This document shows positions 1 through 64,000 of a DNA stretch of 64,000 nucleotides, in pieces. Source of the DNA: a virus. Lineage: Duplodnaviria; Heunggongvirae; Uroviricota; Caudoviricetes. The notes beneath the pieces are model-generated. The model saw only the letters and a program-made list of their open reading frames with translations, was not told the origin of the DNA and did not search any database. Numbering within the stretch: position 1 is the stretch's first letter; the number at the start of each line of letters is the position of its first letter. The translations under genes and the position numbers were made by a program. Where the stretch lies: the IMG/VR virus record IMGVR_UViG_3300013105_000002, positions 64,001-128,000 of that record, one strand, 5' to 3'.

Positions 1-507
1 GGTGGACGCGTTATCTACACCGGATGGGACAACACTGGTTACGGTAACTACACTGAGATTCAGTCATCTGATGGCTCCATGTATGGATATGGTCACCAGT
101 CAAGCATCGGCGTTCGCGCCGGTATGAAGGTGGCCACTGGTCAGATGATCGGTCGTGTCGGTTCAACTGGTAAGTCGTCCGGTCCTCACCTTCACTTCCA
201 GATCGGTAGAAATGGTCAGTGGTTCAACCCTAAGACCGTTATGCCTCAGTTGAAGACTGGTGGATTCACGATGAACGAGGGCCTTGCTAACCTACATCCA
301 AATGAGACCGTATTGACCGCTCCTTTGACAGAGCAGTTCAAGCAGGGTGTGCAAAACTTTGCAGAATCGGGCAATAGCCACTATACTGTTACTATCGACA
401 TGACCGGCGCACAGATCAATTCAGATATTGATTGGGAGACCGGAGTCGAGAATGCCCTTCGCAAGATCGACAGAAGGCGCGGCGTAAACAGAAAGGTGGG
501 TGGCTGA
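1..507 (+). CDS. Tape measure protein C-terminus with M23 peptidase domain (5' truncated)
   Basis: Frame is open from base 1 (GGRVIYTGWDNTGYGNY...YGHQ...STGKSSGPHLHFQ, the M23 HxH motif). It is followed by an ANLHPNETVL tail typical of tape measures and lies directly upstream of the tail genes. Confidence 0.8.
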   Translation, partial: GGRVIYTGWDNTGYGNYTEIQSSDGSMYGYGHQSSIGVRAGMKVATGQMIGRVGSTGKSSGPHLHFQIGRNGQWFNPKTVMPQLKTGGFTMNEGLANLHPNETVLTAPLTEQFKQGVQNFAESGNSHYTVTIDMTGAQINSDIDWETGVENALRKIDRRRGVNRKVGG

Positions 508-908
508 TGCCATCAATGATTTTGCCCAAGGGCTCAATTATGAAGTTCAACGGCACTGACTTGTCCGAGCACAATCGCGGGGAAGTAAAGGTAGATGTAA
601 AGCGTATCGAGAACTCAAAGCGTATGCACAACGGTACGATGCGAAAGGTCGTTATTGCTGACAAGTTGCAGTGGTCTGTATCTTGGGATGGCATTCCTGA
701 CCTAGACGCAAAGACTGTTGACGGCAAGATGGGCGGCAAGTCCATGGAAGATTTCTACATGGCCAACCCCGGTGTATTCACTCTTGTGGTGGTAAACTCT
801 GGAACCCCAAAGACCTACAACGCAGTCATCACTGATTTCTCAAAGAGCATTCAGAAGCGTGGAACTGCTGAACTGTGGACCGTAGACATGACAATCGAGG
901 AAGCATAA
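507..908 (+). CDS. Minor tail protein (distal-tail-like)
   Basis: ATG overlaps the upstream TGA; 133 aa; first gene after the tape measure. Confidence 0.7.
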   Translation: MPSMILPKGSIMKFNGTDLSEHNRGEVKVDVKRIENSKRMHNGTMRKVVIADKLQWSVSWDGIPDLDAKTVDGKMGGKSMEDFYMANPGVFTLVVVNSGTPKTYNAVITDFSKSIQKRGTAELWTVDMTIEEA

Positions 909-909
909 T

Positions 910-3900
910 TTGAAGACGGTAACAACGGCGACAAGCAATGAACTGAAGCAGTCATATGACGTAAACACTACAGCCCGCTTGATCGCAGAATGGAACATGA
1001 ACAGGTACTCGCCAATCTCTGTTGTACGCAATACTGCGGCAGCATTGGAGGATGGCGATGCTGACCTGTACCCAATTTCATCCATCGTTCTACCGCACCG
1101 CCCAACATCTTCTGGAATTGTGAAGGCCCGTGCCAACAGCGCTGCTCGCGCTGGATACAGCCCTGACGGATACACGTCTAGCGGCTATAAGAAGACGCCC
1201 GGTGCTGCTCGCTACGTCACTGCAAGCCCAGACTCAAAGTACAAGTATTGGTCATCACCAAATGAGTCTGCTGGCGGTAGCGTGGGTCCGACCTTCTCAA
1301 ACATGACAAACACGCAGCCTACCGTGATCTACTCAAACAACACGTGGACGAACAAGATTTTCGTACGCATCGAGAACTCATATTCATTCCCTACGGCATG
1401 GACCGTGGAGACGACGACGGACGGTACCAACTGGACCACCGTTTCCACCAACCCTACGATTGCCTCAAATGGCGCGGTGTCACTGTGGCGTCAGGCCAAC
1501 GGCTCTTGGGGAACAACGCCATACTACGACAACCCTACACAGTTGCGCGGTGTGCGTATCACTGTTACCCAGATGAACCGTTCAAAGGTGTATTTCAACC
1601 TTATCGAGTTGGGCCTACGCCTAGAGTCTGACCTGTCTGCATACATGATTGACTGGGAAGTCAACAACAGCATGTCAGAATACTCCTTCATCACACCGCT
1701 GGGAACGGCATCTGCAAATGATGGCTCTGTCACGCTAGCCAACTTCGACAACAGATTCTCCAATGACAACCCGTCATCGATGTACTTTGGCCTCATCGAC
1801 AAGAACGTAACCATGCGTCTTGATCTTGGAATCACCACCGATGCCTACACGGCCACTACCAAGAACTACGAATGGATTCGTATGTTCACCATGCGCACCG
1901 AAGACTGGAATGGCAAGGACTTGGACGTGGTGAGTGTTCCACTGAAGGACGATTCTGTCGTGCTTCAGGCAATCAAGCCAAACCCAACGCTTCTAGAGTC
2001 AAAGACTGTTGCTGAAATCATCTGGACCCTGCTGGATGGAATCGGCATGACCAACTACTTCGTTCAGGTCATCGACGCTGACGCCACCACCCTGATTCCG
2101 TACTTCTGGACTGACGGTACGGAGACGATGTGGGATATCATTCAGAAGTTGTCTCAGGCCACGCAGACGGCTGTGTATTTTGACGAGTACAACGTCTTGC
2201 AGATCAAGACGCGTAGCACCGCCTATGATTTGACAGCCACCCCTGTGTGGCAGTTCGACGGTGTTGTCAACGGCACCAAGTTGCCGGATATCGTTGATCT
2301 GGACAAGACCAACAACTTCGAAGCAAATGTGGTAAACGTGGCCTACAAGGACACCAAGCCAGCCGATGAGGTTTCTGGTATTGCTCCCATGCAGTCAATG
2401 TGGGAGCCTGAGGGTGACGTTGTGCTGCGTGCAGCACCGCTAGTTCACTCAATCACCACCACCTCACCGTCACTTCGCATTGACCCTTCTGCTGCAAAGA
2501 CATGGCCTTACGCTGGACTGATTCAGGTCGAGGGCGAGTTCATCCGTTACACGGCCAAGGGCTACTCATACTACCTTGCAAATGGTACGCTGACCTCAAA
2601 GTACATTGCCAGCAATGACGAGAAGATTGCGCTGGACAAGTTGAACCCAAATCTCTCTTACCAGAACGCATTCAATGGCTACCTGTGGACACCAGTGCGC
2701 GGTGAGTTCAGCAGTGCACCAAAGGCTCACACCATCGATGCTGCTGGATACACCACCAGACTGAAGACTGGAAACGGAACCATGAATCCATGGACCGGAG
2801 GATGGAAGGCTGTCAGTGGAAAGTCCATTGCCAGAATCACCACCAACTCAACATTCAAGGCTTCTACGTGGTATACCGTAACACACGGTTCTGAGTTTGA
2901 CTCACCTCCGTACTACTACGGTACCCGAATTCGATTCCCGAACGAGGGATACAACGGTGGTCTGGGTGGTCTCGTGATCAGCGCGGGTGGCACTGGCGAT
3001 GCAGGCTACTACATCGAACTATGCCGTACGTCTTTGTTCTCAAAGTACCCTACGTGGAGAAGTTCTGTAAACGAACTGTCATTCTACGTTCGCTATGCTG
3101 ACGGAACCATGAAGCGCCTTGGCGCAAACGGAAACAAGGGAACGATTGCAAATATCGCGCCGGGTGTGTGGTATGACCTTGACGTCACTGTTTCCTACAA
3201 TGCCTCCATCCCTACATTCAACATCTTCCTTAACGGTGTTCTTCAGATGAACGTCACCGTTCCATCAGCCATGCGTCCACCAACTGGAAACACTGGTCGC
3301 TGGGGTGTGTTCACGCGTGGATACACAAATGCAGAGTTTGAGTACGTCTACGCATCATCGTCAAATGAGGCAGTGAACTTCGATGGCACTGCTCGCTACA
3401 ACCGTATTGATGGTGGATACCAGTCTGATCAGGTAACCTCTGAATGGATTTACAACACTCGTAACGTCATCAGAATGTACCGTAACAAGAAGACCAGCGT
3501 CATTCAGCGTTACAACCAGTTCTTCTTCGATGACTTCGGTGCCACTGTGCATGAGGTCAGAGAGTTCAACGTAAAGTACAATGTGGCTACCGATACCGGG
3601 CCTGCGCTGTATTCCAAGATTTACTTCAGCAATGACTCTCAGGTCGTGTGCCCTGAGTTCATCCCGAACCCATTTGGTGCCAAGTTCATTCTTGCAAACG
3701 CAAGCCGTATCAATGCCGTGGTAAACGGAAACGATGCTGTGACCTATGGTCCAGAGAATGCTGTTGACCAGAAGTTGATGGTTTACGGACGAGCAATCAA
3801 GGTTGGTGAAGAGAAGATCAAGACGACCCGCAACGAGAATGCAATTCTACGACGCGGTGAGGTGGCTGTGGACTTCCCTTCAGACTTCATCCAGTCAGAG

Positions 3901-4134
3901 GGCGAAGCGACAAACCTAGGAAATTGGATCACGTTGCACTGGGCCGGTGGGCAGGATGAAATCACCATCGAGTCCTTCATGAATCCTCTGCTACAGTTGG
4001 GTGACCTCGTTACCATCAATCACCCTCTTGGAAATATGGCTCCTACAACACACAAGTATTTCGTTGTTGAAGCAAAGCACACATATTCCGAGGGAATGGA
4101 ATCAGAATTCACTCTTCGACGTGCAAGGATTTGA
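910..4134 (+). CDS. Minor tail / baseplate hub-like protein
   Basis: 1074-aa beta-rich ORF; C-terminal NPLLQLGDLVTI...Y.V...HTY hub-like motif; tail position. Confidence 0.75.
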   Translation: MKTVTTATSNELKQSYDVNTTARLIAEWNMNRYSPISVVRNTAAALEDGDADLYPISSIVLPHRPTSSGIVKARANSAARAGYSPDGYTSSGYKKTPGAARYVTASPDSKYKYWSSPNESAGGSVGPTFSNMTNTQPTVIYSNNTWTNKIFVRIENSYSFPTAWTVETTTDGTNWTTVSTNPTIASNGAVSLWRQANGSWGTTPYYDNPTQLRGVRITVTQMNRSKVYFNLIELGLRLESDLSAYMIDWEVNNSMSEYSFITPLGTASANDGSVTLANFDNRFSNDNPSSMYFGLIDKNVTMRLDLGITTDAYTATTKNYEWIRMFTMRTEDWNGKDLDVVSVPLKDDSVVLQAIKPNPTLLESKTVAEIIWTLLDGIGMTNYFVQVIDADATTLIPYFWTDGTETMWDIIQKLSQATQTAVYFDEYNVLQIKTRSTAYDLTATPVWQFDGVVNGTKLPDIVDLDKTNNFEANVVNVAYKDTKPADEVSGIAPMQSMWEPEGDVVLRAAPLVHSITTTSPSLRIDPSAAKTWPYAGLIQVEGEFIRYTAKGYSYYLANGTLTSKYIASNDEKIALDKLNPNLSYQNAFNGYLWTPVRGEFSSAPKAHTIDAAGYTTRLKTGNGTMNPWTGGWKAVSGKSIARITTNSTFKASTWYTVTHGSEFDSPPYYYGTRIRFPNEGYNGGLGGLVISAGGTGDAGYYIELCRTSLFSKYPTWRSSVNELSFYVRYADGTMKRLGANGNKGTIANIAPGVWYDLDVTVSYNASIPTFNIFLNGVLQMNVTVPSAMRPPTGNTGRWGVFTRGYTNAEFEYVYASSSNEAVNFDGTARYNRIDGGYQSDQVTSEWIYNTRNVIRMYRNKKTSVIQRYNQFFFDDFGATVHEVREFNVKYNVATDTGPALYSKIYFSNDSQVVCPEFIPNPFGAKFILANASRINAVVNGNDAVTYGPENAVDQKLMVYGRAIKVGEEKIKTTRNENAILRRGEVAVDFPSDFIQSEGEATNLGNWITLHWAGGQDEITIESFMNPLLQLGDLVTINHPLGNMAPTTHKYFVVEAKHTYSEGMESEFTLRRARI

Positions 4135-4160
4135 CGTATCCATAGCCCGTACAATATAAT
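4131..4160 (+). promoter_or_regulatory. Sigma70-type promoter
   Basis: TTGACG-N18-TATAAT in an intergenic gap. Confidence 0.7.
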
Positions 4161-4163
4161 GTA

Positions 4164-4526
4164 GTGATGGAAGAATTCGACAACACCACTGCAACCAAGG
4201 GACTAGACCCGTCATTCTTTCTACCACCTAATGTTATCGATCTTCGATACACCTCACCCACGACTGGTGAAGTTGATGGCGAGGTAGAGGGCGGTCCAGA
4301 GTCCCAAAATTCAGAGGTCGAACCCGTCAATGAAGTACCCGACACGGTTGAGATTACTGACCTGACACCAGAGTCATCGTCATTTCTTCCAGTACCGGAG
4401 ACGTTCACCGTGATTTCTCAAACGGTTAGAACCAAGCCCGGTGGCGGATATACAGTTGACGTGGTTGTTGACGTTGGCGATCTTCCCGGTGTGGAAAACT
4501 TCGACTTGGCGGTGACAAAGGCGTAA
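4164..4526 (+). CDS. Hypothetical protein (tail module)
   Basis: 120-aa acidic ORF between tail genes. Confidence 0.7.
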   Translation: MMEEFDNTTATKGLDPSFFLPPNVIDLRYTSPTTGEVDGEVEGGPESQNSEVEPVNEVPDTVEITDLTPESSSFLPVPETFTVISQTVRTKPGGGYTVDVVVDVGDLPGVENFDLAVTKA

Positions 4527-5410
4527 TGCATGGAATTTACAGGTTTTATCAGAACGGTGAATTGGTAGGAGAGGCAAAGAACCTCCTTACCACCAATGGC
4601 AAGACTGCCATTATGAAGTACCTAGCAGGATACAGCGGCCACTTCGGTCGAAGCATTCGTCTGGGTATTGGAGCAACCGCAGCAGCAGTTGGAGACGCAA
4701 CAATGAACTTCGAAACTGCTGCTATTCCTGTGTACCTGATTTCCCCGGATTACGTCAACACCGCCTTGGTATTCAAGGGCAGAATGGACGACGCAAGTGC
4801 CATGGTGATTTACGAGGCTGGACTGTCAACGGCAATTCCAGACTCTACAGCCGCGAACTCTTCGCGTCTCCTTCTGGGCTTTGACTCCAACATCGATGTA
4901 TGGAGCGCTGGTGTGTGGACGACTACTTCTCGCTTCGGCGGTGACGCTCTGCGCCTAGCCCCTGCGACCTCCACAACGGTCTCAGCAAACATGCAGGACG
5001 TGCTGATGGACCTGTCAGGCTATTCCAACGCTGACGAATTTAGACTGGCATACAACTCCAACAACGCCAACACGGCATCTGTGTTTGTGAGACTGTTCAC
5101 GGATGCATCAAACTACTTCACCTACACCGTGGCATCGCCCGGTACAGGTTTCCAGATCAAGACCTTCAACAAGTCAAACTTCGTTGCAACAGGAACGCCT
5201 TCGTGGTCAAACATCACTCAGGCAACCGTATCGGTGACAGCCGGTGCTGGTGGTTCAGCACAGGTGGACTTTGAAGGATTGCGCATCGATGACCGAGACA
5301 CCTTTGCAGACAGCGACATTCTAGTTTCACGAGCAGTTCTCGGAACTCCAATCACCAAGGTGCCGGGACTACCACTCGACATTGAATATACCTTGGACCT
5401 AACACTATGA
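4526..5410 (+). CDS. Minor tail protein
   Basis: 294 aa; NLLTTNGK...LGIG motif typical of baseplate/fibre anchors; translationally coupled to neighbours. Confidence 0.7.
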   Translation: MHGIYRFYQNGELVGEAKNLLTTNGKTAIMKYLAGYSGHFGRSIRLGIGATAAAVGDATMNFETAAIPVYLISPDYVNTALVFKGRMDDASAMVIYEAGLSTAIPDSTAANSSRLLLGFDSNIDVWSAGVWTTTSRFGGDALRLAPATSTTVSANMQDVLMDLSGYSNADEFRLAYNSNNANTASVFVRLFTDASNYFTYTVASPGTGFQIKTFNKSNFVATGTPSWSNITQATVSVTAGAGGSAQVDFEGLRIDDRDTFADSDILVSRAVLGTPITKVPGLPLDIEYTLDLTL

Positions 5411-8400
5411 GATTTCTACTATCAGACCTTCAGCCCGGTACGGCCTATGTGGTGCGTGCCCGTTCAAAGAACGGATCAGACTTTTCAGACTGGTCTCGTG
5501 ATTTTTCTGTATCCACGAGCGGTGACACCGTTGCACCAAAGACTCCTACCAACCCTGTAGGATCAATGAATGGTACGTCATTCACACTGAAGTGGGATGC
5601 CGTTACCCAGAGCGCTGACAACTCAGCGGCATCTGACCTTGACCGTTACGAGGTTGAGGTTTCATCTACCGGCTCTGCCAACACTGGCGTCTATGTCACA
5701 AAGGACACCAAGTTCGAATTCTCATTCGAACAGAATGTCAACCTGTTCGGTACGCCTCAGGCAAACGTGCGCATGCGCGTACGCGCTGTGGACAGTGCTG
5801 GAAATGCCTCAGCATACACCGCTCTGGTGGCCCAGACCAACCCTGCTCCTGCTGCTCCTACCGGATTCGCCGGTAACGCGGGTCAGAACAGCCTGTCCTT
5901 CTCTTGGAACGCTGTAACAGATATCGACTTGAAGCAGTACCGTATCTATTCTGGAACGACCTCTGGTACTCAGGGAACGCTGGTATGGACCGGAACCGCT
6001 CTCAATGCAACCATTCAGGTTACCGACACATCTACCGACCGCTGGTACAAGGTGGTAGCCGTTGACGTATTCAACACCGAGTCAGCAGCATCAAATGTCG
6101 TTGGCCCTCTAAAGCCTCTTTCACCTACCACGGTTGATACCGTGGCTCCTGCCGTACCAACTGGACTGGCCGGTACGTTGACTAATGCTACCGATGGCAA
6201 GACTGCATCAATGGCAGTAACATGGACAGCAGTTGGTGACTCAGACCTAGACTCATATGTGGTTGCATTCCGCCAGCAGGCTTCTCCTGTTAACGACTGG
6301 CAGTACGTGTATGTTGACAAGTCTCTGACCAGCACGACCATTCAGGGTCTTGTGCCTTACAAGGCATACGATATCCGTATCCGTGCCAAGGACTTCTCAG
6401 CGAACTACTCAAACTGGACGACCATCGTTGCTGTGTCTGCTCAGGCAAACACCGCTCCTGCTGTGCCAACTGGTTTGGCAGTTGTAGCAGGTCGAGACAA
6501 CTTGCAGATTTCTTGGACTGAGAACTCTGAGCCAGATATGGCAAACAACGCCGGTACGTATGACGTAACTGTGGCAACCAACTCTGGATTCACCACTGGT
6601 GTATTGCAGTATCGTACTGGTGCAACCACGCTGTCAGTAAACGGTCTTGCTAATAACCAGATTTATTACGTACGAGTTCGCGCTACTGACTCTGGTGGCC
6701 TGTCATCTGCGTACTCATCATCTGTCAATGCCACGACAAGCAGTTTCCCATCGACCGCATTGTCTGATGGCGCGGTGCCAACTGGTGCAGTAACTCTTTC
6801 TGCGTCAGCAGGTTTGGGATACGTATATCTGAACTGGACGCCTCTGGCAAACGCCGACCCAGTGATCTATGACGTATACATGTCAACCACTTCTGGTTTC
6901 ACGACATACGACGCAACCACCAAGATCACTGAGGTTTCTGGAACATCTGCATTCATCGACACGACAGTCTCTGGTGCCACCTTGGCATATGGAACTCCAT
7001 ACTACTTTAAGGTACGAGCACGCGACCGTGACGGTTCAAGCACCTCTGTTTCTAATCAGGCAACTGCAACACCTCTACAGGCTGCAAGCGCTGACCTTGA
7101 CCCTGCTGTAAATACAAGCATCACTAATGCACAGACCGCTGCAAACAACGCTCAGAACACTGCTGATACTGCTGATGCTCTAAATGCCAACCCTAACTTC
7201 AGCCAGTGGGCCGGTGGTGCTGGCACTGCTCCTGACAACTGGGCGGTATGGACGAATGCACCTACAAAGGAAACGACGCTGGTTCGTACCTCTCCTTATT
7301 CTGTTCGATTCAACTGTACCGATACCACGACTGCAAAGGGTATTCAGCAGTCCGCTGGTAACATTCCAATGGCTATTGGCATTGAATATGTAACCCTCAC
7401 CTACGAAGTTATGCTGAACAGCGGTACGTCGTTCGGCGGTGCCGGATTCCTGCTTGACTGGACTGGCATGACAGGCGTTAACAGAGCGACCCTTCCTATT
7501 TCAAGCGACATTACAACTCCTGTAACTGGAAAGTGGTATCGAGTTACCAAGGTCGTTCGTCGTCCAACAACAGCAACAGGAACTCAGACTCAGTACAACC
7601 TATTTATCATGGGTCAGTATGCTTCTATTGGATCGACCCCAGTAGTAAAGGACGTTGTATTTAATCGCGTTGCAGTTCGTCCTTCTACAACTGAGGAAAT
7701 TGCTGCATACAATGCTGCACCAGTAACGATGGTAAGTGACCTCGATGCAAGGATTGCTTCAAAGGCAACTGACCTTGTTACCAATGGTTCTGGTCTTCTG
7801 GGAACGAACTACAACTTCCCCGGATTCGACTACAACGGTGCTGACGCTCCTACTGGTGCAAACGGCTCCTTTGTCATCAAGACTTCTGCAAACCAGTCTT
7901 CTACGATTACTGAGAACATTCCTTTTGACCCAACGAAGGCATACAAGTTCTCATTCCAGTGCCGTCAGACGGTTCCCGGTGCAACTGGAAACAACATGTA
8001 TGGTTTCCTTTCAGCATTTGATGCTTTCAATCTATCTATTGGCCCACAGAACTACATGTACATTGCCAATACGACAACTACTCTTGCAGCGCCTCTAAAT
8101 CCCGGTGATACGACAATTACCCTTACTTCTGCTGCCAACTGGTTTGGACAGACTGGTAAGCCTGCCGGTTCTTCCGGTTACCTTCGCAATGCAATCTTCT
8201 GGGATTATGTTGATGCTGGTGGTAAGGCGTGGCCGGTAGGCACATATTCTAGAAACCTACTAAGCCCAAATGCTACTTCAATGTGGGCCGATGGTGGAAT
8301 CACTGGAAATGTTATTACTCTTTCAGCGCCTTATGCTGGAACTGCAAAGCCTGCCGGTACGCCGCTGTCAAATGCATCTGCTGGCGGATCATATGTTTAT

Positions 8401-11400
8401 ATGCCAAGCGCTACAAACACTGTAGTTACTGAAACATGGACGACATACTCTGACGTATTCAATGCAGGAATCATGAATCCTGCATTGCAGGCTGTAACAA
8501 CTACTGGAAACGCTTCTTGGACAACTGGTATGCCACCGGGAACTGCAAAGATTCGTGTTGGCTGGCTTCTAAACTACCCTTCTGGTGGTGGAAAGTTGGC
8601 TGTAGCATCAGTATCTCTTTCAGACGCTGCTGCTGCACAGGCTGCTGCCGCGACCGCTCAGTCAACTGCTGATGGCAAGAACAAGATTATCCGTACAACG
8701 GCTGACGCCGCCGGTACAAGCGGATATGTTACTGGCGACCTCTGGTGGAAGTTGGACGGTTCTGGCAATGTCATCAAGCAGTGGAAGTACACTGTAGGAA
8801 CTGGTTGGACCGTAGAAACACTGATGGACGGTGTTCTCGGAAGCCTGACCGCTAACAAGATTTCTGCCGGAAGCACGTTCACTAATGACCTAGGCGTCAA
8901 GAGCACCTTCACGCTTGGAGACGCAACGACTCCGGGTGTCATCAAGTCATACGACTATGCAGCAAACACGACCGGCTTCACACTTTCATCTGCTGGTCTT
9001 CAGATCAACAACGGTGATATCGATGCCAAGACGCTTCGTGCAAACTCATCATTCGTCACCAACCTGTTCATCGGCACGGGCGGTGCCATTCAGTCTACTG
9101 GTTACTCTTCTGGTGTAACTGGATTCCGTTTGAGCAACACCGGGCTGATCATCGAAGGTGCAGGAAACACTGTTAGCGCATCTGTCCTAAAGGGTGGAAC
9201 CATCACTGGTACCACGATCACGGTTGGCGCGGGCGGTGTGCTTATTGTTGACTCTACCGCTGCAATCCGTTCAAACAACTATGCAATCGGTTCTACTGGA
9301 TACCGAATGGACGCCACTGGCCTAGAGGTCAACGATGGATCAATCGATGCAAAGGCACTGAAGACCAACACGGCTGTTATCGGTGACCTTACCATTGGTC
9401 GTTCTGCCGACTCACTTGGTACGCTGAAGTCATTTGACTACAGCGCCGGTACGGCTGGATGGAAGATCGGTAAGGGTCTATTCGAAATCAATCAAGGTGT
9501 CATTCGCGCTCCTGCTTTGCAGATTCAGTCTGGTGCATCAAACCTAGAGCGTCCAGAGTATTCAGCGTTTGAGTTTGGCACAAACTTCTACACTGGAAAG
9601 TTCTCTACTGCAAACGCTACAACATCAATTCAGACTTCAGGTGGCGTTCAGGGAAACCAGTTCCTACGAGTTTCAACGACAACTGCTGCCGCTGCATCAT
9701 GCGTAATTGGAGACACGGCAACCGACTACCACGTATCTGTAGAGGCTGGAAAGACCTACATCATTTCTGCTTGGATGAAGGCTGCTACTGCCACTGCTCA
9801 GTCTGCGTACCTGCGACCACGATACAGTGATGGATCGTTTGGCTCTGGTGGTGGAGCGACCCCTTCACTTCCGGGCAGCGGCGCATGGGCAAGATACTCA
9901 TGGGCATACACTGTTCCTACTGGAATCACAAATCTAGTTGTTCAGTTGTTCAACAACTCAACAACCGCTGGTGCTGGTGTTGACATTGATGGCTTGATGA
10001 TCGAGCAGCAGGTTGGTGGATTGACCACTCCTTCAACATATGTAATGCCGGGTATGACTTCTGCCGATGGTGGATTCCTACGCACTGGTCAGATTGTGTC
10101 AAACGCAAATGTCACGGTCAACGGAGCCCAGCAGCCTGCATGGAGCATCAACCTCTCTGGTGGTGCTCAGTTCGGTGATGCTGCAATTCGTGGATCGCTG
10201 GTTGTTGGTCCAAGCACTACCACCAACCTTGCACCGGGATCAGGTAACTTCGAAAGCAACGTAACCGGATACACGGCATATGCTGTTGGCGGTACTGGCG
10301 TTGCGCTGACACGTACTACCACCGTTGGTGAACTGATTACCGGAACAGGCTCTATGAAGGTCGGATGGACCACAACTCCATCGAAGTATGGTTTCAGCAT
10401 CAGCCTGATCAACGGTACGGTCAGCCCTGCCGGTATCCCTGCGAACAACGTTGTAAAGATTGCAATGAAGGTTCGTGGTCTGAACACTGGATCAAGCGCC
10501 GGTATCGATGTATATGCTGAGTTCTTGGATGGCTCAAACAACGTTGTCTACACGACTCCGAACATGCTGCCTACCCCAACGTACCTTGTTCCGAACACGG
10601 TAATGACGATCAACTACAATGCCGTGCTTCCTGCCGGTATTGCCAATGCAGCAAGCGTACGCATCGTTACCACAAAGACGAACACCACGCCAGACTCAAC
10701 TGGAATCATCTATGACGACGTTTCAGTTTCTGCTTCTGATGACATGGGCGGATCGTTCATTTCCTCTGGAAACTACGTTGTCAACGACTCTGGTTGGAAG
10801 ATCACCTCTGGCGGTATTGCAGAGTTCAACAACGTTATCATCCGAGGTGGATTTGAGTCTGCAACCAGCGGCCTACGTTGGAGAATTGGTACTACCCCAC
10901 AGTGGTACGGAAACACCGCAGAAATCACCGCTTACAACCCAAGCGCTGGTGTTACAGATTCTGGTAAGTTGCTGGCTAACCCCGGCGGTATCTATATGTA
11001 TGGTGCTCAGGCAGCAGATGTTGCTGGACGCCCATACATTAGCGTATCAAACCAGAACTTCCTAGACACTGCTCCTAACTTGTACAAGGGTCTTTTGAAC
11101 ATGGAGGCAAGTAGCATCAGAATCACCGGAACCGATGGTCCTGCCGCAAATGGTTCCAAGTATGGTTCTCAGATCAACATTGATGCAAACCCGGACAGCG
11201 CCGCATCGCCATATAACTCAGCAAGCCTGCATTTGCGCTCGGTGGGTATCGACGGACCAGCGTCATTTGTTGGAAGCGCACAGGGAGAAATGTACCTGCT
11301 CAGCGATGGTGGTACAGGAAGCACGACTTCAAAGTTGACGCTTGCTGTAAATGGATGGTTTGGTGGATCAGCCGAGTCAAGCATCATCCTACAGAGAAAC

Positions 11401-12198
11401 AGCCTGAGCGTTAACACCGCAACAGGCTTGCAGTCTCTGACTGGAAACGTCATGGACCAGATGATGTGGCAGAGCCGTGCTGTTGACATGTTGACTGGTG
11501 GTGGAGTCATCACCGTTGACACATCTTACAACATTAGATGGTCTCAGAAGTTCATGATCGCATCACTTGGTCGTGGAGCAAACTTCTACACAAACGGGTA
11601 CCTAGCAATTGACATGCCTCCTGTGGGAACGGTTATCAATGGCTACGGTGGAGCGCCTGCTACCACCACGGTTACCTCCGCTGGAATTACAATGCCGGTG
11701 TGGGGCGTGCTATACTACGTACCTACCTTTGGCACTGACGGATCAACAACCGATCAGACTGCGTGGAGAATGGTTGGATATTCTTCTGACTTCACCGTGC
11801 CTGCTCACTGGATTCCTATTGCAATCCGTAACTATGACCTTAACATGGTCTACTTCGGTAACGGAATCGGATACACGCCATGGTACACGCCTACGTTCAC
11901 AAACTCATGGGTGGCATTCGGTAACGCATCCTACCAGAACCCACAGTATCGACGTAACAGCATGGGTCGTGTGGAAATGCGTGGACTGATGAAGTCTGGA
12001 ACCGTAAACGTGCAGGCGTTCATGCTGCCTGCTGGGTTCAGACCAGTCAATGGTGAAATCTTCGTCACTGCTGCAAGCACTGGTATCGCAGACCTCAGAG
12101 TCTTTGTGTCCGGTGAAGTGAGAGTTGCTGGATACTTCGCTGGTGGAACAAACGGCTCCGTGTCGCTGTCGGGCGTGACCTTCACGGCTGAGAACTGA
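5407..12198 (+). CDS. Large tail fibre / receptor-binding protein with FN3 repeats and carbohydrate-binding-like modules
   Basis: 2263 aa. N-terminal repeats AP..PTGL...W..Y (FN3-like), internal NPNF..W and NL...S.FE modules, and a C-terminal fibre-tip motif (W...TFTNSW...YRR...GRVEMRG). Confidence 0.85.
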   Translation: MRFLLSDLQPGTAYVVRARSKNGSDFSDWSRDFSVSTSGDTVAPKTPTNPVGSMNGTSFTLKWDAVTQSADNSAASDLDRYEVEVSSTGSANTGVYVTKDTKFEFSFEQNVNLFGTPQANVRMRVRAVDSAGNASAYTALVAQTNPAPAAPTGFAGNAGQNSLSFSWNAVTDIDLKQYRIYSGTTSGTQGTLVWTGTALNATIQVTDTSTDRWYKVVAVDVFNTESAASNVVGPLKPLSPTTVDTVAPAVPTGLAGTLTNATDGKTASMAVTWTAVGDSDLDSYVVAFRQQASPVNDWQYVYVDKSLTSTTIQGLVPYKAYDIRIRAKDFSANYSNWTTIVAVSAQANTAPAVPTGLAVVAGRDNLQISWTENSEPDMANNAGTYDVTVATNSGFTTGVLQYRTGATTLSVNGLANNQIYYVRVRATDSGGLSSAYSSSVNATTSSFPSTALSDGAVPTGAVTLSASAGLGYVYLNWTPLANADPVIYDVYMSTTSGFTTYDATTKITEVSGTSAFIDTTVSGATLAYGTPYYFKVRARDRDGSSTSVSNQATATPLQAASADLDPAVNTSITNAQTAANNAQNTADTADALNANPNFSQWAGGAGTAPDNWAVWTNAPTKETTLVRTSPYSVRFNCTDTTTAKGIQQSAGNIPMAIGIEYVTLTYEVMLNSGTSFGGAGFLLDWTGMTGVNRATLPISSDITTPVTGKWYRVTKVVRRPTTATGTQTQYNLFIMGQYASIGSTPVVKDVVFNRVAVRPSTTEEIAAYNAAPVTMVSDLDARIASKATDLVTNGSGLLGTNYNFPGFDYNGADAPTGANGSFVIKTSANQSSTITENIPFDPTKAYKFSFQCRQTVPGATGNNMYGFLSAFDAFNLSIGPQNYMYIANTTTTLAAPLNPGDTTITLTSAANWFGQTGKPAGSSGYLRNAIFWDYVDAGGKAWPVGTYSRNLLSPNATSMWADGGITGNVITLSAPYAGTAKPAGTPLSNASAGGSYVYMPSATNTVVTETWTTYSDVFNAGIMNPALQAVTTTGNASWTTGMPPGTAKIRVGWLLNYPSGGGKLAVASVSLSDAAAAQAAAATAQSTADGKNKIIRTTADAAGTSGYVTGDLWWKLDGSGNVIKQWKYTVGTGWTVETLMDGVLGSLTANKISAGSTFTNDLGVKSTFTLGDATTPGVIKSYDYAANTTGFTLSSAGLQINNGDIDAKTLRANSSFVTNLFIGTGGAIQSTGYSSGVTGFRLSNTGLIIEGAGNTVSASVLKGGTITGTTITVGAGGVLIVDSTAAIRSNNYAIGSTGYRMDATGLEVNDGSIDAKALKTNTAVIGDLTIGRSADSLGTLKSFDYSAGTAGWKIGKGLFEINQGVIRAPALQIQSGASNLERPEYSAFEFGTNFYTGKFSTANATTSIQTSGGVQGNQFLRVSTTTAAAASCVIGDTATDYHVSVEAGKTYIISAWMKAATATAQSAYLRPRYSDGSFGSGGGATPSLPGSGAWARYSWAYTVPTGITNLVVQLFNNSTTAGAGVDIDGLMIEQQVGGLTTPSTYVMPGMTSADGGFLRTGQIVSNANVTVNGAQQPAWSINLSGGAQFGDAAIRGSLVVGPSTTTNLAPGSGNFESNVTGYTAYAVGGTGVALTRTTTVGELITGTGSMKVGWTTTPSKYGFSISLINGTVSPAGIPANNVVKIAMKVRGLNTGSSAGIDVYAEFLDGSNNVVYTTPNMLPTPTYLVPNTVMTINYNAVLPAGIANAASVRIVTTKTNTTPDSTGIIYDDVSVSASDDMGGSFISSGNYVVNDSGWKITSGGIAEFNNVIIRGGFESATSGLRWRIGTTPQWYGNTAEITAYNPSAGVTDSGKLLANPGGIYMYGAQAADVAGRPYISVSNQNFLDTAPNLYKGLLNMEASSIRITGTDGPAANGSKYGSQINIDANPDSAASPYNSASLHLRSVGIDGPASFVGSAQGEMYLLSDGGTGSTTSKLTLAVNGWFGGSAESSIILQRNSLSVNTATGLQSLTGNVMDQMMWQSRAVDMLTGGGVITVDTSYNIRWSQKFMIASLGRGANFYTNGYLAIDMPPVGTVINGYGGAPATTTVTSAGITMPVWGVLYYVPTFGTDGSTTDQTAWRMVGYSSDFTVPAHWIPIAIRNYDLNMVYFGNGIGYTPWYTPTFTNSWVAFGNASYQNPQYRRNSMGRVEMRGLMKSGTVNVQAFMLPAGFRPVNGEIFVTAASTGIADLRVFVSGEVRVAGYFAGGTNGSVSLSGVTFTAEN

Positions 12199-12200
12199 GA

Positions 12201-12230
12201 TTGACAGCAGGCCGGTAGGTCTGCTAGAGT
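12201..12230 (+). promoter_or_regulatory. Sigma70-type promoter
   Basis: TTGACA-N18-TAGAGT with an internal inverted repeat AGCAGGCC/GGTCTGCT. Confidence 0.6.
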
Positions 12231-12261
12231 AAGACTACAATTGAGAGAGGTTATACAAGAG

Positions 12262-12465
12262 ATGGATAACACACAGAAGTTGGAACTAAAGATTCAAGCA
12301 CTTAGAGAATCTCTAGCAAATAAGACTGCTCAGTATGAAGATCAGATCGCTGATCTACGTGTTGAGGTCACTTTGAGGGAACAGCAGTTGCAGGAAGTCT
12401 ATAAGCAACTGAAGGATACTCAGGAGAAGGACGTAGATGGGGATTCTGAGTCGGAAGAAGGCTGA
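12262..12465 (+). CDS. Small coiled-coil hypothetical protein
   Basis: Heptad-like Leu pattern; ATG follows an AG-rich RBS. Confidence 0.65.
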   Translation: MDNTQKLELKIQALRESLANKTAQYEDQIADLRVEVTLREQQLQEVYKQLKDTQEKDVDGDSESEEG

Positions 12466-12841
12466 GCCCATCAAGGTCGTTCCCATTGACTTCCCATCGG
12501 GAGTTTGTGTGAGAACTGACAAGGGTCACTTCTACATCAGCGGAAAGTACCGTCATCGTCTTGGCTCTCAGCGTGTCTTTGAGTCGTGGGCTTTTCCTAG
12601 GGTCATCAAGACTACCGAGTCTGCTCTTGCCAATTTTAGACAGGCAAAGACTCTCGGATTCAGGGACGGTACGCTGATCCGACAGACCTCCACAGGTCAT
12701 CTATACTTCATTTCTCAGAGGAAGCGCCGGTTGGTTACCAACCCAGACACTCTAACCGTTATGGGCCTAAAGCCCGAGGACGGTACGTGGGTGGCTGACT
12801 TTGAGGTGGAACTTCATGAGGAAGGAGAGAACCTAGAATGA
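12437..12841 (+). CDS. Hypothetical protein
   Basis: 134-aa ORF with an internal duplication (G..VRT.KG..Y.IS..R); overlaps neighbours. Confidence 0.7.
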   Translation: MGILSRKKAEPIKVVPIDFPSGVCVRTDKGHFYISGKYRHRLGSQRVFESWAFPRVIKTTESALANFRQAKTLGFRDGTLIRQTSTGHLYFISQRKRRLVTNPDTLTVMGLKPEDGTWVADFEVELHEEGENLE

Positions 12842-13272
12842 CACAACCATACAAGGCAGTATCATGGAACGAAGAACCTGTATCAACTGACAAGTTGAAC
12901 ACCATGACGAACAATGACCAGTGGCTCTTTGAGAACACACCCAGAATGAAGTACCATGGGTACAACCTCATCAAGACTTCTGGTCTGAAGATTTTGGCAA
13001 CATACGTTACCATTCCGCCGACAACTGCTACATCAGCAGGGCGAAACCTTTACTTCGGATCGTTCTTCTCGGCAGGCTGCCAGCCAATTGTCGTGGCATC
13101 ACCAGCATCAACAAACGCGCAGCGTAGATTTTTCATCGCTGTCAACGGAATCGGCAAGGCCGTTCCAGATCACAACGGAGCACAGATTTATCTTGTACCC
13201 TCTGAGGCAAACCCAAAGAACAACAAGATCGGCGCAACCGTTTACTGCCACGTGATCGCCATTGGCTGGTAA
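12838..13272 (+). CDS. Hypothetical protein (possible virion component)
   Basis: 144-aa ORF with ATGA overlap. Confidence 0.7.
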   Translation: MTQPYKAVSWNEEPVSTDKLNTMTNNDQWLFENTPRMKYHGYNLIKTSGLKILATYVTIPPTTATSAGRNLYFGSFFSAGCQPIVVASPASTNAQRRFFIAVNGIGKAVPDHNGAQIYLVPSEANPKNNKIGATVYCHVIAIGW

Positions 13273-13540
13273 CTACACACCAATCCAAGATTGGGCCGGT
13301 AGACAGACAAAGATAAATGAACATGGATACACACTAGTAAAGGTACCAGAACATCCAAAGTCTTTCTGCGGAGGATGGTATTACGAACACAGACTGGTTG
13401 CTGAGAAGCGATACGGTCGTGTGCTAAAGTCATGGGAGACGGTTCATCATATCTCAGAAGTCAAGACAGACTGTTCTTGGACTAATTTGATCGTGGTGAC
13501 TCGCAAGGAGCATGACAAGGCAGTGTGGTTGACAGCATAA
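13262..13540 (+). CDS. HNH endonuclease
   Basis: YEHRLVAE...VHHI...D...NL motif. Confidence 0.8.
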   Translation: MAGNYTPIQDWAGRQTKINEHGYTLVKVPEHPKSFCGGWYYEHRLVAEKRYGRVLKSWETVHHISEVKTDCSWTNLIVVTRKEHDKAVWLTA

Positions 13541-13558
13541 TGACTCGTAGGGTAGACT
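13529..13558 (+). promoter_or_regulatory. Sigma70-type promoter
   Basis: TTGACA-N18-TAGACT. Confidence 0.65.
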
Positions 13559-13564
13559 TGACCT

Positions 13565-14254
13565 ATGAAGACTGTCAACATTAGCAAGAAGGTAAGGGCT
13601 TTCGTTGTAGAAATACTACTAACAGCCGTTGCCTTCTTTGCTTTTATGATCCCATCCTCAGCAGCAGCACCCACACCTCAGGCGATTTGCGTGCCGGGTG
13701 TCACGTGTGTTACACTGCCCCCAGTCACTGTAGAAGTGCCGAAGTTGGTCACTGTGAAGGTTACACTTCCGGCAGCCACAGTCACGGTGCCCGGTGCTGT
13801 CAGAACGATTACACAGACAGTGACCAAGGTCATTAATGGATCAGTGACGAGAACCGTCACAGTCCCTGTGCGCGTGACAGCGCCAGCAGTGCAGGGTCCG
13901 GTCAACACCGTGACTCGCACGCTCAGGGAGACAGTCACAATCGGACAGAATGGACAGCCCACCATGGGCCGTGCTACAGTTGTCCAAGACCCAGCACCAG
14001 CAGCAAGCACTGCCACGGTAACGGGAACCCCTAGCCCAAACGTCACGAGAAACGTCGAGACGGTCAAGCAGGGTGAGACGGTAACATTGACCAGACTGAA
14101 GTTGGTTGGAATTTCTCTGGCCGCTCTGATCATCGGTGCAGCCCTAGCAGGGCTCGCGGTGCTCCTAGCATACAGGTTCGGATGGATCAACGGAGACTCT
14201 GGCAATAGAGAGTTCATCGAGGAAACTGTCGATGACCTCAAAAATAACAGGTAA
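13565..14254 (+). CDS. Membrane-anchored Thr/Val/Pro-rich surface protein
   Basis: N-terminal hydrophobic signal-like segment, TVT-repeat stalk, C-terminal transmembrane helix. Confidence 0.7.
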   Translation: MKTVNISKKVRAFVVEILLTAVAFFAFMIPSSAAAPTPQAICVPGVTCVTLPPVTVEVPKLVTVKVTLPAATVTVPGAVRTITQTVTKVINGSVTRTVTVPVRVTAPAVQGPVNTVTRTLRETVTIGQNGQPTMGRATVVQDPAPAASTATVTGTPSPNVTRNVETVKQGETVTLTRLKLVGISLAALIIGAALAGLAVLLAYRFGWINGDSGNREFIEETVDDLKNNR

Positions 14255-14262
14255 GGACATTA

Positions 14263-15054
14263 ATGAGCAACACGTTCAAATGGGCGTTTGTTGGCGACCT
14301 TCAGATTCCATATGAGGATCAGCGGGCGGTAGCCCTGTGGTTCAAGGTCATGAAGAGTTGGAAGCCAGACGCCATTGATCTAGTAGGAGACATTGATGAC
14401 CAGTTGGAGTATTCTTCCTTTTCTGACGGAACCACTGACGAGTTCTTTGCACAGTTGAAGAAGGAAGAAGACCCTTCTCCGCTGGCATTCATCAAGAAGA
14501 ACGCAGATGGTGCGAAGTCCTTCTACGCAAAGATCAGAAAGCAGCATCCCGATGCAGACATTCATTCGTCTCTCGGTAACCACGATATCAGAATCTTCAA
14601 GTATATTGACAAGAAGGCCCCGGCGTACAATGACTTCGTGACGCCAAATACTCTGTGGGGTCTGGATGACGCCGGTATCACATGGAGACAGTATAGCGAT
14701 AAGCCATTTGAAAGGCACGGAGGTATCTATGTCCATCACGGAGCAACTACCACCACATCTGGCCTTGCTGTCAAGTCAAATATCGAAGAGTATGATGTTT
14801 CCCTTGTCCGTGGGCATGACCATCGCGGCGGTGTCGTCTATAAGTCGTACCCGCTGTCTGGAAGAACGCTACAGGGAATGGGAACGGGGCACATGTGTGA
14901 TCCAGACCTATACGGTCTACAGTACACAATCAATCCGTCATGGGAACTGGGCTTTGGAATTGCCCATGTAGTTGACGGACATGCCCACCTTCAGTTTATC
15001 CCGATCACCAAGGATTACACCTGCGTTGTGGATGGACGCGCATTCCAAGGATAG
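14263..15054 (+). CDS. Calcineurin-like metallophosphoesterase
   Basis: GDLQ, GDIDD, GNHD, HHG and GHDH motifs. Confidence 0.85.
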   Translation: MSNTFKWAFVGDLQIPYEDQRAVALWFKVMKSWKPDAIDLVGDIDDQLEYSSFSDGTTDEFFAQLKKEEDPSPLAFIKKNADGAKSFYAKIRKQHPDADIHSSLGNHDIRIFKYIDKKAPAYNDFVTPNTLWGLDDAGITWRQYSDKPFERHGGIYVHHGATTTTSGLAVKSNIEEYDVSLVRGHDHRGGVVYKSYPLSGRTLQGMGTGHMCDPDLYGLQYTINPSWELGFGIAHVVDGHAHLQFIPITKDYTCVVDGRAFQG

Positions 15055-15103
15055 TCCAGTGGTATAATGGAGTATATCTTGGAGCAAAGGAGGTAAAAAA
15101 CAA

Positions 15104-15430
15104 GTGGTTGGATTTATTGTATTCGGATCAGTTCTGCTGGTCGTTCTGGCAACGTCTCTTATCAAGAACGTCAAGATGAGTGACCGTGTAAAGAACCTGA
15201 TTGCCGTCGTGCTATCAACTGTGGCCGGTGTGATCATCGATCTACAGACCCACGGTTTCGACTTTGGCTCCTATGCAGCGCAGGACGTTCTGGGAACGGT
15301 TCTAGTGATCTATGGTGCTTCTCAGGCAGTCTACAACTTCATTCTGAAGGGAACTACCGTTGAGGCGAAGTTGGAGCAGGTTGAGGTCATTCCTGTAAAG
15401 GATGACAATGTGAATCGGGAGGGCTTCTGA
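15104..15430 (+). CDS. Holin-like membrane protein
   Basis: 108 aa, three hydrophobic segments, charged C-terminus, GTG start after AAGGAGG. Confidence 0.55.
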   Translation: MVGFIVFGSVLLVVLATSLIKNVKMSDRVKNLIAVVLSTVAGVIIDLQTHGFDFGSYAAQDVLGTVLVIYGASQAVYNFILKGTTVEAKLEQVEVIPVKDDNVNREGF

Positions 15431-15431
15431 T

Positions 15432-15947
15432 TTGGCCCTTCCTAAAAAGAAGAAGGTTCCGCGCAAGCGCTATTTCTACTGGAATGGTGAAGTCCACAAG
15501 GTTCTGAGGATTGTATACCCGCAGAACCTTGTGGAAGCGTGGAACTTCCCACAGAGAAAGTCTGTGGCATTGCTATACACAGATTACCGCCGTGACGCAG
15601 GAGTTGCCCTACAGACACATGATGTGGCAGACTTGTTCAACGTCGAAGTGAAGGTGCTGAAGAGAGCACTGCAACGCGGCGACATTGCACGCCCACAGCG
15701 TACCTACGCTTTGGACGGCAGATTTAACGCACGTGACTACCGTTGGTCCGAGAAGGACATTCTAGACGCCCACGATGCGCTTCTGTCTCGTCACATGGGA
15801 AGACCTCGCCGTGATGGTAAGATCACCCCGAACAAGAACCTACCGACAAGGGCTGAACTAATAGCCAAGTTGCGTGGCGAGCAGACTCTCTACATTCAAA
15901 CAGATGATGGTCGAATGGTACCAGTGTTTGAAGCACAAAGATGGTAG
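15432..15947 (+). CDS. Putative helix-turn-helix DNA-binding protein
   Basis: THDVADLFNVEVKVLKRAL MerR-like HTH; basic protein. Confidence 0.6.
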   Translation: MALPKKKKVPRKRYFYWNGEVHKVLRIVYPQNLVEAWNFPQRKSVALLYTDYRRDAGVALQTHDVADLFNVEVKVLKRALQRGDIARPQRTYALDGRFNARDYRWSEKDILDAHDALLSRHMGRPRRDGKITPNKNLPTRAELIAKLRGEQTLYIQTDDGRMVPVFEAQRW

Positions 15948-15960
15948 GAGGCCATATACA

Positions 15961-16284
15961 TTGAGTAAGAATTTGAAGTACAAGCCGACAAAGCAGTACA
16001 TCGGAGTAGATACCGGATTCATTCAGGCGGCTACGCTGCTTGACATGGCAGCCGTAAATGCTGTAGAGTCAAAGGACTTCGCAGCAGTAGCGCAGATCGC
16101 TAGGCAGTGGGTAGAACTCTCACTTGCGATGAAGGCAGCGCTTACCCCTGAGCCGGGTGGCGAAGACGATGACGAGGAAGACCACGGATCATCCCATGAA
16201 CATGGGCCGGTAGGTTTTGGAGTCACCGTAAAAGACATTAAGGAGCATAATGACAGAATCAGCCGTGCAGCCCGCGAGGATTAG
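15961..16284 (+). CDS. Hypothetical protein
   Basis: TTG start after AGGAGG, in frame with ORF-track 15874-16284. Confidence 0.6.
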   Translation: MSKNLKYKPTKQYIGVDTGFIQAATLLDMAAVNAVESKDFAAVAQIARQWVELSLAMKAALTPEPGGEDDDEEDHGSSHEHGPVGFGVTVKDIKEHNDRISRAARED

Positions 16285-16462
16285 AGTCGGGTACCACTAC
16301 ACTGTAAACATGGGTAACTACGAGAGTGCCAAGATTGTGGTGGAGATTGAGGACAACGTGCGTGATGGTGAGACTGTAAAGTCTGCATACCTACGCGTCA
16401 AGCAGTTCGTCTCGGATGAAGTAGAGAGCGAAGTAGCCGAGGCCCATAAGCAGGCCAAGTAA
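16250..16462 (+). CDS. Hypothetical protein
   Basis: 70-aa ORF after GGAG, coupled to the next gene. Confidence 0.65.
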   Translation: MTESAVQPARIRVGYHYTVNMGNYESAKIVVEIEDNVRDGETVKSAYLRVKQFVSDEVESEVAEAHKQAK

Positions 16463-16806
16463 TGGCTAAGATCACTACGCAGCAGACACACACCTTGATC
16501 AGTCTGTTCCTGAAGCATTACAAGGATCGGTACGGAAGAGACCCTTTGAACTTCAACCGTTACCGTGACAAGTGGGGTTTCCAGTCAATGGCTGAAGACC
16601 TTGGCGTTGAGCGTGCCAAGGAAGTGATATCCTACTACTTTGAGACTGGTAAGGCGGGCCATCCTACCTCCTACCTGTTGCACAACTATGACAAGATCAA
16701 TGCTCACATGATTGATCGTGAAGAGGATGCGATCAACCGCAAGAAGTTGATGGAAGAGTCAGCAAAGCGTGTTGAGGAATGGAGGGCCAAGAAGAATGGC
16801 AAGTAA
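16462..16806 (+). CDS. Hypothetical protein (possible helicase loader)
   Basis: 114 aa, directly upstream of and overlapping DnaB; function is a positional guess. Confidence 0.6.
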   Translation: MAKITTQQTHTLISLFLKHYKDRYGRDPLNFNRYRDKWGFQSMAEDLGVERAKEVISYYFETGKAGHPTSYLLHNYDKINAHMIDREEDAINRKKLMEESAKRVEEWRAKKNGK

Positions 16807-18013
16807 GGAAGCGGCGGTACTAGCCGCTGTAATCGAAAACAAGGACGTTCACGTCATCCTCGGTGAGAACCCGGAACTATTCGGATTCTACAAGGACGGC
16901 ATGGAGTGGATCAAGAGGCACTACGTCCACCACCGATCAGTTCCAAGTCGTGACCTCTTTGCTGGCGAGTTTCCCGATATCGAACTTCCACAGGTCGATG
17001 CACCCAGCAAGTATTACCTAGAAACCCTGAAGTCTGAGTTCCTGACGAACCGTATGCAGGAAATCATGCTGAAGGCCGCATCTGCAAAGGACACTCTGCC
17101 ACCGGCTGAGATTCTACAGAAGATGCAAACATCGCTGGCTCGTCTGGGCCAGTACGCAACACAGTCACGTGACCTTTCCCTTATCGACTCTGAAGATGCA
17201 GCCATGCATTTTGAGCGAGTGCGTGAGGTAACAGACGCCAACGGTGGCACGCCCGGTATTTCCATGGGCCTTGACGCCATCGACAGCGCCTACGTGACGG
17301 GTATGGCACCCGGCCACTCCATCATCATGATGGGTTATACTGGTCGAGCCAAGTCCATGTTCTCCGCTTTCGTGGCGGTGCAGGCATGGCTACAGGGCTA
17401 CAAGGTCATGATCATTTCTCTGGAAATGTCTCCCGAGGAATACCGTGATCGTGTGTATGCCATGATGAGTGAGGGTATGTTCAAGATTTCAGACCTGTCC
17501 CGTGGTGATGTTGACCCGGATCAGTTCCGGACTTGGGCATCAAAGAAGTTCAAGGACGCCGCTGACTTCATTGTGGTTTCCAACGAGGGTGCGTCTGTGG
17601 TTACGCCTAATCTGGTTCAGGCCAAGATTGACACCCACCGACCTGATCTGGTAGTGTTGGACTACTTGCAGTTGATGCAGGACAACGCAAAGACTCAGGC
17701 CATGACTCCGAGAATGATGAACCTTTCTCGTGAAATCAAGTTGATGGCAGTCAGCAACAGCATTCCGATCATTTCGATCACCGCTGTTACGGACGAGGAC
17801 AACGACAAGCGCGATGGTCCTCCTATGCTTAGCCAGATTTCATGGTCATCGGCTATTGAGTACGATGCAAACCTCGTTATGGCAGTCCACAGACACGACG
17901 ACACCAACTCGGTGGAGGTCATCTGTAGAAAGAACCGAAATGGCGACATGTTCGGCGTGTTCTACGAGGTAGACTTCAATGCAGGAGTCTGGGTAGAAAG
18001 ATTTGGCACGTAA
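16796..18013 (+). CDS. dnaB: DnaB-like replicative helicase
   Basis: Walker A GYTGRAKS, ISLEM, LVVLDYLQLM and KNRNG motifs. Confidence 0.92.
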   Translation: MASKEAAVLAAVIENKDVHVILGENPELFGFYKDGMEWIKRHYVHHRSVPSRDLFAGEFPDIELPQVDAPSKYYLETLKSEFLTNRMQEIMLKAASAKDTLPPAEILQKMQTSLARLGQYATQSRDLSLIDSEDAAMHFERVREVTDANGGTPGISMGLDAIDSAYVTGMAPGHSIIMMGYTGRAKSMFSAFVAVQAWLQGYKVMIISLEMSPEEYRDRVYAMMSEGMFKISDLSRGDVDPDQFRTWASKKFKDAADFIVVSNEGASVVTPNLVQAKIDTHRPDLVVLDYLQLMQDNAKTQAMTPRMMNLSREIKLMAVSNSIPIISITAVTDEDNDKRDGPPMLSQISWSSAIEYDANLVMAVHRHDDTNSVEVICRKNRNGDMFGVFYEVDFNAGVWVERFGT

Positions 18014-18327
18014 TGATTCAGCACAAGAATATCAAGCGATTTCATTTGGAGTCCACCATCGTGGACGACTCGCATTTCATCCGGCAGCGTGAGTCGCAGG
18101 AGCAACTGCTTGTACAACAGATGAAAGACCTTGGCTATATTCCTGTGCTCGATCTGGGGCCATTCTGGTCTACATCACTGAACGAGAAGGGCCGGTACGA
18201 GTCGGTCCTGTCCATCTATGGAGTGTATATAGGAGTTAAGAAGTCATGGGAGTATATGGGAGTGGACGGAGCAGGCAATCTGTATCCAAGCAGTACACCG
18301 AAGGCCAAGTCCGATCAGTCCTCCTGA
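18013..18327 (+). CDS. Hypothetical protein
   Basis: 104-aa ORF between helicase and primase. Confidence 0.65.
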   Translation: MIQHKNIKRFHLESTIVDDSHFIRQRESQEQLLVQQMKDLGYIPVLDLGPFWSTSLNEKGRYESVLSIYGVYIGVKKSWEYMGVDGAGNLYPSSTPKAKSDQSS

Positions 18328-19334
18328 CTCTTGGGATCACCATTGATGGTGAGACTTTCAATGATTTCACGTGCATGTGTCCATTTCATGGAAACAGGCA
18401 CACACCCTCCATGTCGGTCGGAAAGACCAATGGGAAGTTCCTGTGCTTCAATGGTTCCTGTGGAGCCTCTGGTGACCTGACCGAACTGGTCAAGTCCATT
18501 AAGCACACCAACGAATTCCAGACGGCAAGGCTCATCGCCAAGGCCAAGAAGGACGATCCTACCGATTTTACAACCCTTCTCACGAAGGCGTTGGAGCCGG
18601 TGGACTTCAAGGAGTGGCAGTATGCCTCCACCATTCCAGCAATGGAAGAACGCCTCTTTGAGAGCGAAAAGGCATATGACTACATGGTCAACACACGCGG
18701 GTTCGAAGAATCCGTTCTCCGCGAGTACCATGTAGGATACAACGCAAAGCGAGACCTGATCTGCGTACCCATGTACACTGAAAAGGGATTGTGCGTTGGT
18801 GTGGTGGGTCGCCCGGTGCAGAAGGGCAAGGTAGCCTTCAAGAACTCACCGGGTCTACCACAGTCGAAGACGCTATGGAACATCCATAACGCAAAGCGAA
18901 CTGGCGACGTAGTTATCGTGTGTGAAGCAACTTTCGACGCCATGAAGATCGTCCAAGCAGGTTATCCAAATGTTGTAGCCTGCTTGGGCGGTAACTTCAG
19001 CGAGTACCACGCGCAGCAGTTGAGAAAGTATTTCAACACTGTCATCATCATGACGGACTTTGACGATGCAGAAAAGTACAAGTACAAGGATTGCCGCAAG
19101 TGTTTCAAGCGTGGCCTGAAGGAATGCGTTGGTCACAATCCGGGTCGAGCAACCGGAGAGAAGATTGCCGATTTGATGACCGGAAAGGCTGTCAAGTGGG
19201 CGGCGTATGATCACAAGTTGATCTACCCGAATGGTGCCAAAGACCCCGACGAAGCCGGGACGGCAGCCATTCGCCAGTGCATCCAGAACTCAGTCACGAA
19301 CTTTGAATATCAGAGTTGGGGTATTGCCTCGTAG
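18246..19334 (+). CDS. dnaG: DNA primase (CHC2 zinc finger + TOPRIM)
   Basis: CPFH...TPS...CFNGSC zinc finger; VCEATFDAM and TDFDD TOPRIM motifs; KDPDE. Confidence 0.9.
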   Translation: MGVYGSGRSRQSVSKQYTEGQVRSVLLTLGITIDGETFNDFTCMCPFHGNRHTPSMSVGKTNGKFLCFNGSCGASGDLTELVKSIKHTNEFQTARLIAKAKKDDPTDFTTLLTKALEPVDFKEWQYASTIPAMEERLFESEKAYDYMVNTRGFEESVLREYHVGYNAKRDLICVPMYTEKGLCVGVVGRPVQKGKVAFKNSPGLPQSKTLWNIHNAKRTGDVVIVCEATFDAMKIVQAGYPNVVACLGGNFSEYHAQQLRKYFNTVIIMTDFDDAEKYKYKDCRKCFKRGLKECVGHNPGRATGEKIADLMTGKAVKWAAYDHKLIYPNGAKDPDEAGTAAIRQCIQNSVTNFEYQSWGIAS

Positions 19335-19352
19335 CCCTTGGTCTGGTATAAT
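19324..19352 (+). promoter_or_regulatory. Sigma70-type promoter for SSB
   Basis: TTGCCT-N17-TATAAT. Confidence 0.65.
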
Positions 19353-19409
19353 AGACAGTACGGCCAAAGCGAACAACGGCCAAATAACACTAGGAGAAAT
19401 AAAACATAC

Positions 19410-20132
19410 ATGGGTATTCAAGAGGGACTTGACGCCATCAAGGCGTATAAGGCAGAGCAGGAGCGTCGTAAGGAAGCGGCGGACAAGCCAAAGACAGTTT
19501 GGCTGAACATTCCAGATGGAAAGACTTTCGAGATTCGATTCCTACAGGAGTTGGACAAGAGTGGTGCCGGGTATTCTGAGAAGAACGGTCTAGGATTCTT
19601 CGCCACGGAGCACTCAAACCCTGATGACTTCCGCAAGAAGGCACTATGCACCATCGAGACTGGTGAGTGCTACGGCTGCGAGCAGAAGGAACTATTCTAC
19701 AAGGCAAAGGACAATGTGCGCGGTGGTGGCTGGAAGGCCAAGAGCCGTCTGTACATCAACGTTCTGGTCCGTGACGACAAGGGCGAGGAATACGTCGCTG
19801 TCATGTCACAGCCGAACGGTGCAAAGTCCGTCATTGCACCAATGCTTGTCGATGAGGCAATCGACGGTGGCGTGACTGGTGCATGGTGGAAGATCACCCG
19901 TACTGGCAAGGGTTCCGAGACGGCCTACCGTGCTCGTATTTCCCCGCCGAAGGATGACGTTAACCCAGAGGACTACGAGTTGTTCGACCTGAAGAACTGC
20001 GTCCGTGAGGTTGACTACGAAGACCAGCCTGAGCATTTCTCAGTAACCGCAGAGCGTCCTGACTCTGGCGGCGAGCGAGAGACAGCATCGGCTGGATCAA
20101 GCAGCAAGGTTGACACCTCCGAAGAGTGGTGA
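19410..20132 (+). CDS. Single-stranded DNA-binding protein (gp32-like)
   Basis: IRFL...C...C..C zinc site, YINVLV, ITRTGKGSETAY, acidic tail ending in EEW. Confidence 0.75.
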   Translation: MGIQEGLDAIKAYKAEQERRKEAADKPKTVWLNIPDGKTFEIRFLQELDKSGAGYSEKNGLGFFATEHSNPDDFRKKALCTIETGECYGCEQKELFYKAKDNVRGGGWKAKSRLYINVLVRDDKGEEYVAVMSQPNGAKSVIAPMLVDEAIDGGVTGAWWKITRTGKGSETAYRARISPPKDDVNPEDYELFDLKNCVREVDYEDQPEHFSVTAERPDSGGERETASAGSSSKVDTSEEW

Positions 20133-20138
20133 AACTAG

Positions 20139-20164
20139 GAGGCAGGGCCGAAAGGCCCTGCCTC
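20139..20164 (+). terminator. Terminator-like hairpin
   Basis: GAGGCAGGGCC-GAAA-GGCCCTGCCTC, an 11-bp perfect stem; weak U tract. Confidence 0.7.
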
Positions 20165-20171
20165 TGCTGTT

Positions 20172-20486
20172 ATGCTAGACAAATCTTATCACGACTACAT
20201 TAACTCGCCACGCTGGAAAGCGAAGCGCGAAATGTACTTTGCGGCAAAAGGCAGATTCTGCAAGGCTTGCCGCTCGACGGATAACGTCAAAATCCACCAC
20301 ATGACCTACGAGAACTTCGGGCACGAGCCCCTGAGCGATCTGGTATCATTGTGCAACCCCTGCCATGTGGAGGTGCATCGACTCCACAGGAAGGCCGGTA
20401 GGTCGGCCAACCTCAGATTGATCACGATGCAATATATCAAAAACAAGACGCTTCAACGGCTGCGTCCAAAAACGCCTAGGAGATAA
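20172..20486 (+). CDS. HNH endonuclease
   Basis: W...R...CKAC...IHHMTY...LVSLCNPCHVEVH. Confidence 0.85.
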   Translation: MLDKSYHDYINSPRWKAKREMYFAAKGRFCKACRSTDNVKIHHMTYENFGHEPLSDLVSLCNPCHVEVHRLHRKAGRSANLRLITMQYIKNKTLQRLRPKTPRR

Positions 20487-23400
20487 GTGAAGAACTACAT
20501 CAACCTGCACACGCACACGTTTTACAGCCCGCTTGACGGGCTCAACTCGCCCGAAGAGTACATCCTCCGTGCAAAGGACTTGGGCATGTCGCACCTTGCG
20601 ATCACAGACCACGGCACACTCTCTGGACACCGAGACTTCCAGAAGGCCGCTAAGGAACACGGTATCACCCCCATTCTTGGAATGGAAGGCTACGTCTCGG
20701 CTACAGATCGATTCGACAAGCGAGCCGCCACAAAGCGTGAGGACGGCACATCGATCTACAACCACATCACACTTCTGTCAAAGGGCGAAGAGGGTCTGAG
20801 GACTCTGAACCGTCTTTCTGAGGTTGCATGGACCGAGGGCTACTACTACAAGCCACGTATCGACACCGAACTGCTGGAAGAACACCACAATGGAATTGTG
20901 GTTCTGTCTGGCTGCATGTCAGGTCTCGTGGCCCGCTCCATCCTGAATGGAAATGTGGACACCGCTGAGCAGTGGGCGGTACGTTACAAGGAACTCCTTG
21001 GTGACGACTACTACATTGAGGTAATGTCATCCAACGATGCAGCCCTCAACCACGAACTTCTGCGCATCGCTGACAAGTTCAGCATCAAGCCGATCATGAC
21101 CACAGACTGTCACTACGCAAAGCCGGAAGACCTGTGGATCGAAGAGGCCATGCTGATCCTTTCCACAAACCCGAAGAAGAACCACGCGGCTGATCTGTCG
21201 AAGGCCAAGAAGATGGAAATTCTGGACAGGTTCGACTACCTGTTCCCAGAGCGTACCATGACCTTCCGCGAGATTGAGATTTACCTGCGCGAGTACAAGT
21301 CTGAGGTTGAGAAGTTTACGGCTCAGGGCATCACCCGTACGGACATTTACGAAAGCACGTACGATGTAGCCAACAAGATCGGTGATTACCCGTTCTTTGA
21401 GGGTCTCGATCTGCTGCCTTCTCCTGACAAGGAAAACCCGGATCAGGCTCTGAAGGCCAAGGCTCTCGCGGGTGCGCGTAAGCGTGGCTTTGCTGACGAC
21501 GAGATTTACATGGCTCGTCTCCGTGAGGAACTGTCCATCATTCAGGGCAAGGATTTCTCAACGTACTTCTTGATCGTTGAGGACTCGATTCGCTGGGCCA
21601 AGGAAAACAACATCATGGTTGGGCCGGGACGTGGTAGCGCTGCCGGTAGCCTCGTGTGTTATGCTCTGGGTATCACTGACGTAGACCCAATCAAGTATGG
21701 TCTGCTGTTCTTCCGATTTATCGACCCAAGCCGTGATGACTTCCCCGACATTGACGTTGACTTCGCTGACCGTGGACGTGAGCAGGTTAAGGAATATGTT
21801 CGTCGTCGCTACGGTCACGTGGCATCAATTGCTACATTCAACTCGTTCGCCGGTAAGTCCTCAATCAAGGACGCATCACGAGCACTGGGCATTCCGCTGG
21901 CCGAGGTCAATCGTGCAACAAAGGACAATGACGGTCCTGCCGGTGCCGACTTCTTCCAGCACTTCCTTGGAACCGAAAAGGGCCGAGAGTTCAACAAGAA
22001 TCACCCCGAGGTGGTTCCTCTGGCCAAGGCACTTCACGGTAAGTTGCGAGGCGGAGGTATTCACGCTGCTGGTCTTGTGGTGTCCAAGGAGCCTCTAGAG
22101 AAGTACGTGCCAATCGAAACGGCTAACAACCCATCCGATCCGGGTGGTGCGCGAATCCGTTATGTTGCCTGCGACATGAACGCAGCCGCTGAGATTGGTC
22201 TGATCAAGATGGACTTCCTAGGACTGAAGACTCTTTCTGTGCTTCAGGACTGCCTTGACGAAATTGCAAAGCGTCACAAGAAGCGCATCAATCTGTCTGA
22301 GGTCGATCTAGAGGACAAGGGTGTTTACGAAATGCTGTCACGTGGCTACACGAAGGGTGTATTCCAGTGTGAGGCTGTTCCGTACACCAACCTTATCCTG
22401 AAGATGGGCGGCGTACGTACGTTCGATGAACTGGTCGCTTCTAACGCCCTTGTTCGTCCCGGTGCCATGAATACCATTGGTGCTGAGTACATTGCGCGTA
22501 AGGAAGGCAAGTCCATGGTAGAGTACGCTCACATGGATGCCAAGGTGTTCACCGAAGAGACCTATGGTGAGGTTCTGTATCAGGAGCAGGTTATGCTGAT
22601 GATGACGGAAATCGCCGGTATGTCGATGGTGGATGCCAACAAGGTCCGAAAGATCATCGGTAAGAAGAAGGATGTTAGCGAGTTCGAAGCATACCAGAAG
22701 GCATGGATGGACGGTGCTACCCAGAAGATCAAGGCAAAGAATGCCGAGAAGTTGTGGCATGACTTTGAGGCTCACGCTGGTTACTCGTTCAACAAGTCTC
22801 ACGCTGTGGCCTACTCAATGGTGTCTTACTGGACTGCATGGCTGAAGCACCACTACCCGCTAGAGTTCATGGCGGCGGTGCTGAAGAACGAAAAGGACAA
22901 GGATGTAATCACGGACTACCTGATCGAAACTAAGCGTCTAGGAATCAAGGTTCTTCTGCCTCACGTCAACGAGTCTGCCCTGAAGATTTCTATTCAGGGC
23001 GAGGCCATTCGTCTGGGCTTGACCAACATCAAGTTCATTCGTGACAAGGTTGGCGCTGCCATTCTTTCAAACCGCCCGTTTGCGAACTACGCGGAACTGG
23101 AAGAGAAGACCATGGAGCGCGGTAGCGGAATGAACAGCCGTATGCTTCAGGCAATGAACGCGGTGGGTGCGGCTGTATTTGCAGACAATCCCAAGCGTGG
23201 TAACGAGCGAGACAACTTCTACGAGTACCTACAGATTCCTGCCTTTGAGCAGAAGTCTCTAGAGCCCAGTGTGAAGTTCAAGTTCCGCCCGCTGGACGAG
23301 TACGGCGAGAATGAGGTCTTCCCCATCCTTGCAATGGTCCGAGGAATTAAGCGCGGCGATGGATGGGCTAGGGCTGAGGTTCTGGACGAAACGGGCTCTG

Positions 23401-23792
23401 CTGGAATTTTCACGGACGTGGACACCCTGCTAGAGACCGGCCAGATGTATGCTATCCTAGTTGCCAACAACAGGATCGCTCGGTACATGACGATGGATGA
23501 GTTGCATGACAGGGTAAACACAGAGTTCTCTCGCTTCCTGTATGACGACCTTCCAGAAATGAACGAGGGTGAGTACCGTATTATCTCGTTCAAGAAGTAC
23601 GTGACGAAGGCCGGTAAGAAGATGGCCCACCTCGTGACGATGAACCACCTAGGGCATCTGGAATTCGTCATGGCGTTCCCCACGATGTATCGTGAGGCGT
23701 TCATCAAGTGCCCAGAGGGCAAGATTGTGAAACTAGAGATTAAGGAGACCAACGACGGCGGTACGCTGTTCTTGGATAAGATTCTGAAGTGA
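20487..23792 (+). CDS. dnaE: DNA polymerase III alpha subunit
   Basis: PHP domain (LHTHT.YS.LDG, TDHG), GRGSAAGS, PDIDVDF, HAAG, YSFNKSHA; no intein visible. Confidence 0.97.
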   Translation: MKNYINLHTHTFYSPLDGLNSPEEYILRAKDLGMSHLAITDHGTLSGHRDFQKAAKEHGITPILGMEGYVSATDRFDKRAATKREDGTSIYNHITLLSKGEEGLRTLNRLSEVAWTEGYYYKPRIDTELLEEHHNGIVVLSGCMSGLVARSILNGNVDTAEQWAVRYKELLGDDYYIEVMSSNDAALNHELLRIADKFSIKPIMTTDCHYAKPEDLWIEEAMLILSTNPKKNHAADLSKAKKMEILDRFDYLFPERTMTFREIEIYLREYKSEVEKFTAQGITRTDIYESTYDVANKIGDYPFFEGLDLLPSPDKENPDQALKAKALAGARKRGFADDEIYMARLREELSIIQGKDFSTYFLIVEDSIRWAKENNIMVGPGRGSAAGSLVCYALGITDVDPIKYGLLFFRFIDPSRDDFPDIDVDFADRGREQVKEYVRRRYGHVASIATFNSFAGKSSIKDASRALGIPLAEVNRATKDNDGPAGADFFQHFLGTEKGREFNKNHPEVVPLAKALHGKLRGGGIHAAGLVVSKEPLEKYVPIETANNPSDPGGARIRYVACDMNAAAEIGLIKMDFLGLKTLSVLQDCLDEIAKRHKKRINLSEVDLEDKGVYEMLSRGYTKGVFQCEAVPYTNLILKMGGVRTFDELVASNALVRPGAMNTIGAEYIARKEGKSMVEYAHMDAKVFTEETYGEVLYQEQVMLMMTEIAGMSMVDANKVRKIIGKKKDVSEFEAYQKAWMDGATQKIKAKNAEKLWHDFEAHAGYSFNKSHAVAYSMVSYWTAWLKHHYPLEFMAAVLKNEKDKDVITDYLIETKRLGIKVLLPHVNESALKISIQGEAIRLGLTNIKFIRDKVGAAILSNRPFANYAELEEKTMERGSGMNSRMLQAMNAVGAAVFADNPKRGNERDNFYEYLQIPAFEQKSLEPSVKFKFRPLDEYGENEVFPILAMVRGIKRGDGWARAEVLDETGSAGIFTDVDTLLETGQMYAILVANNRIARYMTMDELHDRVNTEFSRFLYDDLPEMNEGEYRIISFKKYVTKAGKKMAHLVTMNHLGHLEFVMAFPTMYREAFIKCPEGKIVKLEIKETNDGGTLFLDKILK

Positions 23793-23974
23793 ATATCGAA
23801 CTAGAAGGTGTCCTAGCGGCACTGATTGACCAGAATGACGGCGAACTGTTTCTCGGATCAGAGTTCATCGCCAAGGATTACGCAGGAAAGGCCATTGCCA
23901 TTCAGGCCGACGCTCTACGCGACGGATGGGTGATGTGTCTAGTTAACACAGAGGAAGTGCAATTTGAAGACTGA
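23789..23974 (+). CDS. Hypothetical protein
   Basis: 61-aa ORF with GTGA overlap. Confidence 0.6.
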   Translation: MNIELEGVLAALIDQNDGELFLGSEFIAKDYAGKAIAIQADALRDGWVMCLVNTEEVQFED

Positions 23975-24335
23975 CGAATACATTGACGAGTACGCAGACG
24001 CTTTTGACAACTACCAGTTGCAGACCGCAAAGACAGCAAAGTACCCAGAGGTTGGCGAGGGCACTCCGCTCGCGCTGGCGTACGTGGGGCTGGGTCTCGG
24101 TGAGGCTGGTGAGGTGCAGGGCAAGATCAAGAAGATTCTGCGTGACGATGAAGGTATCGTCACCGATGAGAAGCGTAGCGCAATCATCGATGAATTGGGA
24201 GACGTGCTTTGGTACGTTACCCGCGTGGCAGACGAACTAGGAGTATCCCTCTCCGAAGTCGCTGACCGCAATCTAGTGAAGTTGTTCGGTCGCCTAGAGC
24301 GCGGAACAATTGGTGGTTCTGGCGACAATCGCTGA
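23964..24335 (+). CDS. MazG-like nucleotide pyrophosphohydrolase
   Basis: GLGEAGEV...KK...DELGDVLWY...N..KL..R motif. Confidence 0.9.
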   Translation: MKTDEYIDEYADAFDNYQLQTAKTAKYPEVGEGTPLALAYVGLGLGEAGEVQGKIKKILRDDEGIVTDEKRSAIIDELGDVLWYVTRVADELGVSLSEVADRNLVKLFGRLERGTIGGSGDNR

Positions 24336-24357
24336 CAAGGGCATGGTAGAATAGACT

Positions 24358-24543
24358 ATGCTTAGAGCATATTTCCTGAACGGGGTGGATGACGATTCCA
24401 TTCTAGTCTTTAGAAGTGAAGACTCTGAAGCCCTGTTCAGGATTATCTCGCGTCTAGCGGCCTCACGCGACAAAGAAATTAGAGGACTCGCACAACAACT
24501 AGAACTAGAATGGTTCAAGCGAACCTATCAAAAAGGAGAATAA
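24358..24543 (+). CDS. Hypothetical protein
   Basis: 61-aa ORF coupled to recA. Confidence 0.55.
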   Translation: MLRAYFLNGVDDDSILVFRSEDSEALFRIISRLAASRDKEIRGLAQQLELEWFKRTYQKGE

Positions 24544-25598
24544 TGGGATATCAGGATTTCATCGCACGTCTCGATCCGAAGACTGCGAAGAGAATTAAGA
24601 CGGCTCAGGAGACTGAGGTCGTCAGACTACCGCTCGCTTCATATGGTCTGACAAAGGCACTAGGCGGCGGTATTGCAAAGGGGCGTCTGACAACCATCTT
24701 TGGTAATCAGAGCGCCGGTAAGTCAATGCTCATGATGCAGTCTGTTGCTAAGTGGCAGAAGGAAGGTCTTGTCTGTGCATGGGTGGACGCCGAGGGCGTC
24801 TGGGACAAGGAATGGGCGGCACGCCTAGGAATCAACAATGACGAGTTGATCCTCATTCAGAGCAAGCACTCTGGACGAATCGAGAAGGAACTCGTGCCGT
24901 ACCTCATGAACGGGATTGATGTAGTCATCATCGACTCAATCTCAGATATCATGCCCGCTGTCTTTGTGGACAAGGATGGCGTGGTCAATGATCAGGATGA
25001 TCGTAAGCAGATCGGTGCACACGCAAAGGCTATCAAGGCTTTGATCAGTGGTTTGCAGTATGTACTGGAAGACACAGCGCTGGTGTTCCTTTCACAGACC
25101 ACCACCGCTTTCCACACGTGGGGTGTCGAGCAGGTTCCTCACGGTGGTCAGAAGGTGCTCTTCGCGTCCAGCCAAATTGTCCGACTGTCCTCTTCTGCCG
25201 CAGATGCCAAGCAGATCAAGGGAGACTTTTACGTGGGCGATCTGGTCATGGAGCAGCCCATTGGCCGTCAGGTCAAGGCCGAGGTGAAGAAGAACAAGTT
25301 GGGCCGACAGGGCGCAACATGTGAGTATGACATTTACTACGCTGGTGAGTCAGTCGGTATCGACTTCACCGGAGAGGTAGTGAAGGAAGCAATCAAGTAC
25401 GACGTTCTGGCAAAGGGCGGCGCATGGTTCAAGTGGAATGGTCAGCAGTGGCAGGGTGAAACCAAGGTCACAAACCACTTCAAGGAGCATGGCGACGATC
25501 TTGACCGATTGATTTCGGAAATCAGAATGGTCGAAACCGGGGAGGTGCCAGACGATGAGCCGTTGGGACAACTTGACGAGTCCGAAGCAACCTTCTGA
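24543..25598 (+). CDS. recA: RecA-like recombinase
   Basis: GNQSAGKS, WVDAEG, IIDSIS, GGQKVLFASS, KNKLG and KGGAWF motifs. Confidence 0.93.
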   Translation: MGYQDFIARLDPKTAKRIKTAQETEVVRLPLASYGLTKALGGGIAKGRLTTIFGNQSAGKSMLMMQSVAKWQKEGLVCAWVDAEGVWDKEWAARLGINNDELILIQSKHSGRIEKELVPYLMNGIDVVIIDSISDIMPAVFVDKDGVVNDQDDRKQIGAHAKAIKALISGLQYVLEDTALVFLSQTTTAFHTWGVEQVPHGGQKVLFASSQIVRLSSSAADAKQIKGDFYVGDLVMEQPIGRQVKAEVKKNKLGRQGATCEYDIYYAGESVGIDFTGEVVKEAIKYDVLAKGGAWFKWNGQQWQGETKVTNHFKEHGDDLDRLISEIRMVETGEVPDDEPLGQLDESEATF

Positions 25599-25752
25599 GC
25601 CAAAGTGGGATCAGGTTCCAGTGGATGGCTCTTTCATGTGCCAAGTCTGTGACATGTATGTAGACACCGCTGTTTACATCCCACAGGAACACGTGCTAAC
25701 ATGGAAGTGCGCAGACGGACACAAGTCCTTTATTGAGAAGTTCAGCATCTGA
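25555..25752 (+). CDS. Small zinc-finger-like protein
   Basis: CQVC...C..GH pattern. Confidence 0.6.
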   Translation: MSRWDNLTSPKQPSEPKWDQVPVDGSFMCQVCDMYVDTAVYIPQEHVLTWKCADGHKSFIEKFSI

Positions 25753-26075
25753 TGGTTGCAACTGCAAAAAGCGAGGCCGCCGAAATCAAGCGTTTCGGCG
25801 GCACGCCGCAGCCCAACTCAGGGCGCGGTAAGCACAATAAGGGCGATGCCATCATTGATAAGTTCGTTGTCGATGTTAAGGAGTATGGCCGTTCATTCGG
25901 ACTGTCTATCCCCATGTGGGCAAAGATTTGTACCGATGCAATTAAGCAGGGCAAGCGTCCTGCACTGAATGTGGTCCTTGGTGAAGGGCCTAAAAGGGTA
26001 CGCATGTGGGTGATCAGTGAATCCGACATGATGGAGTACCTAGAGTTTTTGGAGGAACGTGATGATTCAGGTTAA
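25752..26075 (+). CDS. PD-(D/E)XK nuclease, Hjc-type Holliday junction resolvase-like
   Basis: E...KRFGG..QPNSG...KGD...DVKE motif. Confidence 0.7.
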   Translation: MVATAKSEAAEIKRFGGTPQPNSGRGKHNKGDAIIDKFVVDVKEYGRSFGLSIPMWAKICTDAIKQGKRPALNVVLGEGPKRVRMWVISESDMMEYLEFLEERDDSG

Positions 26076-26307
26076 GTTCAATCGTGGCCCAATGAAGAAC
26101 AAGAGACAGATGGTTGAGGACAGTAGTGTCCAGATGTACAGAGTTCGTGGGCCAGTCTTTGCTGGGTTTGATCGGCTAAATGGATACTCCAAGGACAGTT
26201 GGGACGGCAATGTCACCTTCGAATACCGCGAAGGCTTGTACCGAAGGTCCAACGTAAAGTTGAAGGACGGAACAGTAGTCTTTGAATGGATGGGATGGTA
26301 TGAGTGA
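26059..26307 (+). CDS. Hypothetical protein
   Basis: 82-aa ORF. Confidence 0.6.
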   Translation: MMIQVKFNRGPMKNKRQMVEDSSVQMYRVRGPVFAGFDRLNGYSKDSWDGNVTFEYREGLYRRSNVKLKDGTVVFEWMGWYE

Positions 26308-26666
26308 GTTGCACGAAATGCCTCAGGATAAGGGAGGAAGATATGTCTGACGCTACGATGGAATTGGTTTCATCAGTCACCGAATTCAATGACCTTCATG
26401 ACTTCATGGAAGATGATCAATTGGACAGAGCGCTCCATTTGGTGGTAAAATTGTACATGGAGAAGGGTCGTATGAATCCCACCACGGCAGCCGCACTTAT
26501 TGTTGAGTTGCAGGCGCTGGCGACAAAGTTCGCCCTGCTGGGTACATACTACATGACTATCGGAAAGAAGGGTGCCGAGGAAATTCACAAGAAGAATGTC
26601 TACATGACTTTGAAGGATTCAATCACGAAGTTGGTAGACAGTCTGAAGTACGTTTCCAAGGCTTAA
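26304..26666 (+). CDS. Hypothetical alpha-helical protein
   Basis: 120-aa ORF; alternative ATG at 26343. Confidence 0.65.
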   Translation: MSCTKCLRIREEDMSDATMELVSSVTEFNDLHDFMEDDQLDRALHLVVKLYMEKGRMNPTTAAALIVELQALATKFALLGTYYMTIGKKGAEEIHKKNVYMTLKDSITKLVDSLKYVSKA

Positions 26667-26669
26667 TGT

Positions 26670-27476
26670 ATGGGTATTAGAGATATTGCCAAGGGCAAGC
26701 ATTTTCGCCAATCAGGTCTAGATGCCAAGGTTATTGAAGATTTGGTTGAGCGCGGATACATGTCTCAGGTACGCGAAACGAAGATCGCCAAGAAGGAGAC
26801 CTTCGCACCTTCCTCAATCGGCTACGACGGAAACGCTCGTTGTCCACGCTATTGGTATATGGCGTTTGAGGGAAAGTACGTATTTGAAGAGACAACGGAC
26901 GCCATGGGCATGGCTACCATGATGAACGGTCGGTATGCAGGAGAGCGCTTCGGTGAGGTCTTTGAGGCTTCCGGCTCTCTTGTAGCACTAGAGGTTGAAA
27001 TGAAGATGGAGAACCCTCCTATTCGTGGATACATTGACGCCCTCATCAGAATCCGAAATGAAGAGACCGGCGAGGACGAGATTGTCGTGGGTGAGTTCAA
27101 GACCACACGATCAGAAATGTTCATTCACCGTGAGAACACGATGAAGCCGCTGCCCTACCACCTGTACCAAATCCTTCTCTACATGAAGGCTACAGGAAAG
27201 AAGAATGGGTTCCTCTTCTACGAGAACCGAAATGATCTGTCGTTCCTTGTGATCCCAGTCGAAATGAACGAAGAGAACGAGAAGATTCTTGAAGACGCTC
27301 TAGAGTGGCTGAGAGAAGTCAGGGCCAATTGGGAAGCCGAGGGTGACACGTTGCCCACCCGACCGTTTACCCAGAAGTCCAAGCAGTGCAAGACATGCCC
27401 AGTGTTCAACGAATGCTGGAACAATCTAGGGGAAGGATCGGTTACCATCAAGCCGATGGTAGTCGCAAAGCCTTGA
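26670..27476 (+). CDS. Cas4-family exonuclease (standalone)
   Basis: RCPRYWY, GYIDA, GEFKT, Q..LYM and C-terminal CKTCPVFNEC Fe-S cysteines. Confidence 0.8.
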   Translation: MGIRDIAKGKHFRQSGLDAKVIEDLVERGYMSQVRETKIAKKETFAPSSIGYDGNARCPRYWYMAFEGKYVFEETTDAMGMATMMNGRYAGERFGEVFEASGSLVALEVEMKMENPPIRGYIDALIRIRNEETGEDEIVVGEFKTTRSEMFIHRENTMKPLPYHLYQILLYMKATGKKNGFLFYENRNDLSFLVIPVEMNEENEKILEDALEWLREVRANWEAEGDTLPTRPFTQKSKQCKTCPVFNECWNNLGEGSVTIKPMVVAKP

Positions 27477-27766
27477 CTCTAGAAAATAGAGTATGCGCGT
27501 GGGAGGAATGCCGTCAGGTGTTCACTCCCACGACGCATAACATGATCTATCACACTGATGAGTGCTGCAAGAGGGCAACGAACGCACGAATCATGAAGCG
27601 CTATCATGAGCGCAAGGCGGCACGTAAGGGTGCACGTCGTATTTGTAAGACTCCTAACTGTGGAACGCTCCTGTCACGTTACAATGAGTCAAAGTATTGC
27701 GGGCCGTGTGAGCATGCGGCTGAGGAAAACAGGAACAAGGACATTTTGAAGTTGTTGGTATCATGA
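27473..27766 (+). CDS. Cys-rich zinc-finger hypothetical protein
   Basis: CAWEEC...HTDECC and CKTPNC...CGPC. Confidence 0.65.
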   Translation: MTLENRVCAWEECRQVFTPTTHNMIYHTDECCKRATNARIMKRYHERKAARKGARRICKTPNCGTLLSRYNESKYCGPCEHAAEENRNKDILKLLVS

Positions 27767-28356
27767 ATTGGAATCAGGTGGGAAAGGAAAGGGTCGTCAG
27801 GGCTCTGGGTATTGACTGCTCAACGAAGTCGCTGGCATATGCGTGCTTTGAGGGCGACAAGCCACTCTACTGCGGTGAGATTTTCTTTGAGGGCAAGACG
27901 GTGTTCGCACGTCTGAAGGACGCTCGCGTGAAAACTCAGGCACTACTTGACAGCAGTGATATCATGGGCACAGACCACTTCAAGGCAGACTACGTGGCCA
28001 TTGAGGCTGCTATTGCAGTCAAGAATGTAAAGACAGCGATTCTTCTGGCCTATGTATATGGAGCCGTGATGAGCGTGCTGATGCAGAATGGTGCTGAGGT
28101 TGTGGAGGTGCCGCCCATCACGTGGCAATCTTATATTGGAAACCCAAATCTGAAGAAGGCTGAAAAGGACCAGATGAAGGCAGAGAATCCCGGCAAGAGC
28201 GCATCGTGGTACCAGAACAAGGGGCGTCTGTTTAGAAAGCAGCGCACATTGGAGTTCGCACGACAGTTCTTTACAATCGAGTCCGGGTCTGATAACATCG
28301 GTGATGCGGTAGGTGTTGCCTACTACGCAGCAAACAAACTGACACGAACGGAGTAA
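27763..28356 (+). CDS. ruvC: RuvC-like Holliday junction resolvase
   Basis: LGIDCST, VAIE and DNIGDAVGVA catalytic acidic residues. Confidence 0.8.
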   Translation: MNWNQVGKERVVRALGIDCSTKSLAYACFEGDKPLYCGEIFFEGKTVFARLKDARVKTQALLDSSDIMGTDHFKADYVAIEAAIAVKNVKTAILLAYVYGAVMSVLMQNGAEVVEVPPITWQSYIGNPNLKKAEKDQMKAENPGKSASWYQNKGRLFRKQRTLEFARQFFTIESGSDNIGDAVGVAYYAANKLTRTE

Positions 28357-28357
28357 G

Positions 28358-28549
28358 ATGGAAGAACTGCTAAAGGCTTTGGAAGGCAATGTCTTCTACA
28401 GAAGTCCCATCCGACTTTCATGCTCAGAACAGAGCGAGATTCTTGCATACATCAAGAGGCAGGATGCTACTATCGCTGAGTTGAAAGAGGAAGTCCGAGA
28501 ACTACAGGTAGAACTTGCTGACGCTTGGGCTCAGGTGTTGCACGGATGA
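28358..28549 (+). CDS. Hypothetical protein
   Basis: 63-aa coiled-coil ORF. Confidence 0.6.
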   Translation: MEELLKALEGNVFYRSPIRLSCSEQSEILAYIKRQDATIAELKEEVRELQVELADAWAQVLHG

Positions 28550-29034
28550 TCGTTGCAATCAGCGGGCACCGCCCCGAGAAGATTCCTGATATCAATGCGG
28601 TGGTGGATGCCCTGAAGGTGGCCTACCACGAACTGGGAGTCAGCCATGTCATTCAGGGCATGGCTGCTGGTGTAGACCTAGCAGCGGCATATGCTGCTTG
28701 GGTGTCCCAGATTCCCTATACCTGTGCCAAGCCGTGGGCTGGACACAAGCCACGCGTGCAGGACAGAGAAATGTATGAAAAGGTGCTGAAGCACGCGCAG
28801 AGCGTTGTGGACGTGAGCCCGGAAATGAACTACACAGGTCCATGGCTTTACCAGACTCGCAACATCTGGATGATTGACAGCGCAAATATTGTCATTTCAG
28901 TGTGGGATGGTTCCGAGGGTGGAACTGCCAACGCGGTGGCATATGCGTTTGAAGAGGGGCGGCATGTGTACAACATCAACCCCAAGACAATGGAGAAGGA
29001 ATGGCTAAACTCTACCAGTCGAAAGCGTGGCTGA
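28546..29034 (+). CDS. SLOG-family (YspA/DUF1273, DprA-like) protein
   Basis: ISGHRP, GMAAGVD, RN.WMID, VWDGSEGGTANAV motifs. Confidence 0.8.
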   Translation: MIVAISGHRPEKIPDINAVVDALKVAYHELGVSHVIQGMAAGVDLAAAYAAWVSQIPYTCAKPWAGHKPRVQDREMYEKVLKHAQSVVDVSPEMNYTGPWLYQTRNIWMIDSANIVISVWDGSEGGTANAVAYAFEEGRHVYNINPKTMEKEWLNSTSRKRG

Positions 29035-29144
29035 GAAGACGGTACCTTGTGGAGCGTAAGAGCCCAGAGGAAATTGCGAAGGAATGCGGAGTGAGTCATA
29101 TGACCATCTACCGCAAGTTGAAGGAGTTCGGATTCAGTCGATGA
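29001..29144 (+). CDS. Small HTH protein (absent from ORF track)
   Basis: Manual translation MAKLYQSKAWLRRRYLVERKSPEEIAKECGVSHMTIYRKLKEFGFSR, a classic HTH. Confidence 0.75.
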   Translation: MAKLYQSKAWLRRRYLVERKSPEEIAKECGVSHMTIYRKLKEFGFSR

Positions 29145-29785
29145 TCTACACGATCTTTAGCATCAATGAGTCGCGCCTTCACTATAAGAATGCTATTAGG
29201 TTCCAGTTGTCACACTGGGACGAGTTCAAGCACCTAGCAGTTGACGGACACCGACGTGATGTGCTAGAGTCGTACTCAGATTACTACAAGATCGCTGTCC
29301 ACAATGCGCCCGGTAGGCTAGAGCGTGTGGGACAGTTGGGAATCTGGTACTCAGTGATTAATGCTCTGAAGGTTGCGACAACCATGCCCATGGTGACCTT
29401 TGAGGATGACGCCATCCTGCACCCTAATTTCGTGCCTGAGTTCTACGCACGCATTGCTGAACTGCCGGATGACACTGATTTCTTCGCGCTGTTTTTGCCG
29501 CGTGATCAGGACCATGTGTACACCGAGGAAATGTCTGTATCACCGATGCTCTGCAAGGCGTATCAGCGATATGGCGGTGTGTCCATGTTCTACACGGTTC
29601 AGGGAGCAAACAAGATTATCAGGCTTCTAGAGCGTGATGGGCTGACTGACCAGTATGACGATCAACTTTTCAAGTACGTCAAGGCTGGTGAGTTGAACGG
29701 ATATACTTCAAAGCCGTACTTCCCAGACTTGGTTTACATTACCGGGCAGGAAGCAAGCATTGTACAAGAATCGGAGATTATTTAA
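29141..29785 (+). CDS. Glycosyltransferase (GT25-like)
   Basis: G.LG.WYS...FEDDA.L DxD-type motif. Confidence 0.7.
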   Translation: MIYTIFSINESRLHYKNAIRFQLSHWDEFKHLAVDGHRRDVLESYSDYYKIAVHNAPGRLERVGQLGIWYSVINALKVATTMPMVTFEDDAILHPNFVPEFYARIAELPDDTDFFALFLPRDQDHVYTEEMSVSPMLCKAYQRYGGVSMFYTVQGANKIIRLLERDGLTDQYDDQLFKYVKAGELNGYTSKPYFPDLVYITGQEASIVQESEII

Positions 29786-30309
29786 TGCCGGGTAGTGTAA
29801 GAGAGAATGACGAGTTCGTTCGCAACTGGGTTGTGGATAATGATGTAAGAACGGTTCTCGACATGGGGGCCGGTAGGGGTACATATAGCACCTTGCTCCG
29901 TGACCTTATTCAAACCATCGATGGTGTAGAGGCATGGACTCCTTACATCGATCAGTTCGATCTAGAGAGTAAGTATGATTTCATTTACAACGAAGACATT
30001 CGTGGGTTCGAACCAGAGATTGATGACTATGACCTTGTGATCTTCGGGGACGTTCTAGAGCACATGAGTGAGTTCGACTCAAAGGCTGTGTGGAATGCCG
30101 CCAAGGACTACGCAAAGACTGGTCTAATTTCGGTACCCATCATTCACTATCCACAGGGTGCAGAGTTCAACAACCCATTTGAGGTGCACGTTCAGGAGCA
30201 CCTGACCCCAGCAGATATCAGAAGTATATACGGCCCGTTTGACGACGAGGAAGTTTACCAGATTACTGGAACATTTATTAGGAGATTCGATGCCAGTACA
30301 AAGATTTAG
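29785..30309 (+). CDS. Class I SAM-dependent methyltransferase
   Basis: VLDMGAGRG, GVE and GDVLEHM motifs. Confidence 0.85.
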   Translation: MPGSVRENDEFVRNWVVDNDVRTVLDMGAGRGTYSTLLRDLIQTIDGVEAWTPYIDQFDLESKYDFIYNEDIRGFEPEIDDYDLVIFGDVLEHMSEFDSKAVWNAAKDYAKTGLISVPIIHYPQGAEFNNPFEVHVQEHLTPADIRSIYGPFDDEEVYQITGTFIRRFDASTKI

Positions 30310-30586
30310 AACAAAGATTGTTGAGATTGAAGCCGTGCAATTTACCGGCGACAATCACGATGAGTTGAAGGGATGGACTGAGGGTCAGTGGGATGACACA
30401 GAGCCTTGGAACATGTTTGGCGATGAGGATTTCGAATATGCCGGTCAGGTTTATGACGAACTTCATGACACGTGGATTAACGTAAAGCCCGGTCAGTGGA
30501 TTGTGCGCGGTGCCAAGGGAGAATTCTACCCAGTGGACCCGGAAACATTTGATTGGAAATACGAGGAAATTGATACACACGATTGA
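30290..30586 (+). CDS. Conserved phage hypothetical protein
   Basis: IEAVQFTG...GQWIVRG.KGEFYPVDP..F..KYE pattern. Confidence 0.7.
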   Translation: MPVQRFRTKIVEIEAVQFTGDNHDELKGWTEGQWDDTEPWNMFGDEDFEYAGQVYDELHDTWINVKPGQWIVRGAKGEFYPVDPETFDWKYEEIDTHD

Positions 30587-30959
30587 GTCGCTTCATAAAA
30601 CTGGGAAGGTTACAAGGGAAGGGGATTGCATCATTTGGAATGGTGCCAAGGCTGGGAAAGGCTACCCCTTGGTCGCTGACGACCGAGAAAGATACGTGCA
30701 TAGGCTTGTGAAACTTTTAGAGGGTAGTCCCGTTGGAAAGGGCTTTCAAGCCGCTCATAATTGTGGAAATAAATCATGTATCAATCCAGATCACATTCGC
30801 CAAGCGACTCAATCTGAAAACGAAAAAGACAAAATTATACACGGTACATACAACCATGGCAAGCCCGGTGTAACTCACTGTGGCAAGTGGATTGAAGTCC
30901 GTGTTAAGCAGTGCAGAATGGCCGCAGGGCACGAAGGAATTTGCAAGGAGACAGTATGA
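30570..30959 (+). CDS. HNH endonuclease
   Basis: CIIWNG...GY...VHRL...AAHNCGNKSCINPDH..ATQSEN..D; AT-richer than neighbours. Confidence 0.85.
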   Translation: MIHTIESLHKTGKVTREGDCIIWNGAKAGKGYPLVADDRERYVHRLVKLLEGSPVGKGFQAAHNCGNKSCINPDHIRQATQSENEKDKIIHGTYNHGKPGVTHCGKWIEVRVKQCRMAAGHEGICKETV

Positions 30960-31579
30960 TAATTGGCCTTTCAGGGTACGCTAGGTCTGGAAAGGACGAG
31001 GCCGCAAGGGTTCTCGTAGAGAAGTTTGGTTTTGAGCGCATCGCATTTGCAGACAAGTTGCGAGACTTCCTCTACGCCCTGAACCCAATGATCTTCGTGA
31101 CATACAGAGAGTATGACAGAAAGAAGTTTTTGGACCCAACTGAGTATGAGTCGGACAGGCTGCAAAGCGTTATCGATGAGTACACGTGGGATGGATATAA
31201 GGAGACTATTTATGGCACGGAAATTCGTGGACTTCTTCAGAGGCTCGGAACCGAGGCAGGAAGAGGCGTTCTTGGTGACAATGTATGGATCGACGCCGCA
31301 CTTGGTAGTATCAAGCCGGATGGCCGATACGTTGTTACAGACGTTCGATTCCCCAACGAAGCAGACGCCGTTCGAAGCCTCAATGGTGAAATTTGGCGGG
31401 TATCCCGTAGTGGTGTCGGACCTGCTAACAACCACGCCAGCGAAACGTCACTGGATGACTACGATTTTGATGCGCGCATCAACAATGATGGAACGCTTGA
31501 AGAATATCATGCCGTAGTCAGTAAGTCTTACGTAGAAGGGCCTTTCAAGGAGGCCCTCAACACACCGATAGGAGTCTAG
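30956..31579 (+). CDS. Deoxynucleoside monophosphate kinase
   Basis: GLSGYARSGKD, LQRLGTE.GR and TDVRFPNE motifs. Confidence 0.9.
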   Translation: MIIGLSGYARSGKDEAARVLVEKFGFERIAFADKLRDFLYALNPMIFVTYREYDRKKFLDPTEYESDRLQSVIDEYTWDGYKETIYGTEIRGLLQRLGTEAGRGVLGDNVWIDAALGSIKPDGRYVVTDVRFPNEADAVRSLNGEIWRVSRSGVGPANNHASETSLDDYDFDARINNDGTLEEYHAVVSKSYVEGPFKEALNTPIGV

Positions 31580-31580
31580 A

Positions 31581-32123
31581 TTGAAGAACGCACACGAGTT
31601 TGAGGGTCTATACGACGACCTTTTTGACTTCACCAAGGCCGGGTATGCGATGATTAATCTTTCATCGCCATATCATACCGAGCCAACGGGTATTGTTAAG
31701 GAATTGCAGTACGTTTCCACCGATCCCGACAAGTATTGGATGAAGGGTCTGGCGACAAAGTGGCACGTAACAGCACGTGGACCACTTGATCCAAAGGTTC
31801 GTATCAAGCATTGTGCTCAGGTTATTGGAGCAACGTCTGTTCCTGACAGATTCCTTCTTGGCGACTATGAGGTTTTCCCATCGCCTTATGAGGATGAGAA
31901 GTACGAATGCATTGTTCTTCGTATTGACGATCAAGAACTTTACGATATCAACACGCAGTTGGCTGTGCTGCCCGGTGTGCAGACATACCTTCCATACAAG
32001 CCTCACATGACCCTTGGCTATTTTAAGTCTGGCTACACAAGCGAACTAATTGATGCTCTGGATGACTGCGTGCTGGACAGCGTTGAGTTCAAGGGTTGGG
32101 ACTTTGGAAGGATGCAGCCGTGA
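31581..32123 (+). CDS. 2H phosphoesterase (Acb1 / T4 57B-like)
   Basis: Two HxT motifs (HVTA and YKPHMTLGY) in 180 aa. Confidence 0.7.
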   Translation: MKNAHEFEGLYDDLFDFTKAGYAMINLSSPYHTEPTGIVKELQYVSTDPDKYWMKGLATKWHVTARGPLDPKVRIKHCAQVIGATSVPDRFLLGDYEVFPSPYEDEKYECIVLRIDDQELYDINTQLAVLPGVQTYLPYKPHMTLGYFKSGYTSELIDALDDCVLDSVEFKGWDFGRMQP

Positions 32124-32272
32124 ATATTCTAACGGGTAAATTTGAGTTTGTCGAGGACCACCACAAGGGGTGGTTCAGGGTTTTCAAGTTCAGCACCATG
32201 ATCGAGATTTGGTTCGGCAACCGCTGGATCGAAATTGAGTGGAAGAGAGACAAGAATGCGCGTAGGATTTGA
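32120..32272 (+). CDS. Small hypothetical protein (absent from ORF track)
   Basis: 50-aa ORF with GTGA overlap that fills the gap between genes. Confidence 0.5.
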   Translation: MNILTGKFEFVEDHHKGWFRVFKFSTMIEIWFGNRWIEIEWKRDKNARRI

Positions 32273-32852
32273 CTTGGATGGAGTTTTGTTCAACTTTGGA
32301 CAAAGCGTCAAGGAGTATTTGGAAGCGATCGGCAAGGACGATCTTTGGAAGTCTGGGCCTAATCCCAAGCCGTTTTGGGATTTCTACAAGGACTGGAAGT
32401 GGACCACTCCACAGTTTCTACAGTTCTGTCATGATGGCGTGGATGCCGGATACATTTTCCGTGGCAATGTCCGTGACAATGCTGTAGCGGCGGTGCAGGC
32501 CGTAAAGGATGCCGGTCACGAGATTATCGTTGTCACTGACAGATTCTTTGGCAGCGATGAGCGAAACAGTCACATTGCAACCATTGAGTGGTGGCAAGAG
32601 TACGGTTTTCCAGAGGTTGACGAACTGCACTTCTCTCCCGTAAAGACTGTCGTGCCCACGGATATCTTCGTGGAGGACAAGGTGGAGAATTTCAAGGCAC
32701 TCTGGAAGGCCGGTACGCCGACGTATCTCATCACCCGTCCATGGAACGATGATTTCGACGCAGGAGACTACCGTATCTCAGATGTGGTAGAATATCCTAA
32801 TAAGGTTGATGAGTTGCAGGTCGGTAAGGACTTGCTGGCGCAACTCGCCTGA
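32256..32852 (+). CDS. HAD-family 5'(3')-deoxyribonucleotidase-like protein
   Basis: FDLDGVL, VTDR, K...FVEDK..N and ITRPWN motifs. Confidence 0.8.
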   Translation: MRVGFDLDGVLFNFGQSVKEYLEAIGKDDLWKSGPNPKPFWDFYKDWKWTTPQFLQFCHDGVDAGYIFRGNVRDNAVAAVQAVKDAGHEIIVVTDRFFGSDERNSHIATIEWWQEYGFPEVDELHFSPVKTVVPTDIFVEDKVENFKALWKAGTPTYLITRPWNDDFDAGDYRISDVVEYPNKVDELQVGKDLLAQLA

Positions 32853-32866
32853 CACAGAAAGAGATT

Positions 32867-33037
32867 ATGCCGAACTATAGTTACACGTGCCTTGCATGCG
32901 ACAAGGACGAGGATAGAATTGTCAAGATCGATGATCGTGACACTCAGCGATGCAATCATTGCGGAAACAAGTTGAATCGTCAGTGGCGCTTTGAGGGGTC
33001 TGTATGGGCACCCACAGCCAATGGTGGTCACAAGTGA
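32867..33037 (+). CDS. FmdB-like zinc-ribbon protein (absent from ORF track)
   Basis: MPNYSYTCLACD...CNHCG, 56 aa. Confidence 0.75.
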   Translation: MPNYSYTCLACDKDEDRIVKIDDRDTQRCNHCGNKLNRQWRFEGSVWAPTANGGHK

Positions 33038-33576
33038 GGTTGCGCACCGCACTCAGAACCCCGTCCTTCGTGGATGGGGTTTCTGAGTATTCGCAGGTTG
33101 TTGGCGGCAGCGGTAACACCTTTGACTTCATGTGCAAATGTGGAAATGGATTCTCCTTGTCCAAGGAGTATGACATTTATGAGCCAGAACAACTACGGTG
33201 CTCTGCGTGCAAGCGCAGCGTTCAGCCACTCGTGGGCGAGCGTGCTGTCTACAAGAGGGTCAAGTCTGACGCCAACAGAGCGGGCAGAGAATTCGATCTA
33301 CCCATGGACTGGTTCAAGCATGCCATCCATGCTCCCTGTCATTACTGCGGGCGATCTGATCGCAACTCGATCAGCGTTCCTTCCAAGCGCCCCGGAGAAT
33401 GGCTAGTCAGGGATTTCAAGTATAACGGTCTTGATCGACTGAACAATGACATTGGATACGTAATTCAGAATTGCGTACCGTGCTGTTACATCTGCAATAG
33501 GGCTAAAAACAGCATGGTCTACCAAGACTTCATTGAATACATTAACGATATGGTACAATATAGGAGTAACCTCTGA
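33034..33576 (+). CDS. HNH endonuclease
   Basis: CHYCG...NGLDRLNN..GY...NCVPCC..CN.AK motif; start uncertain. Confidence 0.8.
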   Translation: MRLRTALRTPSFVDGVSEYSQVVGGSGNTFDFMCKCGNGFSLSKEYDIYEPEQLRCSACKRSVQPLVGERAVYKRVKSDANRAGREFDLPMDWFKHAIHAPCHYCGRSDRNSISVPSKRPGEWLVRDFKYNGLDRLNNDIGYVIQNCVPCCYICNRAKNSMVYQDFIEYINDMVQYRSNL

Positions 33577-33838
33577 AGGAAAGGTAACTGCTGTGTCGTA
33601 CACAGAAAATGCTACAATTTCACACACGCTAACCTTCAGAAACGAGACTGTAAAGTCTGGTGCATTTCTGAAGGTTAGTGGCATATATGGGCTGGTGCAA
33701 TTTGAGTGCATCGTCCACAACCTCGACAATAATAAGGACTATCTGCTGGTCCACGTGCGGGGAGAGAAGAGAATGATTCCAATTGGAAGATTGCTTAGCG
33801 TCGTCCAGTTGAAGAGAAGCAGAAGGAAGACAAAATGA
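33533..33838 (+). CDS. Hypothetical protein
   Basis: 101-aa ORF filling the gap; start uncertain. Confidence 0.55.
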   Translation: MNTLTIWYNIGVTSEGKVTAVSYTENATISHTLTFRNETVKSGAFLKVSGIYGLVQFECIVHNLDNNKDYLLVHVRGEKRMIPIGRLLSVVQLKRSRRKTK

Positions 33839-34383
33839 CTGAACTACAAACTGCGGAATATTACGACGAAATGAATAAAGTCGTTGAGAAACTGCTTACG
33901 GGTACGAAGCATCCAGCGACCATTGCCAAGGAACTCGGTATGCAGCGCAAGGACGTGGTGCACTACATCAATGAATGGAAGCAGATCGCACAGAATCGAC
34001 CTGACATTCAAGAGCGTGCCATGGAAGCGCTGTCGTCAATGGATCGCCACTATGACATGATCATCAAGGAAATGTGGCTGATCGTTGATACAGAAGTCGA
34101 AAACAAGACTCGTGCAACCGTGCTGAAGAATATTGCTGATATTGAGGCAAAGCGCCAAGAGACACTGCAAAAAGCCGGTATGTATGACGACTCTGGTATT
34201 GCTGACCAGTTGGCAGAAATGGAAGAACACGCCGAGGCAATTAGAAAGTTGCTCACGGAAGTTGCTACAAAGTACCCAGAGACAAAACTCTTCATCATGG
34301 AGGGTATTTCACGCATCTTCGGACAGGCACCAGCCGTGCCAGATGATGATGGGGTAATCAAGGGGGAAATCAGTGGCTCTTAA
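33835..34383 (+). CDS. Putative terminase small subunit / HTH protein
   Basis: N-terminal HTH (PATIAKELGMQRKDV); overlaps the terminase large subunit. Confidence 0.55.
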   Translation: MTELQTAEYYDEMNKVVEKLLTGTKHPATIAKELGMQRKDVVHYINEWKQIAQNRPDIQERAMEALSSMDRHYDMIIKEMWLIVDTEVENKTRATVLKNIADIEAKRQETLQKAGMYDDSGIADQLAEMEEHAEAIRKLLTEVATKYPETKLFIMEGISRIFGQAPAVPDDDGVIKGEISGS

Positions 34384-36259
34384 TTTTACTGATCTAATGA
34401 ACGCGGTGGGAGGTGACGACTTCGAAGAACGCCCGGTGGACATTAGACGATTTGTGACAGATGAGAAGTACCTAGACATGGGTGATACGCCTTTGTCCGA
34501 ATACCAATACCAGTTGATTGAGGCATCCAGCCAAATCTACTTCAACCACACGCTGATCAGTCTGTATGGAGAGGTAGAGGGAACGAGGCGCTGGAAAAAC
34601 ACAGTTCGTGAAGTCATCGCACAGTTGGGAAAGGGCTCTGGTAAGGACTTTCTTTCCACCATCGCTTGTGCATACATCGTGTACCTCTTGCTGTGTCTTC
34701 GTGACCCGGCAAAGTATTATGACAAGCCTCGCAATGACTCTATCGACATTCTGAACATCGCTATCAACGCTGATCAGGCGCGGCGTGTGTTCTTTGAAAA
34801 CTTCAAGAAGCGAATCAAGGACAGCCCGTGGTTTCTCAACAAGTACACCGAGCGTCAGGGTCACATGGAGTTCATCAAGAATATCAACGTTTACTCTGGT
34901 CACTCAGAGCGTGAGGGCTTTGAGGGTTATAACGTGCTGTATGTCGTGCTTGACGAGATTTCAGGTTTTGCTCTCGACTCCAACACTGGTAACGAGCACG
35001 GCAAGACCGCTCAGGGAATTTACGACATGTACCGAGCATCGGTAACAAGTCGATTCCCCGATGTGGGCAAGTTGGTTCTACTGTCGTTTCCCCGATTCAA
35101 GGGAGACTTCATCCAGAAGCGCTACAATGAAGCGCTGTATGGAAAGGACGATGCTGCAATCAAGGTTGAGGGAGAGGTTCACGTTCTTCCACGAGAGCAC
35201 ACTTTCCAGATCAACCCTGACCTACCGCCCGGTACGCAGGGCAATGAGTTCACCATCACGTGGGACGAGGACCACATCGTACGCTACGCAGAGCCCCGTG
35301 TATTTGCTCTGAAGCGTCCATCGTGGGAGGTAAACCCAACCAAGCGCATCGAGAATTACATGGAGGATTTCTTGTCCAACAAGGTCGATGCTCTTTCTCG
35401 TTATGCATGTATGCCTCCTGAGGCTATCGATGCATTCTTCAAGGACCGCGAGAAGATGGAGCAGGCTTTCCGTGGTCAGAACGGTATCGATGACGAGAAC
35501 AGGTTCAACGAATGGTTCAAGCCAGAGGATGGCAAGAAGTATTACATTCACGTTGACCTTGCACAGAAGCAGGACCGCTGTGTCGTCACCATGTCTCACG
35601 TGGAGAAGTGGATGACCAGAAATATCGGCGGTAACATGACAGAGCCAGCCCCGGTAATCAAGGTTGATGTGGTACGTTGGTGGACACCTACCAGCGAATA
35701 CACCGTTGACTTCACTGAGGTTCGTGAATTCATCCTGTCGCTACAGAGACGAGGATTTGACATTGGTCTGGTGACATTTGACCGTTGGCAGTCTCACGAT
35801 ATCATGAACGAACTTCGACGTTACGGATTGCAGTCAGAGATTCTTTCCGTAGCCAAGAAGCACTACACAGACATGGCGATGGTGGTACACGAGGAACGTC
35901 TCTCAGCACCCAAGAACGACCTGTTTGTAGATGAGTTGATGGCCCTGAGAATTACGAAGGCCGACAAGATTGACCACAGCCGTTCAGGAACGAAGGACTT
36001 TTCTGACTCCATCTGTGGATCGATCTTCAACTCCATCGCTCATACCCCAAGAGAAGCATACGGTGATGTGGAGGTATACACCCTGACCGACATGATCGCA
36101 AAGGAACGTGAGCAGGATGAACTGAGAAAGAAGGAGGCCGGTATCTATGAAACACCAGATGCTCAGGCTAATATTGCACCTATCCGAGCACCACAAGATA
36201 CTAAGATGCCAGACATTCTGTCTTCGTTCATCGACGGTATGAAGGTGATCGGGGGTTGA
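34373..36259 (+). CDS. terL: Terminase large subunit
   Basis: GKGSGKD Walker A, VVLDEI Walker B, HVDLA, VTFDRWQS and KIDH...TKDFSDS nuclease motifs. Confidence 0.9.
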   Translation: MALNFTDLMNAVGGDDFEERPVDIRRFVTDEKYLDMGDTPLSEYQYQLIEASSQIYFNHTLISLYGEVEGTRRWKNTVREVIAQLGKGSGKDFLSTIACAYIVYLLLCLRDPAKYYDKPRNDSIDILNIAINADQARRVFFENFKKRIKDSPWFLNKYTERQGHMEFIKNINVYSGHSEREGFEGYNVLYVVLDEISGFALDSNTGNEHGKTAQGIYDMYRASVTSRFPDVGKLVLLSFPRFKGDFIQKRYNEALYGKDDAAIKVEGEVHVLPREHTFQINPDLPPGTQGNEFTITWDEDHIVRYAEPRVFALKRPSWEVNPTKRIENYMEDFLSNKVDALSRYACMPPEAIDAFFKDREKMEQAFRGQNGIDDENRFNEWFKPEDGKKYYIHVDLAQKQDRCVVTMSHVEKWMTRNIGGNMTEPAPVIKVDVVRWWTPTSEYTVDFTEVREFILSLQRRGFDIGLVTFDRWQSHDIMNELRRYGLQSEILSVAKKHYTDMAMVVHEERLSAPKNDLFVDELMALRITKADKIDHSRSGTKDFSDSICGSIFNSIAHTPREAYGDVEVYTLTDMIAKEREQDELRKKEAGIYETPDAQANIAPIRAPQDTKMPDILSSFIDGMKVIGG

Positions 36260-36285
36260 CTGGATTTGGAAGCGTGTGCTAGAAT
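36256..36285 (+). promoter_or_regulatory. Sigma70-type promoter
   Basis: TTGACT-N18-TAGAAT preceded by TG. Confidence 0.6.
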
Positions 36286-36547
36286 GAGTCTAAATTATCA
36301 ATTAATAAGAGTACAAGATACTGAAGAGGAATGTAGATGTTCTGTAAAACATATACCAAAACCTCTAATGTTGGCAAGACTAGAAGAAGTCGCAGGGGTC
36401 CATCTTTGTCCTTCAGGTCTCTTCAACTTGCAAGACTTGCTCCATGAGTATGCCTTGACAGGGGGCCTGCCTGCTGGTAGTATCACCAAGCACTATGGCA
36501 AGTTTCTGCGTGATCTTGCCGCAGAAATCTATGCATCTAGGAAGTGA
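36266..36547 (+). CDS. Hypothetical protein
   Basis: 93-aa ORF with an AT-rich 5' half; true start probably the ATG at 36287. Confidence 0.55.
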   Translation: MEACARMSLNYQLIRVQDTEEECRCSVKHIPKPLMLARLEEVAGVHLCPSGLFNLQDLLHEYALTGGLPAGSITKHYGKFLRDLAAEIYASRK

Positions 36548-37092
36548 TTTGTATGACACTAATCGAAGTTGGTGACCGAATACGATTTGACAGACAGTTG
36601 GCCATCGCTGCGCTGATCGAGCGTGACGGTAACAAGTGTCAGTACCCCGGTTGTCGCCTGCCATTTGATGAAAACCCTGACTCTCGCTACGGCCTGAGTC
36701 TTGACCACATCTACCCGCAGGTTAAGGCGAATGCAGATGGCTGGACCTACGAGGAAATCTGGGCACTGGACAACTTGCAGTTGATGCACCGTGTGTGCAA
36801 TGCTCGCAAGTCTGATCTGACATATGACGAGAATGGCGAACTGCCAAAGCGTGGTAGGGTCAGAAGCGCAAAGTTGCCAAGACCTGAATGGTGTGAAATG
36901 TGTGACAGCGGTAGGCTTTTGTACCCCGGCGAATTCTGTCCGGAGTGTGAGTCTGGCCCACAGCCAGCCGCATGGCCTGCCGTTCTACAGAAGGCTCCGA
37001 AGGAATGTGACCACAGCACGTACCACTGCTGGATGTGTGTTATCGGCCATGTTCCAAGGATATCTGCCATAGAGCGCATAGCGTTCGGATAG
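36544..37092 (+). CDS. HNH endonuclease with C-terminal zinc fingers
   Basis: CQYPGC...SLDHIYP...NLQLMHRVCNARK motif. Confidence 0.85.
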   Translation: MICMTLIEVGDRIRFDRQLAIAALIERDGNKCQYPGCRLPFDENPDSRYGLSLDHIYPQVKANADGWTYEEIWALDNLQLMHRVCNARKSDLTYDENGELPKRGRVRSAKLPRPEWCEMCDSGRLLYPGEFCPECESGPQPAAWPAVLQKAPKECDHSTYHCWMCVIGHVPRISAIERIAFG

Positions 37093-37098
37093 GAAAAG

Positions 37099-37371
37099 AT
37101 GAATCTAGAAGACGAGCCGGATTATGTTGAGGCGTTGGCTGACGTTGACCACAAGGTGATTGACGGGAAACTGTTTATCGCAGCCAACGACCTTGACATT
37201 CTCACCAACACCATCATTGCAGCAATGATGCAGTATAAGCACTGCCCGCATTCGTTTGCGGTTGCTGACGTGATCCTCTCCAACTACAGCGCATTCACAG
37301 ATACATTGAATGCTCTGAACGCATCTGAAATGGTTCCAGATACCGTTCCCGATGATATAATGGGAGAATGA
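37099..37371 (+). CDS. Hypothetical protein
   Basis: 90-aa ORF. Confidence 0.6.
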   Translation: MNLEDEPDYVEALADVDHKVIDGKLFIAANDLDILTNTIIAAMMQYKHCPHSFAVADVILSNYSAFTDTLNALNASEMVPDTVPDDIMGE

Positions 37372-37988
37372 ACTTCTGGAAGGGTGCATTTGCACCAATG
37401 CAAAAGCACGTCGTTTCGGTACGCCTAGTCCTCCTGAGCAACATGACTCAGGAGGATTGGGACGTATTGGACTTTGACGAATTGAGGCCATCTGCCAAAG
37501 AGGCGTTGGCCGAGGCGATTCTCGATGGAGTGGTCGCCGGATTCTGGCGCGTGGACGTTGATATGCATAAGTCATCCAGACCACACGGAGGAAAGGCACG
37601 TTACTTTTATCCGGCCCCAAAGAGCGCGGTGGAAAGTGGGCAAACACCAGACCCACAAGAGTTCCAAACCTATCAAAACTTCGACGGTAACGTAGATCAA
37701 GACCTACTTGACACACCAGCCGCAGATAGGCTAGCGTACCTCTTGTTCATGCTGAAGGCTCTGTCTCCTGACGAGCAGGTTCGGATGATGGACATGATCA
37801 ACAAGGAACTGCCAGACTACGAAGACGTAGACATTGAAAACCTGAAGGCACGAGACGCTGCACTGGCCCTCGCCATCCAACTGTTCCTGATGAACCGTCC
37901 AGCCGCTGCCAAGAGAATCCTGCGTGCTGTTGACATTCAGGACGACGAACTGTATGCTATGGTCAACGACGAAGAACCTACTGACTAG
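37368..37988 (+). CDS. Hypothetical protein
   Basis: 206-aa ORF with ATGA overlap. Confidence 0.65.
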   Translation: MNFWKGAFAPMQKHVVSVRLVLLSNMTQEDWDVLDFDELRPSAKEALAEAILDGVVAGFWRVDVDMHKSSRPHGGKARYFYPAPKSAVESGQTPDPQEFQTYQNFDGNVDQDLLDTPAADRLAYLLFMLKALSPDEQVRMMDMINKELPDYEDVDIENLKARDAALALAIQLFLMNRPAAAKRILRAVDIQDDELYAMVNDEEPTD

Positions 37989-37996
37989 GAGTTCTC

Positions 37997-38155
37997 ATGA
38001 AGAAGTATTGCGACTTCTGTGCCGCCCGCAAGGGCTGGCCCTACAGCATTGAGCGCATCACCGCCAAGTGCGAGGTCTGCAATACTGAAGACCTGTGCAA
38101 CAACGTTGCTAAATGGCTACTGAAGGAGAGAACTCGTGACGTTCAAGGATGGTGA
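37997..38155 (+). CDS. Small Cys-rich protein (absent from ORF track)
   Basis: 52 aa, CDFC...CEVC; AGGAG RBS. Confidence 0.55.
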   Translation: MKKYCDFCAARKGWPYSIERITAKCEVCNTEDLCNNVAKWLLKERTRDVQGW

Positions 38156-38345
38156 CAGGCTCTACATCGTTTCAGAGCGAAACGGTGTACGCAAATTCAT
38201 CAGGCAGCCCTCAGGAAAATGGGTTTGCAGGGGAACAAATCTTTCAGCCACGGATGTAGAGGTTCGTGTGACAATCAAATTCCGTAAATGCTTTCTGGCT
38301 CGCGCCGGTAGCGACGTGATAGAAGGGCATCTAGACAATGAGTGA
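38136..38345 (+). CDS. Hypothetical protein
   Basis: 69-aa ORF. Confidence 0.55.
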   Translation: MTFKDGDRLYIVSERNGVRKFIRQPSGKWVCRGTNLSATDVEVRVTIKFRKCFLARAGSDVIEGHLDNE

Positions 38346-39030
38346 CGAGTACCACAAGATCAATGCGCCATACAAGCGCGACAAGAAGGGCGTAATGCTC
38401 CAAGGTGATTGGTGCATGCCCGAACTGGAATATCTCGCAGAGAATGAGTGGGAGTTCACCGAGAAGGTGGACGGTACCAACATTCGTCTGACGTTCAACC
38501 GCTATGGTGGTTTCAACATTGCTGGACGCACTGACAATGCTCAGACTCCCAAGCCACTGCTGCACCACCTTGAAGACCTGTGTTCCTCACTGAGCGACAA
38601 CGTGGTTGCCGTCATGGAGCAGCACGACATTGGTGAACTTACCGTGTATGGTGAGGGCTATGGTCCAAAGATCAATGGCGGTGGAAAGTACGGTGATGCT
38701 CCACGATTCGTGGCTTTCGACGTACGCGTTGGAGACTTCTGGCTTATGCGCAAGGACGTGGATGACTTTGGTGACAAGACTGGCTTCGACACTGTGCCGG
38801 TGGTCTTCACTGGTAACCTGTGGAGCGGTTTTGGCATGGTTGCAAATGGCTTTTCCCGTGACCTTGCTGGCAACTTCATCGACATGCGATCCAAGGGGCA
38901 CGCCGGTATGAGGTCAGCGTGGGGGGACTTTGAGGCTGAGGGACTTATCGCTGTTCCCAAGGTTCCCCTGTTCACTCGATCTGGTAAGCGCGTCATTACC
39001 AAGATCAAGCACGTGGACTTCCGCCGATGA
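38338..39030 (+). CDS. ATP-dependent RNA ligase (Rnl2-like)
   Basis: TEKVDGTNIR (motif I), YGEGYG (III), FDV (IIIa), EGLI (IV), KIK (V). Confidence 0.85.
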   Translation: MSDEYHKINAPYKRDKKGVMLQGDWCMPELEYLAENEWEFTEKVDGTNIRLTFNRYGGFNIAGRTDNAQTPKPLLHHLEDLCSSLSDNVVAVMEQHDIGELTVYGEGYGPKINGGGKYGDAPRFVAFDVRVGDFWLMRKDVDDFGDKTGFDTVPVVFTGNLWSGFGMVANGFSRDLAGNFIDMRSKGHAGMRSAWGDFEAEGLIAVPKVPLFTRSGKRVITKIKHVDFRR

Positions 39031-39323
39031 TCTGGCTATTCGTGGGGCTGGCGTTGTACTGGTTTGCAGGATACATTGCTGTCAGGATCAACGCGTACGA
39101 GCACATTCACTACTACAACTTCAAGTTGACACTCGGCTTCTGGGTTGCTAGAGTGATCATGATGTTCCTGTTCGGGGTCTTCTACCTCGCAGGAATTTGC
39201 ATCGATGCTGAGTCTGAGAACAGGCGACGTGGATTCTTCATGTCACCTCACAAGCATCCCAACGACCACCTACGAGCCAGAATGGTTCTGGGCAACCTTT
39301 TCAATATCAAGGAGGACAGATGA
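39027..39323 (+). CDS. Membrane protein
   Basis: Two hydrophobic segments. Confidence 0.65.
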   Translation: MIWLFVGLALYWFAGYIAVRINAYEHIHYYNFKLTLGFWVARVIMMFLFGVFYLAGICIDAESENRRRGFFMSPHKHPNDHLRARMVLGNLFNIKEDR

Positions 39324-40051
39324 GTATTGCTGACAAGAAGGACGAGATTCTTGCCAAGGGCGAGGCCCAGCGAGGACAGTTCGACCCGGAGCCCGGTTCT
39401 GCGCCCGTGCGCATGTACCAGTATTGGGTCGAGAACTCGTGGGTCCATGGACAGCCCGCTCCCGCTCGTGAGAATTTCTGCCACTACTGGCGCATCGTTC
39501 TCATCTGGGGTCCGCTGTGGTGGGTTTTCCTTCACACGCTCTACCCGGTCTTCACCTCACGTCCTGCCAAGGCGGCGGCACGTGGTCTGAAGAAGATTCA
39601 CATTCCTCAGGCAATCAAGTCCTTCTTCAACAACAACGAAGAGAAGATTCTTCTGGGAATGGTGTATGCCCTGTCAGTGGCGTTTGGCGCTGTGGTGCTC
39701 GGAATTCTGGTCTATTCTCTGATCACCCATACTGCTAACACACTGATCATCCTTGGAATCATCGCTGGTGTCATCGCGTTCGTGACGCTGATGGTAATGG
39801 TTCTCTCTCACTTCATTGACAAGGCTGATGCCAAGAAGCGAAAGATCGAAGACGCTGCATTTGAGGCGTATTTCAAGGGTGAAGGTCCGCACCCGTATGA
39901 CCACAAGGAAGAGAACAAGCAGCCGGGTCGTCTGAAGCGATTTTTCAAGGCTGTTGGCGAGTACGTCAGCGTATTCTTCACTGTGCTGCGTACCAAGAAG
40001 TGGAAGATTTGTCCCTTCGTGACCGTGCCGGGTGTGGACAATGGGCGTTGA
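39320..40051 (+). CDS. Membrane protein
   Basis: 243 aa with 2-3 transmembrane segments. Confidence 0.7.
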   Translation: MSIADKKDEILAKGEAQRGQFDPEPGSAPVRMYQYWVENSWVHGQPAPARENFCHYWRIVLIWGPLWWVFLHTLYPVFTSRPAKAAARGLKKIHIPQAIKSFFNNNEEKILLGMVYALSVAFGAVVLGILVYSLITHTANTLIILGIIAGVIAFVTLMVMVLSHFIDKADAKKRKIEDAAFEAYFKGEGPHPYDHKEENKQPGRLKRFFKAVGEYVSVFFTVLRTKKWKICPFVTVPGVDNGR

Positions 40052-40367
40052 GCGAGTCCCGCTAAAGACGTATGGAAAACTTGACGAGTGGGACACCTAC
40101 CCTTCATATGGTAATGTGAGGTGGGATACCAACGTTCGTTTCGAAGCCCACATGGAGGTGACCGGCATGTACTCTGGTCGGTCAGCCAAGGGAGCCTGTG
40201 TCACTGACAAGAATACCGGCAAGGAATACCACATGTTCATGACCGATCTGATCAAGGCTCTGAGGGCTTTGACGGTTGACAAGGGAGTGTTCCCTGTCAT
40301 GGAGTGGGAAGCCTGCAAGCGTGGCATGAACTATGGCATCCGACCAGTGTTGACAGCCAAGAAGTAA
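40041..40367 (+). CDS. Hypothetical protein
   Basis: 108-aa ORF. Confidence 0.65.
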   Translation: MGVERVPLKTYGKLDEWDTYPSYGNVRWDTNVRFEAHMEVTGMYSGRSAKGACVTDKNTGKEYHMFMTDLIKALRALTVDKGVFPVMEWEACKRGMNYGIRPVLTAKK

Positions 40368-40378
40368 CCTGCTACAAT
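40350..40378 (+). promoter_or_regulatory. Sigma70-type promoter heading the tRNA array
   Basis: TTGACA-N17-TACAAT. Confidence 0.75.
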
Positions 40379-40425
40379 TTAGATGAGGTCGAAAGACCGA
40401 CCGGGCGCGGTGGACAATACGCAAT

Positions 40426-40496
40426 GTGGGTGAAATGTTACGGTAGCATTCCAGTTTTCCAAACTGGCCGCGAGGGTTCGACTCCCTCCACCCGCA
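40426..40496 (+). tRNA. tRNA-Gly(TCC)
   Basis: GTGGGTG/CACCCGC acceptor, CCAGT-TT TCC AA-ACTGG, GGTTCGACTCC. Confidence 0.9.
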
Positions 40497-40583
40497 CGCC
40501 CGTGTTCGTATGGTTAAAAGGTAAAGCGTTGACGGAGCAAGAGGCAACATCCCTATGGGACCGTCAGAAATCCATACACTTAA

Positions 40584-40655
40584 TCCCCGTTCGTATATTC
40601 GGTAATACGTCAGGTTCTGGTCCTGAAAAGCGAGGTTCGAATCCTTGACGGGGAG
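40584..40655 (+). tRNA. tRNA-Gln(CTG)
   Basis: TCCCCGT/ACGGGGA, TCAGG-TT CTG GT-CCTGA, T arm. Confidence 0.9.
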
Positions 40656-40680
40656 CAATACCTACAAGGTATATCAGGGC

Positions 40681-40708
40681 TTGACAGCCTCTGAGAATCT
40701 GGTAGAGT
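40681..40708 (+). promoter_or_regulatory. Sigma70-type promoter
   Basis: TTGACA-N16-TAGAGT upstream of a structured non-coding block. Confidence 0.55.
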
Positions 40709-40713
40709 AGTTC

Positions 40714-40988
40714 TTGTTGGAAGGGAACGCATGGTGCGGCGGCGAGAGAAACCTCGGCGCAGACAAACAAAGTGAGTTCGACTCTCACGCCAGTCCAACG
40801 GTTCGAACCCCAAAGTCGCGGGGTGTAGGGCCAAACGCCTGCTGAGAAGCATACGTAATAAATGCGCTGGCGTTCAGTGGAGTAGGTGGAGGTTGAAACT
40901 AGTTAAAGCCATAGAAGCCTTTGATCCCACTGAATGACCAAACTTGATATACTGGTAACAAAGTGGTCCCGGTAATAAACCGCCACTT
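40714..40988 (+). ncRNA. Unidentified structured RNA with a T-arm-containing 5' domain
   Basis: No + strand ORF. GTTGGA/TCCAAC closure, GTGAG-TTCGACT-CTCAC T arm, ACGCCAG/CTGGCGT and TTCAGTGG/CCACTGAA pairings. Confidence 0.55.
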
Positions 40989-41015
40989 GACAGAGCCGAA
41001 GAAAAGGGATAGGCT
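40987..41015 (+). promoter_or_regulatory. Sigma70-type promoter
   Basis: TTGACA-N17-TAGGCT. Confidence 0.7.
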
Positions 41016-41026
41016 CAGTCACACTA

Positions 41027-41100
41027 GTCGGCGTAGGATAATTGGTTAGTCTCTCTGACTTTCAATCAGAGTTGTGCGGGTTCGACCCCCGTCGCCGGTA
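41027..41100 (+). tRNA. tRNA-Glu(TTC)
   Basis: TCTGA-CT TTC AA-TCAGA, GCGGG-TTCGACC-CCCGT. Confidence 0.88.
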
Positions 41101-41129
41101 CGTAAGTTTTAATCTTCAGGAAGGCACAC

Positions 41130-41390
41130 ATGTCTACAGATACGCTAGAACTCATTGAAATGGACCTGAATCTCGATATCAGGCCGGTATGTGAGGATGC
41201 GGCCAACAATGACGGCAATGAGGCACAATGGATTACCCGTCACCCCGGCTGTTCGTATCTGATTTGCACGGTGTGCAAGACCGAGGACCAGAGTGTTGTC
41301 AATGAGTGTATTCAGGATGGAACAGAAGCGTGGTGCGGACAGTGCAACACAATGTTCCAGCCAGAGGAACTGAAGTTCATTCCTCTCTAG
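41130..41390 (+). CDS. Cys-rich hypothetical protein
   Basis: 86 aa; CTVC and CGQC. Confidence 0.6.
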   Translation: MSTDTLELIEMDLNLDIRPVCEDAANNDGNEAQWITRHPGCSYLICTVCKTEDQSVVNECIQDGTEAWCGQCNTMFQPEELKFIPL

Positions 41391-41420
41391 TTGACAGACA
41401 GTAGATCAGGATGCTACACT
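41391..41420 (+). promoter_or_regulatory. Sigma70-type promoter
   Basis: TTGACA-N18-TACACT; GTAGATCA/TGATCTAC inverted repeat straddles the -10. Confidence 0.7.
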
Positions 41421-41434
41421 TGATCTACTCACAT

Positions 41435-41506
41435 AGGGACGAGCGTAGGTTGAGTCACAGAGCCTCCAAAACTCTAGTGCGATGGGTTCGAATCCCTCCG
41501 TCCCTG
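41435..41506 (+). tRNA. tRNA-Trp(CCA), atypical D arm
   Basis: AGGGACG/CGTCCCT, loop CT CCA AA, T arm; D stem pairs poorly. Confidence 0.75.
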
Positions 41507-41527
41507 CTCAACAACTAAATAATCGAT

Positions 41528-41602
41528 GGCCTAGGTGACTGTTGGATTGTGTCACTTCCCTGTCACGGAAGCATGAAGCGGGTTCGATTCCCGTCTAGGT
41601 CG
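41528..41602 (+). tRNA. tRNA-Asp(GTC)
   Basis: GGCCTAG/CTAGGTC, CTTCC-CT GTC AC-GGAAG. Confidence 0.9.
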
Positions 41603-41699
41603 CGCAAAGAGAGAAGGAAAGGTATTGGTCTGAGGCTTCGGCTATTCAACCTCTAACCACCCGGCAGACGCCGAAGCATTGCTAATGCGCTCTTTCAAT

Positions 41700-41771
41700 C
41701 GGAATGTACGCAAGAGGTATGCGGTTTGCTTTGGGAGCAAAAAGTCGGGGGTTCGAATCCCTCCATTCCGA
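41700..41771 (+). tRNA. tRNA-Pro(TGG)
   Basis: CGGAATG/CATTCCG, TTTGC-TT TGG GA-GCAAA. Confidence 0.92.
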
Positions 41772-41839
41772 CGTGAAGCACGGGTTCGAATCCCGGTGCC
41801 CGGTATATGGGTATAGTGTATAGGAGCACACGCCGTCAC
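41772..41839 (+). ncRNA. Circularly permuted tRNA-like element (T arm, closed acceptor stem, D arm; YrlA-like topology)
   Basis: CGGG-TTCGAAT-CCCG, then TGCCC-ggtatat-GGGTA, then TA-GTGT-atagga-GCAC. Confidence 0.55.
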
Positions 41840-41852
41840 TTAAAGGAGAATA

Positions 41853-42161
41853 ATGGCAGACAAGAACGATGCAGTCGCTAAGGTGGTTGCAGAGGATGGT
41901 TTGGAGACTTGGGTCGGACAGATCGAAGCGCTTGTTTCAGACATTGCTGAGTCAATTAAGGAAGAGGCCGACGAGAAGTACGCCGTTAGGGATGGCGAGG
42001 CTCTATTCCTGAATGTCAATGCAATTGCGATCTACGCACATGCTATGCATATGCACGCAATATTTCTCAATGAGTCAGGAAGGCCAGAACTAGCAGATTC
42101 AGTCACACAGCATGTGATTGCTTTGGCTACTCTGGTAGAAGAGGCTCAAAAGCGCTCTTGA
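41853..42161 (+). CDS. Hypothetical protein
   Basis: 102 aa, AAGGAG RBS. Confidence 0.7.
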   Translation: MADKNDAVAKVVAEDGLETWVGQIEALVSDIAESIKEEADEKYAVRDGEALFLNVNAIAIYAHAMHMHAIFLNESGRPELADSVTQHVIALATLVEEAQKRS

Positions 42162-42187
42162 CAGAAGACTTGGTTCCAGTCTATAAT
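42158..42187 (+). promoter_or_regulatory. Sigma70-type promoter
   Basis: TTGACA-N18-TATAAT; TTGGTTCCA/TGGAACTAA inverted repeat around the -10. Confidence 0.8.
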
Positions 42188-42198
42188 GGAACTAACAT

Positions 42199-42273
42199 GG
42201 TGGTATAGCCAAGTCTGGTGAAGGCAATGCTCTGATAAGGCATGATGCGTTGGTTCAAATCCAACTACCACTA
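42199..42273 (+). tRNA. tRNA-Ile(GAT)
   Basis: ATGCT-CT GAT AA-GGCAT, GTTGG-TTCAAAT-CCAAC. Confidence 0.88.
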
Positions 42274-42286
42274 CGTAACAAAATAT

Positions 42287-42358
42287 GGTCCTATCGCCAA
42301 GTGGTAAGGCATCTGTTTTACACACAGACATGCGGGAGTTCGATTCTCTCTGGGACTA
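42287..42358 (+). tRNA. tRNA-Val(TAC)
   Basis: GGTCCTA/TGGGACT, TCTGT-TT TAC AC-ACAGA. Confidence 0.9.
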
Positions 42359-42366
42359 CGCAACAT

Positions 42367-42438
42367 GCCTCTAGGGAGGACGGTGTTCTCAGCGATCCTT
42401 ATAAGTCGTGAAAGCCGGGTCATCCCCGGATGGGGGTA
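42367..42438 (+). pseudogene. Degenerate tRNA-Ile(TAT)-like gene
   Basis: GCCTCTA/TGGGGGT acceptor, 8-nt anticodon loop CCTTATAA, T loop reduced to TCATC. Confidence 0.55.
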
Positions 42439-42446
42439 CACAAATT

Positions 42447-42653
42447 ATGTATGAATATCAGCAAGGCATTGGCGGGTTAATATACACACCTCCCGTCACA
42501 TATGGTGAAGCAAAGCGTGTGATCAAGAGCGTAACAGTAATTGAGACTTTTGATGAGAAGGAAAAGTTGGTCGCACGCAAGACAGTGACAGAGTACGAAG
42601 ACGGAAAGCCTTCAACTCCGATCACATGGAACAATGGCGTACAGCCTTTGTAA
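42447..42653 (+). CDS. Hypothetical protein
   Basis: 68-aa ORF between tRNA genes. Confidence 0.55.
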   Translation: MYEYQQGIGGLIYTPPVTYGEAKRVIKSVTVIETFDEKEKLVARKTVTEYEDGKPSTPITWNNGVQPL

Positions 42654-42684
42654 TTTAACTTAATATAAGGGCTTCGGCCCAAAT

Positions 42685-42767
42685 GGAAGGTCGGCAATTG
42701 GCGTAGCACACAGTCTTGAAAACTGCTAAGGGTAAAACCGATGTGGGTTCGACTCCCTCACCTTCCG
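42685..42767 (+). tRNA. tRNA-Ser(TGA)
   Basis: GGAAGGT/ACCTTCC, G73, loop CT TGA AA, long variable arm; weak D arm. Confidence 0.85.
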
Positions 42768-42773
42768 CCCAAA

Positions 42774-42811
42774 AAGGGCTGGTGGATGCTTTCGGGCGCA
42801 CCAGCCCTTTT
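42774..42811 (+). terminator. Rho-independent terminator
   Basis: AAGGGCTGGTG...CACCAGCCCTT followed by TT. Confidence 0.7.
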
Positions 42812-42832
42812 CTATACCCAAAGGAGGATGAC

Positions 42833-43318
42833 ATGGAACTACTATTCAGCACACCGCATGGATCACGTCTGTATGGCCTGCACCATGCGAACTCTGACCA
42901 TGACCGCATGGAGGTTTATGGTTTCAACAAGTTCAGGCCAAAGCAAAAAATCATCGGTGATGATGATGTTGTCAAGGCATCACTAGACAAATTCCTGCTG
43001 TACTGTGACAAGGGTGTGCCCCAGTATCTTGAAGCCATGTTCTCCGAGCAGGCCACTGTGAACCGCATAGAATTCATCACGGACACCTACATGCCCAACA
43101 TGACACACATGAGAGACACGTATTTTAGAACCATCAAGTCGTTCTGGATGTTCGGTGTTGAGAACGATGACCACAAGAGGCGGCGGCATGCACTGAGGCT
43201 CTTGCTCAACTTGCGCGAAGCCCATGAACGTGGTAGATTCAACCCAACATTGACAGCCGAGCAGGCTAGACAGGTCACCATCGATGCTGATAGACTGACG
43301 GAGTTGCCCGACTTTTAG
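42833..43318 (+). CDS. Pol-beta superfamily nucleotidyltransferase (RlaP-like)
   Basis: HGSRLYGL....SDHD minimal NTase motif (GS...DxD); AAGGAGG RBS. Confidence 0.8.
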   Translation: MELLFSTPHGSRLYGLHHANSDHDRMEVYGFNKFRPKQKIIGDDDVVKASLDKFLLYCDKGVPQYLEAMFSEQATVNRIEFITDTYMPNMTHMRDTYFRTIKSFWMFGVENDDHKRRRHALRLLLNLREAHERGRFNPTLTAEQARQVTIDADRLTELPDF

Positions 43319-43326
43319 GAGTAAGA

Positions 43327-43599
43327 ATGCACAAGACAATTCTATGCAGTTGCGGAAAGCAGATTTCTACCTGTAGGTGTCCAAGTCCAAACAAGACAAT
43401 CGTGGTGTCTGACCAGCCCTGTACTCATGTCAAGACAGAGGTTCAGCCAAGTTCAGAAGAGGTGTACGCAAAGTATGCTGATATCTTTGGAGTCCCTTCT
43501 TGGCTTTTCAAGGAAGTGATTGCCAAGTACAACGAGGAAATCCTTCAGGCACTGGTGACAGAGGCCAGAGACAAGAGCAGGAGCCTTCGTGGAGAGTAG
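43327..43599 (+). CDS. Hypothetical protein
   Basis: 90 aa, CSCG...CRC. Confidence 0.6.
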   Translation: MHKTILCSCGKQISTCRCPSPNKTIVVSDQPCTHVKTEVQPSSEEVYAKYADIFGVPSWLFKEVIAKYNEEILQALVTEARDKSRSLRGE

Positions 43600-43858
43600 A
43601 AACCAAGAAGTTTTCAGAGTGCACGGCGACGTTCCGACGACTGTCACCATTGAATTCAACATTCAGCCGGGGCAGAGTGACAGGGACACCCTTCTCAATG
43701 CCAAGGACTACCTTGAATACTACCTCAACAGTGGTAATCACAAGTCATGGGGTAGAAAGATCAGTATTAAGGGTGTCATGGCAAGGGTCAGATCGTCTAA
43801 GGAGCGGCGCGGCAGTGAAACGAAACCAGTCGTCTCAGATGTTGCACGCCGAGAGTGA
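43589..43858 (+). CDS. Hypothetical protein
   Basis: 89-aa ORF. Confidence 0.6.
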   Translation: MESRNQEVFRVHGDVPTTVTIEFNIQPGQSDRDTLLNAKDYLEYYLNSGNHKSWGRKISIKGVMARVRSSKERRGSETKPVVSDVARRE

Positions 43859-43870
43859 GTATGCTACACT
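43842..43870 (+). promoter_or_regulatory. Sigma70-type promoter
   Basis: TTGCAC-N17-TACACT. Confidence 0.6.
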
Positions 43871-43914
43871 AGTTTTATTCCGGCGCGGATTCGATGAGTT
43901 TCCGCCCCGGTCAT

Positions 43915-43986
43915 GCCGATTAAGTGTTAATGGATGCACGGGCGATTGAAGATCATCAAGTGGGGGATCGTTACCCTCAATCGGCA
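43915..43986 (+). tRNA. tRNA-Phe(GAA)
   Basis: GCCGATT/AATCGGC, loop TT GAA GA (one anticodon-stem mismatch), GGATCGTTACC T arm. Confidence 0.75.
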
Positions 43987-43987
43987 C

Positions 43988-44064
43988 TGGGGTGTATTGG
44001 CGCTGGCTACGAACCAGTAGTGCATAACGGACTGAAAATGAGGGTTCGAATCCCTTCTCCCCAA
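43988..44064 (+). tRNA. Non-canonical tRNA-Arg(ACG): no D arm, D-loop-like motif in variable region
   Basis: TGGGGTG/CTCCCCA (one mismatch), 7-nt linker, GCTGG-CT ACG AA-CCAGT, 21-nt insert containing TAACGGAC, GAGGG-TTCGAAT-CCCTT. Confidence 0.65.
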
Positions 44065-44111
44065 CGCGATTGACGCACATTGATGTGCTATGAAGTTGAG
44101 TAGGAAATACA

Positions 44112-44456
44112 TTGAAGGCAAAAGTTACTGGCCTAATGGCCACCTTCCTGCTGCTCTTTGCAGCGTTGACCATCGCCCCCGCACAGGGTGCGGCGGCAGC
44201 GACGACAGGAAACAAGTTCTGTCAGACAAGTGGCAGTTCAACCGACGCCGTTATTCAGGCGTGGTGGGAGAACGGCACAAAGCAGAATGTCGGCTGGTAC
44301 AAGTGCAGCCCGACAGGTGTAAATGGATTTATTGTTCCTAATGGATTCTACTGTCAGTCACAGTGGGGGTACACCTACAATGGCGATTGGTTCGGTAGGC
44401 TTTACAGGTTCACCACGAACAACAATTACCTGTACCTGACTTGTCGTCACGCCTGA
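44112..44456 (+). CDS. Secreted Cys-containing protein (paralog of 47362-47838)
   Basis: Sec-type signal peptide ending AQG/AAA; F.V..G..C.S.WGY.Y motif. Confidence 0.7.
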   Translation: MKAKVTGLMATFLLLFAALTIAPAQGAAAATTGNKFCQTSGSSTDAVIQAWWENGTKQNVGWYKCSPTGVNGFIVPNGFYCQSQWGYTYNGDWFGRLYRFTTNNNYLYLTCRHA

Positions 44457-44482
44457 TAAAACAGGCAAGGTATAATAGTGGT

Positions 44483-44626
44483 ATGGAAGAGTACACATTC
44501 ACCGTATGCCTCACTGTTAAGGTAGAGGCGTTTGACAAGTCCGATGCTACGGACATTTTGCATGACACTTTCGACCCCGGCAGCGACTGCGGAGTGGAAA
44601 TCGTAAATCTTGATATCAAGGAGTAA
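44483..44626 (+). CDS. Small hypothetical protein
   Basis: 47 aa, downstream of a TATAAT. Confidence 0.5.
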   Translation: MEEYTFTVCLTVKVEAFDKSDATDILHDTFDPGSDCGVEIVNLDIKE

Positions 44627-44627
44627 C

Positions 44628-44837
44628 GTGAGTAACATTGACCAGATTATCATGATCTGTGGTATTCAGGCCGCATGCAAGGGTAACGAAGCAGTGGGAG
44701 AAGTCGAATTTGAAGTGTCCGATGAGGATACGGAACCGTTCGATATCAAGATTCCCTGCTGCTCAGAATGCCTCAACTTCTTGAATCCGGGCGGTACGTA
44801 CAGTATTGACAGCACGTCAGACGGTGTGGTAGACTGA
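44628..44837 (+). CDS. Cys-rich hypothetical protein
   Basis: 69 aa, AAGGAG RBS. Confidence 0.55.
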   Translation: MSNIDQIIMICGIQAACKGNEAVGEVEFEVSDEDTEPFDIKIPCCSECLNFLNPGGTYSIDSTSDGVVD

Positions 44838-44849
44838 AGTACACACTTT

Positions 44850-44921
44850 GGGGGTGTGGCCTGACAGGGAAGCAACTGCTTTGCAAGCAGTCATATGTGG
44901 GTTCGAATCCCATCACCTCCA
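44850..44921 (+). tRNA. tRNA-Ala(TGC) copy 1
   Basis: GGGGGTG/CACCTCC (G3:U70), ACTGC-TT TGC AA-GCAGT. Confidence 0.92.
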
Positions 44922-44986
44922 CGTCGTTGAATCACATGAGGCTAGTGTGATGAGGCCGTCCTGAGCAAGACGTTAAACTACTGAAT

Positions 44987-45058
44987 GGGAGCGTAGTGTC
45001 AACGGTAACACACTTGTTTTGCAAGCAAGCATTGAGGGTTCGAATCCCTCCGCATCCA
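44987..45058 (+). tRNA. tRNA-Ala(TGC) copy 2
   Basis: GGGAGCG/CGCATCC (G3:U70, A4xA69 mismatch), CTTGT-TT TGC AA-GCAAG. Confidence 0.85.
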
Positions 45059-45120
45059 CAAAGGGTAGCGGCATACCTCCTAGAAATAGGTAACTGATTT
45101 CCAGTTAGTAAAAGCCGTAT

Positions 45121-45195
45121 GATCCGGTCGCACAGTCTGGCAGTGCATGGCACTCTTAATGCCCGAGAACGTGGGTTCGAATCCCACCCGGATCA
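45121..45195 (+). tRNA. tRNA-Lys(CTT) copy 1
   Basis: GATCCGG/CCGGATC, GGCA-CT CTT AA-TGCC, T arm. Confidence 0.85.
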
Positions 45196-45319
45196 CAAAA
45201 GTGCTAATATCTAGATGATAAACCTGCTAAGCACTAACGGCACGACCAGACTCCTAACAGGATGGAGGCGAGGCATCATGGCGGCGGTATACCGTGGGAT
45301 CATGGTCTGACTGGTCAAT

Positions 45320-45393
45320 GGGTGTATAGTTCAGTTGGTTAGAACAGCAGACTCTTAATCTGCGTGTCGGGGGTTCAAGTCCCTCTACACCCA
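45320..45393 (+). tRNA. tRNA-Lys(CTT) copy 2
   Basis: GGGTGTA/TACACCC, GCAGA-CT CTT AA-TCTGC. Confidence 0.95.
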
Positions 45394-45394
45394 C

Positions 45395-45595
45395 ATGAGC
45401 GGTATGGGAGAGTCACTAGTAATTCAAGAGGACGTTTTCGCCAGCAGCGATTTGCGTCACCTCTCTTGGACTGACAGCAATGGCGTTACCCGTTTCTACG
45501 AGATTGTGTCTGATATGGCAGATGACGTAGAGTACGGTGTTGACAAGATTGCTACGGCAATTGGTGATATCGGCTACCAGACTTCTCATCAATGA
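45395..45595 (+). CDS. Hypothetical protein
   Basis: 66-aa ORF filling the gap between tRNAs. Confidence 0.5.
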   Translation: MSGMGESLVIQEDVFASSDLRHLSWTDSNGVTRFYEIVSDMADDVEYGVDKIATAIGDIGYQTSHQ

Positions 45596-45679
45596 ATCGG
45601 TGCCAGAGCATGGTCGATTGGGTCGGACTTTTAATCCGTTGCAGAAATGCCATCGTGGGTTCGAATCCCACCCGATTCT
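45594..45679 (+). tRNA. tRNA with Lys(TTT) anticodon and long variable arm
   Basis: GAATCGG/CCGATTC, CGGA-CT TTT AA-TCCG, variable hairpin GCA-GAAA-TGC, U73. Confidence 0.85.
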
Positions 45680-45684
45680 CAATG

Positions 45685-45712
45685 TGCTACCCTTGACGGG
45701 GTAGCATTTTTT
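45685..45712 (+). terminator. Rho-independent terminator
   Basis: TGCTACCC-TTGACG-GGGTAGCA followed by six T. Confidence 0.8.
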
Positions 45713-45724
45713 ATGGAGGGAAAT

Positions 45725-46015
45725 ATGACAATCGCTATTAATGAAGAACAGTCGAAGACAATGAGCAAGTACGAGGCCACAGTAACGCCACAGGGCAAGG
45801 ACGTGTGGTCAGTCAAGGTTGAGGAGGTCCGCTATTTTACAGTGGACCCAGACACCGTGTATAGTCGTAGCATGGTGTTCCAGAGGGACAACTTCGTGGG
45901 CACCGAGGAAGAGGTCAAAGCATTGGCCTCAGACAAGATCAAGGATTTGGTCTCAGACAGGGACGCAATCAACACCAAGAAGACATTTACCATTACGGAG
46001 GACGACTGTGTTTGA
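45725..46015 (+). CDS. Hypothetical protein
   Basis: 96 aa, GGAGG RBS. Confidence 0.65.
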   Translation: MTIAINEEQSKTMSKYEATVTPQGKDVWSVKVEEVRYFTVDPDTVYSRSMVFQRDNFVGTEEEVKALASDKIKDLVSDRDAINTKKTFTITEDDCV

Positions 46016-46172
46016 CAACCAGCGCGGTAGGGAGTGGGCAGCATTCAATATCAAGAATGCCGATCACTTCATCGAGAAGAACGAGAACAAGATCAAATTG
46101 TTGCAGAGAGTCGCCCAGTTCGTGGTGACAGTTACTGGTCTTGCACTCATCAGGAAGAGGATGAAGCGTTGA
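46008..46172 (+). CDS. Small hypothetical protein
   Basis: 54 aa, GGAGG RBS. Confidence 0.55.
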   Translation: MFDNQRGREWAAFNIKNADHFIEKNENKIKLLQRVAQFVVTVTGLALIRKRMKR

Positions 46173-46345
46173 CCCTTGGACTGCTCTTGACAGTCATCTT
46201 CTTCGTGTGTAAGATGGGTGCTGTTGGTGGCTTCGCTGCATGGTCATGGTGGCTGGTGTTCACGCCGCTCATCATCGAGTTTGTGGTAGACTTGCTACTG
46301 CTGATCTTCTGGGGAAGTGTCCTCAGATCAATCTTTAATCGTTAA
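46169..46345 (+). CDS. Small two-TM membrane protein
   Basis: LLLTVIFFVCK...WSWWLVFTPL, 58 aa. Confidence 0.7.
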   Translation: MTLGLLLTVIFFVCKMGAVGGFAAWSWWLVFTPLIIEFVVDLLLLIFWGSVLRSIFNR

Positions 46346-46363
46346 ACGTAAGGGAGAGAGCGA

Positions 46364-46723
46364 ATGCTTTTCATTCTGTATATTACTGGCGTCATCGCCA
46401 TGGCAGTGCCCAACCTTTACCGGGCTCATCTGCATTACAAGGAATGGCAAGGCATTCGCTCTTTCCATTCCTTCCTGCGGGAAAACAGAGAGCACATGTA
46501 CAATGGCTGGTACGACCGTGATGAACTGCGGTGGGCCGGTGAGTCTGCGAAGAGGGATATGACGAACTCTTTGATGTTTGCGTTCATGTCTCTATTTTGG
46601 CATGGTGTGCTCTTTGGGCACCTTACCGTAAAGGGCTTTACGTGGCTTCGAAACAAGAATAGCAGCATGGCTCCCAAGAGCCAGATCGACCACGCGGCAA
46701 TCCGAGAGCAGGAGGGTTTCTAA
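46364..46723 (+). CDS. Membrane protein
   Basis: 119 aa, two hydrophobic segments. Confidence 0.65.
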   Translation: MLFILYITGVIAMAVPNLYRAHLHYKEWQGIRSFHSFLRENREHMYNGWYDRDELRWAGESAKRDMTNSLMFAFMSLFWHGVLFGHLTVKGFTWLRNKNSSMAPKSQIDHAAIREQEGF

Positions 46724-47061
46724 TGTACATTGCTGGACCACTCGCTGCATACTTCACCGTCGCTCTAGTCATTTTCTGGATTCAGGGAATGGCTCACATA
46801 AATGATTACAACCGCTCTGTTGCCCGGTCCTACAGTTCTTGGAAAGAATCGAAGCGGTGGAACGATGGTGATTTGCGTGGTGCTAAGCGTGAGCGCAGCA
46901 ATGCAATCGATCTGGTAAAGAATGTGATGTTCTGGGCTCGGTGCCTCGTGTGGCCTTTGGTCATCCCAACATACCTAGTCATATGGATCGCAAAGTTCTT
47001 CATGCTATGCTTCGAAATTTACAATTCCATTCGTAGGCCCCAAGGCTATGATCAGGCATGA
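46723..47061 (+). CDS. Membrane protein
   Basis: 112 aa, same two-TM layout as the previous gene. Confidence 0.65.
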   Translation: MYIAGPLAAYFTVALVIFWIQGMAHINDYNRSVARSYSSWKESKRWNDGDLRGAKRERSNAIDLVKNVMFWARCLVWPLVIPTYLVIWIAKFFMLCFEIYNSIRRPQGYDQA

Positions 47062-47365
47062 CAGTTCCATGAAGCCGATGAGTCAGGAGCAGGCAAGCGA
47101 GGTTTATGATATCCTCGTTGAGCACTGCGGTGCGCCAGAGAGTTGGCGTGACAATTTCATGTATCATCAGACAGCAAGCGTGTGTGAAGAATACCGCTTT
47201 CAAGGTTGTCTGGGATTCGGCGGCAAGTTCCGTCGATACAATCGCGGCAGCGGTCTAGAACGCTGGTATGTTGACCAGTATCACGAAGACACGACTGACC
47301 GCTCCAAGAAAGTGATTGAAACGGCAAACGATCTGCTTGCCGATCTTAGAAAAGAGTACGAATGA
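47048..47365 (+). CDS. Hypothetical protein
   Basis: 105 aa, EYRFQG.LGFGGKF motif. Confidence 0.7.
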   Translation: MIRHDSSMKPMSQEQASEVYDILVEHCGAPESWRDNFMYHQTASVCEEYRFQGCLGFGGKFRRYNRGSGLERWYVDQYHEDTTDRSKKVIETANDLLADLRKEYE

Positions 47366-47838
47366 ACAAGATCAGAATGGCGATTGCATCGCTGTTTGCA
47401 GCAATGCTGCTTGTCCTGAGTGGTGTGTCCGCTCAGGCAGCGACCGACAATCTTGGTTGTCACTCCTATGGTGGACGAGTTTACAATGATCCGTCGAGCC
47501 GACTTCTTCCACGCATTTATGCAGATGGCCCCGGTACGGGCTGTCCAGCCTATTACAATCTTGGCAAGGGCCAGTGGTCGAACAACTATTACAACTTCCG
47601 TGACGTAGATGCTTTCTACGTTGGACCCGGCTACCGTTGTGTCTCCCCATGGGGCTACATCTATTACGGCAACGTCAACGGAACGTGGTTCTGGCTTGTA
47701 AATGACAGTGTAGTCCTGTCGCTTTACTGCACCCCAGTTCCTGCTGGTTCGTCCCCTGCTGGTGACGGCCCAAGTGGCGGTGAAGTCATCAATGGCGATG
47801 AATCAGAGGCCCTGCCCGGATTGGCACCACCAGCCTGA
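47362..47838 (+). CDS. Secreted Cys-containing protein (paralog of 44112-44456)
   Basis: Signal peptide ending AQA; AFYVGPGYRCVSPWGYIY motif; Pro/Gly tail. Confidence 0.7.
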   Translation: MNKIRMAIASLFAAMLLVLSGVSAQAATDNLGCHSYGGRVYNDPSSRLLPRIYADGPGTGCPAYYNLGKGQWSNNYYNFRDVDAFYVGPGYRCVSPWGYIYYGNVNGTWFWLVNDSVVLSLYCTPVPAGSSPAGDGPSGGEVINGDESEALPGLAPPA

Positions 47839-47841
47839 CGC

Positions 47842-47870
47842 TTGACAGGTGCCCACCGACCTGCTAAACT
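47842..47870 (+). promoter_or_regulatory. Sigma70-type promoter
   Basis: TTGACA-N17-TAAACT; CCACC/GGTGG straddles the -10. Confidence 0.7.
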
Positions 47871-47878
47871 GGTGGAAT

Positions 47879-47961
47879 GCTCCGATAGCGCCGAGGTCTT
47901 CTAAGCCTTCCAGTATAATCAGCGTAACGGACGGATGGGGGTTCGAATCCCTCTCGGAGCG
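47879..47961 (+). tRNA. Non-canonical tRNA-Arg(TCT): no D arm, D-loop-like hairpin in variable region
   Basis: Perfect GCTCCGA/TCGGAGC acceptor, 7-nt linker, GAGGT-CT TCT AA-GCCTT, insert with CGT-AACGG-ACG, GGGGG-TTCGAAT-CCCTC. Confidence 0.7.
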
Positions 47962-47962
47962 C

Positions 47963-48034
47963 CGTGGTGTAGTTCAGTGGCAGAATAGTTCCCTCATAAG
48001 GAAAAGGCCGGTGGTTCGAATCCACCCATCACGA
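47963..48034 (+). tRNA. tRNA(CAT), elongator Met or Ile2
   Basis: CGTGGTG/CATCACG with paired 1:72, TTCC-CT CAT AA-GGAA. Confidence 0.85.
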
Positions 48035-48036
48035 CT

Positions 48037-48122
48037 AGCGGAGTAGAGCAGTTCGGAGTGCTCGCTAGGCTCATAACCTAGAGGTCGCAATTTAAGAGGT
48101 TCAAATCCCGCCTCCGCCACCA
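48037..48122 (+). tRNA. Initiator-like tRNA-fMet(CAT) with an 8-nt T-stem insertion
   Basis: A1xC72 mismatch, TAGAGCAG..GCTCG D arm, CTAGG-CT CAT AA-CCTAG, extra AATTTAAG in the T stem, encoded CCA. Confidence 0.75.
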
Positions 48123-48130
48123 ATTGAATA

Positions 48131-48439
48131 ATGCGGTACAATGGATACATGAATGTTATCCGATCCCTATGGGCGTCAGTTCAGGGCGACCCTGTGTTCA
48201 TGAGAAAGTTGAATGGGCACCTGACGCTACATTGGATTTGCCACTTTCCTGTGGTAATCTTTCTGTACTTCGCATTTCCTCAAACGTGGGACAAGATTTC
48301 TATTCTATATCTTGCACTAGTTAGCATCTATGCAAACGTCGCTGGTCACCTAGCGGCATGGCAGGCTTCTCGTGTTGAGGTTAGACAAGAGGAAATTGCC
48401 ACAGATTCAGAGCCTACACGTCTCAATTCTGGTGATTAA
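48131..48439 (+). CDS. Membrane protein
   Basis: 102 aa, two TM segments. Confidence 0.6.
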   Translation: MRYNGYMNVIRSLWASVQGDPVFMRKLNGHLTLHWICHFPVVIFLYFAFPQTWDKISILYLALVSIYANVAGHLAAWQASRVEVRQEEIATDSEPTRLNSGD

Positions 48440-48464
48440 ACGCATACCATGCTACACTGTTAGT

Positions 48465-48881
48465 ATGGTTGGATTCAGACAGAGACTCAGAAAGATTTTG
48501 AACGCACGCTACAGCGTGTCCGCGTGGCTGTGGATTTTGGTGTCCACCGCCACTGCAATTGTTATGTTCATTCTGATCGCTAGCGGAGAAGGCGCTACGC
48601 CGGGACTACGAGAATTTCTATCCGTGCTTCCCGTCAATGGGTATTTCTGGTCTGGCGGTTTGATCATCACTGGCATTACAAAGATTTATGGAATGGCAAC
48701 AGGGAAGGAACGCGCCGTTGTCTACGGATCATTCTTTGCCTTCTGTCTCTGGGTGTTTGGAGCCATTGCATTCCTTCTATCTGGAAATGCAGTCAGCGTC
48801 ATCTTGTTGATTCTGCCATTTATGATCTTCAACGCCTTCCTCTTCCTAGGTGCACTACTTAGGGAAGAGTCACAACTTTAA
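48465..48881 (+). CDS. Four-TM membrane protein
   Basis: 138 aa, strongly hydrophobic. Confidence 0.7.
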   Translation: MVGFRQRLRKILNARYSVSAWLWILVSTATAIVMFILIASGEGATPGLREFLSVLPVNGYFWSGGLIITGITKIYGMATGKERAVVYGSFFAFCLWVFGAIAFLLSGNAVSVILLILPFMIFNAFLFLGALLREESQL

Positions 48882-48882
48882 C

Positions 48883-48911
48883 TTGACCGCCAGTTGGTGA
48901 GGTGCTAGACT
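48883..48911 (+). promoter_or_regulatory. Sigma70-type promoter
   Basis: TTGACC-N17-TAGACT. Confidence 0.65.
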
Positions 48912-48955
48912 CAACCTGTAAGACCCTCCACAGAGTCTTAGAGTCAGGAGTCACA

Positions 48956-49147
48956 GTGAATCCACGAGCATTTGCTGCCCCTCCCGAGTACGAAGTTCGG
49001 GGGAACAAGCACGTACTAATTCTGCACATGTATCACTGGTGTGCACACCCGCGTTTCGGCTCGTCCAAGCACGAGTTTGAGTTCGACACCGAGAAGGATG
49101 CGCTAGAGCGCATGAAGCGTCTCGGTTACATCATCACTAAGGACTAG
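48956..49147 (+). CDS. Hypothetical protein
   Basis: 63 aa, GTG start after AGGAG. Confidence 0.55.
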   Translation: MNPRAFAAPPEYEVRGNKHVLILHMYHWCAHPRFGSSKHEFEFDTEKDALERMKRLGYIITKD

Positions 49148-49148
49148 T

Positions 49149-49703
49149 ATGGACCGAGAGGTTCCTTGGGAGGAAATTACCATGGAGAACGTAAAGATCG
49201 ACTGGCGCAATGGGCGTATCACGGGCGGTGTCCGTATGGCATCCACCAGTGGCTGGATCGACATTCCGCTTCTGTCTCACGTTGAGGGAAATCTCTATCA
49301 GGGTGGATGCAAGCAGGGCTACGCTCTGGATGACGATTTCGTCAAGGTCGTCTCTCTGTACCCGTGGGAGCGTTACGAGATTGCTGACGGCACTGACCGT
49401 GTTGAAATCCGCATGTACGACAGCCACGACGGTGTGCTAGAGGAAGACCTTTTCCGAGCGTCCGATGAGGTTCTGGCCGGTCTGGAAAAGGGCAAGACCC
49501 TTGTCCACTGTCAGGCTGGACTCAACCGCTCTGGACTTGTTACGGCATTTACCCTGATGCGTCAGGGTATGTCCGCGCAGGACGCCATCGACAAGTTGCG
49601 TCGTGGGCGCGACCAGTTGGTTCTGTGCAACCAGACTTTTGTCAAGCAACTGCACGACTTGGAGCGCCGTCGCTCTGAATGGGAGGGTGATACTCATGAG
49701 TAG
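49149..49703 (+). CDS. Dual-specificity / tyrosine phosphatase family protein
   Basis: LVHCQAGLNRS (CX5R) motif, MYDS acid loop, N..F..QL. Confidence 0.9.
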   Translation: MDREVPWEEITMENVKIDWRNGRITGGVRMASTSGWIDIPLLSHVEGNLYQGGCKQGYALDDDFVKVVSLYPWERYEIADGTDRVEIRMYDSHDGVLEEDLFRASDEVLAGLEKGKTLVHCQAGLNRSGLVTAFTLMRQGMSAQDAIDKLRRGRDQLVLCNQTFVKQLHDLERRRSEWEGDTHE

Positions 49704-49729
49704 GTAAGTAACTACAATAAGGAGGAAAT

Positions 49730-50137
49730 ATGTGCAGCAATTGTTTCGATGGAAAGGGATGGCCCGACCACCGAGAACGTAACGCTTACCGTCCAGAAGA
49801 CGAGGAAGACCCACGTTACGCACACTCACCTCGCAAGAGGTCAAAGAGAGAAAAGGTTCGTACCAAGGGCTGCCCAGAGAACGACAACAAGGCTCACGTT
49901 TACGAGATTGTTGAAGTGATCGAGTGGGGCCAGAAGTATAAGCGAACCGACGAGGGTGTTCGCTATGTTTGGGCTCCTGAAAGCAAGTGGAAGCGTATGT
50001 GCGTTGGCTGCGGCCACGTCCACAACGTTTATTACTGGTGGAGCAGGAGAACATCGCCGGTAGGTAGAGCCTTCAATGAAAGCGATGTCTACGAAGTGAT
50101 CGACAAGACAAACGTAAAGCCTTTTTGGATGACATGA
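49730..50137 (+). CDS. Hypothetical protein
   Basis: 135 aa, AAGGAGG RBS. Confidence 0.65.
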   Translation: MCSNCFDGKGWPDHRERNAYRPEDEEDPRYAHSPRKRSKREKVRTKGCPENDNKAHVYEIVEVIEWGQKYKRTDEGVRYVWAPESKWKRMCVGCGHVHNVYYWWSRRTSPVGRAFNESDVYEVIDKTNVKPFWMT

Positions 50138-50571
50138 TGTATAATGGGTTCATGGCTGTCATGAACATAATCCAAAGGACGATTAATACACACGTCACCC
50201 CTTTGGGATATCTGTTTGCAGTTTGGCAAACCGTATTCGGAGTTAACCATCTGCTGCTGGATGACAAGGGTGGCGCAAGAACTGTGCTGTCAGAAATCGA
50301 TCCCCTTATGCCAACGGAGATTTGGGGATTGATTCTGGTAGTAGCATCTGTTAGTTTGATCATCGGCATGCTGTGTGAGAAAACCTCAGTCGTGCAAGTA
50401 TCTGCTTTTGCAGGGTTTGCGCTCTGGGTCATGGCTATGCTATCGTATGTGCTGAACGGATTCATTTGGCTTCACGCACCGAGCGCGGCGCTTCAAGCGA
50501 TGATGTTTGGCTATTTCTTTCTCGCGGCTGGTATCAACCAGTTGTGGGACTACGCACCAGAAAGGTACTAA
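50125..50571 (+). CDS. Four-TM membrane protein
   Basis: 148 aa, hydrophobic; layout similar to 48465-48881. Confidence 0.65.
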   Translation: MDDMMYNGFMAVMNIIQRTINTHVTPLGYLFAVWQTVFGVNHLLLDDKGGARTVLSEIDPLMPTEIWGLILVVASVSLIIGMLCEKTSVVQVSAFAGFALWVMAMLSYVLNGFIWLHAPSAALQAMMFGYFFLAAGINQLWDYAPERY

Positions 50572-50636
50572 TGAACACGGAGTTCAATTCTACGTGACTC
50601 TTTCCAACTGTTAAAGTTGGAAAGGAGGACACAAAG

Positions 50637-50816
50637 ATGGCTGGTCCTTGCAGTATGCCTTCGGGCGACCGCGAAGAATATGAATTTCTTCGCACCATGC
50701 GTTGCGATGCTCACGGAGAGCATTGCTACGGTGGACAGCGAAACTGCGTCATGGTAACATGGCGTGAGTGGCTGCTGAAGCGTAACCGTCTCAGGACGGG
50801 GAAATCACGGGCTTGA
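50637..50816 (+). CDS. Small hypothetical protein (absent from ORF track)
   Basis: 59 aa, AAGGAGG RBS. Confidence 0.55.
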   Translation: MAGPCSMPSGDREEYEFLRTMRCDAHGEHCYGGQRNCVMVTWREWLLKRNRLRTGKSRA

Positions 50817-50842
50817 CGGCCCGGTGATCGATGTGCTAGACT
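50813..50842 (+). promoter_or_regulatory. Sigma70-type promoter
   Basis: TTGACG-N18-TAGACT. Confidence 0.7.
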
Positions 50843-50941
50843 GAGTACATAATAAATCAGCGAGTTGCTTGGCCTCATAGCCTCTCGTGTAGACATAACG
50901 AGGTCCGTTTCGGGTAGAGTTCGGTTAAACTACCCAACCAT

Positions 50942-51025
50942 GGGCGTGCGCCAACGTTGGAGAGTTGGGGGAGGCTGTAACCCTCTTGCACTGCGTCTGA
51001 GTAGGTTCGAATCCTATCACGCTCA
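50942..51025 (+). tRNA. tRNA-Tyr(GTA)
   Basis: GGGCGTG/CACGCTC, GGAGG-CT GTA AC-CCTCT, long variable arm. Confidence 0.9.
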
Positions 51026-51046
51026 CGCAATAACTAAATAATCTAT

Positions 51047-51124
51047 CGTGGTGTGGTGTGAATTGGCTAGCCGTTCGCCTGCAAAGCGAAGTAAATGCGG
51101 GTTCAAGTCCCGTCACCACGTCCA
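51047..51124 (+). tRNA. tRNA-Cys(GCA)
   Basis: CGTGGTG/CACCACG, TTCGC-CT GCA AA-GCGAA, U73 and encoded CCA. Confidence 0.92.
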
Positions 51125-51179
51125 TTAAAATCTACCGGGTTCGACAAACGCCGGTACTCAAATGAAAGAGAGAAAAACA

Positions 51180-52043
51180 ATGTCACTACAAATTGGAAAC
51201 AAGACGGATCGCTTTTCTATTAATCGTGTCGCTGAAACCGTTCATCTGGGTATGTATCCAGATAACACCCCTGTTGTTGATCTAGAGACTGTCTGGAACT
51301 TCAATGCCAGTCATAACGACACATTCATGATTAGCCGTCCGGAATCACTACACGAGTTCGTTACGCATATGTTCGTAGCGGACTCTTTTGCTGAGAGGGG
51401 CAATCCGATTCGGAGCCTTGTCCTTCCTCGTGTCCCCGGTGCCCGACAGGATCGCATCAAGTGGGAAGGCGACTGGCTCTTTACTCTAAAGAGCGTTGCC
51501 AAGATGGTCAATGAGAGAAACTTCCAGAATGTTGTCACTCTTGATCCTCACTCTCTGGCCACCACCGCCCTGATCGACAGGCTCGTGGTCCCAGAAATTC
51601 GCCTGCGCCACTGCATGGAGACGGCTGGTGTTCACGTCAAGGACTACGCTGGCATTATTGCGCCCGATCTTGGGGCTCAGAAGCGTGCTCAGGAGGCTGC
51701 TGCACACTTCGAACTGCCGGTGTTTCAGGCTGGCAAGACTCGTGACCCGCACACCAACAAGTTGAGCGGCTTCCACTTCTTCGATCACCTCATCCCTGAT
51801 TCCCACTACCTCGTGGTGGACGATCTGTGTGACGCGGGCGGCACGTTCATCGGACTTGCAGAAGAGGCTCACAAGGTATATGGTGTGACTCTCGACCTGT
51901 TCGTCACGCACGGACTTTTCACCAAGGGCACTGCAACCCTTTTGCAGCACTACAACAACCTCATTTCCACCGACTCTGTTGAAATCAACGACCCTCGCGT
52001 CATCACGCTAAAGGTCACGGAAGGACTGACAAACTATGCATGA
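51180..52043 (+). CDS. Ribose-phosphate pyrophosphokinase-like protein (candidate Adps of NARP1)
   Basis: P..PGARQDR, LDPHS, IAPDLGA, VVDDLCDAGGTF and FVTHGLF motifs. Confidence 0.9.
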   Translation: MSLQIGNKTDRFSINRVAETVHLGMYPDNTPVVDLETVWNFNASHNDTFMISRPESLHEFVTHMFVADSFAERGNPIRSLVLPRVPGARQDRIKWEGDWLFTLKSVAKMVNERNFQNVVTLDPHSLATTALIDRLVVPEIRLRHCMETAGVHVKDYAGIIAPDLGAQKRAQEAAAHFELPVFQAGKTRDPHTNKLSGFHFFDHLIPDSHYLVVDDLCDAGGTFIGLAEEAHKVYGVTLDLFVTHGLFTKGTATLLQHYNNLISTDSVEINDPRVITLKVTEGLTNYA

Positions 52044-53514
52044 TATGCTGAATGTTATCACTCTCTGCGATGGTTACAAGGTTGACCACCGCCGCCAGTA
52101 CCCCGCAGGAACGGAGTTTGTCTACTCCAACTGGACCCCGCGCGGTAGCCGAATCGATGGTATCGATCACGTGGTGAACGTCGGTCTTCAGTATTTCCTA
52201 AAGGAATACCTTCAGGACCAGTTTGATGACTTCTTCGATGAAGACGTTGACTTCGTGTGTGCTGAGTACGAGCGTCGTATGAACACGTACCTCGGCCCGA
52301 ATGAGATTGGTTCTGATCACATTCGTGCGCTTCACGAACTGGGCTACCTGCCTCTAGAGTTCAAGTCTCTTCCTGAGGGCGCTCTCGTTCCGCTCCGTGT
52401 TCCGATGTTCACGGTCGAGAACACGCACCCGGACTTCTTCTGGCTGGTCAACTACATTGAGACTCTTATGTCCAATGTTCTGTGGATGCCCATGACCAGC
52501 GCCACCATCGCCAAGCGTATGCGCGGTCTGCTGGAAGAGTATGCTGCAAAGACGGGATCGCCTGCTGAGTTCGTGGACTGGCAGGGTCACGACTTCTCGA
52601 TGCGTGGTATGGCCGGTGTTGAGTCGGCTGCCCTTTCGGGCATTGGTCACCTAACCCAGTTCACGGGTACGGACACCATTCCTGCAATTGAAGCCGTGGA
52701 GAAGTTCTACGTTAGCAACGCCGAGGAATACCTCATTGGTGGCTCTGTCGCTGCTACCGAGCACTCTGTGATGTGTGCCGGTGGTGAGGATGACGAGCAG
52801 GAGACCTACGAGCGTCTTATCAACCTTTACCCGAGCGGTATCCTTTCGGTTGTTTCTGACACGTGGGACTTGTGGAAGGTCATCACCGAGACGCTGCCTG
52901 CCCTAAAGGACAAGATCATGGCGCGTGACGGTAAGTTGGTTATTCGTCCTGACTCTGGTGATCCTGCTGATATCCTTTGTGGTATCAAGGGCTCGTACCG
53001 TTCGCCTGAGGATCGCACTCCTGAGGAAAAGGGTGTCGTTGAACTCCTTTGGGAGATTTTCGGCGGCACCGAGACCGAAACCGGTCACAAGTTGCTCGAC
53101 TCTCACATTGGTGTTATCTACGGAGACAGCATCAACTACGAGCGTGCTAAGGACATTCTAGAGCGTCTTGACGCCAAGGGCTTTGCTTCGGCAAATGTCG
53201 TCTTCGGTATGGGTTCCTTCGGTTACCAGTACCAGACTCGTGACACTTTCGGGTTCGCCATGAAGGCCACCAACGTCACCATCAACGGTGTGGAAAAGCC
53301 GATCTTCAAGAACCCCAAGACCGACAACGGTCTAAAGAAGTCGCTACGTGGTCGCATCGCTGTGTTGAAGAACATGGAGACTGGTGACTACTACGCTGTG
53401 GACGACGCTTCTGAGTGGGCTCTACAGAGGTCCGAGTTGACAACCGTCTGGAAGGACGGTATCTTCCACTCAGTGACCCCATTCCGAGAGGTCCGAGAGA
53501 ACGCGAGGGCATGA
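52036..53514 (+). CDS. Nicotinamide phosphoribosyltransferase-like protein (candidate Namat of NARP1)
   Basis: DGYKVDH..QYP, HDFSMRG, ATEHSVM, SVVSDT, VIRPDSGDP, IYGDSI and KKS..G motifs. Confidence 0.93.
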   Translation: MHDMLNVITLCDGYKVDHRRQYPAGTEFVYSNWTPRGSRIDGIDHVVNVGLQYFLKEYLQDQFDDFFDEDVDFVCAEYERRMNTYLGPNEIGSDHIRALHELGYLPLEFKSLPEGALVPLRVPMFTVENTHPDFFWLVNYIETLMSNVLWMPMTSATIAKRMRGLLEEYAAKTGSPAEFVDWQGHDFSMRGMAGVESAALSGIGHLTQFTGTDTIPAIEAVEKFYVSNAEEYLIGGSVAATEHSVMCAGGEDDEQETYERLINLYPSGILSVVSDTWDLWKVITETLPALKDKIMARDGKLVIRPDSGDPADILCGIKGSYRSPEDRTPEEKGVVELLWEIFGGTETETGHKLLDSHIGVIYGDSINYERAKDILERLDAKGFASANVVFGMGSFGYQYQTRDTFGFAMKATNVTINGVEKPIFKNPKTDNGLKKSLRGRIAVLKNMETGDYYAVDDASEWALQRSELTTVWKDGIFHSVTPFREVRENARA

Positions 53515-54260
53515 TGACCGCAGTTGCAGTGGCTCCACGAGTTGGGCCGAAGAATGACATTCTGGTGAGTCTGGTGGTGGCTGTTGTTGCCACCGGCCTC
53601 TCCTACCTGATCGGCATGGGAGCGGGATGGATCGATAGCGTCAATCTCCTAGAGGCTGCTGCCGTCTTTACCTCTTACTCCTGCACGTACCTGTGCGTCA
53701 AGGAACGCCGCATCAACTACCCCATCGGTGCCCTGAGCACGGCTCTGTACTGCATCCTTTTTGTTCAGAGTGGTCTGCTGGCATCGGCGGTGCTGAACGG
53801 TTACCTGACACTCAGCCTAATTTACGGCTGGTTCCGCTGGCGTTCCGACGCTGCGACTCGCCCTGTCTCTAGGGTTGAAATCAAGTGGGTTCCGGTGTAC
53901 CTTATGGCTACAGGCGCGGCGTATGCAGGTGCTCTTGGTCTGAACACCCACTTTGGTGGATCGTTCGCATGGACCGACACGGTTATCCTTGTTCTGACCA
54001 TTCTGGCTCAGTTCCTTCTGGATAACAAGAAGTTGGAGAACTGGGCGGTATGGGCTGTGGTCAACGTGTTTGCCATCTACACCTACTTCACCGCTGGCCT
54101 GTTCATCGTTGGTGTCCAGTACATCTTCTTCCTTGCCAACACGCTCTACGGGTGGTATGTTTGGAACCAGAGTCGCAAGGCAGGCATTGAGCCGGTGCAA
54201 CCCGCAGCGGTTCAGCCAATCGAAATGCATCCCGGCTGGGATCATCTAAACAAGGAGTAA
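53511..54260 (+). CDS. pnuC: Nicotinamide riboside transporter PnuC
   Basis: Multi-TM protein; YGWFRW, K.LENW.VWAVVN and YGWYVW motifs. Confidence 0.9.
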   Translation: MMTAVAVAPRVGPKNDILVSLVVAVVATGLSYLIGMGAGWIDSVNLLEAAAVFTSYSCTYLCVKERRINYPIGALSTALYCILFVQSGLLASAVLNGYLTLSLIYGWFRWRSDAATRPVSRVEIKWVPVYLMATGAAYAGALGLNTHFGGSFAWTDTVILVLTILAQFLLDNKKLENWAVWAVVNVFAIYTYFTAGLFIVGVQYIFFLANTLYGWYVWNQSRKAGIEPVQPAAVQPIEMHPGWDHLNKE

Positions 54261-54264
54261 ACTC

Positions 54265-55308
54265 ATGACGGTCTGGGTACTTTTGACAGCAATGCCAGTC
54301 ACCAAGGGTCACAAGGCACTGATTCAGTTCGCTGATCAGTACGCCGGGACAATTGGGACAAAGAGCACGGTGGTCGTTTGTACCCAGCCGTCTGAGCCAT
54401 TTCCACTTCATCGTATTCAGGCAGTTGTGGAAATTGCTGACGCACTTCCCAACACCCGCGTCAACAGCGTCTACCATGAAATGGAGCAGAACGCTGACGC
54501 TCCCGGCTTTTGGGACATGTGGCGAGGCATTCTGAACGGCAAGGGTGCAAAGCCCGGAGACACCTACATTGCCTCTGAGGTCTATGGCAAGCGTCTGGCC
54601 GATGAAATGAATGGCAAGTTCATGCCGTACGATCCTGAGCGTTCCATTATGCCAATCAAGGCCACCAAGGTGCGCGAGGATGTTTACGACATGTGGTCGG
54701 CAATTGCTCCTGAGTTTGCCAAGCACCTCACCCGACGCATTACAATCTTCGGCGCGGAGAGCACCGGAAAGACAACGCTGGCCAAGCGTCTCTCGGCAGT
54801 TACAGACTCATACTTTGTTCCAGAGTATGCCCGTCCGTACCTAGAGAACACTGTCAATGAGATTACGGTCTCTTCGATGACAGATATCTGGAAGGGTCAG
54901 TCGGCGTTGCAGCAGTCGGCACAAATGTGGGAGCCGCATCAGTTCATCATTCAAGACACTGACCTGTTCTCCACGGTAGGCTACTGGGAATTCCCGCACT
55001 GGCAGGACACCATCGGAGCACCGCCCAAGGGTCTTGTCGCTGATGCTATTCGCCAGAAGTCAGACCTTTACCTGATCACCAAGAGCAATATCCCATTTGA
55101 GGCAGACCCGCTCCGGTATGGTGGCGATGTGCGCGAGGGTAGCGATGAATACTGGGTCAACGTGTGTGAGAAGTACAGTCTAAACTACATTGTTCTCGAC
55201 GCGGAGGGCTTGAACAGGAGGGCATCTGAGGCACTTCCTCTGATCTTTAATAACTTCGAAGCGTATTCCGAGCCTCTGAGGGCATACGAGAGGAAGCACA
55301 ATGGCTGA
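54265..55308 (+). CDS. nadR: NadR-type NMN adenylyltransferase / ribosylnicotinamide kinase
   Basis: N-terminal P.TKGH (HxGH-like), ASEVYG, I.ATKVR; C-terminal GAESTGKTT, PEYAR, DTD and D.LRYG motifs. Confidence 0.9.
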   Translation: MTVWVLLTAMPVTKGHKALIQFADQYAGTIGTKSTVVVCTQPSEPFPLHRIQAVVEIADALPNTRVNSVYHEMEQNADAPGFWDMWRGILNGKGAKPGDTYIASEVYGKRLADEMNGKFMPYDPERSIMPIKATKVREDVYDMWSAIAPEFAKHLTRRITIFGAESTGKTTLAKRLSAVTDSYFVPEYARPYLENTVNEITVSSMTDIWKGQSALQQSAQMWEPHQFIIQDTDLFSTVGYWEFPHWQDTIGAPPKGLVADAIRQKSDLYLITKSNIPFEADPLRYGGDVREGSDEYWVNVCEKYSLNYIVLDAEGLNRRASEALPLIFNNFEAYSEPLRAYERKHNG

Positions 55309-55489
55309 CCATAAAGGATTTATCAGCGGCTTCTCTACCTATCATGTTGACATGACTCAGGAGGACTATGATACAGTGCAGTCAATCATGCGCAAGTACG
55401 TACCGGCTGAGGAAGACATGGCATATCTAGACCTGAGGTTGGACGGCTGGTGGACACGATTCCAGATTGCCAACGTTAAGGAGATTTGA
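55301..55489 (+). CDS. Hypothetical protein
   Basis: 62 aa. Confidence 0.55.
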   Translation: MADHKGFISGFSTYHVDMTQEDYDTVQSIMRKYVPAEEDMAYLDLRLDGWWTRFQIANVKEI

Positions 55490-55740
55490 TGGAGGTAGGG
55501 TTCAAAGTAGGTGACAGGGTTAAGGTGGTTCGAAACTGCAACCGCTATATGCCTCTACCGCCCGGTACTTTGGGTAAAGAAGGCAGGATCGTAGGCTCCT
55601 TGACACCCATGTCATGCCGTGTTAAGATCGCCTATGGTGAGGAAGTCTGGGTCGAGTTCAGAGAGATTGAACTTGTAAAGGCTTCTACAGAAAAGCCGGT
55701 AGCGAAAAGCGCACCGACTAAGAGGAAGAGGAAATCATGA
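55486..55740 (+). CDS. KOW/SH3-like small protein
   Basis: FKVGDRVKV...G.EG.IV motif. Confidence 0.55.
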   Translation: MMEVGFKVGDRVKVVRNCNRYMPLPPGTLGKEGRIVGSLTPMSCRVKIAYGEEVWVEFREIELVKASTEKPVAKSAPTKRKRKS

Positions 55741-56891
55741 CAAGCCTAGACGAGATTCTAGACACAGAACTGCTTGCAAGGCATATCGAAGACGGAAACG
55801 TCTCTGCCCGCACACATGAGAAGTTTCCTTGGGAAATCTTCAACTACACGCCAAAGGCTCAGTTCGCTCGTGCATGGGACGACGTAACCCTCGCATGTCG
55901 TGGACTTGTCTGGAACTACGAGACAAACACCGTTCTGGCTCGCCCCTTCCCCAAGTTCTTCAATTGGGACGAGGGTGTGATTCAGTACCCTCCCATCGGT
56001 CATACCCTGCGCATGGAGAAGATGGACGGATCGCTGGGTATTCTCGTAACCGATGACTACTGCAACGGCACTCCAACTAAGGAATGGATTTCCACTCGTG
56101 GGTCATTCCATTCAGAGCAGGCCGAGTGGGCAACCAAGTTCTACCTAGAGACAGTGGCAGAGTCTGCAAACAACCTGCCTCCCGAAATGGTGTTTTCGCC
56201 ACTACAGGGTAAGACCTACCTGTTCGAAATCATCTACCCGGAGAACAGAATTGTCGTTGACTACGGTGACTACAAGGGCCTAGTGCTGCTTGACGTTATC
56301 GACAACGAGACCGGCAATTCTGATGTTCAGGAGTTCGACAAGGCTGAGTGGCCTGACAAGGTTAAGCGAATCCTCGCCAACTTTGACTCAGGTGACACCG
56401 CTGCAATTCCCGATGGTGACGAGGGATTCGTGTACCTTTGGACGAGTCGTAAGGATAGGGACGGAAACGACCTTCCTGACTTCCGTACGAAGATGAAGTC
56501 TCCGGACTACATCGCGTTGCACCGATTGGTGACTGGACTTTCTGAAAAGACTGTCTGGGAGCACATGGTGAAGGGCGGTGCGCTTCAAGACCTGAAGCGT
56601 GAATTGCCTGAAGAGTTCCACGAGTTCATCGACAATGCTGGAAAGAAGTTCTTGAAGGAGGCTTCTCAGATTGTTTCGACGGTGTACTCTGCCATCGACA
56701 CTCTGGAAAGCACAGTTCTTCACGAGCGTCTGGACATGGTTGACAGAAAGACCGCAGCCGTGGCCATACAAAAGCATTTCCCTGCTCTGGCAAAGTACAT
56801 GTTCCTCGTACTTGACGGCAGGCCGATCCATCCTGTAGCGTTGCTCTCAGTCAAGCCTCGTAAGGAGGCACCGCTAGTAACGGAGGTGTAA
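55737..56891 (+). CDS. T4 Rnl1-like RNA ligase
   Basis: CRGL, RPFPKFFN, EKMDGSLG, STRGSF, FEII.PENRIVV, EGFV and KMKSPDY..LH motifs. Confidence 0.92.
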   Translation: MTSLDEILDTELLARHIEDGNVSARTHEKFPWEIFNYTPKAQFARAWDDVTLACRGLVWNYETNTVLARPFPKFFNWDEGVIQYPPIGHTLRMEKMDGSLGILVTDDYCNGTPTKEWISTRGSFHSEQAEWATKFYLETVAESANNLPPEMVFSPLQGKTYLFEIIYPENRIVVDYGDYKGLVLLDVIDNETGNSDVQEFDKAEWPDKVKRILANFDSGDTAAIPDGDEGFVYLWTSRKDRDGNDLPDFRTKMKSPDYIALHRLVTGLSEKTVWEHMVKGGALQDLKRELPEEFHEFIDNAGKKFLKEASQIVSTVYSAIDTLESTVLHERLDMVDRKTAAVAIQKHFPALAKYMFLVLDGRPIHPVALLSVKPRKEAPLVTEV

Positions 56892-56893
56892 CC

Positions 56894-57112
56894 ATGAGCC
56901 GACCTCAGCGCTCTCGCACACGTGTTCGACCCCTTCGGCTGTCACCAGCCGAAGCAAATCGTGGGCTCTGCCCATCCAACAAGCGTGCGTACCAGTCGTT
57001 GGAGTCGGCTCTTGGTGCACTTCAGAACATGAAGGGGGCAGGCAGGGATATTTCTGCCTCACGCGCATATCCCTGCCCGCTCTGCAACCACTACCACACG
57101 TCGAGCAAGTGA
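56894..57112 (+). CDS. Small zinc-binding hypothetical protein
   Basis: K.AY...A...RAYPCPLCNHYHT. Confidence 0.65.
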   Translation: MSRPQRSRTRVRPLRLSPAEANRGLCPSNKRAYQSLESALGALQNMKGAGRDISASRAYPCPLCNHYHTSSK

Positions 57113-57606
57113 TGGAGACCGCCATCATCGTGGAGCCTGCGGTTCCCTCAGAATTCGTTGTCCGCAACAATGCGTCCTCGCGTCAGAAGATGCTCCGTCT
57201 GCTTTTTGAGCGAGACGGCAGGAACTGTCGCTACTGCGATTGTGTTCTCACCCTGAAGAATGGTACCATCGAGCACCTTACCCCGCAGAGCCGAGGCGGT
57301 AGCAACAGGATCACCAACCTTGCAGTCTCGTGTGAGCGCTGCAACAGCGACAAGAGCAGCATGACGGACGAAGAGTACAAGGCTTACCTCCGTGGAGAAT
57401 ACGGAAAGCACTGCAAGTTTTGTGGTAAGGGCCTACGTACTCTGGACTATGACTTCTGCTCTGGTCACGAGAAGAGGGCGCGGTGGATCGCTAGACGAGA
57501 GCCCATGTTCTATGCTATGCTCATGTCCATCGAAGACCCGAGCATGCGCCGCATGATCCTCAATGATATGCCGCGTGGCCGAGTCCCAATCACAGACTAC
57601 ATTTAG
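57109..57606 (+). CDS. HNH endonuclease
   Basis: RDGRNCRYC...TIEHL.P.SRGG.N...NL..SC..CN..K motif. Confidence 0.9.
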   Translation: MMETAIIVEPAVPSEFVVRNNASSRQKMLRLLFERDGRNCRYCDCVLTLKNGTIEHLTPQSRGGSNRITNLAVSCERCNSDKSSMTDEEYKAYLRGEYGKHCKFCGKGLRTLDYDFCSGHEKRARWIARREPMFYAMLMSIEDPSMRRMILNDMPRGRVPITDYI

Positions 57607-57614
57607 GAGTAAAC

Positions 57615-58502
57615 ATGACCGTTTTCATCACCGTTGGTGCGCCTGCCAGTGGCAAGTCCACGTGGGCTATCGAGTACGCCAATGAGTTCGGAAACACGAT
57701 GATCACGTGCCGTGACGACATTCGCGCTACCTATGGCATCACCAAGTTCGGTGACAAGGAAACTGAGCAGTTCCTGACAGACGTTCAGCGTGCCCAGATG
57801 GAGGGTGCATTTGCTGCCGGAATGGACGTTATCGTTGCAGACACCAACATCAACAGGCGTTTCCGTAATCAGTTGGTCAAGTTCGCTCATGAGCACGCTC
57901 AGGACGTTGAACTGGTCACCTTCTACGAGCCTCTTGACGTTCTCATCATGAGGGATGCGGCGCGTGAGCGTACGGTCGGTGCTGATGTTATCACGAAGTT
58001 CTACAACGACCTCAACAGTCAGGAAATCATTGATATCCTGCTGCCGCACCCTCGTGCTCTGAAGTACAAGCACAACGAGGCAAGCCCCGAGGCAATTGTC
58101 GTTGACATTGACGGCACTGTTGCTGACCACAAGGGGGTTCGCTCTCCATACGACGAGTCGAAGGTCGGCCTTGACAACCCGAAGTACGATGTTATCAGCG
58201 TTGTCAAGGCTCTTGCCGAGCGTTTCGCCGTCATCTTTGTTTCGGGTCGCAAGGACTCGTGCGAGGCTGAGACGCGTGCGTGGATCGAGAAGCACTTCGA
58301 TTTCACGAATGGTGACTACTTCCTGCACATGAGGAAGCACGGTGACGATCGTCCTGATTACCGAATCAAGGCTGATCTGTATGACCAGAAGGTTATCCCC
58401 AACTGGAACATCAGAATGGTCTTTGACGACCGCGATCAGGTTGTTCGTCACGTTCGCAAGCGCGGTATCACCGTTGCTCAGGTTGCACCGGGCCACTTCT
58501 GA
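57615..58502 (+). CDS. Polynucleotide 5'-kinase / 3'-phosphatase (T4 Pnkp/PseT-like)
   Basis: GAPASGKST, RDDIR, VADTN, DIDGT, SGR and FDDRDQVV motifs. Confidence 0.93.
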   Translation: MTVFITVGAPASGKSTWAIEYANEFGNTMITCRDDIRATYGITKFGDKETEQFLTDVQRAQMEGAFAAGMDVIVADTNINRRFRNQLVKFAHEHAQDVELVTFYEPLDVLIMRDAARERTVGADVITKFYNDLNSQEIIDILLPHPRALKYKHNEASPEAIVVDIDGTVADHKGVRSPYDESKVGLDNPKYDVISVVKALAERFAVIFVSGRKDSCEAETRAWIEKHFDFTNGDYFLHMRKHGDDRPDYRIKADLYDQKVIPNWNIRMVFDDRDQVVRHVRKRGITVAQVAPGHF

Positions 58503-58669
58503 TGGAAAGTGAAAAGTATTGTTGGAGCATTGGGCCAATCCAGAGTGAATGGCGCTTTGATGATCCTGATGATGCTTACGAGGCTGCTGTCAGATGGAAA
58601 GCCAACTCATGGCCCAAGGATCGAGAAATCAAGATTTACCGGAAACTCATCGAGGAAGTGATCTTCTAA
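58502..58669 (+). CDS. Small hypothetical protein (absent from ORF track)
   Basis: 55 aa with TGATG coupling. Confidence 0.55.
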   Translation: MESEKYCWSIGPIQSEWRFDDPDDAYEAAVRWKANSWPKDREIKIYRKLIEEVIF

Positions 58670-58670
58670 G

Positions 58671-58859
58671 ATGGTTGTCAGATACAGCATTCGCAAGAAG
58701 CGCGGTAAATGGTCAATCAACATGATCGAGACCGGTCGTATGGTTCACGTGTCACACCTGAAAGACTGTGATACATGGGACGAGGCAGTCTTCGATGTGT
58801 TGTTCCTGATTAACGCCGACCGTTCTCTCAACAGACTGGTCAACAAGTCGTTCAACTAA
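58671..58859 (+). CDS. Hypothetical protein
   Basis: 62 aa. Confidence 0.55.
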   Translation: MVVRYSIRKKRGKWSINMIETGRMVHVSHLKDCDTWDEAVFDVLFLINADRSLNRLVNKSFN

Positions 58860-58865
58860 TCGTTG

Positions 58866-58893
58866 GGGCGGGTGGGCAAACGCCTGCCCGCCC
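58866..58893 (+). terminator. Terminator-like GC hairpin
   Basis: GGGCGGGTGGGC-AAAC-GCCTGCCCGCCC; no clear U tract. Confidence 0.6.
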
Positions 58894-58917
58894 TATCGGC
58901 ATTAACAAGGAGAAAAC

Positions 58918-59316
58918 ATGCCAGAATTGAAGTATTATGATCAGCCAGTAGTGGACTGCTCAGACTTCGACAGATTTGTCGAAGAGGTCTATGGGCGTAG
59001 GTATTCGACGGTCTCCGGTATGCGCGGTGACGACAGGCTCGGGCACTACACCTATCACTCTGTAGATGTAGAGCAATGGCTTATGGACAAGCAGTGGGAA
59101 GAGTCTGAAGAGGGCCAGCGTGAGTGGCAGAAAATGAAGGAGGAGTATCCTCAATACTACAGCGCTTCAGACGTTCCGGCCACCTTTGAGGAATGGTCGA
59201 AGTTGGAGGGCTATGACGCTCACAACAACTCACCCTCCATTGAAGAAATGGTCTACCACTTGCGCATGGACGGTTACGAGGTTCCTGCCGAGTTCACAGT
59301 ATTGGTGGACTGGTGA
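58918..59316 (+). CDS. Hypothetical protein
   Basis: 132 aa, AAGGAG RBS. Confidence 0.7.
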   Translation: MPELKYYDQPVVDCSDFDRFVEEVYGRRYSTVSGMRGDDRLGHYTYHSVDVEQWLMDKQWEESEEGQREWQKMKEEYPQYYSASDVPATFEEWSKLEGYDAHNNSPSIEEMVYHLRMDGYEVPAEFTVLVDW

Positions 59317-59540
59317 TGGAGTACGAATACGGTGTTCGATGGGTGCGCGACCAGTACGTGCACAGGGAGAATATGACACTGGAAGAGGCTTCTAAATTCG
59401 TCAGATGGATGACAGAGGGCGGAATCAAGGAGGGGGCCGTAGAGATTATTAGGCGACCAAGAGGGGACTGGGAGACCTATGATCCAGAGAGGCCAAAGAT
59501 GGTGGCGATCAAGAGGCCACCGGGTGTTATATGGAGTTGA
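59313..59540 (+). CDS. Hypothetical protein
   Basis: 75 aa. Confidence 0.55.
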   Translation: MMEYEYGVRWVRDQYVHRENMTLEEASKFVRWMTEGGIKEGAVEIIRRPRGDWETYDPERPKMVAIKRPPGVIWS

Positions 59541-59566
59541 CAGGCACTCAGCAGACCTGCTAGTGT
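59538..59566 (+). promoter_or_regulatory. Sigma70-type promoter
   Basis: TTGACA-N17-TAGTGT; a TATAAT also lies just downstream. Confidence 0.55.
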
Positions 59567-59603
59567 AGTTATAATGGAGTAGAGAACAAGAAAAGGTTGA
59601 AAT

Positions 59604-59936
59604 ATGTCTGTAGAAAATGAAGAACATCCTAGAGAACTTAGACTGGTAATCAAGGTTCGTAAGGATGCGAAGATGAGTCCGAAGAAGTTGGCTGCACAGG
59701 CTGTACATGCCGCTCTCCAACTGGTAGAGTCTCACCATGGCGGGCCGGTGATCGTCCTAGATGGCACCAAGCGTCAGATCGAAGAGTGTACAGTTGTGAT
59801 CATTGACGAGGGTAGAACCGAAGTCAAGCCAAATACGGTTACTGCTGGCGCTTATTGGGATGAGCGTGATGTTCCTCCTGAGAAGATCGAGCAGTGGAAG
59901 GCCGAAGAGGCACTTGACCGCAGCAAAACCTTCTGA
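59604..59936 (+). CDS. Peptidyl-tRNA hydrolase, Pth2 type
   Basis: LVI.VR.D.KMS.KKLAAQAVHAA and IIDEGRTEV.PNTVT motifs. Confidence 0.8.
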   Translation: MSVENEEHPRELRLVIKVRKDAKMSPKKLAAQAVHAALQLVESHHGGPVIVLDGTKRQIEECTVVIIDEGRTEVKPNTVTAGAYWDERDVPPEKIEQWKAEEALDRSKTF

Positions 59937-59978
59937 TAGAGTTCCACTCGTCAGCAAGAAACGAACGTCGCAGTCACC

Positions 59979-60007
59979 TTGACAGCCAGTTCCAATCTTG
60001 GTAGACT
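59979..60007 (+). promoter_or_regulatory. Sigma70-type promoter of the large ncRNA
   Basis: TTGACA-N17-TAGACT with TG extension. Confidence 0.8.
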
Positions 60008-60013
60008 AGAATA

Positions 60014-60707
60014 CAGAGGACGGAATAGCAACCGTCGCAAATAAATGCAATCGCTCAGACTTGCGGGTCTGGCCGGTGGGGTAGTGTAGGGTGTGGTCCG
60101 TGCCTTGCATTCAGGAAACTACCTCGCAATCGCAAAAGTCAACGGACACTAAAACTTCATAGATATAAGGATAGCCACATTATCTCCTTTACCAAGGTGG
60201 TCGGAAGGTCAGGTAGTAGAAAGATTGACTGACTTAACGGAGGTCCGTAAATCCTCCAACAAACTTCATAGATTTGTCTGACGTAGGAAAACACGTTGTA
60301 TGTCTACGGAGGTAGGAAGCCGAAAGAGCACTCGATAAGGTAAGTCTCGACAGTGGCAATCTCTCCTAATGATTAGGCGCGAACCGCTTGGACGGGCGTC
60401 CTGCCAGACAATAAATTTGGTGCTTGGGCTTGATGGGTGCTTGCCCAATCACCAATTAGTTTGGCTTAACCAGCCGAAGGTTGCTTCTACCTAAAGAAGC
60501 CGTGGACCACCATACGAAAATTGAGGGTGGAGGTTGTTCTCGTGAGCCAAAATCACAGAGGGAGTGATCCCGCCTGAGGGTCGTGGGTAAGCAGCAGTTG
60601 GTTACTTATGCGAAATCCCACACTTGGGTCAGTGAATAGAACTAGTTTCAGTCTAAAGCCGACAATGGACGCTGAAACCTGTGGGTGCAAGTCCCACCTG
60701 ATCCACA
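60014..60707 (+). ncRNA. Large (~690 nt) multi-stem non-coding RNA, GOLLD/ROOL-class candidate
   Basis: Own promoter, no + strand ORF, more than 12 hairpins, a pseudoknot candidate, a 13-nt direct repeat, and a 3' domain ending in GTGGG-TGCAAGT-CCCAC. Confidence 0.7.
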
Positions 60708-60828
60708 AGCAATAGAGGCTCCGAGACTCTATTCGTGAAGGCTGAGAAATGAGCGCGAACCAAAGTATCAGCAACGCATGGTGTTTTAGGGGCGTGACCA
60801 CATGCATAAAAAGGAGAATTCCCCACCA

Positions 60829-60900
60829 GTCTCTATAGTACAACGGATAGTGCATAAGATTCCTAATCTTAGAATGGGGGTTCGAATCCCTCTAGAGACA
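60829..60900 (+). tRNA. tRNA-Arg(CCT), canonical
   Basis: GTCTCTA/TAGAGAC, D loop CAACGGATA, TAAGA-TT CCT AA-TCTTA. Confidence 0.93.
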
Positions 60901-61065
60901 CGTTTGGTAAGCCGGGAACCCTGAGGCAAAGTAGTTACTAGCATGACGAAAGCCTCTTGACACCACTCATAGCCTGTTACGGCATTTATTAGAACCGAAG
61001 GGCATATGTGAGGAAACCCGCAGAGGTGTGTATATCGGAATGCTAGGGCTGCACACCTCGATCTT

Positions 61066-61140
61066 CCGCGATTAGTTTGAACTTGGATAAAACGCCGGTG
61101 GCAAAGCCGGAATTGAGTGGTTCGAATCCCTCATCGCGGG
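61066..61140 (+). pseudogene. Degenerate tRNA-like gene (Cys GCA-like loop)
   Basis: CCGCGAT/ATCGCGG, GTTT/AAAC D stem, CCGGT-GGCAAA-GCCGG (6- or 8-nt loop), bulged T stem. Confidence 0.6.
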
Positions 61141-61146
61141 CAACAC

Positions 61147-61175
61147 TTGACACCCAGAACTTGGCGTGTTATTCT
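61147..61175 (+). promoter_or_regulatory. Sigma70-type promoter
   Basis: TTGACA-N17-TATTCT, then AAGGAG RBS. Confidence 0.75.
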
Positions 61176-61207
61176 TAGTAGACCAACAACCACCAAGGAG
61201 ATTGATC

Positions 61208-63304
61208 ATGTCCAACACTGCATTTATGTTCCGACGCACCCGCAAGGTTCTCGTCCCGATGCGCCGCGCGGCTGGAAAGAACGCTGCGCTCGTTGCGTCG
61301 TTCGATGCAAACCTGCGCCGTCTGGGATTTGCGCTGGACGCTGACGCCGTGAAGGCCCTTCTTGACGTGCCCGCATCTGACTTCGGCGGTATCGCCAATG
61401 ACGTGATTGCCGAGGCAAAGCGTATCAAGGGTGTCAAGCGTTATTCCCCTATGTATCCCAACTTCCCCAAGCAGGTTATGGAGGCGTCTGACGCTGAACT
61501 GTACCTGAACGCCATCATGCACTACTACGGTGACATGGTTGGTCTTCGCATCCTGCCTGTCTACGAGAAGGCAGAGCGTCCCGAACTGGACTTCGATGAG
61601 TCTCGATTCAAGAAGGTCGGTGTGGCGTACCAGCAGGACTTCTTTGCCACGATCATGTCTGTGGTAAACCAGAAGGCTGGCTACGGTGAGCAGGAGCGAG
61701 AGGATATCTCTGAGTTCTGGGAGCACCTGATGCAGCAGCCTCAGGGCGAGTTCAATTTCGGCAACCGTGAGAACAAGGCGTGGTTTGCTGCAAAGGCTTA
61801 CCGTTACCTGAAGTTCTTTCCAATGGGCGAGGTATTCAAGTTCGACACAGCCACCGACGTTCTGCGTTTCGCTGTTGCCCTGTGTGATGGCGATGTGTCC
61901 CTTGCTGAGAAGACTCGGTTCAAGTCCTTCGCTCGTTCTGAGCGTCGTCTCATCCTTGGTCTTTTCAACCAGATCAATGGTCTGGATGAGGATTTTGCTC
62001 GTCGTCCTGAGACGTTCAAGCGTCTTGGCGAGCGTCTGCACCCTCGTGAGTACAGCGCTCAGTTCCCCATTGCCGCATCTGCCTTTGCAACGGTTCGTGA
62101 CAACAAGCGCAAGCCTGTCACGTTCAACAGCGCTGTCGAGAATGCTCTTTCAAGTGGTGCCACGTCTGCTGCTGTTTCTCTACTGAAGACTCGCCCCGGT
62201 GAGTTTGCGCGTCGTCTCGATGAGGTACTACGCTCTGCCAACAACATTACGCAGGCCCGTGCATTTGTCAAGGCGTTCGATGCTGTCGCTGCTCAGGTGT
62301 CCGCACCTGTGCTTCTTCAGGCTCGTGCTGCCCTTCAGGCTGACCGTGGTGGAAACCGAATCTTCTTCCCGAAGGGCAACGTTTCCAAGTTCAAGGCGAT
62401 CCCTGACACTCGTGGTGACATTGACCTTTCTGTCCGCAATGCGGCGGTGGAGGCGTGCAACAAGGGTCTCGTGGCTCGCTTCAGCGAGAAGGGTTCTCTG
62501 GGCAAGGTGTATGTTGACTCCGCTCTGGACGGCGTAACCGTTCCGCTGACGATTCGTGATGCCTCAAAGGGTCGCGTTCTTGGTCGTGGTTCTCGTATGC
62601 CGTTCAACGAAAAGACCAATGTTCTTCGATTCTTCATCTGGTGGAAGGACATTGACATTGGTGGCCGGAACGGTCGTGTAGACATTGACCTTTCTGCTGT
62701 GCTGCTGGATGACAACTTCAACACGGTGGAGGCTGTGGCCTACTACAACCTCCGTGGTCTGGGTGCTACGCACTCTGGTGATATTACGTCTGCTCCGCAC
62801 GGAGCAAGCGAGTTCATCGACATTGATCCTGCAAAGGTTCTAGAGCGCGGTGCGCGTTATGTCGCCATGACCGTTCACTCCTTCAGCCGTCAGAATCTTT
62901 CGGATATTCCTGAGGTGTTTGCTGGTTACATGGAGCGAAACGACCACGATTCGGGAGAGGTCTACGATCCTCGTACGGTCGAAAACCGTGTTGACCTGAC
63001 GACTCCTACGACCAACTCCGTTCCTTATATCTTCGATATGAAGACGGGTGAGGCCATCTGGATCGACATGGCGCTGCGCCTCGGTGGCTATGGCTACGGT
63101 GGTAACAACGCTGCCAGCACGTCGCTGACCACAGAAAACCTTGTGAGTGCGGTCGTTCGCAAGAACTACCCATCGCTCGGTGATCTATTTAGACTGCACG
63201 CAAAGGCTCGCGGTACGCTGGTTGACAGCCCCGCCGAGGCTGATGTAGTCTTCAACCTAGACAACGCATTCCGCACTGAAGAGGTGCTTGACAAGTACCT
63301 CTGA
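61208..63304 (+). CDS. TROVE/Ro-like alpha-helical repeat + TerD-domain protein
   Basis: 698 aa. YSPMYPNFP.QV, TATDVLR.A, LL..RPGEFARRLD helical region; C-terminal RFFIWW..RVDIDLS...HSGDITSAP.GASEFIDID TerD fold. Matches the described RING-TROVE-like-TerD architecture without the RING. Confidence 0.8.
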   Translation: MSNTAFMFRRTRKVLVPMRRAAGKNAALVASFDANLRRLGFALDADAVKALLDVPASDFGGIANDVIAEAKRIKGVKRYSPMYPNFPKQVMEASDAELYLNAIMHYYGDMVGLRILPVYEKAERPELDFDESRFKKVGVAYQQDFFATIMSVVNQKAGYGEQEREDISEFWEHLMQQPQGEFNFGNRENKAWFAAKAYRYLKFFPMGEVFKFDTATDVLRFAVALCDGDVSLAEKTRFKSFARSERRLILGLFNQINGLDEDFARRPETFKRLGERLHPREYSAQFPIAASAFATVRDNKRKPVTFNSAVENALSSGATSAAVSLLKTRPGEFARRLDEVLRSANNITQARAFVKAFDAVAAQVSAPVLLQARAALQADRGGNRIFFPKGNVSKFKAIPDTRGDIDLSVRNAAVEACNKGLVARFSEKGSLGKVYVDSALDGVTVPLTIRDASKGRVLGRGSRMPFNEKTNVLRFFIWWKDIDIGGRNGRVDIDLSAVLLDDNFNTVEAVAYYNLRGLGATHSGDITSAPHGASEFIDIDPAKVLERGARYVAMTVHSFSRQNLSDIPEVFAGYMERNDHDSGEVYDPRTVENRVDLTTPTTNSVPYIFDMKTGEAIWIDMALRLGGYGYGGNNAASTSLTTENLVSAVVRKNYPSLGDLFRLHAKARGTLVDSPAEADVVFNLDNAFRTEEVLDKYL

Positions 63305-63317
63305 GCGGGTGTAGAAT
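63288..63317 (+). promoter_or_regulatory. Sigma70-type promoter inside the 3' end of the TerD gene
   Basis: TTGACA-N18-TAGAAT; predicted start falls at the first Y-like repeat. Confidence 0.75.
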
Positions 63318-63321
63318 AAAC

Positions 63322-63396
63322 TTGCAGGCTACGGGCAGTGCTTCCTTCTAAACACTTCAATTGGATGAAATCACTAGCGCTCTCACTCTCCTGCAA
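63322..63396 (+). ncRNA. Y-RNA-like repeat 1
   Basis: TTGCAGG/CCTGCAA stem, CTAC/ACTCT internal loop, AGTGCT/AGCGCT stem, loop TCCTTCTAA...AAATC. Confidence 0.65.
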
Positions 63397-63404
63397 AAAC
63401 AAAC

Positions 63405-63472
63405 GGTGGCTAAGGAATGGGCTTCCTTCTAATTGCTTACATCAATCAAATCTAGCCTTTCTACTCTCCACC
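63405..63472 (+). ncRNA. Y-RNA-like repeat 2
   Basis: GGTGG/CCACC stem, CTAA/ACTCT internal loop, GGGCT/AGCCT stem, same TCCTTCTAA...AAATC loop. Confidence 0.65.
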
Positions 63473-63514
63473 ACAAACTCAACATCTGGCAAGGTGCAAA
63501 GATACACTTACCCG

Positions 63515-63588
63515 GCCCGTAAGGGAGATAAGTTCTGGGTCGCAGTCCCAGCGCCAGAAGTGAGTGGTTCGAATCCACCATCACGGGC
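63515..63588 (+). ncRNA. tRNA-like element without D arm
   Basis: GCCCGT/ACGGGC, CTGGG-TCGCAGT-CCCAG, GTGG-TTCGAAT-CCAC. Confidence 0.5.
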
Positions 63589-63607
63589 TTGACACAAGGA
63601 GTACAGT

Positions 63608-63730
63608 ATGGAAGAGTTACCTCCGTTAGACGAGGACTGGCAAGAAGAAATAACATTAGAACAGTCTATTGAGGACAAGGCAATTATGGATGGAATCCTT
63701 CGTCCAAATTGGAGAGACTATACGTCTTGA
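63608..63730 (+). CDS. Small acidic hypothetical protein (absent from ORF track)
   Basis: 40 aa, AAGGAG RBS. Confidence 0.45.
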   Translation: MEELPPLDEDWQEEITLEQSIEDKAIMDGILRPNWRDYTS

Positions 63731-63755
63731 CACCGGCCCTCTAGGGTGATAATCT
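63727..63755 (+). promoter_or_regulatory. tmRNA promoter
   Basis: TTGACA-N17-TAATCT; CCCTCTAG/CTAGGGG straddles the -10. Confidence 0.7.
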
Positions 63756-63765
63756 AGGGGTACAA

Positions 63766-64000
63766 GGGGCCGACAGGTTTCGACAGACATAACTAAACAT
63801 GGTTCTCAGTCATGATTGGACAGATCATTAAAAGGTCCAAAACAACAAATGCAATGGACAACATTGTTTCCGCATCGATGGAAAACATCGATGCCGAGTA
63901 CGAGGCGCTTGTCGCTGAGTTCTCGCTTGTCACTGTCTGAAAGATAAACAAGGATGGGGCACGATACCGCCTTATTAACCAAGAGTATCAAAACACAGTT
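63766..64000 (+). ncRNA. ssrA: tmRNA (3' end beyond the window)
   Basis: 5' GGGGCCGACAGGTTTCGAC signature; tag frame from AAAT-GCA at 63851 to TGA at 63940. Confidence 0.9.

What the first reader, a model, noticed from the sequence alone, without database searches (positions are those of the whole stretch)
41772..41839. Circularly permuted tRNA mimic with YrlA-type topology directly after tRNA-Pro
Seen: the order is T arm (CGGG-TTCGAAT-CCCG, 41781-95), acceptor-like stem closed by a loop (TGCCC-ggtatat-GGGTA), TA, D arm (GTGT-atagga-GCAC), with weak closing pairs GACGT/ACGCC. The 3' half of a tRNA therefore precedes the 5' half. Established: bacterial YrlA Y RNAs have this permuted T, acceptor-stem, D arrangement and partner Ro60 proteins; permuted tRNA genes also exist in algae and archaea. 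Inference: a Y-RNA-like effector domain or decoy. It lacks an obvious Ro-binding stem, but the window encodes a TROVE-like protein at 61208.
Basis: partly seen in the sequence, partly recalled or inferred. Interest (0 to 1): 0.75.

Follow-up and report, generated by a model that had tools for sequence, protein, structure and literature searches.

The report
Sealed, permuted tRNA look-alike RNA
Right behind a phage proline tRNA gene lies a conserved 68-base RNA that folds like a tRNA body with its acceptor end sealed and no anticodon arm. It is a stripped-down relative of bacterial YrlA "Y RNAs", and similar modules recur in other phage tRNA arrays, including three near-complete genomes with no Ro60 (TROVE) gene.

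Summary
Window 41772-41839 reads T arm, loop-closed acceptor-like hairpin, UA, D arm. That is a circularly permuted tRNA body placed directly after tRNA-Pro(UGG) and 13 nt before a 102-aa ORF.

- **Selection:** folding energy alone is not significant (z -0.75). Four related uncultured phages keep the element. Against the most distant one the ORF is 70.5% identical, tRNA-Pro 87.7% and the element 94.1%, and all four differences are compensatory T-stem changes.
- **Class:** a covariance model built only from 11 unrelated IMG/VR modules finds the element as the best hit in the window (38.2 bits, E 6e-10).
- **Not YrlA proper:** Rfam YrlA scores about 10 bits against a cut-off of 69. There is no GNCGAAN(0-1)G motif, no long basal stem and no TROVE gene in the complete genome.
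- **The 61208 protein:** it is a TerD protein with only a weak Ro-like fold. In two other phages its homologs carry such a module inside an adjacent "handle" RNA. Here the module has no handle and lies 19 kb away.

Most likely it is a free tRNA-elbow mimic, acting as decoy or adaptor. The function is inferred, not shown. This scan has reported permuted tRNA-like RNAs in other phage tRNA arrays before.

The parts
41391..41420 (+). Sigma-70-like promoter (TTGACA, 18 nt spacer, TACACT) heading the transcription unit that holds the element
   Evidence: Consensus scan, 10 of 12 matches. It is invariant in the relatives. The next promoter-like site is at 42158-42187.
41435..41506 (+). tRNA-Trp(CCA)-like gene, first RNA of the unit
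   Evidence: Rfam tRNA scores it 18.8 bits, below the cut-off, and ARAGORN misses it. It is nearly invariant in the relatives.
41528..41603 (+). tRNA-Asp(GTC)
   Evidence: ARAGORN and Rfam at 31.2 bits.
41604..41699 (+). Optional 96-nt hairpin insert between tRNA-Asp and tRNA-Pro
   Evidence: Folds at -29.3 kcal/mol, z -1.7. It is present in the window and L010, and replaced by a short spacer in L003 and L006.
41700..41771 (+). tRNA-Pro(UGG) with no encoded CCA. The element starts at the next base.
   Evidence: Rfam 64.2 bits and ARAGORN.
41772..41779 (+). 5' lead CGTGAAGC. It corresponds to the closing-stem 5' strand plus the variable-region equivalent.
   Evidence: CGTGAAG is invariant in all four lineages. 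GACG (41770-73) pairs with CGTC (41834-37) in the minimum-energy fold and in the R2 alignment.
41780..41796 (+). T arm: 5-position stem (A.G mismatch plus 4 bp) and canonical loop TTCGAAT
   Evidence: Sequence. Compensatory changes occur in the relatives: ACAGG/CCTGT, GCAGG/CCTGC and GTGGG/CCCGC.
41797..41813 (+). Acceptor-like hairpin sealed by a 5-nt loop (TGCCCG-GTATA-TGGGTA)
   Evidence: The relatives carry different sequences that still form a hairpin: CCAG-CACGCA-CTGG in L010 and GCTGGGC-TACAAT-GCCCGGT in L003.
41814..41829 (+). U8-A9 equivalent (TA) and D arm GTGT-ATAGGA-GCAC, with GG in the loop
   Evidence: The stem is invariant in the four lineages. An alternative register GTGT-ATAGGAGC-ACAC is also possible.
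41830..41839 (+). Position-26 purine plus the conserved 3' strand CGCCGTCAC (closing-stem 3' strand)
   Evidence: CGCCGTCAC is invariant in all four lineages.
41843..42161 (+). Shine-Dalgarno AAGGAG (41843-48) and a 102-aa acidic helical ORF (41853-42161) of unknown function
   Evidence: ORF list. No Pfam or PHROG hit. The family is limited to four protein clusters, all from these phages.
61208..63304 (+). 698-aa protein (712 aa from GTG at 61166): a helical N-terminal part plus a C-terminal TerD domain.
   Evidence: No Pfam hit. AlphaFold2 model pLDDT 82.5. Foldseek gives TerD at E 3e-7 and D. radiodurans Ro (2nvo) at E 0.029, TM 0.23/0.30.
63322..63472 (+). Two repeat units carrying the CTTCCTTCT motif just downstream of that gene ('handle' RNAs). 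They hold no tRNA-like module here.
   Evidence: Sequence. Units of the same type lie downstream of the homolog in G010, where one holds a permuted tRNA-like module.

Best explanation
Window 41772-41839 encodes a selected, tRNA-derived RNA module. It is a circularly permuted tRNA body (variable-region equivalent, T arm, acceptor stem sealed by a loop, U8-A9, D arm) with no anticodon arm and no free CCA end. Shown: it sits on the same strand with no gap after tRNA-Pro(UGG), in a unit headed by the promoter-like site at 41391. It is a divergent member of a class of roughly 70-nt sealed tRNA mimics found in phage tRNA arrays. The other members examined came from a scan that required a preceding tRNA-Pro end, so that placement is partly an ascertainment effect. 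Inferred: the 5' end of the module is freed when the tRNA-Pro 3' end is cut. The T loop (UUCGAAU) and D loop (GG) then form a tRNA elbow, so the RNA is recognised by a protein that reads the tRNA body. With a sealed acceptor and no anticodon loop it cannot be charged, decoded or cut as a tRNA. It would therefore act as a non-consumable tRNA mimic, either a decoy or an adaptor, for a still unknown tRNA-binding factor. It corresponds to the tRNA-like 'effector' domain of YrlA used without the Ro-binding half. In this phage lineage it also forms the structured 5' end of the downstream 102-aa ORF's message.
For: Structure and selection. The minimum-energy fold is the T / sealed-acceptor / D four-way junction in 3 of 4 variants. 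The T stem is 95% paired, with 2 of 5 pairs compensatory. Between the window and L006 the ORF is 70.5% identical, tRNA-Pro 87.7% and the element 94.1%, and all four differences fall in two T-stem pairs. The middle hairpin has been replaced by other hairpins in L010 and L003. Class membership. Model R2, built from 11 IMG/VR modules and none of this lineage, scores the element 38.2 bits (E 6e-10), the best hit in the window. It scores L006 44.5 bits and L010 31.1 bits. The window-derived model R1 finds foreign modules at E 3e-6. The class shows 86% paired cells and 18 of 22 pairs changed on both sides, with 0 of 500 shuffles reaching the observed values. Class members match Rfam YrlA only over its tRNA-like domain, positions 23-85, at 28-40 bits. 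Autonomy from Ro. TROVE is absent from G000 and from three near-complete or complete module-bearing genomes. The 698-aa family is absent from two of those three. Other members are flanked by tRNAs on both sides and occur in tandem runs of two or three, which fits a discrete, dosage-dependent small RNA. Literature. [quoted passage not shown]
Against: The binding factor is unknown. Folding energy is not better than shuffles. The closing stem is short (4 bp), borrows two bases of tRNA-Pro, and is invariant, so it is untested by covariation. No RNase P site defines a 3' end here, because an ORF rather than a tRNA follows, so the module may never be released as a free RNA. The L003 variant has lost the canonical T loop (TGCAATT) and the D-loop GG. 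Junctions of tandem tRNA genes also score up to 31.6 bits with R2, so the margin is only 6.6 bits. Class members were picked with a descriptor that required pairing, which inflates the covariation counts. The scan pattern required a preceding tRNA-Pro end, so the 'after tRNA-Pro' rule is partly an ascertainment effect.
Confidence: 0.5

Rival explanations
1. Cis-acting leader. The tRNA-shaped fold stays attached to the mRNA of the 102-aa ORF. It would serve as a processing landmark and 5'-end protector after tRNA-Pro is cut off, or as an operator for translational control, because it ends 3 nt before the Shine-Dalgarno sequence.
For: In all four close lineages the element is fixed between tRNA-Pro and this ORF, and its 3' strand through the Shine-Dalgarno sequence to the ATG is nearly invariant. 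No promoter-like site lies inside it, so the ORF must be expressed from the tRNA transcript. No downstream tRNA supplies an RNase P cut to free a 3' end. From established knowledge: plant mitochondrial t-elements and the thrS operator are precedents for tRNA mimics in mRNAs.
Against: In the other phages examined the same kind of module is followed by a tRNA or a terminator-like hairpin, not by an ORF (L184, L185, L259, L226, L294). The fold is therefore not tied to a message. Any hairpin would protect a 5' end, so this does not explain conservation of tRNA-specific loops. The ORF product is acidic and looks unlikely to bind RNA.
Confidence: 0.2
2. The module is the effector (tRNA-like) domain of a Y-RNA-like partner of the Ro-like TerD protein encoded at 61208-63304.
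For: In G010 a perfect module is inserted in the second handle unit, about 140-210 nt downstream of the 746-aa homolog. In cultured Rhodococcus phage Weasels2, the third of four handle units downstream of the homolog gp266 holds a module that R2 scores 56.1 bits, E 8e-16. The helical half of the protein has D. radiodurans Ro as its best specific fold match. L184 and L185, which carry modules after tRNA-Pro, also encode this protein.
Against: The window module has no handle motif (CTTCCTTCT) and no basal stem. It lies 19 kb upstream of the gene, while the two handle RNAs beside the gene lack a module. G001 (97% complete) and G006 (100% complete) have modules but no such protein. The fold match to Ro is weak (TM 0.23/0.30), and the sequence tests for TROVE are negative.
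Confidence: 0.15
3. Neutral scar. The element is the leftover junction of two tandem tRNA-Pro genes (the 3' half of one plus the 5' half of the next) with no function of its own.
For: The T half, including its acceptor strand GTGCCCG, resembles the 3' half of one tRNA-Pro(UGG) of the distant relative L181. The D half resembles the 5' half of L181's other tRNA-Pro(UGG). Relatives L181, L184 and L185 carry two tRNA-Pro(UGG) genes where this phage has one. Junctions of tandem tRNAs score with both models. Chen et al. 2014 also flag dimeric tRNAs as false positives.
Against: The element is more conserved (94.1%) than tRNA-Pro (87.7%) and the ORF (70.5%) between the window and L006, and its only changes are compensatory. 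The hairpin is kept despite wholesale sequence replacement. L184 and L185 keep both intact tRNA-Pro genes and a module as well. It outscores every tandem junction in the window.
Confidence: 0.1
4. True permuted tRNA gene. The ends would be joined by the phage RNA ligase, and the acceptor loop then opened by RNase P and RNase Z to give a working tRNA, as in Cyanidioschyzon merolae.
For: From established knowledge: RNase Z and RNase P cuts at the flanking tRNAs would leave a 5'-phosphate and a 3'-hydroxyl, the ends that ATP-dependent RNA ligases need. The phage encodes an RNA ligase, RlaP and PNKP.
Against: There is no anticodon loop. In the window the 3' flank runs into a Shine-Dalgarno sequence and an ORF. 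In the cleanest class member (L259) the two tails would join to give a 9-nt loop with no proline-like anticodon context. Acceptor stems vary from 4 to 9 bp, often closed by tetraloops, and would be poor RNase P substrates.
Confidence: 0.02

Closest known systems
YrlA, the tRNA-like bacterial and mycobacteriophage Y RNA bound by Ro60/Rsr (Rfam RF02553; Chen et al. 2014, PMC4201824; structure: bioRxiv 10.1101/312249)
   Same: Same arm order: variable region, T arm, loop-closed acceptor-like stem, D arm. Both have a canonical T loop and GG in the D loop. In both, the acceptor-like stem varies in sequence but stays a hairpin. [quoted passage not shown] Sister modules hit the YrlA model over positions 23-85.
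   Different: There is no Ro-binding half: no GNCGAAN(0-1)G motif and no long basal stem. No Ro60/TROVE gene lies within 4 kb or anywhere in the genome. The Rfam score is about 10 bits against a cut-off of 69. The element is only 68 nt, abuts a tRNA gene and is fused to an mRNA leader.
Handle-plus-module RNAs beside Ro-like TerD protein genes (G010 locus L226; Rhodococcus phage Weasels2 downstream of gp266), seen here and, as related families, in earlier notes of this scan
   Same: The same permuted tRNA-like module. R2 scores Weasels2 56.1 bits and the window 38.2 bits. The same protein family is encoded in this genome.
   Different: In those RNAs the module is an insert in a repeat unit that carries a conserved handle motif next to the protein gene. 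Here the module is handle-less and lies in the tRNA cluster.
Junctions of tandem tRNA genes (dimeric tRNA precursors)
   Same: The same linear order: T arm, acceptor 3' strand, spacer, acceptor 5' strand, D arm. This is probably the evolutionary source of the element.
   Different: In the element the two acceptor strands pair with each other, and the outer halves of both tRNAs are absent. It is conserved as a unit and scores above the real junctions.
Circularly permuted tRNA genes of Cyanidioschyzon merolae and other algae and archaea (from my own knowledge; reviewed in PMC4090602, which appeared in the search but which I did not read)
   Same: The 3' half of the tRNA precedes the 5' half, joined by a short intervening sequence at the acceptor end.
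   Different: Those genes encode complete tRNAs with an anticodon loop, restored by endonuclease and ligase through a circular intermediate. This element has no anticodon arm.
Two-piece (permuted) tmRNA genes (Rfam RF04321) and plant mitochondrial t-elements
   Same: Permuted tmRNA precursors also run T arm, acceptor 3' strand, loop, acceptor 5' strand. t-elements are tRNA-like folds inside mRNAs that are used as processing signals.
   Different: The element has no tag reading frame or pseudoknots, and no CCA-ready acceptor. t-elements keep an open acceptor end that RNase P and RNase Z cut.

Membership tests
YrlA (Rfam RF02553) | Arm order T stem-loop, acceptor-like stem-loop, D stem-loop, with tRNA-like conserved loop nucleotides | tested here: met
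   Sequence and fold. The T loop is TTCGAAT, the U8-A9 equivalent is TA, and the D loop holds GG. The Levitt 15:48 pair is not canonical (U:C).
YrlA (Rfam RF02553) | Score at or above the Rfam gathering threshold (69 bits) | tested here: not met
   No YrlA hit in 41300-42300 at E <= 10. The whole-genome scan gives a best score of 15.2 bits elsewhere, and 10.1 bits at 41744-41799, out of register.
YrlA (Rfam RF02553) | GNCGAAN(0-1)G motif near the 5' end and a basal stem formed by the 5' and 3' ends (the Ro60-binding module) | tested here: not met
   The 5' lead is only CGTGAAGC and holds no such motif. The closing stem is 4 bp. For contrast, Streptomyces phage Genie2 has GTCGAATG upstream of a T arm near its Ro-like gene.
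YrlA (Rfam RF02553) | Encoded within about 4 kb of a Ro60 (TROVE) gene on the same strand | tested here: not met
   No TROVE (PF05731) match at E <= 1 in the six-frame search of the complete 131-kb genome; the control genomes did match.
YrlA (Rfam RF02553) | Bound by Ro60/Rsr; modified by TruB and DusA | not testable with these tools
   Needs immunoprecipitation and modification mapping.
Handle-less sealed tRNA-like modules of phage tRNA arrays (class defined here: alignment A9, model R2) | Significant match to a model built from members outside this lineage | tested here: met
   R2 scores the window 38.2 bits (E 6e-10), the top hit in the window, and L006 44.5 bits. The best tandem-tRNA junction scores 31.6 bits.
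Handle-less sealed tRNA-like modules of phage tRNA arrays (class defined here: alignment A9, model R2) | Closing stem of 4-6 bp at the anticodon-stem position, not overlapping the upstream tRNA | tested here: inconclusive
   The window has GACG/CGTC, which uses two tRNA-Pro bases, or alternatively GTGA/TCAC. All of these bases are invariant, so there is no covariation to test. In the class this helix is the weakest, at 65% paired.
Handle-less sealed tRNA-like modules of phage tRNA arrays (class defined here: alignment A9, model R2) | Lies in a tRNA array, directly after a tRNA (mostly tRNA-Pro) | tested here: met
   It starts at the base after tRNA-Pro(UGG). L184 and L185, found without requiring tRNA-Pro, show the same placement. 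The IMG/VR set was ascertained with a pattern that included the tRNA-Pro 3' end.
Functional circularly permuted tRNA gene | An anticodon stem-loop can be restored by joining the transcript ends | tested here: not met
   No anticodon loop sequence is present on either flank. The 3' flank is a Shine-Dalgarno sequence and an ORF. In L259 the joined tails would give a 9-nt loop.
Ro60 / TROVE protein (for the 61208 gene) | Pfam TROVE domain, or sequence similarity to known Ro proteins | tested here: not met
   No Pfam hit. BLASTP against the Genie2 Ro-like protein gives E 0.16. The fold match to 2nvo is only weak: E 0.029, TM 0.23/0.30.

The most novel reading that the evidence does not exclude
Free, handle-less, acceptor-sealed tRNA bodies form a widespread class of phage small RNAs that work without any Ro-type protein. 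They would be made in bulk from tRNA arrays (single, double or triple copies) and would act as non-consumable decoys or adaptors. The target would be a host factor that reads the tRNA elbow, for example a tRNA-targeting defence enzyme, or the phage's own RNA-repair enzymes. On this reading the tRNA-like 'effector' domain of Y RNAs is an autonomous functional unit whose target could now be fished out.
Probability: 0.2. Interest if true: 0.85.

Novelty: new variant of a known kind. Interest (0 to 1): 0.6.

Why it matters
The role of the tRNA-like domain of bacterial Y RNAs has been open since 2014. [quoted passage not shown] Here the same kind of domain occurs on its own, without the Ro-binding half. 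It is found in three near-complete or complete phage genomes that encode no TROVE protein, and in two other phages it is plugged into the handle RNAs of a different, Ro-like TerD protein. That pattern suggests the sealed tRNA body is a portable module with its own binding partner. It offers short natural baits of about 70 nt, including one in a cultured phage (Rhodococcus phage Weasels2), for finding that partner. It also warns annotators that T arms placed directly after phage tRNA genes are not always debris.

Tried and rejected
- **Promoter or operator reading.** No promoter-like site is predicted in or next to it, and hand inspection found no acceptable -35/-10 spacing. Rejected.
- **A normal tRNA on the minus strand.** The arm order would be canonical, but the T loop would read ATTCGAA, the middle loop lacks a purine at position 37, the acceptor stem would be 4 bp, and all neighbouring genes are on the plus strand. 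Rejected by inspection.
- **Searches for close relatives in IMG/VR.** I searched with the ORF, a 243-aa neighbour, PNKP and two exact DNA motifs. These gave nothing or only chance hits.
- **The single JGI metagenome scan.** I used an anchor pattern; 120 matches were returned and none was real.
- **Exhaustive profile search with the ORF family.** No further relatives were found.
- **INPHARED searches.** blastn and tblastn matched only the tRNA genes themselves. A three-module query found no named phage.
- **Rfam gathering scan of 14 module loci.** Only tRNAs were reported.
- **DUF2828 search.** Negative in five genomes, but there was no positive control, so this is not informative.
- **Streptomyces phages Genie2 and Wakanda.** They have no counterpart of the element. 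Their model hits were tandem tRNAs, a normal tRNA, or, in Genie2, a separate YrlA-like candidate beside its Ro-like gene.
- **Ligation into a working tRNA.** Considered and rejected; see the rival explanations.
Full report
**Setting.** The window is bases 64001-128000 of a complete 131,350-bp IMG/VR virus record with direct terminal repeats. GC content is about 50%. Only its tRNAs match named phages, mainly large Streptomyces phages of the Stanwilliamsviridae. Between 40.4 and 51.1 kb it carries a tRNA cluster: 19 ARAGORN genes in the window, 18 of them in that stretch, plus further tRNA-like RNAs. The cluster is interleaved with small ORFs. RNA-repair genes lie around it: an RNA ligase (38338-39030), RlaP (42716-43318) and PNKP (57615-58502).

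**The observation.**
- The T stem is 41780-84 / 41792-96. In the window it has an A.G mismatch plus 4 bp. The loop is TTCGAAT.
- The T stem runs straight into a hairpin, TGCCCG-GTATA-TGGGTA (41797-41813).
- Then come TA (41814-15), GTGT-ATAGGA-GCAC (41816-29), an A, and CGCCGTCAC.

In tRNA numbering this reads: variable region, T arm, acceptor 3' strand, a loop in place of free ends, acceptor 5' strand, U8-A9, D arm with G18-G19, and purine 26. The minimum-energy fold is this four-way junction, closed by GACG (41770-73) with CGTC (41834-37). Thermodynamics alone does not distinguish it from shuffled sequence (z -0.75). The case therefore rests on comparison.

**Transcription context.** A promoter-like site at 41391-41420 is followed by these RNAs, in order:
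- a tRNA-Trp-like RNA (41435-41506);
- tRNA-Asp;
- an optional 96-nt hairpin;
- tRNA-Pro(UGG), 41700-41771;
- the element;
- a Shine-Dalgarno sequence, AAGGAG (41843-48);
- a 102-aa ORF (41853-42161).

The next promoter-like site is at 42158. No promoter-like site lies within the element.

**Close relatives.** The ORF has homologs in only three further protein clusters (88%, 88% and 66% identity), on contigs of about 130 kb from ENA, Logan and JGI. All of them carry the element in the same place. There are four sequence variants.
- The T stem reads ACGGG/CCCGG, ACAGG/CCTGT, GCAGG/CCTGC and GTGGG/CCCGC. Cells are 95% paired, and two of five pairs change on both sides.
- The middle hairpin is identical in the window and the most distant relative, L006.
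- In L010 and L003 that hairpin is replaced by unrelated sequences that again form a hairpin directly after the T stem.
- The D stem and both flanking strands (CGTGAAG and CGCCGTCAC) are invariant.

The most telling comparison is window against L006. The ORF is 70.5% identical at the DNA level, tRNA-Pro 87.7% and the element 94.1%. All four differences in the element lie in two T-stem pairs and keep or improve pairing. That is purifying selection on an RNA structure, not neutral drift.

**Wider class.** I used homologs of the 698-aa protein to reach more distant phages.
- A T-arm-first module directly follows a tRNA-Pro(UGG) in L184 and in L185. In L185 the acceptor-like stem carries a large insert. 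L181 and L183 have no such module.
- In 16 of those loci an ARAGORN tRNA-Pro ends exactly at the pattern, and what follows is not called as a tRNA.

Parsing these, plus a descriptor scan of all held loci, gave a clean set with one architecture:
- a closing stem of 4-6 bp;
- a variable region of 4-5 nt;
- a canonical T arm;
- an acceptor-like hairpin of 5-9 bp, often closed by a tetraloop and sometimes carrying a 20-80-nt insert;
- UA;
- a D arm such as GCTC-AGCGGCA-GAGC;
- one purine, then the closing strand.

These modules occur singly or in tandem runs of two or three, typically between tRNA-Pro isoacceptors. One syntenic phage group has the order Trp, Ala(ggc), [candidate module], Ala(cgc), Pro(cgg), [1-3 modules], Pro(tgg), Phe, Gly, Lys. 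The Ala-Ala candidates carry 65-76-nt acceptor inserts and were not checked in detail.

On a MAFFT alignment of 11 such modules, 86% of cells pair and 18 of 22 pairs change on both sides. No shuffle out of 500 reaches the observed values, and slid registers score far lower. One caveat applies: the members were chosen by a descriptor that demanded pairing.

Model R2, built from these 11 with nothing from the window's lineage, finds the window element as the top hit in the window (38.2 bits, E 6e-10). It scores L006 44.5 bits and L010 31.1 bits. In the other direction, model R1 from the window lineage finds foreign modules at E 3e-6. Junctions of tandem tRNA genes also score, up to 31.6 bits with R2. 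Chen et al. noted the same false-positive class. The element stands above them, but not by a wide margin.

**Relation to YrlA.** Chen et al. 2014 define YrlA by four features:
- T, acceptor-like and D stem-loops in that order;
- tRNA-like conserved nucleotides;
- a GNCGAAN(0-1)G motif near the 5' end;
- a location within about 4 kb of Ro60 on the same strand.

The structural paper describes most YrlAs as circularly permuted tRNAs with closed acceptor stems. The element meets the first two features and fails the last two. Rfam's YrlA model gives about 10 bits here against a cut-off of 69. Cleaner class members do match that model, but only over positions 23-85, the tRNA-like domain, at 28-40 bits. 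The class is thus 'the YrlA effector domain without the Ro-binding half'.

**Protein partners.**
- TROVE is absent from this complete genome. It is also absent from three near-complete or complete module-bearing genomes: G001 (97%), G006 (100%) and G010 (100%). It is present in one fragment, G004.
- The 61208 gene product has no Pfam hit and no similarity to the Ro-like protein of Streptomyces phage Genie2. A confident AlphaFold2 model (pLDDT 82.5) shows a C-terminal TerD domain (Foldseek E 3e-7). Its helical N-terminal part has D. radiodurans Ro as its best specific match, but weakly (E 0.029, TM 0.23/0.30).
- This family has more than 2,400 members. It does associate with such modules elsewhere. 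In G010 a perfect module is inserted in the second of the CTTCCTTC-type repeat units just downstream of the homolog. In cultured Rhodococcus phage Weasels2 the third of four TTACTTC-type units downstream of gp266 carries one, which R2 scores 56.1 bits.
- In the window the two units beside the gene (63322-63472) have no module. The module at 41772 has no handle and lies 19 kb away.
- G001 and G006 have modules but not this protein.

The module therefore behaves as a portable unit that can be tethered to a Ro-like protein through a handle or can stand alone. In this window it stands alone.

**Origin.** The T half, including the acceptor strand GTGCCCG, resembles the 3' half of one tRNA-Pro(UGG) of the distant relative L181. 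The D half resembles the 5' half of L181's other tRNA-Pro(UGG), and also tRNA-Ala of L003 and L006. A junction of tandem tRNA-Pro genes is the probable ancestor. The three T residues in the 5' acceptor strand would be C-to-T changes that keep pairing as G.U; this step is inference.

**Mechanism.**
- Shown: a selected RNA structure of tRNA-body type, lying on the same strand directly after tRNA-Pro and in the same promoter-to-ORF unit; membership of a recurrent phage class; independence of the class from Ro60 genes in the genomes examined.
- Inferred: cutting of the tRNA-Pro 3' end frees the module's 5' end. The T and D loops form the elbow. A tRNA-body-reading factor binds the module but cannot use or destroy it, because the acceptor is sealed and there is no anticodon loop.

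I favour a free mimic, acting as decoy or adaptor, over the rivals. The rivals are a purely cis-acting leader, a partner of the TerD protein, a neutral scar, and a real permuted tRNA.

**Verdict.** The finding is real, conserved and unusual. It is a handle-less variant of the YrlA-type tRNA mimic. Its proposed link to a TROVE-like partner is mostly unsupported for this copy.

Noticed in passing
window 41604-41699: A 96-nt hairpin (-29.3 kcal/mol, z -1.7) lies between tRNA-Asp and tRNA-Pro. It is present in the window and L010 and replaced by a short spacer in L003 and L006, so it is an optional structured insert in the tRNA transcript.
   Followed up: partly
window 41435-41506: A tRNA-Trp(CCA)-like gene is missed by ARAGORN and falls below Rfam's cut-off (18.8 bits, with a C-A mismatch in the anticodon stem). 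It is almost invariant in the relatives and is the first RNA after the promoter.
   Followed up: partly
window 63505-63590: Another T arm that lies in no called tRNA (AGTGG-TTCGAAT-CCACC, T loop starting at 63568). It sits in a possible tRNA-like fold just upstream of a Shine-Dalgarno sequence and a small ORF starting near 63609. Other uncalled T arms are at 40777 and 44045.
   Followed up: no
L226 (IMG/VR contig G010) 700-990, minus strand: Downstream of a 746-aa homolog of the 698-aa TerD protein lie repeat units with a CTTCCTTC motif. The second unit carries a perfect permuted tRNA-like module (L226 781-850, minus strand) as an insert. This is a Y-RNA-like 'handle plus tRNA mimic' architecture for a non-TROVE protein.
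   Followed up: partly
L304 (Rhodococcus phage Weasels2, NC_041887) 3406-3794: Four repeat units with a TTACTTC motif lie downstream of gp266, the homolog of the 698-aa protein. The third unit holds a permuted tRNA-like module (L304 3606-3676; R2 56.1 bits). None of this is annotated in the record. This is a cultured phage in which the RNA could be tested.
   Followed up: partly
L179 1465-1570 (Streptomyces phage Genie2, MK359332, about 80508-80613): A candidate YrlA-type Y RNA (GTCGAATG motif, then a T arm ACGG-TTCGAAT-CCGT) lies about 500 nt upstream of the annotated Ro-like RNA-binding protein gp131. Rfam did not report it at E <= 1.
   Followed up: no
L277 468-755, minus strand (IMG/VR contig G006, 162 kb, 100% complete): Three permuted tRNA-like modules lie in tandem between tRNA-Pro(cgg) and tRNA-Phe. 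The first has an 81-nt insert in its acceptor-like stem. This genome has neither a TROVE gene nor the TerD-Ro-like protein.
   Followed up: partly
L196 (minus strand, oriented 604-739) and L201 (minus strand, oriented 9685-9810): Descriptor hits lie between tRNA-Ala(ggc) and tRNA-Ala(cgc), with 65-76-nt inserts in the acceptor-like stem. They suggest a second conserved module site in a syntenic phage group. They were not checked in detail.
   Followed up: no
window 38338-39030, 42716-43318, 57615-58502, 63766-64000: An RNA-repair and ribosome-rescue tool kit surrounds the tRNA cluster: RNA ligase (PF09414), RlaP nucleotidyltransferase (PF10127), PNKP kinase-phosphatase, and the start of a tmRNA gene that is cut by the window end.
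   Followed up: partly

What the first reader, a model, noticed from the sequence alone, without database searches (positions are those of the whole stretch)
43988..44064. Rearranged tRNA-Arg(ACG): D arm missing, D-loop motif moved behind the anticodon arm
Seen: acceptor, 7-nt linker TATTGGC, anticodon arm with ACG, 21-nt insert AGT-gcaTAACGG-ACT, normal T arm. TAACGGAC (44025-32) also occurs in the Arg(TCT) gene at 47879 and matches the AACGGA D loop of the canonical Arg(CCT) at 60829. Established: G18-G19 dock on the T loop and A20 is the major ArgRS identity element. Inference: a tRNA architecture in which the D loop, including GGA, is supplied from the variable-arm side, possibly keeping arginine charging while evading host tRNA nucleases.
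Basis: partly seen in the sequence, partly recalled or inferred. Interest (0 to 1): 0.85.

Follow-up and report, generated by a model that had tools for sequence, protein, structure and literature searches.

The report
Phage tRNAs with a transposed D segment
This phage gene, and a second one nearby, belong to a widespread and mostly unannotated family of phage transfer RNAs in which half of the D stem and the D loop lie after the anticodon arm instead of before it, a tRNA wiring I found described nowhere.

Summary
Window 43988-44064 has a 7-bp acceptor stem, a 7-nt linker, an ACG anticodon arm, a 21-nt insert with TAACGGA, and a normal T arm. It has no D arm at the usual place. ARAGORN and the Rfam tRNA model both miss it.

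It is not a one-off:
- 47879-47961 (anticodon TCT) has the same layout.
- A covariance model finds 84 distinct relatives in 64 loci, including cultured Streptomyces, Rhodococcus and Alishewanella phages, where they are mostly unannotated.

Covariation instead shows that the linker pairs with the nucleotides just 5' of TAACGGA:
- Two pairs are paired in 84 of 84 sequences, with 3 to 4 Watson-Crick types each.
- The D stem is therefore re-formed with its strand order swapped.
- It is followed by A14-R15-Y-G18-G19-N20.

Three further results fit a real tRNA core:
- R15 covaries with the last base before the T stem (A-U 81, G-C 3, no exception), like the Levitt pair.
- N20 is A in all Arg members and U in all eight Ile-type members.
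- The two genes are the genome's only ACG and TCT tRNAs.

Expression, charging and any role in evading nucleases are untested. This scan had not noted the architecture on other DNA.

The parts
43988..43994 (+). c1 acceptor stem, 5' strand (TGGGGTG)
   Evidence: Pairs with 44057-44063 in 6 of 7 positions, with a U6.U67 mismatch. All 7 acceptor pairs covary across the family.
43995..43996 (+). c1 U8-A9 equivalents (TA)
   Evidence: Invariant in the 54 sequences of A1 and present in all 84 sequences of A2.
43997..44001 (+). c1 linker strand X (TTGGC), taking the place of D-stem positions 22-25 plus 26 and running straight into the anticodon stem
   Evidence: 43998 pairs with 44024 (U-A) and 43999 with 44023 (G-C). 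The two family columns are paired in 84 of 84 sequences, with CG/UA/AU and GC/AU/CG/UA types. The third pair is G.G in c1's subgroup.
44002..44018 (+). c1 anticodon arm, GCTGG-CTACGAA-CCAGT, anticodon ACG at 44009-44011
   Evidence: Five pairs including one G.U, and a 7-nt loop with U33 and A37. The stem covaries.
44019..44021 (+). c1 spacer (AGT) between the anticodon stem and strand Y
   Evidence: Spacer length varies from 3 to 12 nt across the family.
44022..44025 (+). c1 strand Y (GCAT), taking the place of D-stem positions 10-13
   Evidence: Partner of the linker strand.
44026..44031 (+). c1 relocated D-loop motif AACGGA (A14 A15 C16 G18 G19 A20 equivalents)
   Evidence: Same string as the D loop of the canonical Arg(CCT) gene at 60842-60847. 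Family variants are TA-R-Y(N)-GG-N, with A after GG in all Arg members.
44032..44039 (+). c1 connector CTGAAAAT, ending in the U48 equivalent at 44039
   Evidence: The last base before the T stem covaries with R15: A-U 81, G-C 3, no exception.
44040..44056 (+). c1 T arm, GAGGG-TTCGAAT-CCCTT
   Evidence: Canonical T loop. Stem pairs are 99% paired across the family.
44057..44064 (+). c1 acceptor 3' strand plus discriminator A; no CCA is encoded
   Evidence: A CCA-adding-type gene (PF01743) lies elsewhere in the genome.
47879..47961 (+). c2, the second gene of the same architecture: Arg(TCT, 47900-47902), linker TAGCGCC, D-type helix 47888-47891 with 47922-47925, motif 47925-47931, T arm 47937-47953
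   Evidence: Rfam tRNA scores 36.5 bits only with the D arm deleted and a 24-nt insertion. The family model scores 63-65 bits. The 4-bp helix adds -2.2 kcal/mol.
47842..47870 (+). promoter-like site TTGACA-17-TAAACT, ending 8 nt before c2
   Evidence: Matches 10 of 12 consensus positions. This is a consensus match only; the number of such sites in the region is not above the shuffled expectation.
43915..43986 (+). canonical tRNA-Phe(GAA), separated from c1 by a single base
   Evidence: The same Phe-(Gly)-X-CDS-Ala-Lys order is seen in Streptomyces phages Mildred21 and Yaboi.
60829..60900 (+). canonical tRNA-Arg(CCT) of the same genome, for comparison (D arm GTAC-AACGGATA-GTGC)

Best explanation
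c1 (43988-44064, anticodon ACG) and c2 (47879-47961, anticodon TCT) are most likely working arginine tRNAs of a phage-borne family. In this family the segment made of D-stem strand 10-13 plus the D loop has moved from in front of the anticodon arm to behind it.

The gene order is:
- acceptor 5' strand
- U8, A9
- a strand playing the role of positions 22-26
- the anticodon arm
- a short spacer
- a strand playing the role of positions 10-13
- A14 R15 Y16 G18 G19 N20
- a 4-10 nt connector ending in Y48
- the T arm
- acceptor 3' strand

Shown by comparison:
- The two D-type strands pair and extend the anticodon arm.
- R15 covaries with Y48.
- N20 follows the anticodon's amino acid.

Inferred:
- The helix stacks on the anticodon stem as a normal D stem does.
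- GG docks on the unchanged T loop, U8 pairs with A14, and the molecule keeps an L shape.
- RNase P and the CCA-adding enzyme mature it from the tRNA cluster transcript.
- Host ArgRS charges it through A20, C35 and G36/U36.
- It reads CGU/CGC/CGA (c1, after A34 to I) and AGA (c2).

Why the wiring persists is open. It may be tolerated after a single rearrangement, or it may protect against host or phage enzymes that act on tRNA.
For: 1. The layout is conserved. 54 distinct genes were found by motif scans. 84 distinct genes in 64 loci were found by the covariance model.
2. All helices covary. Overall 95% of cells are paired, against 33-50% when the partners are slid.
3. Linker/pre-motif helix: pair 1 is CG47/UA35/AU2, and pair 2 is GC55/AU15/CG11/UA3, both with no unpaired cell. 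Pair 3 is paired with six pair types in the 48 sequences outside c1's subgroup.
4. The R15 column against the last base before the T stem gives AU 81 and GC 3 with no exception. The three G-C cases lie in different contigs and isotypes.
5. The base after GG is A in 75 of 75 Arg members, 12 of which were not pre-selected by the motif. It is U in 8 of 8 GAT/TAT/CAT members. This matches the bacterial identity sets, Arg A20 and Ile U20 (PMC9976931).
6. The anticodon loops are canonical 7-mers with U33 and R37, and the T loop is TTCGAAT.
7. The genome has 30 canonical tRNAs, of which only CCT is Arg. c1 and c2 are its only ACG and TCT genes.
8. CGT, CGC and CGA make up 70% of Arg codons in 103 long ORFs, and AGA makes up 12%.
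9. The genes lie inside tRNA clusters, one base from their neighbours. The position is syntenic in Mildred21 and Yaboi.
10. The family model separates cleanly: c1 scores 74 bits and c2 65 bits, while canonical tRNAs of the genome score 31 bits or less.
Against: - There are no expression or charging data.
- Nearest-neighbour energies do not favour the new helix in c1: -16.7 to -17.4 kcal/mol with it, -17.5 without it, and a different MFE fold at -20.6 with z-score -0.1.
- RNAalifold on the MAFFT alignment predicts only the acceptor, anticodon and T helices.
- In c1's own subgroup (36 of 84) the third helix pair is G.G or A.G. c1 also has U.U at the 13-22 equivalent, so c1 has only two firm pairs.
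- c1 has a U6.U67 mismatch in the acceptor stem.
- GG, U8 and A14 are invariant, so their tertiary roles cannot be tested by covariation.
- 63 of the 75 Arg members were collected with a pattern that included A20.
- Many sequences are related, so cell counts overstate the number of independent events. The tree used for counting changes rests on about 50 columns.
Confidence: 0.7

Rival explanations
1. The D loop sits in a self-contained hairpin (AGT 44019-44021 with ACT 44031-44033) that emerges like a variable arm, and the 7-nt linker stays single-stranded.
For: In c1 the three pairs can form. The structure evaluates slightly better than the long-range helix, at -18.1 against -16.7 to -17.4 kcal/mol.
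Against: All three pairs form in only 5 of 54 relatives, and the single pairs are 28-48% paired, which is background level. A local hairpin in the T13-A20 register is also not conserved, at 22-44%. The linker covaries perfectly with the pre-motif bases, which this model leaves unexplained.
Confidence: 0.04
2. It is a D-armless tRNA without a tertiary core. The linker and pre-motif bases extend the anticodon stem as in human mitochondrial tRNA-Ser(GCU). The GG motif does not dock on the T loop and is kept only as a synthetase contact.
For: [quoted passage not shown] GG docking is not shown here.
Against: Unlike the mitochondrial case, several core features are all kept:
- the T loop is fully canonical
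- U8 and A14 are invariant
- the loop keeps D-loop length variation at positions 16-17 (TAACGG, TAATTGG, TAATAGG)
- R15 covaries with the base before the T stem, a contact that only makes sense in a folded core
Confidence: 0.1
3. It is a tRNA-like RNA that is not used in translation. Examples would be a decoy or sink for a tRNA-cutting or tRNA-modifying enzyme, a processing signal in the tRNA cluster, or a partner of the phage's Ro/Y-RNA-type module.
For: The genome carries other tRNA-like oddities and tRNA-related enzymes (earlier notes; PF01743). No charging or decoding data exist. The architecture might be a poor ribosome substrate.
Against: - The anticodons are diverse (ACG, TCG, TCT, CCT, GAT, TAT, CAT).
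- Position 20 and the discriminator follow the isotype. All ten Ile-type members inspected have A73.
- In this genome the two genes fill exactly the ACG and TCT gaps of an otherwise near-complete tRNA set.
- They match the phage's commonest Arg codons.
Confidence: 0.13
4. It is a decayed tRNA pseudogene left by a rearrangement.
For: c1 has an acceptor mismatch and a weak D-type helix. Standard finders reject it.
Against: The layout is conserved with compensatory changes in all four helices across 84 sequences from phages of unrelated hosts. The U6.U67 mismatch recurs in unrelated members, so it does not look like decay.
Confidence: 0.03

Closest known systems
Canonical bacterial and phage tRNA-Arg (class I cloverleaf; identity set A20, C35, G/U36, A/G73)
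   Same: It has a 7-bp acceptor stem, a 5-bp anticodon stem with a 7-nt loop, and a 5-bp T stem with a TTCGAAT loop. U8, A9, the A14-A15-C16-G18-G19-A20 string, and the Y48 partner of R15 are all present. The motif equals the D loop of this genome's own Arg(CCT).
   Different: The order of the parts differs. Strand 10-13 plus the D loop follows the anticodon arm, and the strand equivalent to 22-25 follows A9 directly. There is no hairpin-type D arm. ARAGORN misses 83 of 84 members.
D-armless mitochondrial tRNA-Ser(GCU/AGY) (PMC9427863)
   Same: There is no D arm at the usual site. The 5' connector pairs with bases 3' of the anticodon stem and so extends the anticodon arm.
   Different: The mitochondrial tRNA has lost the D loop, the canonical T loop and the whole tertiary core, and it is short. 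The phage family keeps all core nucleotides, is 74-90 nt long, and shows 15-48 covariation.
allo-tRNAs and 8/4 or 9/3 tRNAs of bacteria and phages (PMC5389517)
   Same: They are non-canonical tRNA architectures found in bacteria and phage tRNA clusters, and they are overlooked by standard finders.
   Different: Those change the split of the 12-bp acceptor/T branch and keep a normal D arm. Here the acceptor/T branch is the normal 7/5 and the D region is rewired.
Circularly permuted tRNA genes of Cyanidioschyzon merolae (from my own knowledge; not checked here)
   Same: The gene order of tRNA parts differs from the cloverleaf order.
   Different: In that case processing through a circular intermediate restores a canonical mature tRNA. 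Here the acceptor ends are in normal order and no processing step could restore the normal order.
Class II tRNAs (Leu, Ser, Tyr) with a long variable arm
   Same: Extra nucleotides lie between the anticodon arm and the T arm.
   Different: Class II tRNAs have a normal D arm and a self-paired variable hairpin. Here the extra segment pairs with the 5' linker and carries the D loop.

Membership tests
tRNA, canonical cloverleaf (Rfam RF00005) | 7-bp acceptor stem closing the molecule | tested here: met
   c1 pairs in 6 of 7 positions and c2 in 7 of 7. All seven pairs covary in the family.
tRNA, canonical cloverleaf (Rfam RF00005) | Anticodon arm of 5 bp with a 7-nt loop, U33 and a purine at 37 | tested here: met
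   The loops are CTACGAA (c1) and CTTCTAA (c2).
tRNA, canonical cloverleaf (Rfam RF00005) | T arm of 5 bp with a T-psi-C-type loop | tested here: met
   The loop is TTCGAAT in both genes, and stem pairs are 99% paired in the family.
tRNA, canonical cloverleaf (Rfam RF00005) | D hairpin (positions 10-25) between the acceptor and anticodon stems | tested here: not met
   Only 7 nt lie between the two stems. Rfam aligns c2 only with the D arm deleted. ARAGORN finds neither gene.
tRNA, canonical cloverleaf (Rfam RF00005) | Score at or above the family's gathering threshold (29 bits) | tested here: inconclusive
   c1 has no RF00005 hit and only a tRNA-Sec hit at 22.4 bits against 47. c2 scores 36.5 bits against 29.
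tRNA, canonical cloverleaf (Rfam RF00005) | Core tertiary set: U8-A14, R15-Y48, G18G19 with the T loop | tested here: inconclusive
   All the nucleotides are present in relocated order. R15-Y48 covaries (AU 81, GC 3). U8, A14 and GG are invariant, so they cannot be tested by comparison.
Bacterial tRNA-Arg identity set (PMC9976931) | A20 in the D loop | tested here: met
   A follows GG in c1 (44031), in c2 (47931) and in 75 of 75 Arg members. U follows GG in 8 of 8 Ile-type members. That this A occupies the spatial position of A20 is inferred.
Bacterial tRNA-Arg identity set (PMC9976931) | C35 and G36 or U36; A/G (or U) at position 73 | tested here: met
   c1 is ACG with A73, and c2 is TCT with G73.
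Bacterial tRNA-Arg identity set (PMC9976931) | Arginylation by ArgRS | not testable with these tools
   The phage has no ArgRS gene, so host ArgRS would have to act. An in vitro assay is needed.
D-armless mitochondrial-type tRNA | [quoted passage not shown] | tested here: met
   Covariation between the linker and the pre-motif bases.
D-armless mitochondrial-type tRNA | Loss of the D-loop and T-loop core nucleotides | tested here: not met
   The T loop is canonical and the A14-R15-Y-GG-N20 string is retained.

The most novel reading that the evidence does not exclude
These are fully functional translating tRNAs with a backbone topology not described before. They show that the tRNA core tolerates transposition of the 10-21 segment. 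The rewiring is selected because it makes phage Arg and Ile tRNAs invisible to host, or the phage's own, tRNA-targeting nucleases or modifiers that read the normal D-arm connectivity.
Probability: 0.2. Interest if true: 0.95.

Novelty: new variant of a known kind. Interest (0 to 1): 0.82.

Why it matters
The cloverleaf order of tRNA parts is treated as near-universal outside organelles. A large natural family that keeps every core nucleotide but joins them in a different order would show that the L-shaped core is defined by contacts, not by chain connectivity.

Consequences if true:
- It gives synthetase, RNase P, EF-Tu and ribosome researchers a natural test substrate.
- It reveals a class of tRNA genes that standard finders miss (83 of 84 here). 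Phage tRNA complements and codon-supply analyses are therefore incomplete.
- It offers a new scaffold for orthogonal tRNA design.

Members occur in cultured Streptomyces, Rhodococcus and Alishewanella phages, so the claims can be tested directly at the bench.

Tried and rejected
- Two scans that combined an anticodon loop with TAACGGA (14 specified bases) returned almost only chance matches. They added one member (L171).
- RNAalifold on the MAFFT alignment did not recover the new helix. Single-sequence folding gives other MFE structures. Thermodynamics therefore neither supports nor excludes the helix.
- For c1's subgroup I tried two ways to complete the helix: a bulged purine in the linker, or a bulged G in the partner strand. 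The columns are nearly invariant, so the choice stays open.
I sampled 151 Actinomycetes genomes through another handle instead and found no member. The two 41-bit hits are genes that ARAGORN calls as ordinary tRNAs.
- One genome-contig scan for the main-group pattern gave 4 hits in 185,579 species genomes. Only one is a real member, on an 85-kb contig of a Bifidobacterium MAG.
- Seven literature searches found no description of this architecture. The library lacks most subscription journals, so this is not proof of absence.
- ORFs overlapping c1 (49 aa on +, 64 and 126 aa on -) also run across the neighbouring tRNA-Phe gene, and I did not treat them as genes.

Full report
**What is in the window.**
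The stretch 43988-44064 reads, in order:
- acceptor 5' strand TGGGGTG
- TA
- TTGGC
- anticodon arm GCTGG-CTACGAA-CCAGT (anticodon ACG)
- AGTGCA
- TAACGGA
- CTGAAAAT
- T arm GAGGG-TTCGAAT-CCCTT
- acceptor 3' strand CTCCCCA
- discriminator A

ARAGORN finds 19 tRNA genes in the window but not this one. The Rfam tRNA model does not match it, and the only hit is tRNA-Sec at 22.4 bits against a gathering score of 47. The gene starts one base after the canonical tRNA-Phe at 43915-43986.

A second gene, 47879-47961 (anticodon TCT), has the same layout: a 7-nt linker TAGCGCC, a 27-nt stretch containing TAACGGA, and a normal T arm. Rfam aligns it to tRNA (36.5 bits) only by deleting the D arm and inserting 24 nt. 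The canonical Arg(CCT) gene at 60829 has the D arm GTAC-AACGGATA-GTGC, so AACGGA is this genome's Arg D-loop string.

**It is a family.**
The window is part of a 131,350-bp virus record with terminal repeats. blastn found a copy in Rhodococcus phage NiceHouse, lying under an annotated 'hypothetical protein'.

Scans of IMG/VR for TAACGGA followed at a short distance by GGTTCGAATCC returned three kinds of sequence:
- ordinary Met and Asn tRNAs whose anticodon arm happens to contain the string
- some tRNA-like mini elements
- 54 distinct genes with the c1 layout

A covariance model built from these 54 (R1) separates the family cleanly from ordinary tRNAs. In the own genome c1 scores 74 bits and c2 65 bits, while every canonical tRNA scores 31 bits or less. 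Over the fetched loci R1 finds 89 matches, 84 of them distinct, in 64 loci. ARAGORN misses 83 of the 84.

Members in cultured phages:
- about 30 Streptomyces phages, including Daubenski, Mildred21, Moab, Gilson, Comrade, Yaboi and Genie2
- Rhodococcus phage NiceHouse
- Alishewanella phages Slicko01 and Slickus01

In these records the gene is mostly unannotated. It is labelled 'tRNA-OTHER' in Mildred21, 'tRNA-Val(aac)' in Yaboi and 'tRNA-Ser' in Slicko01. The order Phe-(Gly)-X-CDS-Ala-Lys in Mildred21 and Yaboi matches the window, so c1 is their ortholog.

Cellular genomes appear to lack the family. One pattern scan of 185,579 species genomes gave a single real member, on an 85-kb MAG contig. 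A sample of 151 Actinomycetes genomes gave none.

**The structure that the comparison supports.**
I anchored positions on the anticodon stem and on the motif, independently of any pairing. On that basis the three linker bases before the last one pair with the three bases just 5' of TAACGGA.

On the MAFFT alignment A1:
- columns 12/48 give CG 29, UA 24, AU 1
- columns 13/47 give GC 39, AU 8, CG 5, UA 2
- neither pair has an unpaired cell
- the third pair has CG 11, GC 11, AU 5, single GU, UA and UG cases, and 24 purine-G mismatches

On the 84-sequence alignment A2 the same two pairs are paired in 84 of 84 sequences. Examples of the paired triplets are CAC/GTG, CAG/CTG, CGC/GCG, CGG/CCG, CTG/CAG, CCC/GGG, CGA/TCG, CAT/ATG, ACC/GGT and CTC/GAG. 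Sliding the partners by one to three columns drops pairing from 95% to 33-50%.

The linker is therefore one strand of a short helix that encloses and extends the anticodon arm.

The linker runs 5' to 3' into the anticodon stem, as positions 22-26 do in a normal tRNA. Its partner runs away from the anticodon stem and continues into A-R-Y-(N)-G-G-N, as positions 10-13 continue into 14-20. The simplest description is that the segment 10-21 has been transposed from between positions 9 and 22 to between positions 44 and 45.

**Evidence that the relocated loop acts as a D loop.**
- The loop varies as D loops do: TAACGG, TAATGG, TAGCGG, TAGTGG, TAATTGG and TAATAGG. A14 and GG are fixed and there are one or two pyrimidine-rich positions before GG.
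- Its second purine (R15) covaries with the last base before the T stem: A with U in 81 sequences and G with C in 3, with no exception. The three G-C cases lie in different contigs and carry TCG, TCT and TAT anticodons. This is the pattern of the 15-48 Levitt pair, and this pair was not part of the model used for the alignment.
- The base after GG follows the anticodon. It is A in all 75 Arg members, 12 of them found without the A being part of the search pattern. It is U in all 8 members with GAT, TAT or CAT anticodons. A20 is the main bacterial ArgRS determinant and U20 is listed for bacterial tRNA-Ile (PMC9976931).
- U8 and A9 are invariant.

GG-to-T-loop docking itself cannot be tested by comparison and remains an inference.

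**Evidence that the genes are used.**
- The whole genome has 30 ARAGORN tRNAs covering 19 amino acids. Its only canonical Arg gene is CCT, so c1 and c2 supply the only ACG and TCT anticodons.
- In 103 long ORFs, CGT, CGC and CGA make up 70% of Arg codons and AGA 12%.
- Neither gene encodes CCA, and a PF01743 CCA-adding-type gene lies at genome position 19245-19667.
- There is no ArgRS gene, so host ArgRS would have to charge them.
- A TTGACA-17-TAAACT site ends 8 nt before c2. This is a consensus match only.

**Limits.**
- Energy models do not favour the new helix in c1: -16.7 to -17.4 kcal/mol with it against -17.5 without it, and the MFE of -20.6 is a different fold. In c2 the 4-bp helix adds 2.2 kcal/mol.
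- RNAalifold predicts only the three classical helices.
- c1 belongs to a subgroup (36 of 84; linker TGGC, partner GCA) in which the third pair is G.G. Two completions with a bulge are possible and cannot be told apart.
- c1 also has U.U at the 13-22 equivalent and a U6.U67 acceptor mismatch.
- The sequences are related, so counts of cells overstate independent events. A tree from the remaining ~50 columns gives 18 and 26 minimum changes for the two firm pairs, but that tree is weak.

**Breadth.**
The architecture is not limited to arginine. The model also finds it with these anticodons:
- GAT: L410:2751, L392:11181, L403:7163
- TAT: L410:4475, L357:3146, L411:1057, L414:6559, L417:2165, L384:8810
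- CAT: L417:3179
- TCA: L395:440

UCU differs from UAU by a single base. An Arg-to-Ile switch within one lineage is therefore as plausible as separate origins. I did not test this.

**Comparison with what is known.**
The nearest secondary-structure analogue is the D-armless mitochondrial tRNA-Ser(GCU). [quoted passage not shown] The phage family keeps the core nucleotides.

The 8/4 and 9/3 allo-tRNAs of bacteria and phages alter the acceptor/T branch, not the D region (PMC5389517). Seven full-text searches found no description of a tRNA with this connectivity. The earlier notes of this scan contain none either.

**Verdict.**
The proposed hairpin is replaced by a strand-swapped D stem. Function in translation is likely but unproven, and the nuclease-evasion idea is open. 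I rate this a new variant of a known kind, with high interest.

Noticed in passing
L410:2751-2832, L410:4475-4552, L392:11181-11259 (-), L403:7163-7243, L357:3146-3222, L411:1057-1133 (-), L414:6559-6648, L417:2165-2253, L417:3179-3255, L384:8810-8891 (-): The same transposed-D layout occurs with Ile-type anticodons (GAT, TAT, CAT). These members have U instead of A after GG, and all have A73. The CAT member groups with the Ile members, which suggests a lysidine-type Ile2 rather than Met.
   Followed up: partly
L395:440-527: A member of the family has a UCA anticodon (loop CTTCAAA), keeps the Arg-type GGA, and has a hairpin in the connector. It may read UGA.
   Followed up: no
L004:2100-2210 and about 45 near-identical contigs of metagenome 3300045988; also L060 and L075: These are tRNA-like mini elements. 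An 8-9 bp acceptor-like stem encloses a CTTT-AACGG-AAAG hairpin and a canonical T arm, with no anticodon arm.
   Followed up: no
window 43993/44058, and alignment A2 columns 6/95: A U6.U67 mismatch in the acceptor stem recurs in members with unrelated acceptor sequences. 15 of 84 sequences are unpaired at this one pair; the unpaired cells at this pair in A1 were 7 U.U and 1 U.C. Examples are c1, L070, L367, L037, L358, L380 and Alishewanella phage Slicko01.
   Followed up: partly
window 44018-44027 and 60848-60857: The 10-mer TAGTGCATAA is shared by c1 (end of the anticodon stem, spacer, strand Y, start of the motif) and by the canonical Arg(CCT) gene (end of the D loop, 3' D strand, position 26, start of the anticodon stem). 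It may be a trace of how the rearrangement arose, or it may be chance.
   Followed up: no
L421:619-713 (Streptomyces phage Yaboi, record 85804-85898): An unannotated 95-nt tRNA-like sequence lies between tRNA-Val and tRNA-Leu. It has an acceptor and a T arm, the string GGTAACGGATAG before the T arm, and no clear anticodon arm (34.6 bits with R2).
   Followed up: no
L436:1500-1573, L437:1501-1576 (Actinomycetes genomes); L001:2437-2511 and 2905-2978 (NiceHouse): These are genes of 74-76 nt that are called or annotated as tRNA-Leu (anticodons taa and caa). They have class I length and no long variable arm, which is unusual for Leu.
   Followed up: no
window 48037-48122 and 45594-45680: An 83-86 nt tRNA-Met(CAT) has an extra 14 nt before a poorly paired T stem (Rfam 34 bits, three non-standard pairs). 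A Lys(TTT) gene has a class II-like variable hairpin. Other odd tRNA bodies thus share the cluster.
   Followed up: no
window 43986-43988 and 47961-47963: Single-base spacers separate tRNA-Phe from c1 and c2 from tRNA-Met. RNase P cleavage at the downstream gene would leave the upstream tRNA with a one-base (C) trailer, ready for CCA completion.
   Followed up: no

Follow-up and report, generated by a model that had tools for sequence, protein, structure and literature searches.

NARP3 is the described phage pathway closest to the genes considered here. A combination of PnuC and a NadR lacking the HTH was proposed for phages by Osterman et al. (2024). It was shown to act against defence for Bas30_87 (PnuC-like) and Bas30_86 (HTH-less NadR) of the T5-like Escherichia phage TrudiRoth, for which the structures 9X6F and 9X6H are available; Bas30_86/87 restores NAD+, overcomes Sir2-HerA and DSR1, and was named NARP3 (Yan et al., Sci Adv, August 2026; PMC13464706). 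The first-pass annotation of the present locus, which was not aware of this route having been shown to be anti-defence, is thus outdated on that point. NARP1 consists of Adps and Namat and is known from Bas63, SPbetaL1, and ICP1 (Osterman et al., 2024; PMC12774641; PMC13586617). For Bas63, Adps-Namat on its own was sufficient to restore NAD+ in a host lacking both pncC and nadR (Osterman et al., 2024). NARP1 cannot use the ADPR-1P made by aRES or the NMN and AMP made by Metis.

The DNA analyzed here (the window, 64,000 nucleotides) belongs to the complete 131-kb record of an uncultivated phage and carries, on the plus strand, Adps-like, Namat-like, PnuC, and NadR genes in this order (Table 1). 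With a probability of roughly 0.7, PnuC and NadR represent a distant member of the NARP3 pathway placed behind a NARP1 pair, with an anti-defence role assigned by homology. The reference points for the assigned roles are Bas30_86/87, the NadR proteins of H. influenzae and L. lactis, and N. mucosa PnuC. Both routes are already published, and the sole unusual feature of this locus is their tight joining.

Table 1. Features of the four-gene locus in the window.
Feature	Coordinates	Strand	Remarks
Adps-like gene (PRPP-synthetase fold, ADP-ribose pyrophosphokinase type)	51162..52043	+	alternative start 51180
Namat-like gene (nicotinamide ADP-ribose transferase, Nampt fold)	52036..53514	+	9W5X/9W5W match
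PnuC-family transporter, putative NR import	53511..54260	+	PF04973, TIGR01528, phrog_1880
HTH-less NadR, 347 residues	54265..55308	+	phrog_3462, PF13521, motifs, AF2 model
AAGGAG ribosome-binding site of NadR	54253..54258	+	direct sequence reading; overlaps PnuC stop codon

The Adps-like and Namat-like genes share 8 nt (52036-52043), and the Namat-like and PnuC genes share 4 nt, the PnuC ATG at 53511 lying within an ATGA over the Namat-like stop codon (end at 53514). A gap of 4 nt on the same strand separates PnuC from NadR (54260 and 54265), which is preceded by a strong AAGGAG ribosome-binding site. The open reading frames, junctions, and family matches agree with the earlier description of PnuC and a bifunctional, HTH-less NadR following a Nampt-like gene with overlapping or 4-nt spacing, and all four gene identities hold on the basis of profile, fold, and motif matches. 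The PnuC-NadR pair is probably translationally coupled to the upstream NARP1 pair. The first-pass annotation also regarded the four genes as a unit; the junctions are indeed tight, but the four genes do not appear to form a self-contained transcription unit, as the packing continues downstream through two small open reading frames, an RNA ligase, an HNH gene, and PNKP, reaching position 58502 or beyond. A scan for promoter-like and terminator-like signals returned none above shuffled controls (10 sites versus 8.2 and 13 versus 8.6). The locus is flanked by a tRNA array on one side and by the RNA ligase and PNKP set on the other. Such genes are usually interpreted as mending damage done by host nucleases.

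A megablast search of deposited phages with the four genes yielded a sole match of 244 bp at 75% identity, located inside Aeromonas phage Nampt-like genes; by this search, no close cultured relative is known. Compared with a relative that has the same gene order and 74-93% protein identity, all four genes exhibit dN/dS values of 0.11-0.22 (0.19 for NadR and, versus the relative L004, 0.14 for PnuC) and are under purifying selection.

NadR harbors an NMN adenylyltransferase domain (approximately residues 1-145) and a ribosylnicotinamide kinase domain (approximately residues 150-330). It matches phrog_3462 (E 1.7e-52), PF13521 over residues 158-319, and TIGR01526 over residues 8-317, the last with 114 bits, well under the curated cut-off of 341. 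NadR of the E. coli type has an HTH. Here, the open frame comprises 352 codons for a 347-residue protein, and the 5 in-frame codons preceding the ATG leave no room for one. The motifs T13-x-G15-H16, K132-A-T134-x-x-R137, G163-AESTGK169-T (Walker A), and D231-T-D233 (Walker B) are conserved across 40 homologues; KATxxR occupies the ISxTxxR position, and the G-x-F that usually precedes TxGH is T-A-M in the window clade. The AF2 model (pLDDT 92.9) aligns with NadR structures from end to end, and NadR structures make up all eight of its top PDB matches (TM 0.62-0.73). NadR is approximately 27% identical to the tested enzyme Bas30_86. In an alignment at about 25% identity, the residues that mutation showed to be required in Bas30_86 are partly retained (E80, S112, I141, K163, R167, and D275) and partly changed (K10T, S37C, P84A, G89F, F110I, E230Q, and K168R), and F11 and V139 of Bas30_86 also differ. 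By analogy with the characterized enzymes, the window NadR would be expected to have both enzyme activities.

PnuC lies directly upstream of NadR in 21/21 related IMG/VR loci and in 46 of 56 bacterial loci. The nearest cellular relatives of the window NadR are found in Candidatus Saccharibacteria (49-54% identity), with which it shares a clade with 99/98 support, while the T5-like enzyme sits on a different, long-separated branch of the tree. In Saccharibacteria and Actinomycetota, PnuC-NadR forms a normal cellular operon, and the genes alone therefore do not imply an anti-defence role. The version carried by this phage lineage looks to have been acquired from NR salvage operons of the Saccharibacteria or Actinomycetota type.

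This ancestry bears on an alternative in which PnuC-NadR is a general metabolic helper that raises NAD+, independently of defence, in a host that lacks de novo synthesis and lives on imported NR. The Saccharibacteria operons do stand in housekeeping surroundings, and in surveys of large phages pnuC, nadR, and NAMPT are entered under NAD+ synthesis with defence unmentioned (PMC11662467). However, the pair is joined to Adps-Namat, which pays off only after cleavage of NAD+ to ADP-ribose and nicotinamide, and the locus lies between the tRNA array and the RNA ligase and PNKP set. Furthermore, an NAD+-dependent DNA ligase domain (PF01653) was not found in the complete phage genome, which speaks against a phage ligase as the reason for an NAD+ requirement. 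The joining itself has been found only in phages: neither Adps nor Namat occurs near PnuC-NadR in any of 59 bacterial loci. Altogether, the metabolic helper is unlikely.

Adps and Namat are carried by 5/21 related IMG/VR records, within 10 kb of the pair in three and elsewhere in the genome in two. Among the loci with linkage within 10 kb are those of the near relatives L004 and L005 and of Microbacterium phage Cece. The frequency of 5/21 compares with approximately 4% of phages overall carrying NARP1, although the 21 records are interrelated and their genomes are large. On the NadR tree, the NARP1-linked cases occupy three separate positions, and they display two gene orders. Hence, the joining of NARP1 and NARP3 recurs and is found only in phages, yet it is a minority arrangement.

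The upstream Adps-like protein matches phrog_619 (E 1.5e-53) and scores far under the cut-offs of canonical Prs models (e.g., 73 bits versus 113 for TIGR01251). It was aligned to the ICP1 gene from GenBank because ICP1 Adps structures were absent from the PDB sequence matches. The biochemically tested ICP1 Adps residues R87, H121, D161, K185, D212, D213, C215, D216, and F221 are kept, while F18, F92, and F223 are replaced by Y, K, and G, respectively. In window numbering, R95, H130, D169, K192, D220, D221, C223, D224, T228, and F229 are in place, providing the catalytic lysine (ICP1 Lys185), the acceptor residues, and the remodelled C-D-x-x-x-T-F PP loop. The Namat-like protein matches SPbetaL1 Namat (9W5X/9W5W) with an E value of 7.5e-163, as compared with approximately 1e-68 for human Nampt. 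In SPbetaL1 Namat, the adenine clamp is formed by a loop arginine and two helix aromatics (R40, F392, and Y396), whose counterparts in the window protein are R39, F395, and Y399; homologues without Adps have GGxLLQ in place of this clamp. All nine Namat-type relatives inspected at other loci have an Adps-like gene on the same strand at a distance of up to approximately 1.3 kb. Judged by its residues, the upstream pair conforms to the published sequence rules for NARP1. A Macro domain of the Adpp phosphatase type (PF01661) was not found in the complete phage genome, which argues against the NARP1-AP variant.

Given the Namat-type clamp and the adjacent Adps, the upstream enzyme should make NAD+ directly. 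The earlier suggestion that NadR could provide an NMNAT step to the first pair is possible, but such a step is not needed. A stronger form of this idea is that NadR acts mainly to adenylylate NMN that the upstream Nampt-fold enzyme produces, as in NARP2, with PnuC as an accessory. In vitro, SPbetaL1 Namat does turn PRPP and nicotinamide into NMN, with a rate around half that of human Nampt (PMC12774641), and related phages carry a true Nampt-type gene (GGxLLQ, without Adps) that either immediately follows PnuC-NadR (L021/L038) or lies at another place in the genome. Against this, the window enzyme has the full clamp with Adps beside it, so that NAD+ is expected without an NMNAT, and NadR is accompanied by PnuC in every phage locus examined, making this role very unlikely. 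Membership in NARP2, a PRPP-preferring Nampt with an NMNAT, was also considered for the locus as a whole and rejected; an NMNAT domain is present in NadR, but the Nampt-fold enzyme has the Namat clamp and an Adps partner.

PnuC matches PF04973 (E 1.2e-37), phrog_1880, and the TIGR01528 equivalog model (82 bits, cut-off 42), as well as the N. mucosa PnuC structure 4QTN (E 4.3e-07). Among the NR-binding residues of Bas30_87 (N45, Q94, and N180), only N180 is identical in the window (N185), in an alignment at about 25% identity; S55 and L103 occupy the positions of the other two. The four residues listed for N. mucosa PnuC comprise two that are identical, one Tyr-to-Phe change, and one without a counterpart. 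Nicotinamide riboside is the presumed substrate by homology. The non-identity of two of three essential Bas30_87 residues and two of four N. mucosa residues, in the window and its clade, could signal a different cargo, either a pyridine nucleoside other than NR or, as for other Pnu members, another vitamin, and hence a route unlike NARP3, but the above-cut-off equivalog score and the consistent phage and frequent bacterial linkage to NadR, with its NR-acting kinase domain, render this highly improbable.

In the preferred NARP3-type reading, NR would enter the infected cell through PnuC, be converted to NMN by the kinase domain of NadR, and be joined, as NMN, to AMP from ATP by the adenylyltransferase domain to yield NAD+. 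In the NARP1 branch, Adps would convert ADP-ribose to ADPR-PP, which Namat would combine with nicotinamide to form NAD+. Since the NARP3 pair directly follows the NARP1 pair, one gene string would provide both recycling and import routes, and the import-based route that the first-pass annotation placed beside recycling fits the sequence evidence and the literature by homology. The most likely purpose of the two routes is to uphold NAD+ when host defences destroy it, and the inability of NARP1 to use the products of aRES and Metis offers a rationale for adding the second.

A further, tentative proposal, which is rather doubtful, is that the joined NARP1 and NARP3 form a selected, broad-spectrum NAD+ rescue cassette covering cleavage modes that defeat NARP1 alone. 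Adps-Namat would then handle canonical cleavage to ADP-ribose and nicotinamide, the NMNAT domain of NadR would re-ligate NMN from Metis-type NAD+ diphosphatases or from Namat side activity, and PnuC-NadR would bring in an external supply where the products of cleavage cannot be used, for example ADPR-1P from aRES. Should the pairing in this manner extend protection to non-canonical NAD+ cleavage, it would help account for the retention of several NAD+ routes by phages, and the four-gene block would be a compact cassette for probing defence breadth. The locus would also extend NARP3, so far described mainly in Enterobacteriaceae phages, to a distant phage lineage, and phages repeatedly set it beside NARP1, albeit in a minority of loci.

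The window pair resembles NARP3 of Bas30 in that a phage PnuC-family gene adjoins an HTH-less NadR with NMNAT and RNK domains and the same catalytic motifs, and in both phages the pair lies within a tRNA-gene region. In contrast, the order is PnuC-NadR in the window and NadR-PnuC in Bas30, the window NadR occupies a long separate branch and differs at several residues mutated in the published work, its nearest cellular relatives are Saccharibacteria rather than Enterobacteriaceae, and the pair is joined to NARP1. With NARP1, the locus shares an overlapping gene pair, the adenine clamp of Namat, and the residues of Adps that serve catalysis and form the PP loop. However, NARP1 is described as a two-gene operon, or as a three-gene operon with the Macro phosphatase Adpp, whereas the window pair runs straight into PnuC-NadR with no Macro gene. 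Like NARP2 of Vibrio phage KVP40 (Nampt and NMNAT/Nudix), the locus has a Nampt-fold enzyme and a final NMN adenylyltransferase step, but the former is of the Namat type with an Adps partner, the latter would be carried out by a NadR domain that is fused with an NR kinase, and the locus also has a transporter. Finally, the fold is common to cellular PnuC-NadR salvage of NR (H. influenzae NadR 1LW7, L. lactis NadR 6GYE, and N. mucosa PnuC 4QTN), and the Saccharibacteria operons likewise have PnuC ahead of NadR and no HTH; the window genes differ from these cellular systems in being phage-borne and linked to Adps-Namat.

The PnuC and NadR genes lie directly behind an Adps-like and a Namat-like gene, and the open reading frame coordinates and junctions bear out the overlaps and 4-nt spacing described in the first-pass annotation. 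The "four-gene unit" proposed there holds for the tight spacing but not as a closed unit, since the packing runs past NadR through an Rnl1-type RNA ligase, an HNH endonuclease, and a PNKP. Consensus promoter and terminator scans around the four genes gave no excess over shuffles. The virus record is complete (131,350 bp with direct terminal repeats), the window being its second half. Together, the tRNA array, the NAD+ genes, and the RNA ligase, HNH, and PNKP genes have the look of a region for counter-defence and RNA repair.

Features in and around the NAD+ gene block (window positions)
Feature	Position	Strand	Details
Dual-specificity-phosphatase-fold gene	49149-49703		PF00782, E 1.4e-14; ~1.5 kb upstream of the cassette
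tRNA array, 18 genes	40426-51124		Upstream of the NAD+ genes; last is tRNA-Cys, ending at 51124
Adps-like	51162-52043 (possible start 51180)	+	293 aa; 8-nt overlap with next gene
Namat-like	52036-53514	+	492 aa; ATGA overlap with PnuC
PnuC	53511-54260	+	249 aa; 4-nt gap to NadR, which has an AAGGAG ribosome-binding site
NadR	54265-55308	+	347 aa; next ORF overlaps by 8 nt
Two small ORFs	55301-55740		62 aa and 84 aa; 8-nt overlap with NadR, 4-nt overlap between the two
Rnl1-type RNA ligase	55737-56891		Same tight gene string, downstream of the NAD+ genes
HNH endonuclease	57109-57606		Same tight gene string, downstream of the NAD+ genes
Kinase-phosphatase PNKP	57615-58502		Same tight gene string, downstream of the NAD+ genes

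The two small ORFs after NadR have no match in Pfam or PHROG; their counterparts in L004, a near relative with the same four-gene order, occupy the same position and encode 76 and 87 aa. The dual-specificity-phosphatase-fold gene also keeps its relative place in L004. It is distinct from the Adpp of NARP1-AP, which is of the Macro type, and no Macro/Adpp gene is found in the complete genome.

By published sequence rules, the upstream pair is a predicted NARP1. The Namat-like protein hits 9W5X/9W5W, structures of SPbetaL1 Namat, with an E-value of 7.5e-163, versus ~1e-68 for human Nampt, and harbors the published selectivity clamp, with R39 corresponding to R40, and F395 and Y399 (in GSFGYQY) to F392 and Y396. 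In an alignment of 14 phage homologues, every Adps-accompanied Nampt-fold protein carries GS[FY]xYQY, while the four without Adps carry GGxLLQ, as in Nampt. The PRPS-like (Adps-like) protein falls well short of every Prs cut-off and keeps the residues of ICP1 Adps, a tested enzyme; among them are the catalytic K185 and the PP loop C-D-x-x-x-S/T-F. F92 is replaced by K and F223 by G.

PnuC matches nearly the whole PF04973 model (E 1.2e-37), the NCBIfam PnuC equivalog (82 bits; cut-off 42), and phrog_1880. It aligns with the Neisseria mucosa PnuC structure 4QTN (E 4.3e-07), and the N-Y, A-Q, WxxWxVVN, and NxxYG motifs are present. The four residues coordinating nicotinamide riboside (NR) in 4QTN are Q124, Q196, N214, and Y242 (Yan et al., PMC13464706). 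With an alignment-derived numbering offset of +25, Q196 and N214 are identical in the window protein (Q167 and N185), Y242 is a phenylalanine, and Q124 lacks an equivalent; Bas30_87 has three residues shown to be essential, of which N180 alone is identical. These differences, common to the whole clade including its bacterial members, favor a different PnuC substrate, a reading less well supported than NR import. NR is the probable substrate on the strength of family membership and the link to NadR, not of the pocket itself.

The NadR open frame spans 352 codons, and only 5 in-frame codons precede the ATG, so the protein lacks an HTH domain. TIGR01526 covers residues 8-317 at 114 bits (cut-off 341). 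PDB sequence matches are to NadR proteins only (8X7F, 9X6F, 6GYE, and 1LW7), 9X6F presumably being the Bas30_86 structure. The AlphaFold2 model, built with 40 homologues, has a pLDDT of 92.9; its best eight PDB matches are all NadR structures, matched over the full length (TM 0.62-0.73), followed by others at TM 0.3-0.4. The motifs T13-x-G15-H16, K132-A-T134-x-x-R137, Walker A GAESTGKT, and D231-T-D233 are kept in the clade. Residues were compared with Bas27_0092, a T5-like NARP3 enzyme with numbering that fits the residues cited for Bas30_86: E80, S112, I141, K163, R167, and D275 are identical, K168 is an arginine, and K10, F11, S37, P84, G89, F110, V139, and E230 differ.

The most likely reading, at roughly seven chances in ten, is that PnuC would admit NR, the NadR kinase domain would form NMN, and its NMNAT domain would yield NAD+, while the adjoining Adps-Namat pair would rebuild NAD+ from ADP-ribose and nicotinamide. 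In recent work, NARP1 was unable to use ADPR-1P (from aRES) or NMN and AMP (from Metis MisA), which provides a rationale for two NAD+ routes; an import route with a direct NMN-ligating enzyme would cover both cases.

The joining of NARP1 to NARP3 is recurrent, seen in phage contexts only, and a minority arrangement in a small sample of related rows. In relatives at 74-93% identity, the four genes are all present and their order is unchanged, and dN/dS values of 0.11-0.22 indicate purifying selection on each; Microbacterium phage Cece has the four in this order too, with small ORFs separating them. All 21 related IMG/VR loci place PnuC ahead of NadR; Adps and Namat lie within 10 kb in three of these (once downstream of NadR) and elsewhere in the genome in two further records. 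On the NadR tree, the NARP1-linked cases occupy three positions. PnuC is followed by NadR in 46 of 59 bacterial loci, and neither Adps nor Namat occurs within 5 kb in any of the 59.

Four related IMG/VR phages (L021:9343-12519, the same stretch as L038, and L033, L034, and L035) have a Nampt-type gene with GGxLLQ instead of Adps and Namat, directly downstream of NadR in one. There, NadR could be the NMNAT partner of the Nampt-type gene in a NARP2/NARP3 hybrid. Such a NARP2-like use of NadR in the window is less well supported than NR import combined with Adps-Namat recycling, as is an NAD+ boost unrelated to defence in a host that depends on NR; a boost serving a phage ligase is countered by the lack of any NAD+-dependent ligase domain in the complete genome.

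In a related phage (L006:4645-7041, a 129-kb ENA contig), an isochorismatase-family gene (PF00857, 199 aa) lies between PnuC and NadR, overlapping both, with no Adps or Namat nearby. The isochorismatase family includes the nicotinamidase PncA, and this locus appears to be a separate version of the NR module, with three genes. L004 has an extra 47-codon ORF between PnuC and NadR. Between window 51180-55308 and L004:2778-7044, the Namat and PnuC proteins are 93% identical (dS 0.34-0.49), whereas on either side identity drops to 80% for Adps and 74% for NadR (dS 0.72-1.04). This uneven divergence suggests that the central block has recombined.

The PnuC-NadR route had been regarded in the first-pass annotation as not known to be anti-defence. 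That claim is overturned by Yan et al. (Sci Adv, August 2026, PMC13464706), who named the pair NARP3. Osterman et al. (2024 preprint) had earlier observed that NadR genes in phages are mostly found next to PnuC, and suggested them as a possible further route to NAD+. Bas30_87 binds NR, and Bas30_86 converts it to NMN and then NAD+, fully restoring NAD+; NARP3 rescues T7 and lambda from Sir2-HerA 10^3- to 10^4-fold and also overcomes DSR1 (PMC13464706). Clusters of pnuC, nadR, and NAMPT are also listed in a large-phage survey.

Among cellular PnuC-NadR pairs, the nearest (loci L039-L053) are almost all from Candidatus Saccharibacteria (NadR 49-54% and PnuC 56-63% identical to the window), followed by Actinomycetota, and the closest cultured phages infect Microbacterium; these relatives give no more than a hint of the host lineage or gene donor. 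In a maximum-likelihood tree, the window NadR groups in a clade (support 99/98) that holds 9 phage sequences and 16 cellular ones, nearly all from Candidatus Saccharibacteria, whereas the T5-like NadR, ~27% identical to it, sits on a very long branch. The window order, PnuC then NadR, is that of bacterial operons and the reverse of that in T5-like phages, where the NARP3 pair is likewise surrounded by tRNA genes. The gene set is real, intact, and under selection; it adds a distant member to NARP3, here joined with NARP1, and does not represent a new kind of system.
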